NCBI GenBank assembly: GCA_951406725.2 | Contig: OX597821.1 | Location: 35,898,001 to 35,962,000 of the forward strand | Direction: 5' to 3' | DNA: 64,000 bases | DNA from: Octopus vulgaris | Taxonomy: Eukaryota | Notes under the pieces: generated by a model | Seen by the model: only the letters and a program-made list of their open reading frames with translations | Databases searched by the model: none | Told to the model about the DNA's origin: nothing | Translations under genes and position numbers: made by a program | In this document: positions 1 through 64,000 of the stretch, one piece after another | Layout of the letters: each line of letters begins with the position of its first letter | Numbering within the stretch: the first letter of the stretch is position 1

Positions 1-3000
1 ATGGACTTAAGAATATAGTCAAACACTATCGTGCTTGAATGATACACTATCAGCATGCCAGAGATCAACATAGCGTCATTCTAGGCCTGTTTGACAGTTA
101 TAGTTTACACAAACTCTCAAGAGGCTCGCCGCATAGATAAATACGACAGAATGACTTTATAAACATAATCTTTACAAACAAGATCTTTTTCTTTCTTTTT
201 TTTTTTTGTTGCCACTTTTCAATTTCTTCAATTTTGTTTCAATAAATTTCAAATTTGGTGTATTTATATAGTTTTGTATACTAATTATTGACATGAAATT
301 CAGTTTTGCCACAAATCAATAAATAAACAGCTGATAGCTTTCATTTTCTATACCCAACTCTTGAATGATTAACACTACGAAATATGTGTTATTTACTTAT
401 TTACTCGTTGTTTGGCTATTTTTCGTTTACTGAATGCATAAACACGTGCCATCAAGTAATGCTGACATTATTTTTTTGTCGTTTCACACAAAATGACAGC
501 TTTTTAATCCTGTTTTCTGTCGCAGTAAACATCTTTAAACATCTATAACTTTTTTAAATAACAATGGAATAAGTGAATATGGCTCTGAAATACAGCATGA
601 AAAATTTCTTGTACAAATACGTATTGAAACAACGGACATGAATGATTAACACAGACTGATTTGTGAAAATCGTTAGCAATTAGACAATCAAAATCTTTTT
701 GATTGTTTTTTTTCTATACATTATGTACTCTCTGTTATGAAAACCTCAATGTATTAATTCAGGGTAAACTGGAAAGGCGACGATTTAATCATCACGTTGT
801 ATAACATCTGATAGTAAACTGAATGACCGTGGATACGCCGTGAGAAGAGTCACTGCATTCTCCCTTTGAAGTGGGATATATCTTATATTTGTAAAGCTCT
901 GAGATAGAACAAAAGCTAGCAAAATTCATATTTCTAAATAGGTGGTATTGCAAAATGTATGCATATCTAAACAAAATCGTCGTTGACAACAAATACCCAA
1001 ATATTGTACAACGTACTAATTACTGGCTTTCATGTAACACTTTATATACTTATATCTATAAATGTATTTTCAACTTTTCTTATAAACCTCTTTAGAATGA
1101 CTTACGAAAACACAGAATTTTCTACAAATATCGGTTCCAAATTACGGGACAAGATCAGCAATTTCTGGAGGGAGTGTTGGCCGATTACATCGGTCCCATT
1201 GCCCAACTGGTACTTACTTTAATCGACTCCGAAAGAATGAAAGGCAATGTCGACCTCAGTGGAATTTAAACTTAGAACATAAAGACGGACAAAATACCTC
1301 TCAGCATGTTGCGGGCGAACTAAACGGTTTTGATAGCTCCTCGCTCTGTTTTCCTACGAATATTAAACAATGATTTCAAAATAGCAATGCTATTTTGGTA
1401 CTTATTTTATCGGCCACTAAAGGATGGAAGGTAAATTCGACCTCGGAGGAATTTGAGCCCAGAACATAAAGACGGACGAAATGCCAATAAAAATTTTGCC
1501 CGCCGTGTTAACACCTAAGCCATCTCACCGCCTTAATAATATTAATAGTAATAACAACATCAGAAACAAAAACCAGGAACAAAAATAAGAACAATACATT
1601 TAAACAGAAGGCTACAAGTATTTCGACGGAGCGGGAGTCGACTGTACTTACCCCAAACATTGAGTGGGACTTATTTTATCGACCCTGTATGATAGAAGAC
1701 TCAGTCGTCGAACGATAGCTTAAATGGCCGAAACGACAAAGTCACTGTCAATAACATACTTGTTGAGCATCATATAAAATATGTCAAATGAATCAAACGC
1801 ATTATTTTGAATTTGATTATCAATTTCACTATTTCAAATGATCCGTGCGAACATATTTCCAGGCAAAGAATGACAATTTATGCTTAGCTTGTGAAGCAAT
1901 ATAAGCATTCGTTGCCTCAGAACAATAGAATAATATATAAATAATAATACGCTAGCTACTATTTCTAAAACATCGTTTAATATTCGTAGGAAGACGCAGT
2001 ATTTTCCAAAGTCAGTCTATAGAGATTTACACTAAGTTTATCTGTTTATTCATATAACATAGACATTATTATATTAACTGTTATAATTGAGCCAATAATC
2101 GGTGCGTTAATGCAATATTTGAATATGATTTATATGGACGAGAATTTGAACAGGAAAAAGAGAATTTGGAATACTGTTTTTGTTACTATATTTTTTACCT
2201 TCTGCTAAGTGCAGCAAAAGGAAGGCAGCAAAGGTAATATTGTTGCAGTGTTTTGAAGTATTTCCAGGTGAAATCTGATTATGAAAGATTTTAAAATAGA
2301 AAGTTGAATGTAGGCGCAGGCATGGCTCTGTAGTAATAATTTGTCTCCCTCACAATCCCTTGACAACCGATATTGGTGAGTTACGTCCCCGTAACATAGC
2401 GGTTCAGCATAGACACCGATAAGCTTAGAAAAATAAATCATTGAGTCGATTTGTTCAACTAACGGCGGTGCTCCACCAAGACTGCAGACAAATTACTGAA
2501 ACAATAAAAGAGTAAAAGAGTGATGTGTCACACAACATAAATTTATAACCTGCTGCATTTATGCAGTCATTGATGTTCTCTTATTTCCTCCGGAATTGTC
2601 TGACATATGGAAATAACCATATGTATGGGAATTTCTTTACAAGTATACATTGAAACAGAAGACATGAATATTCAACACTGAATAAACTGTGCATATGATC
2701 AGCAATTAGACAAGGTAAAGAAATTCGATGCACTCATTAATGTGGAAATACAACTATTTATATTCTCACGTTCCATAACCTTTGATAACAAACTGAATGC
2801 CTTTGGATCGGTTGTAAACAAAGAGGAGTCACTCAATTTGAAGTGGGAAATATCTTAAATAAATAAAGCTGTGAGATGGAAGAAAGCCTTTGTCATATTT
2901 TTAAAAAGTTGTTGCTGTTTAGTTATTAAAATTCTTGGGAGAATTATGTTTTCATCATGCGAAGCATGCATTTGGGAATAAAATCATTGAAAAACAACTA

Positions 3001-4879
3001 CCTAGATAATGTACCAACGTACCAATTATTAGCTCTAATATAACATGATATAATTATATCTATGTTAAATACACAAATATTTTGAATTTAGCATAAATCT
3101 GTACAGTTTAGAGAGGTCGTTAGTCAATTACATCGATACCAACGCTCAACTGGTATTTATTATATCGACCGGGAAAGGATGAAACACAAAGACGACCTCG
3201 ATGGAATTTGAACTAAGAACATAAAGACGGACGAAACATCTCTCAACATTTTGCCTGGCGTGCTAAACGATTCCGCCATCTCCCTCTGTTTTCCTACGAA
3301 TATTTAAACAATGCTGTCAAAATAGCAATGCCGTTTTATTATCACTTTATTTTATCGAAGAAGAAAGGGTGAAAAGTAAGTTTATATGAGAGAAACTTGA
3401 GCTCAGTACGTCCTTTGTTTCGTTTGTTTTGTCCCCAAATGTCCTTGCATAGTCCCCTCTTCGTTGGCTCCTTGTTGGCAATAAAGAAATAAAGTCAGTA
3501 GTAGTAGTTCTCAGCTGGAATCAGTGTTATGTACAAGTTCGTGTTACTTATAAGGTAAACGTTTCTAGTCTATCTTGCGGAGCTATCAGCGATAGCACGA
3601 TTGCCAAGTTAAAGATAATAAGACGAGGAATACCGCCACAACGTAATAGTGGTGACAAGAATATTTCAGCACCGGCAATACCATACAAGTGGAAGAAAAT
3701 CCACATTATAAAAATATATGTTATACTAACAAATATTTTTAATTTAGTATAAACGTCTATAGGTTAACGAAAACATATACTGGTTTCAAATTTTTGCACA
3801 AGGCCAGCATTTTCTGTGGATGTCATTAGTCAATTACATCGAACCTAGTTCTCAACTAGTACTTATTTTATGGACCCTGGAACAATGAAAGTCTAAGTCG
3901 ACGTCGGCGGAACTTTAACTTAGAACATAAAAACAGACGAAATGCCGCTAAGCATTTTGCCCTGCCAGGTAAACGATTCTGCTAGCTCAACGTCGTATTT
4001 TCCTACGTATATTAGTTTCAAATTTTGGCACAATGCATCGACCACAGAGTTCAGCTGTTTCTCGTTTTATCGTCGCCGAAATAAAAAAACCACGGTCAAC
4101 GTCAGTTGAAGCAAAGGCTCTTTTCTTGAAAACATGATTATATGGAATATTTGATATTGTGAAACTGATAACGAAACTCATAATTGTGCATTTCTTTCAT
4201 TTGATATATTTTATATGATCCTCATCATTTAACATTTATTTTTAAAATGACATTACAACATTAGTAATTATTTAGCAAATATGCAATATGTATTGTTTGA
4301 TTTGTGGTAATTTAAATGATAATGGTATTTATTTGTTTATAGATTTAGTAAATGTTGGCGTATATGTAGTAAACTTAATAATGGAAATAATAGAGGTAGT
4401 GATAGGGGTGACAAAAAGAATAGCAGTTGGTTTTTGTAATACTGTTGATGGTAGTGACGGTAATGATAGTTCTGATAATAACTGTAATTATATGTCAGTT
4501 CAGATTTAGTGATATCGGTAACATGATGGTCTACAAAGTAACCAGGACCAGAATAATCCTAATCCTAGTCCTGTAGTGACAGCATGAAAAATACCCACTA
4601 AAGCTTCTTATACAGCCCAACAAAAGCCAGGCAATAACCTCATTGTACAAACATACACTGCGTACGGAAATTTAGTAGGCAATGAAGTACGAAGTCATAT
4701 AGATGCAAATAAGTTAATGTACGTAGATATATCATCAAGAACAAAATGACTAACTTACGCAATTACATCGGGATAGATTTTCACTTTGATATGTATGCTA
4801 AAGCAACTTTATATGAGGCAAGCTCATAAAAACAATATCCGCTAAATTAGATACCATCAAAGTATTTGGCCCAGACGAA

Positions 4880-6010
4880 ACTGATAATCACAAGGGAATG
4901 AAAGTAAGACATAGCATAAGTCCATAAGTCATGCCAATATGAAGGAAAGATAAGAGAGGGGTACAATAAGAGAATAAGACTTGTACTGAAGACTGAACTA
5001 TATCTAAAAATCTCATCGAAGCATTTAACACTGGTATTTCTTGTAGTCCATTACAGTTTTAGTAGCATTAACTGGAATCCTGGGAATCCATTGTATGAAC
5101 AGGAAGTTAAAGAGATTACTGATATCTATGAACAGGCACCACTCTAAGGCAGACGTTAACCGTCTGTATCTACATAGAAGCAGTGGAGTAAGTGCAATGA
5201 TGCAATTAGAACTCTGGTAGAAAATCTCTACTATAGGAATGAAGAAACAAATTGAAGATCAGTGAATCCAGAAATCTTTGCATGGACAATATAGAATGCT
5301 GATGTTGACCAAAAACCAAACCATAAGTTGGCGAGGAGTCCAAGGTTCTATGAAGAGTCTAAATGTTTTATACTGGTGGCACAAGATCAAAGCTTGTTTA
5401 CCAGAAATTATCAAGCTGATGTTCTTCCAGAAGATGCTGACCGAAAGTGCAGATTTCCAAACACTTTTGTCGAAACAAAACGCCGTCTTGTGTTGGTCTA
5501 TCCTGTGCTAATATCAAACAAATACAAAGATCCCCACGATAGGATAATACAGTATTTACTTTGGGAAATATCTAAGCACTGCAAAATCTATACTCCTGCT
5601 AACTGGTATGTGCACCATCTTGAGCCATTTGTTGCAGGTAAAAATGTTACCATTTCTGGGATTTTCTCATCAATACTGACAGAATAATCCAGACTAATCG
5701 ACCAGACAAAATTATTGAAGACGGAAAAGAAAATATGTGTAGACTAATAGAAATAAATGTTCCCTCTGATAAAAATATATCTGTAAAGGAATTAGTCAAG
5801 CTTAGTAAATATAAGGACCTGAGAATTGTAATACAAGTGATACAGCATCTTAAAACATAAATTGTTCCTTTTATTGTAGCTGTCCTAAGTAAGATAAAAA
5901 AGGATGTCTGAAATATCTAGACAATATTCCTTATCTCAAAACAATTTAACTTAAAGTAATCAATAGATTGTACTCATAGCTATTGCCCAAATTCTTAATA
6001 ATGCTGTGTT
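4880..6010 (+). mobile_element. Decayed R4/Dong-like LINE 3' fragment
   Basis: AQDQSLFTRNY, HDRIIQYLLW and NRPD-like motifs with many stops. Confidence 0.65.
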
Positions 6011-6160
6011 TATCTTGATATGAAATCACTATGTCGCGAACATATGGTTGTGATGCATGTGACTGGTGTACATGTATTAGATAGGTAGTCACGTTGGGTA
6101 TACTGAGTTCGTATATTTTACACCAGTGTCACTTTGTTGCCATGCACCGCTCTCTCACTC

Positions 6161-6207
<47 letters not shown>

Positions 6208-6210
6208 TAA

Positions 6211-6768
6211 TAATATGGAAGCTATGCCAACATTATGGAATAACAACAGAAAAAAGATGGTATAGGCACACACCAGAAAAGGTCACAGAAAACGAAAAAG
6301 CAACCATACTCTGGGATATGCCGATACACACAGATAGAGAAATTAAGGCCAACAGACCAGATATAGTTGTCAGAGATCATGAAGAAAAAAATGCTTTCTA
6401 ATTGATGTATCAATACCGGCAGATGACAACGTGTCTCTAAAAGAAATGGAGAAACTCTCAAAATACAAAGACCTGGAAATAGAGGTAACTAGAATGTGGA
6501 ACCTGAAAACAGAAACAATTCCTATCATAGTAGGTGCATTAGGCATGATAAAAAAATATTCAGACAAATACATAACAAAAACACCAGGACTTACAAACAC
6601 ATATAACATACAGAAAATTGCACTACTAGGCACTGCACACATCCTACGCAGAACACTTTCCATACAATAACCATCAGAGCATCACAACAAATCACAGCAC
6701 ATACCCAAGGCACACATAGCTGCGCTCGGTAGTGAAGTAAAAGCACGCTATAAAAATAAAACTACTGA
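6211..6768 (+). mobile_element. 5'-truncated R4/Dong-like (RLE) LINE inserted in (AAT)n
   Basis: ILWDMPIHTD..ANRPDIVV, KLSKYKDL, PIIVGALG restriction-like endonuclease motifs. (AAT)n on both sides. Confidence 0.8.
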
Positions 6769-6949
6769 ATAATAATAATAATAATATAACAAAAGAATTG
6801 ATGGTCAACAAAATTGGGTTCTAGAAGCTATTAAAAGACGGATATCGGGTGATGTTGGGCATGCAAGAAACAAACGTGGTATTGTGGAAGAGTTGTATAA
6901 TTGTTCGCAAGAATATACAGCCGTAAATTGTGAAAGAATTTAGATCAGT

Positions 6950-8850
6950 GACTACTTAAACAACGAAGACCAATTAATAATGAACAGGATTGTATTGAGA
7001 CACATTGAAACAAAGAATATCACAAAAACAAATAACCTTATCAAGGCTTCGAGTAGGATTATGGCAGAAGGGATGGGATTGAGAACTACTGAGAAAAGAA
7101 CAGCGACGGATAGAAGAAGAAGTAAACAAATTAGGTGGAAAAGGAAAACTTCAGAAGATATAAACTCCTTGAACAGTTTAGTGTCAATACTTGTGAGGAA
7201 CAGAAATAGAGAACTTAAGAATAAACGGAAATTTGAAAACTGTCAGTAAGAATTTTGTAGTTGAAGAACTGAAGCAGCGCATACATGTAAAAAAAAAAGA
7301 AGAAAGCGAAGTTAACTAGGTTTGATCAACGGATTAAATAATACCGATAAAACAAATTGTTTAGAAGCGACCGAAAATGAATATAACAAGAGGTTAATGA
7401 TGATAAAAATGTGAAAGATTAATCCCTGATGTTAATGAAGGTTTACTTTTCAGGGGTAAGATATGGAGTAAGCAAGAACAACATAATACTACAGCTGAAT
7501 GGCTCTGTAACCTGAAGTAAACACCATCTTATTCCCAACAAGAGGCTATCCACTTCACAGAAGATAGTATCAGAAATATTAGTGAAAAGATAAGCAATTT
7601 GAAAGCAGCAGAACTTGATGGTCTACAGGGATTTGGGATTTAAAAAGTTCAGTAGCTGCATTAAATTGATCGCAGAATAATTAAATACATTGATTAATGG
7701 AGGAGACGAGATCCCAAGCTGGTTGACAAAAGGGCGAAAGGTGCTGTGTCTGAAGGATGCATCAAAGAAAAATGCTGCTAAAAATTACAGGTCAATTTCT
7801 TGCCTTCCATTGTTGTGGAAGTTGCTCTCAGGAGGAATTGCAGAAGATCTGTACAAATTTCTTGATGAGAACGATATATTACCGACGAAATAAAAAGGCT
7901 GTAGCAGGAGATCCAGAGGTACCAAAGGTCAATTATTGATAGTGAAAATGGTTATGCAAGATTGTAAACGAAGGAGAACAAATTTAGGATCGGTCTGGAT
8001 TGACTATCGCAAAGCTTATGACATGATTCAACATTCGCGGATCATCGGGTGCTTAGATTTCTTTGGAATTGCGAGGAATATAACGTGTTTCCTGAAAAGA
8101 AGTATGATGAGGGGGAAAACTGAACTGACATCTTACGGAAAAAAGCTTCGGCATCCTGTTTATCAAAAGAGGGATTTTCCAGGGTGATAGCGTATCTCTC
8201 ACTGCTTTTTGTTTCTATGATACACCTGACCTTGATAGTTAGGAAAATAAACCTAGGATACCAAGTAATGGGGAAATCCCAAACAATTAAGTACATCCTT
8301 TTCATAGATGATTTGAAACTGTATGGCAAAGATGAGACACAAGTGAGTTCTTTGGTAAACACGGTGCACTATTTTATTACTGATATTAGAATGGAATTCA
8401 GACTCAAAATGTGCGGAATATTCTACCTAAAAGAGGCAAGGTAAAGTCAAGTCCCAAGCAGAGAGAGAATTACCGAACACAGAATTGATTAAACAAATTG
8501 AAACAGAAGGCTGCAAATAACTTGGCACACTAGAGTTCAACGAGATAATGGTGTATGAAATAAAAGAACAATTGAGGATAGAATATTTCCGACGACTAAG
8601 GTTTGTAGTCTGCTCAAAATTGACCGGGTGGAATAAAATCCAAACGGTTAATATATGGACGAAAGCATCACTTTGGTATGGAGCGAGCGGTATGCAAAAA
8701 AGAGGAGTGATGAAAATGAATACAAATTTTTTTTTAAATGTTGCCAGTACACGGTGCCTTCCACCCAACGGATGACCAGTAGGGCTGTACTTGTCCAGAA
8801 GAAAAGGTGGGACATGTTTGATCAGTTGACAGGACTGTATCAAATTAATT
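6950..8850 (+). mobile_element. Decayed R4/Dong-like LINE RT fragment
   Basis: [31 protein letters not shown] in broken frames. Confidence 0.75.
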
Positions 8851-11800
8851 CATAATTTTCTTATGTTTTCTTAAACATTTTCTGGGACAATAATACTATG
8901 TGCAGAACCAAATATATGACACCCTAGGCATAACATCAACATGAAATTCTAACTTGTTGTCTCTTGAAGTCTCTTGAAGTCGATCTTCACGATCGACTTG
9001 GCTGATAACTAGATCCTTCCTACACCCGTCAATATCTGTTTGACAACGGTCCACATGTCACGAATTCCTGTAGTGTATGAATGCACTCAGAATGGTGACA
9101 TCGCCCTGCATATCTCGAGGAAGTCCTTCTGGCGACATATACGTGCCTGTAGAGCCTGTCTCGAACTAGCAGAGCTCCCTGGTAGTTCCATAGTCCCCTT
9201 CCCGAAATTCCTCCGGAAATGACCAACTGATTGCTCCCTGCCGACACCCAGAGTTTCCCCCAAAAACGTCATCACTCTTGCCTGCCACTAATCTCTAACA
9301 GAATTCAAAAGTAGAACTTTCACTGACAACATTGCGCGATTGGCAGCGAGCTGTGAGCACTTGTCGATACTCCAGGTGTCAAGTTCTCTTTTTCGGTCTA
9401 CGCTGGATCTAGGGCTGTAGCTCCGTCACTGAGACGAGAAGAGGAAAATCCCGTCTAACAAACGGCGATCACACTTGCTCACCGTCGAGAATACACTGAT
9501 AATATTGCAGCCTCAGTGCATGTCTGCGCATCATTAGCCACCGCATGCGGATGCCTCCTCTCAGCAGCAGCAGGTGGCTGACGTGCGAAACACGCCCCTT
9601 CCATAGAAAATGGGAGAATAAGCGCGCTCCAGGTTGATTAGTCACAAAATAGAGTAAATGGCGACGATATAGGCATTAGCCACCTCCACCCAACCATTTA
9701 CGCACAGCTTTCTCTCTGCCTATTTTTGAGTAAGTCTGGATACTCTGATCGTGGCCTAACCTAAGTACTTGTCCACCTTGTGGACCGGTCTAATCCAAGC
9801 CACGAGCAATTTAACCGATTGTTAAATTCAGTGCCCTACGGCGCTGTCGACTGTCATATGATAGCATTATGTCATGGGTATGAAATTCCACTTCATCATG
9901 TTATGAGGCTCTAGTTCGGGATATTTTTGGAGTTGTGGGGAGCATGAAATTACTCCTTAATTACCATTAATCCAGGTCCGTTATGGCCCAGAATATTATT
10001 GCTTGTCAGTTTCCCATCTAAACATTAAATAGATTTCCGAGGTATTGTGGAGATTCCGGTTGTTGTTGTTTTTCAACGCTATCGGGAAGGCAGCCTTTTA
10101 GAAGAAAGTTACTCTAAGGTAAAAATTTGCTCGTCGTCTCGCTATGCTTGTCAGGGAAATCTTCTATGGCAACCGACAAAATGACAAAAGTATTGTAAAT
10201 GCTTTGTAATAGAAATTCATAGAAATTTCATTTCTTGATCCCTTCTGTATTTTATATTAGTTTATGTAGATCTATGATGATGGATATTCCCGTACATGCA
10301 AGGATGAAAATAAATCAGAGCAATCGGGCTGAATGTGAGACTGTTTCCATCTACGTAGTTCAAAGATTATGTGAATCAAGTATGAAATTGAAGTCGCATT
10401 TGAGAATACAATTCCAACAGAAACTTGGGTTTACTGAGATGTGTACGCCCATGTACAATCATTGTGACCCAACATACACATCTCGAGGTCTTTTCTGACC
10501 CTACATCACCTCTTCCAATGATTCTCTAATGTTTGTCAATTGTTTTATAATTTTCTCTCTATTTTTTCCCCATCGACTCTTCTTCTTTGCATCTTACTAA
10601 CTCTGCTACTATGATTCTTTACATTTAACTTTCACCCATTAATTTTCTGTCTTACTCCTCAACTGAATTGTTTACTAATGATATGCAACACACAGCAACG
10701 GGTATCAACATGCACATTGAACAACGAGTACATTTGATACGATGAACTAACACGTATAGCCACATATAGAATGAGAGGTGCTGAGTGAGATGGAAGTAAA
10801 TTTATTTTATAATAATCTGCATGTCTTCATAAATTTCATGTAGAGATATAGCATGGTTGTTGGTGCGTTAATCTGAAGAGTATTACTTCGTCACTTCGTT
10901 CCTTGGACAGTCGACGGATTAACTCCTTCATTATATATTGTTACAGCTTACACAGGTGAAATGAGTCCTAGTACAACCGACTCGAACTCTTTGTCTAACA
11001 CTTCCTCTGGGTTATGTGTGGTAGGGTCAAGAGAGTACTTATGTCTTTTGGTGACTACAGAATCTCTTAAATCTCTTAACGAAACCATAATACACTTACA
11101 ATGTCACACTCCCTTTCGCGTGACGAATGCTCTCCTTGATCATTAATTCTAGTACAACTAGAAATTAGGTTAATTATGCTTCTAATTATATGCTAAAAAC
11201 ATATGCACTGTTACTTGTAATTTATAATGTAGAACCGGAATTTCAAGCTGCAGTAATTAAAAACTGCATCAACAAGGAGACATAAATATCAACAATGTAC
11301 AGCAGAATAATCGAGATATTTAAATTTTGCAGTTTGTTTACCGTACTTTGTAGATATTTCTGGAAATTGAATTTGCAACTATACATTACTGAGTCTTAAT
11401 ACTTGTGCACTTATAATGCCCCAGAAGTGGCCGATATTATAATACGGTTTCTAATAAAGTTAAATTGTGATTGGACAGATATAAGCGGTTATAATTTTTG
11501 ATATCTCAAGACCTAATCCAAAGATTTGGTAACATTACAATATTTAGAATATTGAATATCAGAAAATGTTTAAATCATTTTTTTCAATTAGTCCAGCTTA
11601 TGACATAGTATAAATAACAACAAAATCGAATGAAATAGAATATATTTATATGAGTAGACCATGTTGAATTATCGACGATCATTATCCATATCATTCAACC
11701 ACGGTAGTAGTTGAATAATATTAAGGTCGACATGGCGGCTAGCAGGCAGAAACGTTAGCACGCCGGGCGAAATACATACCAGTATTTCGTCTATCTTTAA

Positions 11801-12498
11801 CGTTTTGAGTTCAAATTCCGCTGAGGTCGACTTTGCCTTTCATCCTTTCGGAGTCGATAATTTAAATAATAGCTGCGTACTGAGGTCGATCTAATCGATT
11901 GCCCACCTCCCCAAAGATTTCGGGCCTTGTTCCTAGAGCAGAAAAGAATATTCTTAAGGTCGTCAATTACTCTCTCGCAGCCTCTTCAAAGAAAGCTTTG
12001 TTGCTATCTCATTTCTCTACCAAATTCAAAACCGATAACGTTTCTATAATATTCACCTCGCAAGCTACATTTTGGTATAAAAATATTAAAATTTGGTTCT
12101 GCGGAAAACAGTTACATTGAAATGTCTGAGGCCCAAATGGGGAGAGTAAGGTGAAATTTTGACTTTGAAAGAAGTAGACTTTTTATTTTACAAACAAACT
12201 ATATTTTATTTAAACTTAAATGATAGAACGAAACGAGAGGAATCTAAACATGTCATCAAAAGAATATTTAATGTACAGAAGTTGTGAAGCGAAAAGTGCC
12301 GAAAAATGTAACGCCTTCAGTCGACTTTGACTTAAAAAAAGCTTCTTAATTTAAAAGCAATCTATATTTTATTTAAGCTCGAAAGATCAATCAATACGCG
12401 AGGAATCTAAAAATGCTATTTTTATGCAATAAAAATTTGTAGAAAAAAAAGCTAGGAAGTAAAATGTGACAAAAAATGTGAGTGACGCTAGAAAGGAT

Positions 12499-12601
<103 letters not shown>

Positions 12602-12602
12602 G

Positions 12603-12659
<57 letters not shown>

Positions 12660-12664
12660 GTATA

Positions 12665-12757
<93 letters not shown>

Positions 12758-13007
12758 TTGTATATATACATTTAATGTAGGATAAATTTTTTTCGAAAAA
12801 AAATTTCTTATCAATGGCCAGCATATTAAAAAATACCTTTAAAGGTTAAATTTATAAACAACTTATAAATAAGGGCAAACGAAAAAAATTTCTAATGCCA
12901 AATATGCCGAAATTAGACACATTGTCCATAACCATTATAATTTTTTCAGAATACGCACGCTACTCAAAAAAAATCCGACAGAAATTACTAAAAAATTCCA
13001 TTATTAC

Positions 13008-13066
13008 CATATCGGACCGATTTCAGGGTTAGTTCGTAAGAACCCTCCCTTCGTCAGTGATAAATG
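13008..13066 (-). ncRNA. Type I hammerhead ribozyme motif
   Basis: Minus: CAT-tt-ATCA CTGACGA AGGG..GGTTC ttac GAACT..CCCT GAAA TCGG TC CGAT-ATG. Core intact, GUC triplet, one mismatch at the base of stem I. Confidence 0.75.
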
Positions 13067-13479
13067 TGGCAAAGAAATAAATAAGATACTTACTCATACC
13101 CATGGAAGAAGCAAACAGTAAGTCATGAGCACAATTAAGTACCCCAAATACATCCAAAATAGAAATTCTCCAGCCATTTGAGACACGTGCGATTTGAACT
13201 GAGGCTCTCACAGAGTGAGAGAGTATCTTTATTATGATCATGGTGATCTTACATAGAATGGGACAATACAGGACAAACAAAAGACAAAGATGTTACATGA
13301 GTTCGCATGATATAAATATTAAAAATTTACTTAAATAATATGTATTTTATATATCGTTTGAATTTTCCTTTAAATAGAACTTTGATTTAAACTGAAACTA
13401 AATCAAAGAAAAACACGAACAAAACGTTATGGGTCGCACTCGGCAGCCTGTAAAACCCAGCAACGAACTTTTCCTTTCC

Positions 13480-15530
13480 TCAACAATTAAGCTGGGTTGC
13501 TAACACCCACCTTTCTCATCACATCCTTCCATCGTTTCTCGAATACTCTCGGTGGCAGGGTCCTCCTCTCCAGCCCCATCTTGCTCTGCTCTTCAGATGG
13601 TATCTGAAGTAGGTCAGCAAACCGGGGCCTGAGATGAAAGACCCTTTCAACGCACCTTCCATTCTCGTTCTCCAGACGCACTCTTTCAATATTGCAACCG
13701 TACAGTAAAAACATGCTATAAACACCTGCACCATCTCCGCCTTGCCCTTCAAGGACAGAGGCCTTCCGGACCACTTCCGTACTATGTCCTCCACCTTGTT
13801 CACTACCTCGCTCCAATTCTTCTCCGCCTGGGATTCCGGACCAAACCACACTCCGAGCAACTTAACAGGATCATCTGTCCAGTGTCCGACGACACTGGAC
13901 GATATCGGTTTGTTCCTCCAGGTGCCGAGGCGCAAACCGATCGTCTTGTCCTTGTTAACTTTTGCCCCTGTACATAGCGGAGATCCACCCACGAAAGCCA
14001 GTGTCCAGCCCTGCCGCTTCGAGGACCGCCCCTATCGAACGCTTTACTTTGGTCTAAATGGACCAATGCCCCTCCTTTCCCGGCTAATTTCCCAACCCTA
14101 TCTAAGGTGTAGCGTAGAAGGTGAAGATTATCCTGAATCGACCTGCGTGGGATTGCACATGTCTGTGCCTTCCCGACAAGTTTCTTCACGACAACCGTCA
14201 ACCTTTTTTGCTAGCACCTTGGCCAAAATCTTTAACTCTACATTTAAGTAGTGTTATGGGCCTGTAATTACTGATACAATCCCCCTTGCTCGGGTCTTTC
14301 TGGATCAGTGTCACAACTCCCCGGCTCACAGAACTGGGAATTATCCCGTTCTGTTGCCAGTTTGCATAGACACCCGCCAGTATATCCCCGAACGAGTCCG
14401 GCATACAACGATAAAACTCATAGGGCAGACCATCTAGCCCCGTCGACTTTTCCCCGGCGCACTCGGCCAACACCTCTCTTACCTCCTCGGGAGTGATCGG
14501 TCCTTCACAGCATTCAGCCTCACGTGTCGAAAGTCGTGGCCCACCGGCTAGGAAGTCTCTTAAGGGTTCCCCCCGCTCAAGCGGACCACTCCCCACGAAC
14601 AACTGAGCAAAATGCTGGTGAAAGACTTTCTGAATCTCCTCCTGTCCATAGATCTTGCGTCCCCGCTCGTCCGTTAAAGACTTTTATAGAGGACATTTTA
14701 CCTCTCTGACTCTCCACACGACGTGCCCATCCAGCCACGTTAATACCTTCTCGCTTCCCTGCGCGTAGCTTGGCTCTGACTCTGCAGCCTTCATGCTTGG
14801 CGTTGAGGTGGCGGTACAAGACCGTTCTCGCTGCCAACACTCTAGATGCAGAGCCAGATTCCATTGCCTCGTCTAAGTTCTTAACTAGGTCGCCCTCTAT
14901 TCTAGTCCTATCTAAACTTAGCTGCTTGCTAAATCTAATGGACTCTGAACGAATGGCTCTTTTGAGGGCGTGCCACCATCTATTGTTAATGATGGTTCCA
15001 CATAATGCCCTCTGAACTAACTCCTTAATCCGGGTACGGAAAGCTTGACAAGACAAAATAGACTTGTTCATTTTCCAGTACCCGGGTCCCTGTCTATGAC
15101 ATTTATCTACGTGTACCTCACACGTCACAAGTTTGTGATCCGTGTAAGGCACAATTCAAAACTGTGGACAACTAACACTATTCTTATCTCTTTCCTTAAT
15201 AAATACCCTATCTATGTACGATCTGAGTGAGCCGTCGTTATTACTCCACGTCCACTGTGGAACGTTCGGCTCCTCCAGTCGGTAGCGGTCTACTAGCTAA
15301 TAGCTCTCTAGCAGACCCTTGAGGCAAGGATTCCCTTTCCTATCAGTTGAACCCACACTATCGACCCGCGCTTCGAGGATAGAGTTGAAGTCCCCTAAAA
15401 AAAAATAACGTTTTAGACGTCACTAGAAAGTGCTCCAGTTCCCGGTAAAAACCTGACTGCATACCCTTCACAGGAGCGTATACAGCTACCAACCTGAAGG
15501 ATTGTTTACTCACGTCAACCCGGCCAGTTT
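13480..15530 (-). mobile_element. Decayed Tx1/L1-clade LINE (endonuclease + RT)
   Basis: DHKLV..GYWKMN, GLDGLPYEFY, NYRPITLL, LDQSKAFDR, LSLKGK. GC-rich relative to flanks. Confidence 0.85.
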
Positions 15531-16135
15531 ACGGAGCGAATATCTCCAGCATTTATAGGCTATCCTGCTTTCTCTCAATGGTGTTACGACCACTCATTAA
15601 AATGTCCCTAGATATCTGTGTGAATACGGAGGATCTCTTATCTTAATTATAAAATATACAACCTCACCGCCAATTTTTTTTTCTATGTTTTAAGAAAAAA
15701 AATTAAATTAAAAAAATGGTACTCCTGCATGTTTACAAATTTAAATAAATAAAATGTATGAATGGTTTGAATCAAATAGGGTCATTTCTTTACTTTTTGT
15801 TTCTTATAATTACTAATTAATGATTGAATACTTAATCAAACTTACAATTATAGTTTTTATACTTAACATTTTACTTTGAATGACTGATTGACTAATAAAT
15901 TGATTTGTTTATATCTTGCATTTGGGTAATTTCAGTCAATATTTAGCACTGCAACTTGCGTTTTTTGACTACTACAATGAAAAACAAATGTTTGTCTTTT
16001 TTTTTTACATTTTAGATTACAAAAACTTTTGGGGTTATATATTTTATAATTAAGATAATAAGAAACAACTTATAGTATAAATGTCTGCAAGCAATAATGA
16101 ATCTCTGAACGAGATGTAAACAGTAACTGCACGAC

Positions 16136-16279
16136 AATGTAAGGTATACAAGCCATCTCAATATGGCTAACCACTAAGGGTGGGTAGCCCATGAGACCAT
16201 GATCTCCTGGGGCTACAAGCTACAGTAACACCCACCCTTAGTGGTTAGCCATATTGAGATGGCTAGTATACCTTACATT
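16136..16279. repeat. 144-bp hairpin with 50-bp arms (49/50 matched)
   Basis: 16136-16185 versus 16230-16279. Confidence 0.9.
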
Positions 16280-18354
16280 TATATAGTATAATTGTCAAGC
16301 AGAAAGTGATTTTTTGATTAGGAGAAGGTTTCGAATTAAATTCTAACACTAAGCAGACAGTCTGTGCATGTCATCTTGCTCTATCTTTTACTTCTCCCTT
16401 CCTCTTCCTCTTCCCGCATCCTTCCACCCCACACATCAGAGCAACGAACTTTTCCAACTACTGCTTTTCTTCACATAAGATATTGCCGATCCATCAGTTG
16501 ACAAATTTATTCCGAGATTTGCATAGTTATTTTGGTCAAACTTAGAAGCTCCTTATATCAAAATTATCAGTGGGGTGCAGCTCCAACACTCCAGCTTCAA
16601 CGTACGAATAAGCTATTATATCATTTTAGTTTCTTTGAATTTAGGAAGCATTATTGCGTACCAGGCGGCTACAGATAACTCTGACTCCTTTTGCAGCATT
16701 GCTCCTAATTTGAAACTAGTGTAGTATGTTCGCAATCAGGCATTTGTTTAGTAATTAGTGTTTTATCGGTTTTATATTCTGCTTGTGACGAGAATACCAT
16801 TTGCTATCAGGTTTATATATGTTTACTACGGTTCCAGAAACTTACACGTGTCATTTTCCTCAATCTGCCAGCGTTCTTGTTGACAGTCAAATGCAGTTGG
16901 GTTGTCCACCGCACAGAATGGCTTCCCTCTGGCCATTTGCAGTTGTGTGTTAGGGTTTACCGCTTCCCATCACCCATGTATTATATACATCCACTCTACT
17001 TTTTTGCTTTGGCGTAATTTAATCCACGATGTGCGTGTGCTTCTAGTGTAAATGTAGTCATGATGGTGTTTTTAATATTAAGTTTCTCCTTGAATCATAA
17101 AGTGATGGAAAAATTCCTCAGCCCTGCTACATCTCTTCATGTCATATGGCACTGGAACACCTCTTATGATTCTTGCCTGATGCACGCTTTGAAATTTCCT
17201 GTGAGTAACAGTTCATCTTTCTGGTCATTTACAAAGTATAGAATACCTTCCCTTTTGCATCATCAGAGTTGATCATCGTAATATCTAACAGTATTGTACA
17301 TCTTTGTCAGTCTCTACGTTCTGAGTTCAAATCCTCCAAGGTCGACTTTGCCTTTCATCCTTTCGGGGCCGATAAATTAAGTACCAGTTGTGTGCTGGGG
17401 TAGATTTAATCGACTGGTCCTCTCCCCCAAAACTTCGGGCCTTGTGCCTAGAATAGAAAAAAATATATTGTACACCTTATTTCGTTCGACTGTTATATTC
17501 GATGGTTTCAGTCACTGAGTTTCTATAACTTAAAGATCCCAAGAGAACGAATGGTATGCCGACATTCAATCTTACAATGGTTATTCTGATGACTAAGGAT
17601 GAAGTGATACCCGAATACATGTTCCTAGTTGCCTCACATAAGTACAGTATATGTAGTTTCATCTTTGAATACGAAGGCTGACATATTCGGTAGAAGTATT
17701 TTCGCTTAGTTCTACACACCTGGCTCTAAGTGCGAATTATGCTGATAATATAATGATTACATGCATAAAAATTCTCACAAGTTGTATGACGCACCAACAT
17801 CTTATAAAATGACTAGTATTCTATAAGAGGAATATAATTTCATTATATTGATGCGTTATTTGTGGTAGTTTTTTGTTCAAGTGAGTAGATTTCATCTATC
17901 AGTGTTGAAAGCACATGAGCTGGTGCACAATATAAAAGAATATTAGTTTGTCTAATGTTGCGTATTAGATTTTTACATTAATTATTATTTTGTGTAGTGC
18001 CCCGTACTAGTTAATATCTGTACATAAGAAAGCTTCTTTAAATGAAGAACCTTGAAAAACATATTAATTAATGACCACAGAGCCATGAAATCTGCCATAG
18101 TAAATGATGCACACAGATTCCAGTATTTTCTGAACGGTGAGCAGGTCCGGCGTCGTTAGTTAGACTGGATTTTCTTCAACTCGTCTCATTGACGGAACTG
18201 AAATACAGGATCCACCGTAGACCAGGTAAAAGCACCTGGCACCCGAAATGTGGTAAGCTTTGACATGCCGCTACCATCGGGCAATGCAGTTGGTAGTAGT
18301 TCAAAAATGGAGTTCTATAGGGGCTGAGTGGCAGTCAAAAGCGACGATGCTGAA

Positions 18355-19095
18355 GTATATATAGACACTGGAAAGTGCCGGACTCGAAGGAGACACTATA
18401 AAATGAGGGACTATATGTAGTCACACCACAATGGCAGACAATACGTAGACATTATGTCATGCAGGATCATATGTAGGCACCTTAATAGGCCGGATATATG
18501 TTCACACTATAATATACCGGAGTATATGTATACGTTGTATAATGCCGGACAATTTGTAGACTCTCTAAAATGCAGGTGTATGTATGGACACTGTGAAATG
18601 CTGGATTATATGTAGTTAGAGAAAATGCTGATTATTGGTGGACTCTAGAACATTCCGGATTAAATACAGATTAAGTAGAATGCCGGACTATATGTAGACC
18701 CTATAAAATGCAGGACTATATGTAGATGCTGTAAAACGCCGAATTCTATCTAGACATAAAATGCCGGAATATATGTAGACACTATAGAGTTCCGTAACAT
18801 ATGTGGGCTTTATAAATTGCCGGACTATATATATACACTCAATAAGGCCGAACAATGTGTACACAATACGAAATATTGGACGATAAATAGACATTATAAA
18901 GTGCCGGATTACATGTAGACACTTTAATAGTCCGGATATATGTTCACACTACAATATGCCGTATTATATGTAGAGTATGTAAAACACCGGATAATTTTGT
19001 GAACGCTGTGAAATGCCGAATTATATGTAGTCAGAGTAAATACCGTATTATATATGGAGTGTAGCAAAGATTCGGGTTATATAGAGACATTGTGA
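18355..19095 (+). repeat. Degenerate 28-bp minisatellite (~25 copies)
   Basis: Consensus approximately TATGTAGACACTATAAAATGCCGGACTA. TATGTAG at 18691 and 18719. Confidence 0.85.
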
Positions 19096-19966
19096 AGTCA
19101 ATTATCAAATAACATTAAATTAGTAACCCAATAGTAAGAATTCAAATAAAGTAGCCCCGAAAAGAGCTTTAGTGCGTTCCCAGAGTATATTGAACATAGG
19201 AGGAAATACTAACAAGGTATCTATACTAAAATCGTGAAGACTGTTACGTAATAACTGGCTGATCAGATATGAGATAATAACAATTCAAAGTAAATAACTC
19301 TGAAAAGGACTTTTGTGTGTCACCAGAGAATATTACCTTCAGGAGTGCTAGTGTTGGTATATTCGCGAATAAGTCACTAAACGAAGTAAGTGGATCTAAT
19401 GTTTAGGAAAATATTGTGAAAATAACTCTAATAGTTCAAATACTATGAAATGAACATACTCAAATTCATTTTTTCAAATTGAGGAAAATGAATGGGTTAT
19501 TTCCCTTGGCTATATATGTGTATCTCCTCCAGGATCAAATGGGTCATTTGCCTTGGTTTTTAAACCAAAATATATTAGATGTATACAAGGATACCTTCTA
19601 GGTGCACTCACATGTCAAATCTGCCAGAAGCTCACATGTTGCTACCTACAACCCCCAGCCATACACACAAATCAACATCGCCTCGTACCCCGCTTTCACG
19701 TGCTTGCAACATATACTGGGTACAGGTAATATTGTAGTAACATTTAACAGCCATATTTAGTATATTTATTAAATATAATTTGTTTTCAATTATGCATTAA
19801 TGCATAAATGTGTTGAGATACGTGAATAAATATGTGCATACATGTGTATATATGCATATACATATGTGAATACATGCATATATTGCCACGTATATGTATA
19901 TATTATTCCCCCAATTGTATATCTTGAATGTGTGTGCATGCATATCAGTGTAAACGTATATGTATG

Positions 19967-20019
<53 letters not shown>

Positions 20020-20245
20020 GAAATATTAAAATTACTAAGTCTCTCTAAAAGAGAACAACGGCAGCGTTCCCGGAAAATATTAGTTATCGCCATACTAATA
20101 TGGCATTCTTATAAAAATAACAATAAAGCTGACCGCTTATTAGCTCCATGAGGCCATCGCCTTAAGTTAGCTATTTGATACACAAACTGTATCCATATAA
20201 CCTTTGAACAAGGGAGGTCAGTCGCTCCACACTACTTGGCCGGCA

Positions 20246-20287
20246 GCTACAGACGCGTTTCGGGGTATTGCCCCTTTTCAATGCAGC
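20246..20287 (-). ncRNA. Minimal type I hammerhead ribozyme, U3-A8 variant
   Basis: Minus: GCTGCA TTGAAAA GGGG caata CCCC GAAA CGCG TC TGTAGC. 6-bp stem I, palindromic ACGCGT stem III, GUC triplet, compensatory U3/A8. Confidence 0.8.
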
Positions 20288-20882
20288 GTAGCCAAACCAG
20301 TAGGTGTCGCTTCCGACAATCTCTGTTCAAAGGTTTATTTACCTAGCTTCGGTGGAATACATCCACTTGTTTTCAATAATAGAAATATTAAAATTACTAA
20401 GTCTCTCTAAAAGAGAACAACGGCAGCGTTCCCGGAAAATATTAGTTATCGCCATACTAATATGGCATTCTTATGAAAATAAGAATAAAGCTGACCGCTT
20501 ATTAGCTCCATGAGGCCATCGCCTTAAGTTAGCTATTTGATACACAAACTGTATCCATATAACTTTTGAACAAGGGAGGTCAGTCGCTCCACACTACTTG
20601 GCCGGCAGCTACAGACGCGTTTCGGGGTATTGCAAATAGCTAACTTAAGGCGATGGCCTCATGGAGCTAATAAGCGGTCAGCTTTATTCTTATTTTTATA
20701 AGAATGCCATATTAGTATGGCGATAACTAATTTTCCGGAACAGCCGTATGTATATCTTTTAGAGAGACTTAGTAATTTTAATATTTCTATTATTGAAAAC
20801 AAGTGGATGTATTCCACCGAAGCTAAGTAAATAAAACCTTTGAACAGAGATTGTCGGAAGCATACCTACTGTGTTTGGCTAC

Positions 20883-20923
20883 GCTGCATTGAAAATGGGC
20901 AATACCCACGAAACGCGTCTGTA
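20883..20923 (+). ncRNA. Inverted, slightly degenerate copy of the U3-A8 hammerhead
   Basis: GCTGCA TTGAAAA TGGG caata CCCA c GAAA CGCG TC TGTA. Confidence 0.6.
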
Positions 20924-21072
20924 TTCCCCCAATAGTGTAGCGACTACTCCCTTGTTCAAAGGTTATATGGATACAGTTTGTGTATCAAATAGCTAACTGT
21001 AAGGCGATGGCCTATGGATAATAAGCGGTCAGCTTTATTCTTATTTTTATAAGAATGCCATATTGTATGGCG

Positions 21073-21125
<53 letters not shown>

Positions 21126-21639
21126 GTGTGTGTGTGTGTGCATAAACACATGCATGTATATCAATTCCTGTGTTCGTTTTCAACGTAATACATATACATA
21201 TAGGTGTATGGATATATGTACACTGTGTTTATATAAGACTGAGGCCCTTTCTGACTATGATTATTTTAAACTGTATCTATTTGTCATATCATTTCAATAC
21301 TATTTTTACTGTAACTTACTACCTAACATTTATTTATAAATAATTGCCCTTACAGAATTTTTTATCCATACCCAGATTTTATACCAATATTAGTAACTAA
21401 GAGAGATTCAGCCTGTTGAATTTGATCACAGAAAATAAAAGTTAATTCCAACAAGCATTAACAGGCTTAAGGGTACAAATCAAAGTAGAAAAGCGGCTGA
21501 AATGCATGAGCTGCACTTGACTATAATCCTCATGCAGGCAGCATCTGTGGGCTTCTTTGTAAATCGTCGGCGGGACTCAAATGCCACGTTCGACATAACC
21601 ACCATATCCGACTATCTATCTACACACAAATACAAACAT

Positions 21640-21681
<42 letters not shown>

Positions 21682-21691
21682 ACACACACAC

Positions 21692-21733
<42 letters not shown>

Positions 21734-22250
21734 ATACAGATATAGATAGATGGATGGATGGATGGATGGATGGATAGATGTATATATATATAAATGTATC
21801 TATAATTGTAATCTAGCTGACGTATCCGGTAATTACCGGGAAATCGGGGTTTATCCATTCTTTCCGTTCTCATATTTGCCTCGCTAATCCAATAATTGCC
21901 TCGCTAATCCAATAACAACAATAAAATTGACGGTTTGTTGTGGCTGTCGATAGGACTGCGATTCCGCAGAGAAATTCTGAAAAGTTACTTCGTGTAGTCA
22001 GCAGGCAGATAACAGTTCCTTGCCTTCTGTCTTACATGTTTTAACCCCAGGTTGGCCCTCTTTAAAAAAGATCAGACCTTGCTAAAGGAAGATCAGAAAC
22101 CAATATTGGTCCGGGATAATAAATGGTAAATGTTTTTCATTTTCAAATTTTTGCTCCTGTCGAATCTTATCCATTATTTTTGTGGCTCTCTAATGCGCTG
22201 AATCTTCACCCTAGGTGTAGATTCCTTATGTGTATAATTTTAAACTATCG

Positions 22251-22337
<87 letters not shown>

Positions 22338-22808
22338 GTGTGTTTCTAATATTTTGTCCATCTCATGTATATATATAGGTCTTACTTGTAAAGGATTGGA
22401 TCGTAAAATTTGTCACATGTCTAACATGAATTTTGATCTCAGGATTTACAAGCTTAATATACTTCTCATTTTAAAGAGATTTCGCATGCTCAATTATTCA
22501 CTGCGTAAGAACCAATTAATCAATGTATTGTTTACAGATGTTGCAAAACGTGATATTTTCAATTGTCACCAACTCAGAAAATTAAATAAAGACAATTAAA
22601 TCTACAAACAAAAGCAAATGAGTAAAAATAACTTTCAGGTATTTGTATTTATGATAATTTTTATCAATCTTAGAAAATTTGCATCCCATGATTTCTTAAT
22701 CATTTTCATTCGAAATTCCTGTCACACAGGTTTTACGAAGGTGTGGAGAGGAGATAAGATTTGAGGTATTATATTGCGATGCAGTTCGTTTCAATTGTTC
22801 GCCAAACG

Positions 22809-22844
22809 CATAAATATAGGCTGTAAAATTTTCAAGAATCAGTT
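22809..22844 (+). promoter_or_regulatory. Core promoter of gene A: CATAAATA box and Inr TCAGTT
   Basis: CATAAATA at 22809-22816, TCAGTT at 22839-22844 (A about 32 nt after box start), ATG 37 nt after that A. Conserved in gene B. Confidence 0.6.
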
Positions 22845-22877
22845 TTAGTTGTGGCAATTGAACGAAACACTACCAAG

Positions 22878-22923
22878 ATGCTGAAATCTTTAATTATCTT
22901 TGCTTTCCTGCTGCTTGTAAAAG
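22878..22923 (+). CDS. Galaxin-like gene A, coding exon 1 (signal peptide MLKSLIIFAFLLLVK + 1 nt)
   Basis: ATG at 22878, 15 mostly hydrophobic codons, then AAAG|GTAAGA donor (phase 1). Identical 46-nt inverted copy at 57775-57820. TATA-like box and Inr upstream. Phase fits the acceptor ending at 36431 (G+AA = Glu). Confidence 0.85.
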
Positions 22924-23199
22924 GTAAGAGAAAGTGGAATGACATTTGTATTCCACTTATCACTTCGCATTCTCATTTTTTTACAGATAATGTGTATGAA
23001 TGACGACTTCGAGGATTGGAAAAACGAGGTATTTAGTTGAGGCCTTTTTTGTTCTTCATTTGAAAACCACCTAAATCGATGTCAACTTTCACTAGATAAT
23101 AGGCCGATGATATGCAATGAAATCCAGTGTAATGTCTTTCCTTGGCGTATATAGACTGTGTATGTGCTATTAAATTATTATATTGTCTGAAGAAGAAGT

Positions 23200-26100
23200 G
23201 TGGCTAGTGTGAAAGTAGTAAGGTGTTAAATGTTTAAAGGACTTAAAATTGGCACGTTATGGATTATAGCAGTAATTGGGACTGTTTTTTAATGAATTCT
23301 TGGGAATCTCTCGAGTGTATCATTTTTAATATTTGCGTGTGTATTTGTGTTATTCTAAGGCCGTGGTAGATATGTCGTATGTCGTAGATGTGTTCAAAAG
23401 GGGTCTGTATGTTGTAATAAAGAGAGTATCTTTACTAATTCGTTGGCTCCAGCTTGTATCGTCCTTGAATTGTTAGAGGTGAAAAATTCTGAAGCCTGGA
23501 TTTTTGTTATTGGCACAAATGCCTATGTGTTGGCTGAATGCTATTTTTTCTGTTTTGGGGGATTTTTATCTGGGATATGTGCAGAGCCAATCTTTTACGT
23601 AGTCTGTTTTTTGTTTGGCCTAAGTATTGCTCTTGACACCCAGAGCAGGTTAGTGCGTATATCAGGTTATCCGAAGCATGATGAAGTTGCTTTTCGCTGT
23701 GAAACGTTGTCCCTCTTTAAAGGAGAACTCTGATCCCTCAATTAAATAGTCGCATATCCCACAGTTGGGTCTTACGCATTTTTTTTACTGCCGACTTCTG
23801 TGTTGTTGAGCGTATTCGGGCTTGTGTTAGGAGACTTTTCATAGATTTGGGCTGTCTCTTGCTTTTTATAATGGTGTGTGGTTGGAGGATTAAGTTCATT
23901 CTGTGGTCCGTTTTTTAGCAGGGGAATGTATTGGAGGATGGTGTCGAAGGCTTCATTGTTGAGAGTGTTGTGTGTGGAGATGTATGGTAGGGCTTTTGTT
24001 TGTAAATTTTTCTTTAATTTGGGATGTAAATTTTTCTTTAATTTGGAAGTTCCTGGATGTTGAGTTGAAGGGCACGTTGAAAAGATATGTCACTTTGTGA
24101 AGGTCGGTAGTTCCTGGTGATGAGCGTATACTTTAGTTCATGTAGTCGTGTGTCTCTGATGTTTGCATTAGAAACTATAGTACATATCCTTTTTGCTAAG
24201 TTGAAGGGGATATTCACTCTGGTGTGTCTGACGTGGTATGAGTTAAACTATAGATATTGCTTGGACTCCGTAGGCTTATAGTATATATCTGTTTCTATTA
24301 CGTTGTTAGATTTCTTAATGAGGATGTCGGCGTAGAGAAGTTGTTGCTTGCTATATTGCATCGTCAATTGAATGTTTACGTCAAGTCTATTTAAAAGTGC
24401 TTGGCATTCTTTAAGTTTCTCTATATTTCATGCCAAAGAATGAAACAGTCATCTAGGTATCTCTTCCAAATATTTTCTATGTAGAGGGAGAATGGGCTGC
24501 CGTATCTTTCTAGAACCTTACGATAAAGACAAATTTCTAGATATCCCGTGACTAGGTTAGCAAATGAGGGCCATTCGCGTACCCATCGCAGTCCACGATT
24601 TTTGTCAGTAGAAATTGTCTTTGAAGGCGAAGTAGTTATTTTCCAGGATGAATTTTAGCCCTTCTATCTCGAATTCTTTTTTGATACGATGTCGGAGTTC
24701 GTTGGCGTACTTCCCTAGCCAGAACTGAATTGCCTCTATTCCTAGGTTGTGGGGGATATTGGAATAGAGGTTGACTACATCGAACGATACTAGTAGGGTG
24801 TTTTTGTTCATTGTTTTAAGGTGATTGAGCACATCCAGGTCATCCCTTATATAGCTTTTGACATGCTTGGGGAATTGTTTTAAAAGGGTATCTAAAAAGT
24901 TACTGAGGCGGTGGATTTCGTATGCGGGACCTGCTATTATAGGTCTCAATTTGAGGTCATTAGGAGTTGGGACTTTAATTATTATGTCTGTGGCTATCTT
25001 GCATGCGTTACTTATTTTCTCACTTTTGTGTATCTTGGGAATACTGTAGAATTGGCTGGTTTTACGTTTGAAATTGGTCATATAGTCATATTCTTTGTTG
25101 GTGAGCCCTTCTTTGTATAGGTTTAACATGGATTTTAGTTCTCTCATTATTTCCTGCTGACTGTAGTGTTGGGCCTTTTCATAATATGTTGTGTCTTCGA
25201 ATATGGATAGTACTAAAGTTATATAAAATACCGTGTCCATTAAGACAACTGCACTCCCTTTATCAGCCTCTTCGATTGTTATTGTTTTGTCATCTTTTAA
25301 TTTGATCAGCTCAGCCCATTCTTTTTTGCTGAAGTTTGGTTTGTGTTTTTGTTTGTACATATGTTGATATGGGTAATTCGACATGTGTTCACAGAGTTTT
25401 GTTCTTTAATGGGGGGGGGGTTAGTTACTCTTATTTCGGACCAACGATTCGTCCTCGTTGTATTTGTCGTATAGCTCCTCAGCGAGTCGTAATTTTCTAC
25501 AGAATTCCGCGAAGTCTTTCTTTTCATTGTAGTTGGGGTGTTGTGGGGTGGGTGTAAACTTGAGGCCTTCCGAGAGTATATTGATTTGGTTTGCTGTTAG
25601 TTCATTGTGAGTTAGATTTATAATTTTTATCACTTTTGGTTCCACCTGCCTGTTTGGTGCTATCTTGTGTCTCTGTGTTTGCCTATTGGGTCTAAAAAAT
25701 GATTGCGGTGGTTGGGACGGTAGCTATTATTTCTTGTTGTTGCGGGGTGCCCTGTTGTGATTTATGGTGTGGGTTCTTGGAGCGATATTGAAAAGTGTGT
25801 CCCGATATCCCATAGGGTCCGTCGTTGGTAATTATTACGTGTGTTGCAGGTTTGTTGTGCATGGTTGTTTAGTATATTGTTGGAACGAAACTTTCGTTGG
25901 TAACTCCTTATGGGGGGAGGAGGTTGCAGCGTCTATCCTGTGGGTAGTGATTTATTCTTTCTCTGTTTGAAGTTAGAGTACTCCCGATACTGTATCGCTG
26001 GTAGCTTACAAAGTTAGGGTTAGGCCCTGTATTCTTATTTTGGGTGGCTTGATGGTTTCGATTTTTAGACAGGTGTGAATCAGTGTTTGAGTGTTGGTTT

Positions 26101-26440
26101 GATTTTCTTATTTTCAGGAAAGGGTTGTTGGAAGCGTGCTCTGTTTGAAAGATGGCTTCATAGTTTGAGAACCAAGCGGCGCTTTTCTCCCAGCGCTGGA
26201 GAGATTTCAGTTCTTCTTTGTCACAGTCCTCTTTCCATAGTTAGGAGATCTTCTCTTGGTCGGGACCTTGGGTCATTTTGCGAATTTCTTGGTTGATCTC
26301 TTCATCGGTAGATTTTACTTTATCTTCATTTGCTTAGGCCCTCAATTTTAGAAGTTCTATTTTTATTCTCATTTTTTTCCAATGCCATTCTTTCCCTGAG
26401 GCGTTTTGTGTTTCAGGTTTATCTGTAATGGCTTTGATCT
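23200..26440 (-). mobile_element. Decayed Penelope-like retroelement (RT) in the intron of gene A, antisense to the gene
   Basis: Peptides INLTHNELT...GLKFTPTP, ADKGSAVV, PKIHK, RPIIAGP, SFDVVNLYSNIP, downstream RYLDD and YKPT motifs, with frameshifts and stops. Confidence 0.85.
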
Positions 26441-26444
26441 AGAA

Positions 26445-28200
26445 ATTATTTTATATAACAAAACTAAAAGATGAACAAGAATTTCCCTGGAAGATACCTC
26501 TTTTGATTGTTACTTCGGCTAATTGCTGGTTGTTACAGCAAAGTCGTGTTTTCCAATTAAGCATGCTGTCCTTAATCAGTGTACATACTTTCTCAGCTAT
26601 ACCACACTTACCGAGTGTTTCAAGAACCCACGAATGCGGCAACATGTCGTAAGCCTTTTAAAATTCATCCAGGCCATGCACAAGTATTTGGTACCGTTTG
26701 CAATTCTTCCTTACAATGTTGATTATCACAAGGTGGTCCTTGGTGTCCTGGGATCCTTGTCGGCCTCCCTTTTCTTCTACTGGATGTAGACTATTTTCCG
26801 CAAGGAACGTGTATATTTTTCCTGCGAGGATGCCTATTAACATTTCTATAAGAGGTTAAGACAGTTGCCAACCTCATTGCCTTTGACCGATCTTTCATCA
26901 ACAATGTTGTCTTTCTCTTTACAATCCATTCCGGAATTGTACCCCTCTGTAGGCAATTGCCTAATTACAACGAAATTCGCTTATGTATTGACCTAAACCA
27001 CTTGAGCCAGTAGCCTGAAATTCCGTCTGGACCTGCCGCCTTACAGTTTGGCACTTTTGATACCTATGCAATTATATCTTTCCTTGTTATGAACACATGG
27101 ACCTGTAGTGGAGACTCGAGGTTATGGAGTTCAAATCTCACGGAATGACTACACTCGGTACCGTGGTTGTTAGAAACGTCTTGCTCCCAGATGTTATTCC
27201 AAATTTGCTGGGCTTTCTCTGCTTCAGGGGGCATATTATCTTTTGTATCTCCTCCTATGTTCTAAAATAAAACTGCCTCTGGTTATTTGATAACTTTTTT
27301 TGCAGGAACTGCGATATGTGATCAGTTTAGTGTTGCACCTTTAATGTCTTTGCTCGCACACGTTGTTTTAGGGTTTCGCTGACAATTTTGAGCGGATTTT
27401 TTCTATTTGGTATTTTGCGGCCAGATTTTACCTTGCACCTTTTTTTAGCCTTTCCCATTGAACTTTGGACTATTTTTCTATGCGACTCAGATCTTTATGG
27501 AAAGTTTTAATGTCGCCTTCTGTTCTCCGCTTCCATCATGCCTCCTTCTCTCCGTCTGCTTTCCTCTATCTCTTTCCAACAAGTTCACCTACTATAATTG
27601 AAACGGATCTGATCAAGTCTGTTGTCTCCGTTAGCTCTTTTGTTAGAATGTATTTCAGAATCTCATCAAACATTGGGGTCACGCGTTTCACATTTTTACG
27701 GGCGAAGCTTCTCAAATTCACCGGCTTGGTCTCACTAATTAAAACCATAATGTCTCAGAATCTTATCCTGAGGCTTTTCTGTTCCTCAGTCATGTCCTCT
27801 CGTAAAGCGATTCATATTATATTGACTGGCTAACCTCTCCTCTACTACAACTTCACCTTGCCTGCGCATTCGCTAATCTTTACCCACATTATCCTCCTCG
27901 ATGTTTTCACCGACATTCTTATTTTAGCCATTGTTCTTGTGTAGCAAGTCTTGTTCATGGCACTTAATTGCCTTTTACAAACCAACAGACACCTGCACTT
28001 GCGAGCACGTTGCATATTTTGAAGAGTAAAAGGACTACGACTGTGTGGAGTCTGGTCTTCCACTCCGGTGCCCTCTGAGGGGCCCCTGCCGGGCGGGGGA
28101 GATCTGGTGTTTTGGCTATCCAAGGAAGTCTACCCTTTCATGCCCTTATTTAGTTGCAAATTGTTATCATTGCAAGGAATGAGAATGATATTTTACAGCG
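26445..28200 (-). mobile_element. Decayed R4/Dong-like LINE fragment
   Basis: [24 protein letters not shown] fragments. Confidence 0.65.
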
Positions 28201-28329
28201 TTTGCTGCTTGGGTGTATTTATTTGAGATTTTCATGTAAAGGGTTACACCAAATACAACACAGGCTCTAGCTTGATTGCCGGCCAAGGCTTTGGGATGCC
28301 AAGTTCGAACTGTGTAACTTGCCGCAGGC

Positions 28330-28970
28330 CTTCCGTAACGCAGAGTACTAGTGGAGAGTTAGAATAGCATTTTGGATGCACAGAAAGGGATGTAAAAGGA
28401 TCGGAAACCTGCTCAGAAACTTCCAGCAGTCTGGCAGATATCGACTGGATATCCCTGATGTGTCACTGTGGGTATGGAGTAAACACAATGGGTAATCCAG
28501 ATAGTATCTAGATAGAGTAGTATTTGTTAAGTCAGCGGAGAGGGGTAGCATAAGGTGTCCACAATTGAAATTGGTCACCTACACAGACCACAAATTTGTT
28601 ATCTGCACAGTCGATTTAGAAAGGACTCGTAGGCAGGGACTCAGGTACTGGAAGGAGTATCGAACTAGTTAAGCGGTAGTTGATGAGGTCATTCGTCAAC
28701 AAACTTTAGTAATAACCCGAAGAAAGCGATTAGAACAGAATCAATGGCATTTTGCAATAGAAAGAAATATATTAGAGGGAAAACTAGTTAGGAAGCTAGA
28801 AGAGACGATTGGTAAAGGCAACAGATGGGGGAAGAATTCCTAATGCTGTTAGTCGGATTGTGGTGAAACTGCCGAAGAAGGGCGGCGACAGTTGGGACGT
28901 ACTAGGTTAATTTTCAGCCCATAATTCTGCTAAACGCAGAGTTTAATATTTTGGTCAAAATGTTAAAGAA
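28330..28970 (+). mobile_element. Tx1/L1-like endonuclease remnant
   Basis: YLDRV, TDHKFV, YWK and similarity to the 13.5-15.5 kb element. Confidence 0.5.
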
Positions 28971-28991
28971 AAAGTGGCTGAGACGAGGTCA

Positions 28992-29089
<98 letters not shown>

Positions 29090-29651
29090 CATTATTATTA
29101 TTATTATTATCATTATTATTATTATTATTATTATTGTGTGAAAGAGCAGTGTATGCCATGAAAGTGACACCGGGGTAAAATATTCGAAGCCCAGTATACG
29201 CATCATGACTACCCGTCTGATAAGGATACACTAAGCACATGACCTTGCCGGTGGGGCCAAGTTGCAATTTTCTTCTTGTCTAGTAACCCATCCCCTCTCA
29301 AAAGTTCCCTGAATAAGAGTTGTTTAAGGATGTTAAACGAACCTCACATGTATCCAGAGGTGAATTATTCAAACCCCAAAGAATCCCTCTCAACACATGG
29401 CTATGATGTTCCCCTACTACTTGTGCTCGTGATCAGAGATGCACATACCGTCAGTCACTAAGGAACATGCTCAACTGGTTAAGGTGAAACAACTGACAGG
29501 AAAATCTGTGGTATTGAGCAGAATATTTGCAATAGCCCATCTTTTAGACCAAGACAAAACAATGTACATGATAACATTTCCAATCAGTTAAGATCAGAAG
29601 CCACGAGAGCCAGTCTGGTACTGCATCAGGGCATCATCATCATCATCATCA

Positions 29652-29685
<34 letters not shown>

Positions 29686-29702
29686 CATTATTATTATTAT
29701 TA

Positions 29703-29759
<57 letters not shown>

Positions 29760-29762
<3 letters not shown>

Positions 29763-31535
29763 GTTTGACTTTTGCTTTATATTTGTACAAGTTGGCTCCA
29801 AGTCTCATCCGGAGACCTCAAGAGACAACAGGTTAGAAGTTCACGTTGTTGTTATGCCTAGTGTGCCATATATTTGGGGGTTTTTTGGTGTTGTACTAGT
29901 GAATGTCTAATAAAAAATAATTGTTTGTTTTAAACCTTGAGATTACATAGAAAGTATTTTGCGTAGGATATGAGCAGTTCCCATGAGCACTATCTTTTGA
30001 ATTTCTGCAATTTTGGGGTTTCCTGGTATCTGAGTTAGGTAGCAATCAGCCCCTTTCGCTATCATTCCCAGGGCACCTGTGACAACAGGTATTGTTTTAG
30101 TCTTCAGGTTCCACATTTTGCTGATTTCGATTTCAAGATCTTTATATTTGCTCAGTTTTTGATAGGTCTTGACAGATACGTTTATATCGATTGGGACAGT
30201 CATATCAATGAGGAGGCATGTTCTTTGTCTGAAGTCTTTCAATATGATGTCTGGCCTATTTGCATCTATCTTTCTGCCAGTTTGTATGGTGAAGTTCCAG
30301 AGGAGTGAGATGTGGTCATTTTCAAGCACTTGAGGTGGTTTGTGTTCCCACCAGTTTTTTTCATGGGGCAAATCCAGGTTTTTTGCAATTTACCCAGTGA
30401 ATATATTGTGCAGCTCTATCATGCCTGTTGAGATACTCTGTAGGCGCTAGAAGATTGCACTTGGAGACAACATGATCAATGGTTTCATTTTGTTGTTGAC
30501 ATACACGACATGTTGGGCTACTGCCGTTCTTTAATATGTTGGCCTGGTAGTTTCTTGTTGGTAGGCATTGATCTTGAGCTACTATGATAAACCCCTCTGT
30601 TTCAGATTTTAAGCCAGAGGCCATTAGCCATTGATGGGTCAGGGCTTTGTCAACATCTGCATTATTCGGTCTCTTTGGTTATTTGCGATAGAGAGGTTTT
30701 TCTTGCCATTTATCATTCAGAATATCTAAGGCAGCGGTTTTAGCACGGGTTTTCATGCGCTTAGCTTTTTCTGTGCTTGTTTCTTGTATGTCTATCTCTA
30801 ATTCCGAAATGTGTTGTATTCGGAATTCACTTAGATATTCCTTTGCCTGTTTTGTTACTGAGTATGATGCTTTCTTGTTTTCATGTTTTGAGACAAGTTT
30901 TAACATCCAGTCCTCAGAGTTTTTCAGGTAGGTGTCTAGGCCAATTGTAGCAATCTTCATTGTTATTGCCAGTTGTAAAAGTCCACGGGCTCCCTCTTTT
31001 CTTGGCAGATAAAGTCGTTCTGTATCTGCCTTAGGGTGGTGCATTCTATGCATTGTTAATAGTTTTCGTATTTTTTCTGTCAAGATAACACATTTCAGTA
31101 ATTGACCAGTTAACGATATTGAAACTGTAAGTCACGACTGGTATGGCTAATGCATTGATCGCTTCAATCCTGTTTCTCGCATTCAGCTCTGTCTTGAGGA
31201 TTGCTCTTACTCTGCGATAACATTCTCTCCTGATCCTTTCCTTGATCTCTTATTCCGTCCCCTTCAATTACCCCTAGGTACTTGTAGCTCTCCGCTGGTT
31301 CTAATTCTTTTATGACATTCTGCTGGTCATGGTTAACGTTAGATGGTTCTGTCAATTTTCCTTTGATAAAGGTAGCTTTTGCACATTTATCGAGGCCAAA
31401 TTGCATTCTGATGTCGTTACTGAATTTTTTGACAATCGCTAGTAAGCCCTTGAGTTGTTGGTCATTTTTTGCAAAGAGCTTTAAATCATCCATGTAAATG
31501 ATATGATTTATATTTTTATTAAACATTTTATATCC

Positions 31536-31538
<3 letters not shown>
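29760..31538 (-). mobile_element. 5'-truncated R4/Dong-like LINE between (ATT)n tracts
   Basis: YMDDLKLF, FGLDKCA, RLYLPRKEGARG, CRVC..ETIDHVV..C zinc knuckle, RHD, ANRPDI, KYKDL. (ATT)n at both ends. Confidence 0.88.
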
Positions 31539-31576
<38 letters not shown>

Positions 31577-32189
31577 GCTTTGATATTTGGTTGTTAATTA
31601 TGCTTGGAGACATTCAACCGTTTTTTGGGTTTGATCTGCTCACATGTTTGTTTGGTAGTGCTCCGAATGACTCTACAACTCCTGGAATGTTCATTATCAT
31701 TATTTTGTTATATAGGTTTGTGAAAGAATTTTTTTGTATCCGTTTGCCCGAGTGTTTTTTTTTTTCGGTGTTATCATTGGGGGGTTTAATGAGGGCTTTG
31801 AATATTATGTCTAGCAAGCAGGCCCTTTCGAATGGCCTTATGATATTAATTTTATTTATATGGCTATATAAGGTTAATTTACATCTGTTACTATCAATTA
31901 TTTGTGTTGCCCTCGATAATAATAACAATATTAATATGTATATAAATATTCGCTCCAGAATATTTGCTCCGTATTGATACTTTATACACTGAGACTGCTG
32001 TGATTTGGCGCAAGACAATTCAAAGGGCGAGCAGATTTAGTAGTAGAAGTAGTAGTTTGGGAAGATTTTTCCGTATGGTCGACCCGTGGTGATGAATGTA
32101 AGATTTATGTTAAACTACAAATCAATCCACCTGTATACTAATATCAAGGAAGAAATAGCATTCTGCTTTATAGGTATGTGAAGGAATGC

Positions 32190-32960
32190 ATGCAGCGGCG
32201 TTCCCTAGGGGTCAGTGCTGGGGTCAATACTATTCCTTCTATATATCAACGACCTGTCAGATTTTCTTGATGGAAGAGTTCTCCTATTTGCAGACGACGT
32301 CAAACTTGTCTCACCTAGGAATCAATACGACATACTCCAATTGTTGCTGAACCGAGCTTAGAATTGAGCGGAAGAAGGGAAACTGAACTTGAACGCCTCA
32401 AAATGCAGCCATTTGCCAATAAGTTCACCTCCAAACTCTCCTTTGACTATTGACCACAAACATCAACATCTTAAGATGGTCCCTGAAGAAAAGGATCTCA
32501 GAATAGTGATCGATACTACTTTCAAACTACCACGGCAAGGCATCGAGGCGGCGAACAAAGCCAGAAGGAATCTTTTCATCATCCACCGATCCTTTGCTAA
32601 CCTTTCAATGGACGTCTTTTGGCCTGTATATATCACTCTAGTTCGACCCATCCTCGAATATTACATCCATACCTCAAACCCATATCTCCAAAAAGACATT
32701 TAGCACCTGGAATGGGTTCAGCACTTGGCCACCCGAATGGGTGCAGGCTTGTCTAAGCGTGCGTAAGAGGAACATCTCCGACGGCTGGCATTGCCTTCAC
32801 TCAAACGACGGAGGATGCAGGGAGATCTCATCCGACTTTCAGCATCTTCAACGGACATGTAAGCCTACCATTTGCGGAGATTTTCACCCCTGCGCCGGAT
32901 AGAGGTCTTCGTGGGCATGATCGCAAACTCTATCCCCGACACTTTGTTTCAACAGGCGCA
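32190..32960 (+). mobile_element. CR1/L2-like LINE 3' fragment (left arm only)
   Basis: GSVLG..LFLLYINDL, LFADDVKL, LVRPILEY, RRR.QGDLI. Confidence 0.75.
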
Positions 32961-32999
32961 AGGTCGCATTTTCTGTCCGTATCGCAGCCCCGTGCATAA

Positions 33000-34095
33000 T
33001 CCAAGCGAATTCTTTGATCCTAAAACTCAAGTGCAAAGACACAACTTAAATAATATCATGGAAGTTGATATACTTGCGACTATTAATGATTTAGGCCCAA
33101 ACTCAACATCTGTACCAAATAGTATTTCAGTTATATTGCTAAAAACGTGCAAAAGCCACCTCATAAAATCATTAAAGGTACTGTTTTAAAAGTCGCCAGA
33201 TACCGCCATATTCCCGAGACTATTGAAAGAAGCTATAATAAAACCTATATAGGAACAAAGGAGGTAGCAGTACTGAAGCTAAAAATTACAGACCTGTTTC
33301 CCTCACGTCTTACACGACTAAAATTATCCAATGCCTTGTCCAAAGACAAAAAGTAATAACATACCTGGAGGAAAACAACTTAGATGAGGCTCGGTATAGG
33401 TTTCGGACTGAATGACGTTGCCTGTCTCAATTCTTACAGCATCATAACACTACCTCTAATAATCTCTTAAGTGGAAAGATCCTTGACTGTTAAAACCTTG
33501 ATATTGTTAAGGCGTTTGACAAGACTGATCATAGAATCATCCGTCATAATTTAGGAAATCTTGGTATCATAGGAAAAGTCGGAGAATGGTTCTTTAACTC
33601 TCTATATGGTTGGGGTCAACCTATTACTGCAAATGGTTTTCTCTCTAAGTTACCTGTAATACGTCGTATACATCAGGGAATGAATTACACAAGAATATCG
33701 ATGGCTAGGATCTAAACCAGAAAAAATACGAAAATTAGTACATCAAAGTAACAGCTTCCTCATTACAAACGAATTCAACCAAATCGCAATATTTGACACA
33801 GGGTAACATAATGATTCAGAGCACTAATGACATACAGTACTTAGGTGTAATCATGTCATATGATGCATTTTCCATCAGCCATATTATCAAACTAACCTTT
33901 AAATGCAGCAAACTCATAGGCTGCATCCTACGAACATTCATGAAAAGGGAACCGGTAGTTAGTTTTATTTTTAGGAAAAACCCTAGTTCTGAGCAGTATA
34001 AATTACTGCTTAAATTTTAATATTCTTACTCATCCGGTCTCATAGAAGAAATTGAAAGGTTACAAGGAATGTTCACTGGTAAAATACCTTCAGTT
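33000..34095 (+). mobile_element. Highly decayed LINE RT remnant
   Basis: NYRPVSLTS, KAFDK.DH and YLGVIM motifs. Confidence 0.55.
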
Positions 34096-34098
34096 AAA

Positions 34099-34352
34099 TT
34101 TTCTAACTTTCGAGAGATGTATTCGAAAAGTTTCTGGAAATTTCCGAGGATTTTCTAACTTCCGGGAAATTTGGTCGAAAACTTCCTGGAAAGTTCCGAT
34201 GATTTTCTAACTTCCGGGATATTTGGTCGAGAATTTCCTGGAAAGTTCCGAGGATTTCTAACTTCTGGGATATTTGGTCGAAAACTTCATGGAAAGTTCC
34301 GAGGATTTTCTAACATCTGGGATATTTGGTCGAAAACTTCCTGGAAAGTTTA
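34099..34352 (+). repeat. ~52-bp tandem repeat (~5 copies)
   Basis: TTTTCTAACTTCCGGGA..TTTGGTCGAAAACTTCCTGGAAAGTTCCGAGGA at 34151, 34203, ~34255 and ~34306. Confidence 0.85.
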
Positions 34353-35077
34353 GTGTTAAAATATGCACCAGTATATCTATGATGAGAACGTCTTATATGT
34401 TGTTGATGACCATTTTGATCAACAGAAAAGCTTCTTCACCAGTGCGACGCAAGCACTGCAACAACTAATGGAAGTGTGTGGACAGTAAGAGGAACTATGT
34501 CAGAAAATGAACTTCATTTGGTGACATTCCATTGAGAGTGTCTTGCTCAGATTATGAACTTTTCAGCCGACCCACATAATAATAAAAATCATTATACCTG
34601 CATTTGTTTTAATGTTAACATTGGAAAAATCCACATTTTTCATTAAAAAAATTAGGACCTGGGTTTGCACCCGCTTAGCAAATTTTTTTGCTGGGCCACT
34701 GATTCTAACTTTTCAAATAAACCGCGCAGACGCAATTTATTTCCGGCAACAGAGAGGATGCCGGTAAAACCTCGAATAAATTTATCAAAAATCATTTAAA
34801 CATAATAAGTAATATTCGGATAACAAGGATTATAGAAATGTTTATACCAGTGGCCTAGCGCAAAAAATTAGTCAATAGACCATATATTATTCATATACAA
34901 ATATCATGTACATTAGAATACGTTAAGAGGCTTCCATCATAGGAATTTGTCCCTAATTAGTTCTTTGAGTTGTTTACTGCTCTTTCTAGTGCAAGGCTTT
35001 CCTATGATGGAAGCCTCTTAATGTGTTTTAATGTAGAAGATATTTTTATATGGATAATATATATATATATATAAATA

Positions 35078-35382
35078 AATCGAAACAGTTTGATTTAAAC
35101 TCCCTGGTTCTCTGAGTTTCAAGCATGTAGCTACTCTTCAGCCATTGAGTATGATTCAAAGTTCGCTTGAAGGGACTTAATGTTTACTAGTGGACGAATC
35201 GTCGCTGAAATACCAGCAAAAAACTTCTACACTGCGTGATCTTTCTCGACGAATTGTAGGCTGACTTCCAGCAGTAAACATTGACTGTTTTCAATCGAAC
35301 TCTCATTTAGAGTGAATGGTCGAAAACTAGCTACACGCTTGAAACTCAGAAGAACAAGCGTTTGAATTAAACTGTTTCGATC
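35078..35382. repeat. ~300-bp imperfect palindrome (MITE-like), paralog at ~52210-52495
   Basis: CGAAACAGTTT..CTGAGTTTCAAGCATGTAGCTA / TAGCTACACGCTTGAAACTCAG..AAACTGTTTCG. Confidence 0.7.
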
Positions 35383-35437
35383 CTTATATGTAGCTCCCAG
35401 TAATTGTCTCGATTACGCTTCTTTCGTTTGTCTACTA

Positions 35438-35501
<64 letters not shown>

Positions 35502-35551
35502 GTATGTATGTATATATATATACATATATATATTTATGTATATATATATAC

Positions 35552-35584
<33 letters not shown>

Positions 35585-35672
35585 TTTATGTATATATATA
35601 TACATATATATATATGTATATATATATATACATATATATATGTATATATATATATACATATATATATGTATA

Positions 35673-35791
<119 letters not shown>

Positions 35792-36431
35792 GTGTTTCTG
35801 TACCGGTAGTACCGGTAGGGTGTGTATTAAGGCTATACTTAATACATAAATCCACTATGTATTTAATTATGTACGGGTAAAAGTTAAAAATTATATTAAA
35901 AATAAGAATTACAAATATATTTTAAAATATTAAATACTTAATGTACATTAAAAATATATATTGAAAATGCTCTACCTAAGGAAATTTTAACGATTAAATT
36001 AGAAACATGTAAAATCTTATAATATATCTAAATAAATATTATAGAGATTATATTATTTGTAATAATTTAGTGTAAATATACCCCTCAATACTAGTATAAT
36101 AAAACATATTTTATGTCAGATGTTAGTTAATAGTCTAGAATAAAGACGAATTAATACATAAAACTACTTACGTTAGAAAATTAGTGAATATTCACTAATT
36201 TCAGCTTTATAAATTGCATAGTTGCTTACACATGTTTTTCCTTTATTTCCAGTTGGTTTGTGCGAATTTACTTTACTAAAATATCTTTATATGTTTCCGA
36301 AGTATTTTATACAACTTATTTATATAATACGTAGCTGGTGTTTGAGTGACGTTTATCCTTTAAAAATATATGTGCTTGTCTGTAATACTCCTTCATGCCC
36401 TGATTTGTGTGTTTTGTTTTTTATTTTGCAG

Positions 36432-36892
36432 AACTACAGGCCATTCATTTTGGACACCCTTGTGACATCATCAATCCACTATTTCAACGATGTTGCGGAA
36501 CTTATGTTGTTTCGTACCCTCGCATTTGTTGTGGAACAACAGGTGCTAATCTTTTCACACAACTATGCTGCAACAATGTAGCAGTAACAAAAAGTGCAAC
36601 AGCGACTACTTGTTGTGGAGGTTCAGCTATAAATGGTAACACTCAATTATGCTGCAACGGCAATGCTGTAACTAAAAGTGGAACAGCGCCTACGTGTTGT
36701 GGAGATATAGCTATAGATGGTAACACTCAATTATGCTGCAACGGCGTTGCTATACCGAAAAGTGGAAATCAAATTTGCTGTGGAGGATCTGTTAAGGACC
36801 TCTATAATGACGGATGTTGTGGTGGACGTAAATTCATGTATTGGGGAAAATTTTGTTGTCAATGGTTTACCTTCTGGCGATGTCGAGTTTAA
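36432..36892 (+). CDS. Galaxin-like gene A, coding exon 2 (dicysteine-repeat secreted protein, spliced product 168 aa, 22 Cys)
   Basis: Polypyrimidine tract and TTTTGCAG acceptor ending 36431. Open frame ELQAIHFGHPC...CC..CC repeats (three ~28-aa units)...FWRCRV*. Regularly spaced CC pairs match galaxin-type repeats. Confidence 0.9.
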
Positions 36893-37177
36893 TCATAAGT
36901 ACACATTAGCTCCTCCTGATTCTCGAACGGCTCAATAATTTTATACGACAATGTGATCGATCTTGTCTCAACATTTAAATCACATATATTTACATGTATT
37001 ATATACATTTATCAGTTTTACCATGTTATAAATGATGCTATTATTAATGTATATTTTAAAACGATGCACAGCAATTAGTTTTCTTCATGTAAAGTTTCTT
37101 TTAACTCCGTTTCACATTAATAGTTTTTGGGGGGGTTTTTTGCTTTATCTTTGGAAGTATCATCCTACAGAAATTTA

Positions 37178-37183
37178 AATAAA
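37178..37183 (+). terminator. Candidate polyadenylation signal, gene A
   Basis: AATAAA about 290 nt after the stop, conserved in gene B, followed by T-rich sequence. Confidence 0.45.
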
Positions 37184-37519
37184 CGAATACCATCGGTGAA
37201 ATAGGATTTTGCGTGCATTTTTCTAATTTTTCCTTTTGACAAAGGCAAATTCAGTAAAGTCGCTAATATGTTATAAGTATTTCAATAAAAACAATTCGAC
37301 ATGTCTCTTAAACAATGTTGTTTTACTTTCCTAAATGCTACACTAATTTTCCATTTAAAAATTTTTGCATGGAACGTAATTTGTATATGTGTATATGATT
37401 TGTGTGCGATTGAGTAAAAAAGAGAGAGAAAGAGAGAGAGAGAGAGAGAAAAAGAGAATGAGCGAGAGATAGAAAGAGAGAAAGTGAGAGAGAGAACGAG
37501 AGAAAGAGATAGTGTGACA

Positions 37520-37960
37520 TGTAGTAAGTACCTCTGAGCTGTATCCAAGAGTGATGAGAGACGGGATCCCGACCTGGATACTAGAATTACAGGTGCTGGC
37601 ACTGCATACGATCCTCATTGAAGAAGAGGTTTCTACAAAACCAAACACGATAACTTCAATTCGATTTTGTGCCTATTGGCAATTAAGCTTAGAAATGTTG
37701 AGTACTGAAAGTGTACAATCAAGCACACCTGCGTTTCAAAAGGTCTTCTTCACAAGGATCCTAAGAATAACCTACTCGTCAGGGTGTGTAACACGGAGAT
37801 CAAGGAAACTTGTCTTCAATAAGCCGCTATTTCACAGCACTGAGAGATCAGAGCTCCAGTACAGCGGATTTGTGATGAGGATGGTGTGAGAACAAATCGT
37901 TAAACCGATACTTCAATCGAGCAGGAAATCAAGGAGTTGCTTAAGAGCCAGATGGTTTAA
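37520..37960 (+). mobile_element. RTE-like LINE remnant (paralog at ~49460-49890, minus)
   Basis: AFQKVFFTRILRITY and RSELQYSGFVMR motifs. Confidence 0.5.
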
Positions 37961-38319
37961 TAATAACAATATTGGTGAGTTACAGAAGTTTTGACACTTT
38001 CTTCGAAGAAACAGATATAACTGTCCTAGATTATCGTATATCATTACTAAAATAAGCTGACATGCCACCGTTTGTTACAAAATATAAAAGTGATTGTAAC
38101 GGTATTTGGGACACATTCCACTAAACACTGCTTTTCACAAGTGATCATTGTGAAGAATTCACTTTGGACGTGAGGTCAACTTACAAGCTCTCCAGTAAAT
38201 GAACTTGTGTGTTGAATTGGGGGAAAAAAGCCGTAGAGAAATATGAAATTTTATGAATTAACTGGTATGTGCCGAACATCTGTTTTTTGCTAGCAGAAGT
38301 GGCTAGGTAAAGTAAGTCT

Positions 38320-38735
38320 AATGAGGTTCATGATAATCCGCTTTTCCGACTGTAACGGTGCCATCTACATCCACTGGGTTTCTTCTGGTCAGACAATCAA
38401 CAAAATTTACTTTGAGAAAGTTTTGAAGGAGTTCCGAGAGAGATTTTCTCGGAAGAGGCTTGAGTATTTACATCAGGACAATGCACCAATTCATAATTCT
38501 ATCCTGGTTACCAACTACTTGAAAGAAATGGACATGAAAACTATTCCTCATACATCCTGCAGTACAGAACATGCTCTTCGAAACCTTTGAATGTTCCCCG
38601 AACTGAAACCGACATTGGAGGCTTTGGAAAGTGTTCTGGGCACTTTCATATTAGAAGAGTTTTATTACAAGATTTTAATTTTGCTGGAGCACTACAATAA
38701 GTGTCTAGAAAGCAGAGGATCCTACTTGAATGATT
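38320..38735 (+). mobile_element. Decayed mariner transposase fragment (paralog at ~48680-49080, minus)
   Basis: GQTINK.YF..VLK and LHQDNAPIH.S motifs. Confidence 0.7.
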
Positions 38736-39009
38736 AACTCTTTTTCTTTGAAATTACTAGATTCTCTTTAGATAAAGTCTCAAGATACCATGAATAAATC
38801 TTCATGTTCTCAGTTTGTCACGTGTAGTAATCCTGCTAGGTGCTTTTGATATATGGAGAAGGTGCCTAAGCACTTTAAAGTACAACCCACTATGTAGTGG
38901 TAGCCGAAAATAACCTGGTAGAGGAGGGTAATAAACATCAAGCGTGTATACAGCTTGTATAGATGACCAGGTGCAGTTAATATATGATAATGAAAGTTTA
39001 AAATGTTTG

Positions 39010-39203
39010 AGTGGTTGTGTGTAAGTAGCTTGCTTACTAACCACATGGTTCCGTGTTCAGTTCAACTGCGTGACACCTTGGGCGTGTGTCTTCTACTATA
39101 GCCTCGGGCCGACCAAATCCTTGTGAGTGGATTTGGTAGACCGAAACTGAAAAAAGCCCGTTGTATATATGCATATATATATATATATATATGTGTGTGT
39201 GTT

Positions 39204-39247
<44 letters not shown>

Positions 39248-39450
39248 TCTGTGTTTGTCCCCCAACATCACTTGACAACCGATGGTAGTGTGTTTACGTC
39301 CCGGTAACTTAGCGATTCGGCAATTGAGACCGATAGAATAAGTACTATGCTTCTAAAGAATAAGTCCTGGGGTCGATTTCTCCAACTAAAGGTGGTGCTC
39401 CAGCATGGCCGCCGTCAAATGACTGAAACAAGTAAAAGGTAAAAGAGAAA
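39010..39450 (+). mobile_element. CORE-like tRNA-derived SINE (other copies ~44740-44900 +, ~47610-47985 -)
   Basis: TGTGTAAGTAGCTTGC..GTTCAG head, ACCTTGGGC core, GTGGATTTGGTAGAC and an internal microsatellite. Confidence 0.8.
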
Positions 39451-40307
39451 TATGGAAAAGATGGAAAAGTTAAATACAAACTGCATATATTTCAAAGATA
39501 AAATGTATGTCTTACATAACATGTAACACATACAAAAGCAGTTTAGCTAACCCTCTGGTTCAATTTACTTTGGTTGTTTGCATCGTCGTAAGGAGATAAA
39601 TGAGTGATTAACTAATTTGGCCACTTCAAACTGGCAGAGCGAAAAAGCTAAGTCAAATTACCAATACGATTAGTTGTCAGTAGGCAAACAGGAGTCTAGT
39701 TTATAGATGTGAATTAACAGAGCAAGAACGAAATTAGGTATAGGTGAAAGGGAGCGAACAGGAAAATATATATCAAGGCAAGAAAGGTTTCTTTGAAGCA
39801 AACCAACAAAGCCACAGTCTTGGTATCGGAGAAATAGTTAGAGTATACAGAACAAAATAAAAAAATAAAATATTCGTAATTAGGCATGAAGCTAAGACTA
39901 GAGATGCACGGTAACTTCCAGAAAAAAGGAAGTTGATATTACCATGAATAGATCTGTTGCGTAAGATATATATATATATATATAAACAAATGAAAAATCA
40001 CTAGAATACAAAACATAGATCAAAGAAACAGAAACACCACTATGTTGAATATAATGTATAAAAATTTTCCTTCAATATATATATATATATATATTCAATA
40101 TATATATATTCTTCATTGAAAAGTACAAACCCAGACTCAACTATCTGAACTCAATAATACAGAGAAATTCACACTAAAGGAAAAAAAATTTTTTCTAAGC
40201 GATTATCTCCCTTACACCGGAAGAAATCACTCACTACTTTCCCTTATTTAGAACTCTCCGTAGCAAAAATACAAGGATTACGTTATTAAAAATAAACATT
40301 AAGTCAC

Positions 40308-40346
40308 AAGAAATTTGAAGAGCTAACTGCGAAACCGGTATTTCTT
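40308..40346 (+). ncRNA. Degenerate minimal hammerhead motif
   Basis: AAGAAAT TTGAAGA GC taact GC GAAA CCGG TA TTTCTT. Register is off by one nt at the cleavage site. Confidence 0.4.
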
Positions 40347-40476
40347 TAAAAATTATAAAATTATGTCATTTTAAGGAGAGGAAAAAATTTTTCCAATATT
40401 CTCCAGACATTTTGACGCAAATATATATATTTTTTAACATTTAAGCCTTCTGTCGTTTTTTCAATCTTTACTATTT

Positions 40477-40554
<78 letters not shown>

Positions 40555-40558
<4 letters not shown>

Positions 40559-41522
40559 CAATTTAATAAATAAAACATATGCATACCTACATATATGTAC
40601 ATACCTACATCTATATGTATATATACATGCATATATGAGTACAGGACACCACAAATAAACGTAGAACACAGCGAGAAACGAAAACATAAAATCAAACAAG
40701 GAAACGGACTTTTTTTAACAACGAAAAAAACAGAGTACAAGACAAACAACACAAGAAATATTACCCTTCATCAGCTGCCCCTGTTTCGACTCAATGCGTG
40801 TTTCGAAGGTAAGGGCAGAACACGATCCGGCCGAAACAGTCCTTCCTGCAAAAGGAATTAAATAAAATTCTTTTGCAGAGGGGTAAAAAGTGACAAGAAC
40901 AGGACGTAAAAGCAATACAAATGAAGAAAAACAGTACACATAAAGAATAAAACAGGACAAGGAAACCAACAATAAGGGTTTCATCTGTCTTCCGCAAGCC
41001 GATCTTCAGAATGCGTTCTAACGAATTTTTCCACCGTCTAGGCTTAAAAAAAGCCCTTATTGTTGGTTTCCTTGTCCTGTTTTTATTCTTTATGTGTAAT
41101 GTTTTTTTCTTCATTTGTATTGCTTTTACGTCCTGTTCTTGTCACTTTTTTTACCCCTCTGCAAAAGAATTTTATTTAATTCATTTTGCAGGAAGGACTG
41201 TTTCGGCCGGATCGTGTTCTGCCCTTACCTTCGAAACACGCATTGAGTCGAAACAGGGGCAGCTGATGAAGGGTAATATTTCTTGTATTGTTTGTCTTGT
41301 ACTCTGTTTTTTTCGTTGTTAAAAAAAGTCCGTTTCCTTGTTTGATTAAAAGCCGATCTATCTTCAGAATGCGTTCTAACGAATATTTCGTTTCTCGTTG
41401 TGTTCTACGTTTATTTGTGGTGTCCTGTACTCATATATGCATGTATATATACATATAGATGTAGGTATGTACATATATGTATGTAGGTATGCATATGTTT
41501 TATTTATTAAATTGTTATTATA
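40555..41522. repeat. ~970-bp near-perfect foldback between (TA)n tracts
   Basis: ~40555-40980 is the reverse complement of ~41055-41520 (the ORF track shows the same peptide on opposite strands). Confidence 0.9.
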
Positions 41523-41585
41523 TGATTGAACGCCACGCGTCGTTTTTCTTTTTCTCCAAGTAAGTTTTTATTATATATATATATA

Positions 41586-41711
<126 letters not shown>

Positions 41712-41734
41712 CATATATATATACATATATATAA

Positions 41735-42160
41735 AAGAACAATATATAAAAGAGATATTCTGTCTGTTTGTCTGTTTGTCCTATAAAGTGATGCTAAAAC
41801 CAGACACCCTCTCTCAATGATTTTCTTTCTATGTCTCCTCTATTCTCTCTCCCCTCTATCTTCTCCGTCTGTCTGCCTGTCTGTCTCTCTGCCATGCTAC
41901 TTCAAAGATATTCTATCTCTTGATTTGTTCTGCAAAGTGAAACTAAGACTCTTGCATGCTTCTTCAAAGAGATGCTATCTCTTTGTCCCGCAACGTGAAG
42001 CTAAAACCAGTTACCATCTCTCTATGATTTTCTCTCTTCTCTATCTGCTAATTTCCCTCTCTTTCTTTGTTTCTATCTTTCTTTCTTTCTTTCTTTCTCT
42101 CTCTTTCTGTCTTCCTTTCTCCCTATGTCTCTATCTCTTTCTTTCTCTCCCTCTTCCTCG

Positions 42161-42192
<32 letters not shown>

Positions 42193-43284
42193 TATTACAC
42201 GTGGAGTAAAAATAAATGGAACACACGAAAAATAGGTACAAAGGTTCAAGGTCATTCTGGCATTAAGTTGGTATATACAATTGGTACGTTATATGCTGTA
42301 CACCCTACCCAAAGGGAATGCTTTCATCTCAGAATGCGTCTTCATGTTAAAAGAGTACCAACTTCATGGGAATGTTTGAAACAAGCTAATGTTGAAATTT
42401 ACAGAACATATCAAGAAGCGTGTTTTATGTTAGGTTTACTTGCAAATGATCAGCAATGGGAATCTCCATTAGAAGAAGCTTCAATATGAAAAACACCAAA
42501 GACTTTAACATGTTTGCTATTATACTGAAAACTTGTGAAGTAAGTAGTCCTGTTCAACTGTGAAATATGTTCAGAAATGATCTTGCTGAAACTTTCAAGC
42601 AGCAACTTCAGATCAATAATCCTGAGCAAGATATTGGTTTCACTGATGCAATAAACAATGCGGCTCTGATTCAAATAGAAAATTTAGGTCTCCCACTAAC
42701 TAATAGATGGGATCTTAACATTTTGTCCACTGAAATAATGAGAGAAATTTCCTATGATAAGGGTGAACTGATCATGTACATAAATGATAATCTTCCTGAG
42801 CTTCTACATGATCAACGTCGTGCATATTCCACAGTCATAAAAAGTATTAAAAATAACACAGGAGGTCTTTATTTCTTATATATTCCAGCGTTTGTAAATA
42901 AAATCCTCCTGGCTAAAGTTCATCAAGAAAATGAAATAACTTTTGCTACAGTTACTACTGGAATTGCAGCAACATTACTACCCGGGGTTCGAACTGCTCA
43001 TTCAGCATTCAAGTTACCTTTAGATTTACCTAACAAAGAAAATCCAGTTTGTAATATATCACAAAAAGTCTGTAATAGGTGAACTCATAGAAATATATCA
43101 ATTTATGGTCTGTGACGGATATACCATGGCCCACAAAAACTTTTGAAGCTGTGGACAGAGCATTATGAGACGTTAGAATTTGCAATTCCATGATGAGAAA
43201 TGTCACAATATTATGTCAGGAGACTGACGACAGACACTACCAGTTTTTTAAAAATACACAAAAACAGGAGGAGTAAATTATACA
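41735..43284 (+). mobile_element. Decayed Helitron (RepHel/PIF1 helicase fragment)
   Basis: VHP..RECFHLR, TYQEAC..LGLL.NDQQW, TTGIAATLLPG.RTAHSAFKLPL. Interrupted by the mariner element. Confidence 0.8.
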
Positions 43285-43286
43285 TA

Positions 43287-44555
43287 TTGGGTTGGCAACT
43301 AAGTTTCCGCCGTTTTTTAAATCTACATTTTTTAAAAGGTTTAATAAATAAAATAACAACTAATTAATCAATAATGTATTCACCGTTGTTATTTACAACT
43401 TCTTCCCAACGTTCAACAATATTTTCAATACCTCGTTGGTAGAAATCACCCGAGTTCCACTCGAAAAATTGATCCAACCAAGCCCTCAATTCTGAATCTG
43501 TATATAACGAAACTACGCGCATAGCATTTGAAAGAGATCGAAAGAGGTGGAAATCCGTTGGTGCCAAATCAGGAGAGTACGGCAGGTGTAGCAGCACTTC
43601 CCAGCCATGTGTTTGAATGGTTTTCTTGGTCATATTGGCGATATGGGGGCGGGCGTTGTCTTGCAGCAGAAGAATTTCATGTTGCCGATTAGGTATTTTC
43701 TCTTGAATAGCCGTGTTGAGTCGTTACATCTGTTGAACATAGAGTTCCACGTTGACCGTTTGGTTCCGTTCAAGCAATTCGTAATGGATAATCTCTTCTC
43801 AGTCCTACCATATGCACAACATCGTTTTACGCGGATGAAGATCTTGTTTCACGCGCGACGTCGCTTGTTTACCGTGGATAAGCCATTCCTTACGCTGCTT
43901 CATACTTGATGTACAGGCACCATTTTCGTCGCTAGTAGCGATTCGGTAAAAAAAAGCCGTTGCTTGTCTCCATGAGTTGAGCGGTGACGAGCAAGCAAAC
44001 CAGCGGAGATTGTGGCTCGTTTATTTTTGTTGTTGTCACTTAAAGCATGTTCCATACTTCTGAACCTTGCCCATCGAGTGAAGATGCTTCTCTATAGTAG
44101 TGTGGGAGCATTCCATTTTCTCCGTCAGTTCCCTTGTCGTTTGACGAGAATTTTCGTGCCAAAGTTGGTTTAATCGCTGTTCATCGAACTCAACTGGACG
44201 ATCAGAACGAGGTGCGTCTTTGAGGTCAAAATTTCCATTTTTGAACTTGGCATACTAATCACGAGCGGTTCTTTCAGCTATGGCATCCTCTCTATACACA
44301 ACACAAATGTCGTGAGCAGCTTTTGCGGCCTTAGAACCTTGATTAAAAGCAAAAAGGTGTCGAAAATGCTCGTTTTTCTTAACTTTCCATTTTAATGATC
44401 TGAACTTAAACAAAAATTAATTAACACTAATTAGAAAACAATACAAACAAGTAGATTCCAAAATGATTCAAAACTAGAATTCTCGCAAAAAAAAAATAGA
44501 TTCCAAAATTTAAAAACGCAATAAAAAAACGGTGGGAGCTTAGTTACCAACCCAA
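43287..44555 (-). mobile_element. Full-length (~1.27 kb) mariner element with broken transposase
   Basis: TIRs TTGGGTTGGCAACTAAG / CTTAGTTACCAACCCAA with TA duplications. YSPDLAPTDFHLF motif, ATG near 44390, stop near 43364. Confidence 0.92.
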
Positions 44556-45654
44556 TATAATAATATTTTCAATATGGCTCCCGATAAGCAGCAAAAGTAT
44601 CGACGGGTTTTACTGATAAGATATATATATATATATATATAAAGGAAAAACCATAAAAACATAAAATATTATAAGAAACACGACAAATATAGGAAACCAC
44701 GAAACAATTTTTTTCTTGTTCAAAAATCGCATATATAGGCCCAGGCGTTAATGTGTGGTAAGAAGTTCGCTTCCCAACAACATGATTCAGGGTTTATTCC
44801 CACTGCTTGAAAACTTGGGGAAGTGTCTTCTAGTGTAGATCTGGCCGATCAAAGCCTCGTAAGTGGTGGACGAAAACTGATAGGAGCCCGTCTTTTATAC
44901 AGACAAATGTACACACACATAAACATACACACACATATGTACAGGGCCGGATTTATAGGGTGGAAAAGGGGCATGTATATGAAGGTAAAGTGATTAATAA
45001 AAGGAAGTTATTGTTTCTAGGTCAAGCTCTTTCTTTCAACGCATGACTGAGTGATAACCTTCGCTTGACTACATGCACCTAAAAGCACACTCACACACAG
45101 ACACACACACACACAAACACAAACACACACACACACGCACGCATATATACAGACATTAACACATACACACACACAGACACACGCACTCATATTGCTATTT
45201 CTGAATTTAATTATTTTAGTGATGCATTGCAAACTGGTCTAAATTTATGAATCAAGTAAGTAAAGAATATATTCCAGAATTTATATTTTGAATTTCCTTA
45301 TAAAATTAAATCTCACAACAGCTAAAACAATTTTTCAATCTTTTCCGTAATTATCTTTCTTTCGGTGTATTCCAAATTCTGAAACATTTGTAACTCGCAT
45401 TAAAAAAGAAGTCTCACCCCTTTATTGCACATTTCACAACGAAAGAAAAGTTAAATAGCGCAAGTGGATGTGTGAAGAGAGAAATTTGAATTTTGAAAAG
45501 TGTATATATTAAGTGATATTTTCAGTCATTTATTTAAACTTTTTCTGAAAACGACCGCTTTTAGGATTTAAATTTGGTAACTTTCCCAGATTTTAATCCT
45601 TGTGTATGAGTGGGCCACCGAAATTGCAGTGTCCCGATACCCCATGGTTTAGAT

Positions 45655-45887
45655 CCTATTTCTTTATTACCCACAAGGGGCTAAACACAGAGGGGACAAA
45701 CAAGGACAGACATAGGTATTAAGTCGATTACATCGACCCCAGTGCGTAACTGGTACTTAATTTATCGACCCCGAAAGGATGAAAGGCAAAGTCGACCTCG
45801 GCGGAATTTGAACTCACAACGTAACGCAGATGAAATACCACTAAGCATTTCGCCCGGCGGGCTAACGTTTCTGCCAGCTCGCCGCTT
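45655..45887 (-). mobile_element. tRNA-derived SINE with Nin/Deu-like domain (other copies ~1140-1345 -, ~1400-1535 -, ~3110-3290 -, ~3820-3990 -, ~11735-11950 +, ~17310-17465 +)
   Basis: GAGTTCAAATTCC B-box followed by GTCGACTTTGCCTTTCATCCTTTCGGGGTCGATAAA, recurring at least seven times in the window. Confidence 0.85.
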
Positions 45888-45922
45888 TTGATCCGATCCA
45901 ATATACCTGTATACATACATAC

Positions 45923-45959
<37 letters not shown>

Positions 45960-45994
45960 CATACATACATACATACATACGTATACATACATAC

Positions 45995-46069
<75 letters not shown>

Positions 46070-46186
46070 TATAATAGGGTGTACATTTATACACATAAGA
46101 GGAATCCACTCATGGGATTTATGAGAATTAGGAATAAAATTCCATAACGAACAAAATAAAAAATAAAAACTTTTAGCATCTGGTTT

Positions 46187-46258
46187 CCTGGACCAATTGG
46201 TTTCTGATTTTAGTTTAGCAAATAAGATGATTTGCTAGGTGAAATCATCATCAACGGG
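46187..46258 (-). ncRNA. Type I hammerhead motif with extended stem II
   Basis: Minus: CCCG TTGATGA TGATTT..TAGCAA..TTGCTA..AAATCA GAAA CCAATTGG TC CAGG. Consensus with the copy at 46555 gives CCTG CTGATGA...GAAA CCAATTGG TC CAGG. Confidence 0.7.
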
Positions 46259-46554
46259 TACATCTTAGATTAAATATATAAACATGAGGCGATCGATTGT
46301 ATGTCTCTTGTTTATAAATACTAATTTTTTAAAATCTACTGCGCAGGCACAGCTCCTCGTCGGCAATAGAAAATGCCAAGTTTTAAAATTCGAAAATTTA
46401 ATCTGAGGTGTACCTGTTGATGATGATTTCACCTAGCATTTTTTTATTGCCGATGAGGAGGCGCGCCTATGCAGTAGATGTTAAAAATTTAGGATGTATA
46501 AACAAGAGACATATAATTGATTGCCTCGTGTTTATATATTTAATCTGAGGTGTA

Positions 46555-46623
46555 CCTGCTGATGACGATTTCACTTAGCAAATCATCTTTGCTAAACTAA
46601 AATCAGAAGCTAATTGGCCCAGG
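46555..46623 (+). ncRNA. Inverted second copy of the same hammerhead (mutated stem III)
   Basis: CCTG CTGATGA cGATTT..TTAGCAAA tcatc TTTGCTAA..AAATC a GAAG CTAATTGG CC CAGG. Confidence 0.6.
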
Positions 46624-46875
46624 AAACTAGATGGTAAAAGTTTGTATTTTTCATTTCGTTCCATTCGGAATTTTATCCCTAATTTTGTCGTTTTAGAACC
46701 TACCTGTTCTTTCTAGTCTGATGAATCCCATGAGTGGCCTCCTCCTATGTGTATAAATGTACACTGTATTTTACGAGTAATACATAAACTTTGGACTAAA
46801 TTTTTACACTGGGAGTGAAAATTTCTATTAATTTCCATTTCCCTTCCATATGATTAAGTATATATATATATATAT

Positions 46876-47402
46876 TTATAAATGAGGGTGAAAATTTGAT
46901 TTTAATTTAATAATACCATCAATTTAACACCAAGTGGCTTAGCACAAAAAAACTAGGGAGATAATACAAATGTGGATAGCTCTAGTGCTAAAAATAGCTC
47001 CGTTCCTAGTATAGCCACAGAAAAGATGTTTCCAAGGAGAAATAACATTACACTTAACGGAAGGAAAGTGAAACATAACGAAACAATAGATTGACCCTGA
47101 ACAAATTGTTTCATTACTAATGTAATATGTAATTTTACTTACATAGACATCTATAAATCATCGGCAGAGGTTTGTCTTGAATACAGTTTATTAGACCCTC
47201 ACGAGCGTCAAATACACGTGCGGTTTAATCGATTGCATTTGTAGCTATGCCTCAAATTCCTCGCCAAAACCATGCTAAGACTCATTGGAAACGAATACTG
47301 CATAAAATATTTACTGCAGCATAACTAAATTTATAAATTTATAAATGAGGGTGAAAAATTTGATATTAATTTAATAATACCATCAATTTAACACCAAGTG
47401 GC

Positions 47403-47403
<1 letters not shown>
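46876..47403. repeat. ~460-bp unit with ~65-bp terminal direct repeat between (TA)n tracts
   Basis: TTTATAAATGAGGGTGAAAA...AACACCAAGTGGCT at ~46876 and ~47338. Contains a degenerate hammerhead. Confidence 0.7.
47095..47169 (-). ncRNA. Degenerate hammerhead motif (U4C)
   Basis: Minus: CTCTG CCGATGA [long imperfect stem II with ATGTAA/TTACAT] GAAA CAATTTG TT CAGGG. Confidence 0.45.
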
Positions 47404-47450
<47 letters not shown>

Positions 47451-47493
47451 TGTATGTATGTATGTATGTATGTATGTATGTGTGTATGTGTGT

Positions 47494-47573
<80 letters not shown>

Positions 47574-48339
47574 AAACAGGAAAAGCAGAACACGAAATAT
47601 GGGTATATACTCTTTCACTCTTTTTTCTGCCATTTGACTGCTGCCATGCTGGCGCTCCGCCTTTAGTCGAATAACTCGACCCCCGAGCTTATTCATTGTA
47701 AGCCCAGTACTTATTCTATCGGTTTCTTTGCCGAACTGCTAACGGGACGTAGACCCACGAGCATCGGTTATCAAGCGATGGTGGGGTGGGACAAACACAG
47801 ACATACAAACATATACTTATACGACGGGCTTCTTTCAGTTTCCGTCCACTAAATCCACTCATGAGGCTTTGGTCGGCCCGAGGCTAAAGCAGAAGATACC
47901 TGCTCAAGCTGCCACACAGTGGGACCGAACCTAGAACAGGGGCTCGTAAGCAAGCTGTTACCTCACAGACACCCATCCGCCTGTATATTCTTATTAATAA
48001 TTAGCAGGAATAACTAAGTGGCGATGGCCTGAGTGTTTCATGAGTTGCGACTTATCAAATTAGTCAAAGGTCGAAGGCCTATATGTTTAATATAGCTATT
48101 GTTTAATAAATATATTTCACCTCTGGATTATTCTAGAATGAATCATAATTATATTACGTGAATAATTCAATTAGTATGTCTGTTATGTCGTTCAATAAAC
48201 AAATACATAAATAAATCAGAAAAGAAATAGAGAAAAAGAAAAAAACAGAAGAAATCTTGAGCTCGTCATCACACAGGCAGACACTCCTATACATATACAC
48301 ACACACATACATTGATATATGAAAAAGCCACAAAATACG

Positions 48340-48377
<38 letters not shown>

Positions 48378-48383
48378 TATATG

Positions 48384-48429
<46 letters not shown>

Positions 48430-49960
48430 TGTACATAAATTACAAGTAGATGTGCATGCTCCTTTCACTTGTTAATTTAACACAGAATCCGCATCACCAA
48501 AATATTTTTAACCTCCTCAAAACAAATTTGCCAATCATGTAACAAAAGGAAAAATTTATATATCAAAAGCATCTAGCAGGATTACTACGCATGACAAACT
48601 GAGAACATGAAGATTCATTCATGGTATCTTGAGACTTTATCTAAAGAGAATCTAGTAATTTCAAAGAAAAAGAGTTAATCATTCAAGTAGGATCCTCTGC
48701 TTTCTAGACACTTATTGTAGCGCTCCAGCAACATTAAAATCTTGTAATAAAACTCTTCTAATAGGAAAGTGCCCAGAACACTTTCCACAGCCTCCACATG
48801 TCGGTTTCAGTTAGGGGAACATTCAAAGGTTTCGAAGAGCATGTTCTGTACTGCAGGATGTATGAGGAATAGTCTTCATTTCTTTCAAGTAGTTGGTAAC
48901 CAGGATAGAATTATGAATTGGTGCATTGTCCTGGTGTAAATACTCAAGCCCCTTCCGAGGATATCTCTCTCGGAACTCCTTCAAAACATTCACAAAGTAA
49001 ATTTTGTTGATTGTCTGACCAGTAGAAACCCAGTGGATGTAGATGGCACCGTTACAGTCGGAAAAGCGGATTATCATGAACCTCCCATTAGACTTACTTT
49101 ACCTAGCCACTTCTGCTAGCAAAAAACAGATGTTCGGCACATACCAGTTAATTCATAAAATTTCATATTTCTCTACGGCTTTTTTTCCCAATTCAACACA
49201 CAAGTTCATTTACTGGAGAGCTTGTAAGTTGACCTCACGTCCAAAGTGAATTCTTCACAATGATCACTTGTGAAAAGCAGTGTTTAGTGGAATGTGTCCC
49301 AAGTACCGTTACAATCACTTTTATATTTTGTAACAAACGGTGGCATGTCAGCTTATTTTAGTAATGATATCCGATAATCTAGGACAGTTATATCTGTTTC
49401 TTTGAAGAAAGTGTCAAAACGTCTGTAACTCACCAATATTGTTATTATTAAACCATCTGGCTCTTAAGCAACTCCTTGATTTCCTGCTCGATTGAAGTAT
49501 CGGTTTAGCGATTTGTTCTCACACCATCCTCATCACAAATCCGCTGTACTGGAGCTCTGATCTCTCAGTGCTGTGAAATAGCGGCTTATTGAAGACAAGT
49601 TTCCTTGATCTCCGTGTTACACACCCTGACGAGTAGGTTACTCTTAGGATCCTTGTGAAGAAGACCCTTTGAACCGCAGGTGTGCTTGATTGTACACTTT
49701 CAGTACTCAACATTTATAAGCTTAATTGCCAATAGGCACAAAATCGAATTGAAGCTATCGAGTTTGGCTTTTGTAGAAACCTCTTCTTCAATGAGGATCG
49801 TATGCAGTGCCAGCATCTGTAATTCCAGTATCCAGGTCGGGATCCTGTCTCTCATCACTCTTGGATACAGCTCAGAGGTACTTACTTCATGTCACACTCT
49901 CTCTCTCTTTCTCTCCTTCTCTCTCTCACTTTCTCTCTTTCTATCTCTCGCTCTTTCTCT

Positions 49961-50010
<50 letters not shown>

Positions 50011-50247
50011 TTTTCACTCAATCGCACACAAATCATATACACATATACAAATTACGTTCCATGCAAATATTTTTAAATGGGAAATTAGTGTAGCATTTAG
50101 GAAAGTAAAACAACATTGTTTAAGAGACATGTCGAATTGTTTTTATTGAAATACTTATAACATATTAGCGACTTTACTGAATTTGCCTTTGTCAAAAGAA
50201 AAAATAAGAAAAATGCACGCAAAATCCTATTTTACCGATGGTATTCG

Positions 50248-50253
50248 TTTATT
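50248..50253 (-). terminator. Candidate polyadenylation signal, gene B
   Basis: TTTATT on plus strand = AATAAA on minus, paralogous to 37178. Confidence 0.45.
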
Positions 50254-50531
50254 TAATTTTCTGTAGAATGATACTTCCAAAGATAAAACAAAAAAAAAAC
50301 CTATTAATATGAAATGGAGGTAAAGGAAACTTTATATTAAGAAAACTAATTGCTGTGCATCGTTTTAAAATATACATTAATAATAGCATCATTTATAACA
50401 TAGTAAAACTGATAAATGTATATAATACATGTAAATATATGTGATTCAAATGTTGAGTAGAGATCGATCACATTGTCGTATAACATTATTGAGCCGTTCG
50501 AGAATCAGGAGGAGCTAATGTGTACTTATGA

Positions 50532-51181
50532 TTAAACTCGACATCGCCAGAAGTTAGGCCATAGACAACACAACCTTCCAAAATACTGGATGGCTCTTCC
50601 ACCACAACATCCGCCATACCAGAGGTCTCTAACAGATCCTCCACAGCAAATTTGATTTCCAGTTTTCGCTATAGCAACGCCGTTGCAGCATAATTGAGTG
50701 TTACCATCTATAGCTGTATTTCCACAACAAGAAGTCGCTGTTGCACTTTTAGGTACAGCAACGCCGTTGCAGCAGATTTGAGTGTTACCATCTATAGCTG
50801 TATTTCCACAACAAGAAGTCGCTGTTGCACTTTTAGGTACAGCAATGCCGTTGCAGCATAATTGAGTGTTTTGATCTAGAGCTGTATTTCCACAACAAGT
50901 AGTCGCTGTTGCACTTTTAGGTACAGCAATGCCGTTGCAGCATAATTGAGTGTTTTGATCTAGAGCTGTATTTCCACAACAAGTAGTCGCTGTTGCACTT
51001 TTTGTTACTGCTACATTGTTGCAGCATAGTTGTGTGGAAAGATCAGCACCTGCTGTTCCACAACAAATGCGAGGGTACGAAGCAACATAAGTTCCGCAAC
51101 ATCGTTGAAATCGTGTATCGAAGAAGAGACCATTACATCTGCCGAATATAAAAGGGGGTCTAAAATGACCGGCCTGTAGTT
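50532..51181 (-). CDS. Galaxin-like gene B, coding exon 2 (spliced product 231 aa, 30 Cys)
   Basis: Acceptor TTTTGCAG ending at 51182 on the minus strand. Frame ELQAGHFRPPFIFGRC..., five ~28-aa (84-bp) units CCGNTAxDxNTQLCCNGxAVPKSATATx, ends FWRCRV*. Confidence 0.92.
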
Positions 51182-52061
51182 CTGCAAAATATAAACAAAA
51201 CACACAAATCAGGGCATGAAGGAGTATTACAGACAAGCACATATATTTTTAAAGGATAAACGTCACTCAAACACCAGCTACGTATCATATAAATAAGTTG
51301 TATAAAATACTTCGGAAACATATAAAGATATTTTAGTAAAGTAAATTCGCACAAACCAACAGGAAATAAAGGAAAAACATGTGTAAGCAACTATGCAATT
51401 TATAAAGCTTAAATTAGTGAATATTCACTAATTTTCTAACGTAAGTAGTTTTATGTATTAATTAATTCGTCTTTATTCTAGACTATTAACTAACATCTGA
51501 CATAAAATATGTTTTATTATACTAGTATTGACAGGGGTATATTTACACTAAATTATTACAAATAATATAATCTCTATAATATTTATTTAGATATATTATA
51601 AGATTTTACATGTTTCTAATTTAATCGTTATACTTTCGTTAGGTAGAGCATTTTCAATATATATTTTTAATGTACATTAAGTATTTAATATTTTAAAATA
51701 TATTTGTAATTCTTATTTTTAATATAATTTTTAACTTTTAATTTTCAACTTTTACCCGTACATAATAATATACATAGCCTGACGGGGCACTGGTGGATTT
51801 ATGTATTAAGCATAACCTTAATACACACCCTACCGGCACAGAAACACGTGTAGCGATTACTAGTACCACTTTCCCCACAGATTAATAACAGGTAAGATGA
51901 ATTTATTTAACTAATTTTAATTTATGTTATTTTAATTATTGTATTTGATTTAATTTTCTCTGCGTATACAACACCATGAGGTTATCCTAAGATAGGAGAT
52001 GCTTATCTATTGGTAAATATCCCAAATATGTAATAATATATGTATATATATATATATACAC

Positions 52062-52152
<91 letters not shown>

Positions 52153-52505
52153 AGTGAGTATGCAAACGAAAGAAGGGTAATCAAGACAATTACTGGGAGC
52201 TACATATAAGGATCGAAACAGTTTAATTCAAACGCTTGTTATTCTGAGTTTCAAGCGTGTAGCTAGTTTTCGACCATTCACTCTAGATGAGAGTTCGATT
52301 GAAGACAGTCAATGTTTACTGCTGGACGTTAGCCTGCAATTTGTCGAGAAAGATCACGCAGTGTGGAAGTTTGATGCTGGTATTTCTAAACATTAACTCC
52401 CTTCAAGCGAACTTTGAATCATACTCAATGGCTGAAGACTAGCTACATGCTTGATACTTAGAGAACCAGGGAGTTTAAATCAAACTGTTTTGATTCATAT
52501 ATTTA

Positions 52506-53612
52506 TCTCTATATATATAAACGGCAGTTTGTCTGTCTGTGTGTCTGTGTGTCTGTCAGGTTGTACCCTCACCCTGACCACGGCTTTCAACCGATTCTGA
52601 TGAAACTTGGCACACACATAGCCCAATGTCATAATTTAAAACTAACGCAGCGAAAATTTTGAAAAATTCCCCCTGTTCTGAAAAAAAATCGATAAATTCG
52701 ACATGGGGTCGAGAATCTAAGCTTTTTAGATGCAACACATTTTCTGTTGTAGTTTTCGCAACTTGCAATCGAATTTTACCAAACTCATGACGTTAGTTTT
52801 CCATGCAATACCTTACCATCAGAAAAAAATCGATAAAACCATGCCATTTTGGGAAACCGCGTTCAAATTCAAGATGACATATTTTCGACAATATCTTTCA
52901 CAAATTGGCAGGAATTTTTTTTGAAATTCACAGGGAGCATCATGTCTGCTCCAAGGAGCTATATGGCCCTTTTTATTCCAATAGGATACTTTATTACTGG
53001 AAAAAATCGGTTAATTAAATCATATGTGGCACACATAGCAAACCGATTTGTGTATTAAACACAAACCAACTCGACCTTTTTAACTCTCGGAACACGTGGG
53101 GTAAGTATCCCAAAATGTATAAAAATGTACAAAAACGGCAAAAAAAGCAGGCAGCAATGTGAGTGACAACAACGAAGTCAAAAGTGACCAAACTGAACAA
53201 ACGAATGGAAAAGGTTTTTTGGTGCACACGACAAAAGCGGTTTATAATAAACCAAGAGTTTGCAAGTAGCGTCCGAGGACCCTTAGGGTACGTCAAAAAT
53301 TTAAGGTAAAACGTTTGGGGTGGTAGTTATAAAGAAAGTTTAAACAAAAAATGTATTCGAATAACTTGCGGCTGCAGCAGCTATTAGCAGAAGTGGCGAT
53401 GTTGGGGGTAAAGTCTCGAATGTAATTTCTTCCTGGTAGGAATTGGTTGGGTTGAATTATCGATAGCTGTTTGAAAGTTATTTGGTAGTGAAGAGAAGAC
53501 ATTGCAACCTACACATGCGCCTTCGTTCCCTAGAGGGAAAGGACTAGATTGGGATTAGTCGTTGCTTACTAGGGGCTCTTACATACCCGGGCAACGCCAG
53601 GCTATGCTGCTA

Positions 53613-53613
<1 letters not shown>
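52506..53613 (+). mobile_element. Non-autonomous Helitron (right arm only)
   Basis: A|TC start, TATATATAAA..GTCTGTCTG microsatellite, 3' hairpin CCCGGGCAACGCCAGG and CTAG end. Confidence 0.75.
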
Positions 53614-53708
<95 letters not shown>

Positions 53709-53710
53709 AT

Positions 53711-53742
<32 letters not shown>

Positions 53743-54600
53743 AAATATGCAGGAGTTAATATTTATAGAGATATTATTAATGTTATTATTGATAACAGAC
53801 AGTAATAATAATATACATTGTTGCAGGCCTGAATTTGCATTATATAGCCATAGAATTAAAATTCATATCATAAGGCCACAGGAATGTGCTTGCTTGCTAG
53901 AGATAAGAGTTAAAACTCTCATCAAACCACCAATAATAACACTGAAAATAACAACAGAAAACAACAGTATTCGGGCAAACGGAGCGAAAAAAATTCCTTC
54001 TCATACCTATAAAGCAGAATGCTATTTCTTCCTTGATATTAGTATACAGCTGGATTGATTTGTAGTTTGACATAAAATCTTACATTCATCACCGCGGGTC
54101 GACCATACGGAAAAATCTTCCCAAACTACTACTTCTACTACTAAATCTGCTCGCCCTTTGAATTGTTTTGCGCCAAATCACAGCAGCCTCAGTGTATAAA
54201 GTATCAATACGGAGCAAATATTCAGGAGCGAATATTTATATACATATTAATATTGTTATTATTATCGAGGGCAACATAAATAATAAATAGAAACAGGCTA
54301 AAATTAACCTTATATAGCCATATAAATAAAATTAATATCATAAGGCCATTCGAAAGGGCCTGCTTGCTAGACATAATATTTAAAGCCCTCATTAAACCCC
54401 CCAATGATAACACCGAAAAAAAAACACACGGGCAAACGGATACAAAAAAATTCTTTCACAAACCTATATAGCAAAATAATGATAATGAACATTCCAGGAG
54501 TTGCAGGGTCACTCGGAGCACTACCAAACAAACATGTGAGCAGATCAAGCCCAAAAAACGGTTGAATGTCTCCCACCATAATTAACAACCAAATATCAAA

Positions 54601-56550
54601 TACGACAAATACAACGTGGACGAATCGTTGGTTCGAAATAGGAGTAACTACACCCCCTCAAAATGTAAGAACAAAACTCTTGATCATTTCTGTGAACACA
54701 TCTCGAATTACCCATATCAACACATGCACAAACAAAAACACAAACCAAACTTCAGCAAAAAAGAATGGGGTGATCTGAACAAATTAAAAGATGACAAAAC
54801 AATAACAATCGAAGAGGCTGATAAAGGGAGTGCAGTTGTCTTAATGGACACGGTATTTTATATAACTTTAGTACTGTCCATATTCGAAGACACAACATAT
54901 TATGAAAAGGCCCAACACTACAGTCAGCAGGAAATAATGAGAGAACTAAAATCCATGTTAAACCTATACAAAGAAGGGCGCACCAACAAAGAATATGACT
55001 ATATGACCAATTTCAAACGTAAAACCAGCCAATTCTACAGTATTCCCAAGATACACAAAAGGGAGAAAATAAGTAACGCATGCAAGATAGCCACAGACAT
55101 AATAATTACAGTCCCAACTCCTAATGAGCTCAAATTGAGACCTATAATAGCAGGTCCCGCATGCGAAATCCACCGCCTCAGTAACTTTTTAGATACCCTC
55201 TTAAACCCATTCCCCAAGCATGCCAAAAGCTATATAAGGGACGACCCGGATGTGCTCAATCACCTTAAAACAATAAACAAAAACACCCTACTAGTATCGT
55301 TCGATGTAGTCAACCTCTATTCCAATACCCCCCACAACCTAGGAATAGAGGCAATTCAGTTCTGGCTAGAGAATTACGCCAACGAACCCCTACATCGTAT
55401 CAAAAAAGAATTCGTGATAGAAGGGCTAAAATTCATCCTGGAAAATAACTACTTCGCCTTCAAAGACAATTTCTACTGACAAAAATCATGGACTACGATG
55501 GCTACGCGAATGGCCCTCATTTGCTAACCTAGTCACGGGATATCTAGAGATTTGTCTTTATCGAAAGGTTCTAGAAAGATACGGCAGCCCATTCTCCCTC
55601 TGCATAGAAAATATATGGAAGAGATACCTAGATGACTGTTTCATTCTTTGGCATGAAATATAGAGAAACTTAAAGAATTCCAAGCACTTTTAGATAGACT
55701 TGACGTAAACATTCAATTGACGATGCAATATAGCCAGCTACAACTTCCCTACGTCGACATCCTCATTAAGAAATCTAACAACGTAATAGAAACAGATATA
55801 TACTATAAGCCTACGGAGTCCAAGCAATATCTATAGTTCAACTCATACCACGTCAGACACACCAGAGTGAATATCCCCTTCAACCTAGCAAAAAGGATAT
55901 GTACTATAGTTTCTAATGCAAACACCAGAGACACACGACTACATGAACTAAAGTATACGCTCATCATCAGGAACTACCGACCTTCACTAAGTGACATATC
56001 TTTTCAACTCAACATCCAGGAACTTAGACATCCCAAATTAAAGAAAAATTTACAACCAAAAGCCCTACCATACATCTCCACATACAATACTCTCAACAAT
56101 GAAGCCTTCGACACCATCCTCTAAAACATACCTCTGCTAAAAAAGGACCACAGAATGAACTTAATCCTCCAACCACAAACCATTATAAAAAGCAAGAGAC
56201 AGCCCAAATCTATGAAAAGTCTCCTAACACAAGCCCGAATACGCTCAACAACACAGAAGTCGGCAGTAAAAAAAAATGCGTAAGACCCAACTGTGGGATA
56301 TGCGACTATTTAATTGAGGGATCAGTGTTCTCTCTTTATTACAAAATACAGACCCCTTTTGAAGGCATCTACGACAAACGACATATCTACCACGGCCTTA
56401 GAATAACACAAATACACACGCAAATATTAAAAATGATACACTCGAGAGATTCCCAAGAATTCATTAGAAAACACTCCTAATTACTGCTATAATCCATAAC
56501 GTGCTAATTTTAAGTCATTTAAACATTTAACACACTACTTTCACACTAAC
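54601..56550 (+). mobile_element. Paralogous 5'-deleted Penelope-like RT copy in the intron of gene B
   Basis: ORF 54616-55479 is nearly identical to 24605-25384 and shares the same premature stop after KDNFY. Confidence 0.88.
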
Positions 56551-57178
56551 TATATTCCTTATTATTCTTCCTTCTCTTTCTTTTTTCTTGTTGTTGTTGT
56601 TGTTGTTGTTCTTCTTCTTCTTCTTCTTCTTCTTTGTCTTCTTCCTCCTCCTTCCTAACTGTACTACTAATGCTGTTTAGAATAACAGCTACGCACATTT
56701 TATAAACAAAACATTAAAAAGAGATGTTTCCTTAATTGAACAGTCACAACTACCATCCACAGCGGGTCATTTTCGGGGTAGAGCAGCTAACCATTCAACA
56801 TACTACTATCACGGCACTCCCACATTTTCTTCTTCTTCTTCTTCTTCTTCTTCTTCTTCTTCTTCTTCTTCTTCTTCTTCTTCTTCTTCTTCTTCTTCTT
56901 CTTCTTCTTCTTCTTCCCAACAAAGATTTCACAACGGCCTCGAACCCACAAGAGTAAACAAGAGAGACAGATACTGGCAGAAACAAGGAAAATGTCACTT
57001 GTATTTGAATACTATGCAAATATTCTTTTAAAAAAACTTTTCCTTTAATTTTTCAAAATGTAATTGTTTCCCATACTTAATGCTGAAAAAGTCACAATGA
57101 CAGAAACCGGTACTGGAATGTTTTTTAGAAAATTATTTTAACATTTTCTATCTTGACTGGTGTGTTCCTTTTCAACTT

Positions 57179-57252
<74 letters not shown>

Positions 57253-57774
57253 TTTTTGCGTAATGAGATGAAAAACCAAGGCTGTATAGATATTAGCGCA
57301 TTTATAGTTAGAAGGTCTTACAGCTATCTCTCTCACTATATATATATATATATACATGTATGTATGTATGTGAATGTAATATGTGACGCTGTCAAAGATG
57401 TAGGTGCACACTTAAACTTAAAGAAAAAATCTAAAGTGAATCTCGAAACATATTGGCCAGGAAATTATGGACTGTTCCGCTGGTCAGATTGTGAGACTTT
57501 TACTGACTCAGACAATATAATAATTTAATAGCACATACACAGTTTATATACGCCAGGGAAAGACATAATAGTGGATTTCATTGCAATTCATCGGCCTACT
57601 ATCTAGTGAAAGTTGACATCGATCTAGGTGGTTTTCAAATGAAGAACAAAAAAGGCCTCAACTAAATACCTCGTTTTTCCAATCCACCAAGTCATCATTC
57701 ATACACATTATCGGTAAAAAAATGAGAATGCGAAGTGATAATTGGAATACAAATGTCATTCCACTTTCTCTTAC

Positions 57775-57820
57775 CTTTTACAAGCAGCAGGAAAGCAAAG
57801 ATAATTAAAGATTTCAGCAT
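57775..57820 (-). CDS. Galaxin-like gene B, coding exon 1 (signal peptide)
   Basis: Reverse complement reads ATG CTG AAA TCT TTA ATT ATC TTT GCT TTC CTG CTG CTT GTA AAA G|GTAAGA, identical to gene A exon 1. Confidence 0.85.
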
Positions 57821-57853
57821 CTTGGTAGCGTTTCGTTCAATTGCCACAACTAA

Positions 57854-57889
57854 GACTGATTCTTGAAAATTTTACAGCCTATATTTATA
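57854..57889 (-). promoter_or_regulatory. Core promoter of gene B: canonical TATAAATA box and Inr TCAGTC
   Basis: Minus strand GTATAAATATAGG...AATCAGTC with the same spacing as gene A. Confidence 0.65.
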
Positions 57890-58263
57890 CGTTTGGCGAA
57901 CAATTGAAACGAACAGCATCGCAATATTATACCTCAAATTTTATCTCCTCTCCACACCTTCGCAAAACCTGTGTGACAGGAATTTCGCATGAAAATGATT
58001 AAGAAATCAAGGGATGCAAATTTTCTAAGATTAATAAAAATTATCATTAATACAAATACCTGAAAGTTATTTTTACTCATCTGCTTTTGTTTGTAGGAGA
58101 TTTAATTATCTTTATTTAATTTTCTGTGATGGTGACAATTGAAAATATCACGTTTTGCAACATCTGTAAACAATACGTTGATTAATTGATTCTCACGCAG
58201 AGAATAAGTCACCAGTCACCATGTGAAATTTCTTTAAAATGAGAAGTATAATTTTGTCCAATC

Positions 58264-58325
<62 letters not shown>

Positions 58326-58359
58326 CATACATACATACATACATACATACATACATACA

Positions 58360-58391
<32 letters not shown>

Positions 58392-58506
58392 ATATTTCCA
58401 TCGTTTATAAATTATTTCCTCTCTTCTGATTGTTCTGAAACCACTCTGTTTCTCTTTCTGTCTATGTTCTCCATCTCCTTGCTTTTCTTTCTCTCTTATA
58501 TATATC

Positions 58507-58601
<95 letters not shown>

Positions 58602-58696
58602 TCTAATATCTATACACCATTGCTCTAATATCTATACAACAATGCTCTAATATCTATACAGCATTGTATTTTTATATCTCATTACGCAAAAACTTC

Positions 58697-58742
<46 letters not shown>

Positions 58743-58810
58743 GACCTTTTTGCGTAATGAGATAAAAAAATACAATGCTGTATAGATATTAGAGCATTTA
58801 TAGATAGAAG

Positions 58811-58862
58811 GTCTTACAGCTGTTTCTAGGATATTAATTAATAATATCCCTTCATCGGAGAC
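58811..58862 (-). ncRNA. Type I hammerhead motif (U4C variant)
   Basis: Minus: GTCT CCGATGA aGGGATATT attaatt AATATCCTa GAAA CAGCTG TA AGAC. Palindromic ACAGCTGT stem III, GUA triplet. Confidence 0.65.
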
Positions 58863-59883
58863 GGTGTGATAGGGAAAAGTAAGTCATAATTAGTTTCGAT
58901 GTGATACAAATAGAGAGTGAGGTGGAGAAAGAAAATAGATGTAAGATATGTATGGTTATTGAATTCGTAAATCCGTTTTATAGGCATAATCGTATATATG
59001 TGTAATATTCCAATATCCTTTAAGTAAAATTCAAAAGTCCAACAGAGTTTAATATGAGTCCATCCAGATATAGAGTTTATAAGCAATGTAAGATTCTCTT
59101 AAAGTTGGTCATTCCAAGTAGGGAATCTTATATAGAGTGTAGCAGATTCAAGGTTTGTATTTAAACTGACCAAGAAATAGGGAGTGTATTAGTATGGTTA
59201 AATTGATAACAGGTAGAGAGGAATGACAAAAGAAAAAAGGAGGAGAGAAAGAAAGAATGAGAGAGAAAGAACGAAGAAGATTAGTAAAAATAACAAAAAA
59301 TATACAAAACACAAAAAATAACAAAAAATAAATAATAAATAATTAGTTTTTGTTATTTTTACTAATTTTCTTTCTTCTTTCTCTTTCATTCTTTCTTTCC
59401 TGTTTTTTTTTTAAATATAATTTATTACCTGCAAATATTAAACATGTTCACTTACAGCTGTTTTGATTTTGCCCAACAGAATTAAAGTCCAGCAAGAAAA
59501 ATATTTTATTGGGCAAAATCTCGTCCAACGAGTTTAAAAGACATATTGTTAGGTTAATACATCTTATTCTCCCAAAATATCTCAGCAGACTAAATCTCTT
59601 TTAATTACTAATATTGGTATAAAACATGGTCAGGGATAATAGGTTCTATAAGGGCAATAATTGTTAAATGAATGTTAGATAATGTGTTGCAGTAATAAAA
59701 GTATCACATGAATGAGGAAATAAATCGCTAATTACTTTTAAATTTTGATTAAGAAATTAATTGAATTAATATGAAAAATAGATGAAGTATAAAATAATCA
59801 TAGTCAGAATGGACTTCAGTCTTATATATACACAGTGCACATATATCCATACATCTATACGTATAAGTATATATATGCATATA

Positions 59884-59992
<109 letters not shown>

Positions 59993-60187
59993 ATACAAAT
60001 TAGTAAATAAATGGCACAACTAAGTACCGATATTTACTGGAAATAGCGAACGTAGAAATACGACGCTAATGTGTAGCTTCACCGCGTATGTATTAGTAAA
60101 AATGCGTGTGTGCAACAAAATAGAGAAAAAAAACCGTCTTACCTCCAGGGAGAACATCTGAAAGATGAAACACCCGGAAAATGGATA

Positions 60188-60264
60188 ATGTGGTACCTGC
60201 AGATTTCAGGTTTTGCAAGATATGTCTCTCACCCATATTTGCTTTACCTTCTTCAGCCAAACAT
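60188..60264 (-). ncRNA. Type I hammerhead ribozyme, copy 1 of 431-bp array
   Basis: Minus: ATG-tt-TGG CTGAAGA AGGT..GCAA ATATG..CATAT c TTGC..ACCT GAAA TCTGCAGG TA CCA-CAT. Confidence 0.8.
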
Positions 60265-60618
60265 ATACCAAGACGAAACTACGATGTTACCACATTAATA
60301 CTAACACACTCGACTGAAATACGGAACGCTAACAGTACGAGAAACGGTGAACAAGTTTCAAAATATCAGTAATGCAATACAAAGTATTGCCTTCCAGTAA
60401 AAAGTAGCCCGTGAGGGAAAAATACACAAATTAGTAAATAAATGGCACAACTAAGTACCGATATTTACTGGAAATAGCGAACGTAGAAATACGACGCTAA
60501 TGTGTAGCTTCACCGCGTATGTATTAGTAAAAATGCGTGTGTGCAACAAAATAGAGAAAAAAAACCGTCTTACCTCCAGGGAGAACATCTGAAAGATGAA
60601 ACACCCGGAAAATGGATA

Positions 60619-60695
60619 ATGTGGTACCTGCAGGTTTCAGGTTTTGCAAGATATGTCTCTCACCCATATTTGCTTTACCTTCTTCAGCCAAACAT
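60619..60695 (-). ncRNA. Type I hammerhead ribozyme, copy 2 of 431-bp array (fully canonical)
   Basis: As copy 1 but with perfect palindromic stem III ACCTGCAGGT, GUA triplet and intact CUGAAGA/GAAA core. Confidence 0.85.
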
Positions 60696-61107
60696 ATACC
60701 AAGACGAAACTACGATGTTACCACATTAATACTAACACACTCGACTGAAATACGGAACGCTAACAGTACGAGAAACGGTGAACAAGTTTCAAAATATCAG
60801 TAATGCAATACAAAGTATTGCCTTCCAGTAAAAAGTAGCCCGTGAGGGAAAATACACAAATTAGTAAATAAATGGCACAACTAAGTACCGATATTTACTG
60901 GAAATAGCGAACGTAGAAATATATATATATGTACGTACATAGATGGATACACTCATATGCACGCATACACATTCAAGATGTGTATGTGACGGGCATCGTC
61001 ACCTCATTTTACATGTCCCTGTAAATTTTGGAGTCAATCCGACGGAATGTAGTGACCTTGAAAACGATCCAAGCGGTCGAGTCAAACAAACAAACAAACG
61101 CATTTCA

Positions 61108-61155
<48 letters not shown>

Positions 61156-61199
61156 TCAATAAATGGTGGGGTTGTGTTGACCGCACGTGGAGAAATGAT

Positions 61200-61995
61200 A
61201 AGTAAGGAAAAATTTTTTTTAAATGCAGAATGCTCAAATGAAAGAAAAATTTTTTAATAAAATGAGAAATTGATAAAATATATAAATATATATTTATTCA
61301 ACCGGTTTTCGTCATTGTATGACTTGTCAAGAATATTTATGTTTTAAGAAGTTTTTTTAAAAATTAGAAAGGGGAAAAAAAGAAAATTGCATTGTTATTT
61401 GTAAAAGAATAATGATAAAAATGTACAAAAATTAAAAAATAAGTTCTCCGATACATTGTAAGTTCGTTGTGTATCTTGAGTTTTATGGTTGTTTACGAAA
61501 AAATTACCTTGAGGTGTTAAGATCCAAAGGGATTAAGAGCATGTGTTGTGTTGTGTTGTTAAATTCAGCATGTTTGCAGGACAGGAAGTAGTAGTAATTG
61601 TGGTCCTGGTTCTTCAGTTCCTGTGTTGTGAGTAAGGGGAGACAACTCTTTTGAGTTCTTCAATAAAACCCAAATTATAAAACTATCATTTTAGCTTCAT
61701 TTGCATTATCTTTTTTATATAATTGCTTGTTAACTTAACTTTCAGATTTTAACACTTTATTTATATTATTTTCTAATAATATAAATCTGCATAGACAATT
61801 GCATTTCAAATTGTCATATCATTTATAATAAAAATGATAGTAATAACAACAATAGTAAAAATGATATTTAAAGAATATAAGTTTTAGCTTGAAGTGATAA
61901 ATATATATTTATATATTTTATCAATTTCTCATTTTATTAAAAAATTTTTCTTTCATTTGAGCATTCTGCATTTTTAAAAAAATTTTTCCTTACTA
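61200..61995. mobile_element. Element with ~95-bp inverted termini and a hammerhead next to the left terminus
   Basis: AGTAAGGAAAAATT...AAATATATATTTA (61201-61296) is inverted at ~61898-61995. Confidence 0.7.
61295..61345 (-). ncRNA. Minimal hammerhead motif, U3-A8 variant
   Basis: Minus: TATTC TTGACAA GTCAT aca ATGAC GAAA ACCGG TT GAATA. Confidence 0.6.
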
Positions 61996-62389
61996 TATAT
62001 ATATATATATAGTTTCAGATAAATCAGATAAACACTCACATACACAAACAATGTATGTATGTTTGCATGTATGTACCTGCGCATTAAATATACGCATATG
62101 TATACTTATACATACATATAGATTTATCTATACCTACATATATGTACATAAATCTCTCTGTGGTAATTCTCTGTGTGTGTTTGTGGTGTTGTTAGCTAAA
62201 TTCTTCTACATCATTGTATCAATTTGATGAAACCTGACACGTGAGTAGAAACCAAGACTGGAAACCTCATGCCAAACTCATATTCTTGAAAAAATCAATT
62301 ATAGGGCACCTAAAATGTATCCTTGTATACATCTAATATATTTTAGTTTAAAAAGCAAGGGAAATGACCTGATCGCACCTGGAGGATAT

Positions 62390-62432
<43 letters not shown>

Positions 62433-63257
62433 AGGGATATAACCCATTCATTTTCCTAAATTTATAAAAATGTAATTGAATATGTTAATTTCATAGTGTT
62501 TAAACTGTTAGAGTTATTTTCACAATATTTTCCTAAACAAGAGATCTACTTCCTTCGTTTGGTGACTTATTCACGAATATACCAACACTAGCACCGCTGA
62601 AGGTAATATTCTCTGGGGACGCGCAAAAGCCATTTTCAGAGTTGATTACTTTGTTATTATCTCATATCTGATCTGCCACTTATTACGTAACATACATCAC
62701 GATTTTAGTATTTCCTCCTATAATCTATATACTCTGTGAACGCACAAAAATCCTTTTTCTGGGCTACTTTATTTGAATTCTTACTATTGGGTTACTAATT
62801 TTATGTTATTACATAATTGACTTCACAATTCAGGTATTCATACCTTATTGGGTATTCCTAAAAACAAGATGCGCTACAAGACAGTTTGGTATTCTATGTA
62901 AATTCACAACAAAACGTTTTAAGGGCCACATACTTTTTAATGTTGTTATTGGATTAACGAGGCAATTATGAGAACGGAAAGAATGGATAAACCCCGATTT
63001 CTGTTTGTGAGGATGTTGTATTTTTGAGGTTTAAGAAATTAAAGTAACGTTACTTCGCCATTTTTTGGATCTTAATATCTTAATTTGTATATATACATAT
63101 ATATATATTTATATATATGTTTATTTTTATATATACTCAAATGAATATGGTACTTAATTTGAGGCACCTGAATTTAGTACGGCATTATCCATAAAATTTC
63201 GATTATATGGAGTTGCTTGAAACGGTCCTACTGCAGTATGTTTGGATATAGTTGTTG

Positions 63258-63306
<49 letters not shown>

Positions 63307-63857
63307 CCAATGTAGCTAATAGCTAGTTGCAAAATCTCAATAGGTGATGAGAGTAGTGACCTCGGTAGCAAGTAAAATTTATCGCCACACTTGTATGGCT
63401 GTTAAAAGTACATATGTTGTAACAAACCCCAACCTATTGTTAATCTAAAATGTTATATATATCAAAATAGCTGTGTACAAGTACCAAAATAGATATTAAT
63501 TTATGCATCTTTCAATGTAATCTAGTCCAACAATTCAACATTTGTATGTTGCATGACTGGTTTTCAATGAAAAACTCCTATTCTGCACAGGGATCAGTTT
63601 CAGATAAACCAGATAAAAATGCTAATTATTATATTATGGAGTCAAAGTAAATATTCGATATTTAGTCTTGCAAATATTTATAGAGAAACACATACACACA
63701 CATACACACACATTGTATGTATGTATGTATGTATGTATGTATCTATGCATATACGTATATGCGCATGAACTATGTAAATATATGTATACATTACATCCAT
63801 CCATACATACATATCTATGTATCTATGTATCTATATACCTATATATCTATCTATGTA

Positions 63858-63919
<62 letters not shown>

Positions 63920-63921
<2 letters not shown>

Positions 63922-63924
63922 ATA

Positions 63925-64000
<76 letters not shown>
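63920..64000. repeat. (AAT)n microsatellite; many other (TA)n, (CA)n, (TACA)n, (ATT)n, (CTT)n and (CT)n tracts occur throughout
   Basis: Read directly from the sequence. Confidence 0.95.

Follow-up and report, generated by a model that had tools for sequence, protein, structure and literature searches.

An inverted pair of galaxin-repeat genes in Octopus vulgaris with an excess of amino-acid-changing differences between the copies

Two galaxin-repeat genes that lie in inverted orientation in Octopus vulgaris differ in their mature coding regions by changes that nearly all alter amino acids, and this excess is likely the product of positive selection, mostly in one copy, on the ends of a predicted secreted β-hairpin rod that probably binds microbial surfaces, an explanation that is held, taken as a whole, with fairly good confidence. 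Both genes, here called A and B, are contained in the window, the 64,000-nt stretch of contig OX597821.1 (positions 35,898,001 to 35,962,000, forward strand) from whose first letter all coordinates below are counted. In the mechanism proposed, the core of the protein would act as a spacer whose length is altered by unequal crossing-over (three vs. five units), the cationic, aromatic ends would be in contact with a target that itself changes, and gene conversion from arm to arm would now and then shuffle these ends between the copies. Microbes or parasites have about an even chance of being that target; a reproductive or signalling partner or prey is clearly less probable, and a structural matrix role less probable again.

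The window contains an inverted duplication with arms at ~22.5–38.9 kb and 48.6–58.3 kb, separated by a spacer of ~9.7 kb. The left arm (22458..38854, + strand) is made up of homologous blocks with insertions between them and pairs with the inverted right arm (48558..58250, − strand). Each arm carries one two-exon gene, and the two genes, A (+) and B (−), are convergent. Exon 1 of gene A (22878..22923, 46 nt) encodes a signal-peptide-like hydrophobic leader and ends at a phase 1 GT donor; it is followed by a GT-AG, phase 1 intron of 13,508 nt (22924..36431), with retroelement-like relics inside, and by exon 2 (36432..36892), which encodes the end of the leader, an N-terminal tail (36443..36481, residues 20–32) that allows no codon-by-codon alignment with B, 10 di-cysteine motifs, and the C-terminal end with the stop codon. 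The C-terminal end includes a hypervariable patch (36794..36871, residues 137–162) in which 13 of 26 residues are unlike those of B. Gene B, on the − strand, has an exon 1 of the same sequence (57775..57820), a GT-AG, phase 1 intron of 6,593 nt (51182..57774), and an exon 2 (50532..51181) with 14 di-cysteine motifs and two extra 28-codon units, its N-terminal tail lying at 51111..51170 (residues 20–39) and its C-terminal patch at 50553..50630. The products are 168 (A) and 231 (B) residues long, and the excess of 63 in B corresponds to a tail longer by seven residues plus the two additional units, which were absent from the earlier, sequence-only reading of this DNA; units B2 and B3 are identical across the first 66 nt compared. 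The spliced A product is 100% identical to a database entry (P0001) named as an Octopus vulgaris hypothetical protein. Gene B was not found as an entry of its own in the protein collection, although its length is within the range searched, and the intact gene (50532–57820, −) therefore appears to be unannotated.

Upstream of each gene, ~65 nt 5' of the start codon, lies a TATA-like box, which reads CATAAATA in A (~22809–22816) and TATAAATA in B (upstream of 57820), a sequence difference that could possibly amount to one of expression. Both introns hold a relic that we take to be reverse-transcriptase-like (24605–25405, −, and 54586–55479, +), in a block differing at 61 of 1,725 columns; because it is present in both introns, the relic predates the duplication. 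Two stretches of the A intron (~25473–31578 and 32188–35057) have no counterpart in B and make up most of the gap in intron length (13.5 vs. 6.6 kb), with retroelement-like ORF fragments at 29943–31131 inside this A-only sequence. Elsewhere in the window are three local self-inverted elements of 0.7–1.2 kb (20085–21075, 40482–41641, and 46070–46773; arm identity 88, 81, and 74%), two of which sit in the spacer separating the large arms, and a tandem duplication at 59991–60921 (period ~430 nt, identity 99.4%) that is either recent or an assembly artefact.

The two inverted paralogues belong to the galaxin-repeat family PF24748 by their profile scores, A at 74.8 bits (E 7.8e-21) and B at 120.1 bits (E 7.9e-35), against a curated cut-off of 28 bits; the only other Pfam match was to DUF3676 on B, with no stretch passing. 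The tandem repeats are each opened by a di-cysteine, the motifs being 12–15 residues apart, and the cysteine counts (22 in A, 30 in B) are both even and would fit full disulfide pairing. An AlphaFold2 model of A, built on a 42-sequence alignment (pLDDT 87, pTM 0.65), has a helix at residues 2–20 followed by 18 short strands across residues 34–151, with pLDDT falling below 50 at residues 160–168; it is from this hydrophobic, helical leader that the protein is predicted to be secreted. For the remainder the prediction is a cysteine-rich β-hairpin rod of paired short strands, presumably held by disulfides that link successive di-cysteines. No match to solved structures was found in the PDB by sequence (E up to 1), by Foldseek (E up to 0.001), or by VIA-align (Z ≥ 2 among 48,161 chains), an outcome that does not establish the fold as new or as different; a family with a confident model and no solved match may be a worthwhile structure target. 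An Atlas search with residues 130–168 gave galaxin clusters as its only scored leads. Net charge (K+R−D−E) of the mature protein is +6 in A and +8 in B and is unevenly distributed: the core, which spans 83 residues in A and 139 in B, has a charge of 0 to +1, zero to one aromatic residue and ~55% small residues, the N-terminal segments have a charge of +1 to +4 and four to eight aromatics, and the last 38 residues have a charge of +4 in both proteins and seven to nine aromatics. The densest change between A and B is located in the cationic, aromatic ends, and we infer that the neutral core may be a spacer rod and the two ends its binding ends.

The claim with which the sequence-only reading began, that the second exon is more divergent than its flanks, is borne out: 44 of 408 nt differ in the mature region vs. 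216 of 6,030 columns in the non-coding arms (3.6%; range 1.8–5.7% across nine blocks). Its counts for the patch (36794–36871 in A against 50630–50553 in B) proved exact, at 23 of 78 nt, 13 amino-acid changes, and a single synonymous codon (CGT/AGA), and its account of the surroundings was also accurate, with mature N-termini that differ as quoted (tails of 13 residues in A and 20 in B), a signal exon identical at 46/46 positions, a final 190 nt of intron at ~98% identity (three substitutions and one gap in 189 columns) and a first 120 nt of 3' UTR at ~95% (5/120 differ). Special conservation of the signal exon was considered as a reason for its identity and rejected (P = 0.19 at 3.6% divergence). 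Any 78-nt segment of non-coding DNA holds at most 10 differences vs. the 23 of the patch, a count with a binomial probability of ≤1e-11 at 3.5–5.5% divergence for a segment that was picked after the data had been seen. That the framework codons are kept is true of every cysteine in the patch but not of every glycine, one glycine of B standing opposite an aspartate in A while the others are retained. Within exon 2, divergence rises from 4/129 nt over residues 33–75 to 17/165 over residues 76–130 and 23/114 over the last 38 residues. Adjacent substitutions make up 22 of the 44 coding differences vs. 20 of the 216 non-coding ones, so that part of the change may stem from compound mutations or from small indels that compensate one another; local template switching was rejected as the origin of the clusters, the longest matches being ≤8 nt.

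Selection was assessed over the 136 alignable mature codons, the N-terminal tail and the two extra units of B being left out, in a comparison of two full coding sequences in which dS rests on ~5 changes. The 44 nucleotide differences in these codons yield 30 amino-acid changes and one synonymous codon, with dN at 0.138 and dS at 0.052 (Fisher p 0.02), and all 19 single-hit codons are non-synonymous. GY94 fits, made with two models of codon frequency and both with and without double mutations, give omega values of 3.2–4.7 when single changes are modelled and 11–17 when double mutations are allowed (likelihood-ratio p 0.004–0.031), and the range is p 0.004–0.026 in an alternative repeat register and p 0.003–0.048 when the ambiguous repeat unit is dropped. 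When 44 random changes are simulated at the non-coding transition rate, 9.4 synonymous codons are expected vs. the one observed (P 0.0006). Diversifying selection, as earlier proposed, holds up for the whole mature region (omega 3.2–17, p 0.004–0.03) but is not significant in the patch alone, where neutrality is not rejected (Fisher p 0.35, simulation 0.18, likelihood-ratio p 0.11–0.26). The dN/dS ratio lies above 1 rather than well below it, and dS is near the flank divergence, as it should be under a shared clock with dN alone raised. The other possibility raised by the sequence-only reading, an island shielded from conversion, predicts a joint synonymous and non-synonymous excess and fared poorly: the 21 changed nucleotides outside the patch include no synonymous codon vs. 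5.1 in simulation (P 0.004). A point against the selection reading is that the F3x4 fits outside the patch reach only p 0.055–0.072. The codon comparisons support positive selection on the mature region and leave a plain conversion-shielded island unsupported.

The divergence had at first been taken as symmetric, and its direction is given by the only close relative that three word searches and one HMMER search recovered, the O. sinensis galaxin-like protein XP_036361078.1 (P0002). This protein of 168 residues has the leader of A and an A-type N-terminal tail, with a B-type C-terminus; it differs from A at 29 residues overall, and across residues 104–168 A departs from it at 17 sites and B at none, the B patch being identical to it in protein. 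Judged against this one relative, the change is one-sided and lies mostly on copy A. The split between O. vulgaris and O. sinensis is dated at 2.5 mya in the text available from PMC10700109. Relatives beyond the O. sinensis protein and the A entry are 25–45% identical and mostly longer.

Sequencing runs bear on the same question over 36250–37100, a stretch contained in 20 of the 24 listed runs, four of which (X1, X7, X11, and X12) were compared by their listed variants and contig pieces, so that counts are among those listed. Runs X11 and X12, from two further coded organisms, each have a 364-nt contig in which a patch with the DNA state of B is joined to the 3' UTR states of A, and their A-type tail carries the same three residue changes as the O. 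sinensis protein. The A-type tail of the window differs from that of X7, X11, and X12 by four nucleotide changes, all non-synonymous, and 4/39 nt differ from X11/X12 in the tail vs. 3/361 in the adjacent intron and UTR (P 0.002, for a region picked after inspection); these differences are not an effect of conversion, because B cannot be the donor in an A-type tail. In X11 and X12 the contigs stop at 36419 and resume at 36481, the two points between which B does not follow A, and the depth of the A-type arm in X12 is ~60% of that in the flanks; from the breaks, both tail types are likely present in these organisms and the duplication likely predates the species split. Run contigs appear to merge paralogue variants (four other letters in record 19 of X12, two in record 11 of X11), so the absence of an A-type patch from X11 and X12 is no proof. 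X7 has no coverage over most of the patch (bins 36801–36858) and is uninformative there. Run X1, labelled as the window's species, has the reference patch in one contig (record 7, 0 differences) and in a second (record 6, 116 nt) combines B states at 36755, 36762, 36804–36806, and 36810 with A states at 36795–36796 and 36827–36840, all six listed differences being non-synonymous (at least seven differences in all). Record 6 is most simply read as an allele midway in a stepwise change of a B-like state into A, the alternative being a third paralogue or a double recombinant. Over 36611–36742, X1 also has extra contigs with 14 other letters and a high summed depth over the repeats, which suggest that A-like copies vary further in the type or number of their repeat units. 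Intron coverage is absent from X1, and one of its contigs ends, with 97 letters unaligned, at 36430, on an AG that the splice acceptor has in common with the 3' end of exon 1, which faintly suggests that a transcript was spliced here.

The rival that survives best, and is still improbable, is that the A patch was copied from a third, older paralogue or deep allele in a segment switch rather than built in place. The 10 multi-hit codons among 23 changes in 78 nt and the failure to reject neutrality in the patch alone would fit such an origin, and an unannotated donor is conceivable outside the 64-kb window, B itself being without a protein-collection entry. However, the sequence-only reading had considered a patch that matches a third paralogue, and blastn and tblastn found only A and B in the window, the next relatives being as distant as stated above. 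Moreover, 12 of the 13 patch codons with an unchanged residue are identical in DNA, unlike what an old donor under purifying selection would supply, record 6 of X1 would require several breakpoints in 100 nt, and the non-synonymous excess is present outside the patch too.

Exchange between the arms is a separate matter, and the sequence patterns indicate that arm-to-arm gene conversion probably occurs. Non-coding divergence is uneven (chi-square p 0.004) and is lowest just 5' of exon 2, in the last 600 nt of the intron (p 0.014). Mosaics are represented by the O. sinensis protein, with its A-type start and B-type end, by the X11 and X12 contigs, in which a B patch meets an A-type UTR, and by an X7 contig (36252–36640; labelled as the window's species) that carries B-type intron variants at 36417 and 36421 together with an O. 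sinensis-like A-type tail and is either a further mosaic or derived from some other member of that complex of species. The B-type end of the O. sinensis protein may be owed to arm-to-arm conversion, or could be owed to assembly collapse; if it was converted, the A patch arose since the duplication (3.6% flank divergence) and not since speciation (<1%). Although conversion is probably at work on the locus, the non-synonymous excess does not follow from it, and with or without conversion some further cause must account for the non-synonymous bias and for the 29% divergence of the patch. The same unevenness and mosaics are what favour the rather more doubtful rival that conversion keeps the flanks alike and has bypassed patch and tail, which would be neutral islands of long standing; dS should then rise with dN, yet it stays near the flanks, the arms, aligned over ~6 kb that takes in the retroelement relic, are 3.6% diverged and not homogenised, and the comparison among A-type tails is still 4/4 non-synonymous. 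A reading without selection, in which A is under relaxed constraint or contains a local mutational hotspot, would accommodate change that is concentrated on A, clustered, and often adjacent, and is very unlikely: relaxation predicts an omega of ~1 and not ≥3, omega exceeds 1 even with double mutations modelled, all 22 cysteines and the frame are kept in A, the clusters have no local template, and an identical 16-nt stretch within the patch encodes the GCCGG framework. It is scarcely credible that a single gene with two haplotypes was misassembled side by side as A and B, for although the arms are inverted, close, and highly similar and the available text of PMC10700109 reports a heterozygosity of 1.22%, they differ by 3.6% plus kilobase insertions, and the contig breaks and reduced depth in X11/X12 point to both N-terminal types in other labelled organisms.

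Galaxin function is unsettled, spanning mineralisation in corals and antimicrobial peptides in squid symbiotic organs, and strong positive selection at cationic, aromatic ends would indicate that the protein recognises a target and would single out residues for testing. With selection on copy A as the preferred reading, the A/B pair offers a specific octopus gene in which an arms race may be at work, and A, B, the O. sinensis form, and the X1 intermediate are natural variants for comparison; the pair may also serve to tell populations or species apart within the O. vulgaris complex. In its fullest and only tentative form, the proposal is that copy A serves the octopus in recognition or defence and had ~1/5 of its mature residues replaced within ~2.5 million years while the flanks changed by <1%, that intermediate alleles segregate, and that inverted B is a conversion partner shuffling binding ends on a galaxin rod of variable length. 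If true, the octopus would possess a modest effector system that diversifies, in animals from which few immune genes are known to evolve fast. Titles and the opening parts of abstracts, in a search of the literature outside subscription journals, gave no account of octopus galaxins under positive selection. Surprise is limited because the evolutionary pattern is familiar from trappins and toxins; what appears new here, as far as that search reached, is a trappin- or toxin-like pattern in a galaxin.

Conotoxins show a signal/mature pattern of the same kind, and the earlier likening of the pair to toxin and immune gene families stands as a description of pattern, but the family is galaxin and no toxin function is shown, with no homology to a known toxin scaffold among Pfam profiles (PF24748 alone passing) or PDB entries by sequence or fold. 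Coral galaxins are components of the skeletal organic matrix and share the repeat family, yet are distant relatives (25–45% identical, mostly longer), and a mineral role would not be expected to predict omega > 1. Octopus is not known to have the symbiotic organs of squid. Ten cationic galaxins (EsGal1–10; charge +5 to +21.5) are described from those organs of Euprymna scolopes, and squid galaxin repeat peptides inhibit bacterial growth (PMC12773714, in the portion available, which reports no selection analysis). The octopus genes resemble this paralogous cephalopod family in their PF24748-type tandem di-cysteine repeats and net cationic charge; unlike the squid repeat peptide as described there, which is itself antibacterial, the octopus repeat core is neutral, charge and aromatics being located in the ends of the protein, and the core charge of 0 to +1 argues against a squid-type repeat-peptide mode. 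A galaxin is also listed among the genes modulated in infected mussel gills in the available part of PMC7772429. By analogy, a microbe-facing role, antimicrobial or in recognition, is the best guess for A and B, at roughly even odds, with a reproductive or venom-gland role as an alternative. In mammalian trappin multigenes, the leader exon and non-coding DNA have diverged by ~5% and exon 2 several times faster, with pairwise dN/dS of 3–5 in a host-defence protein (PMC2831891, as far as its text was available). The octopus pair shares this fast exon 2 set against a slow leader exon and slow non-coding DNA, on a fold unrelated to the WAP fold of trappins and with inverted arms and a change in repeat number that the same portion of that source does not describe. 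In snake three-finger toxins, segment switching (ASSET) has radically changed exon segments while introns and the cysteine frame are conserved (PMC2474615, PMC2711939, in the passages available); short, radically altered exon segments inside conserved introns and a conserved cysteine frame are common to both systems, but the family is different, and the octopus intermediate haplotype favours stepwise change over one switch.
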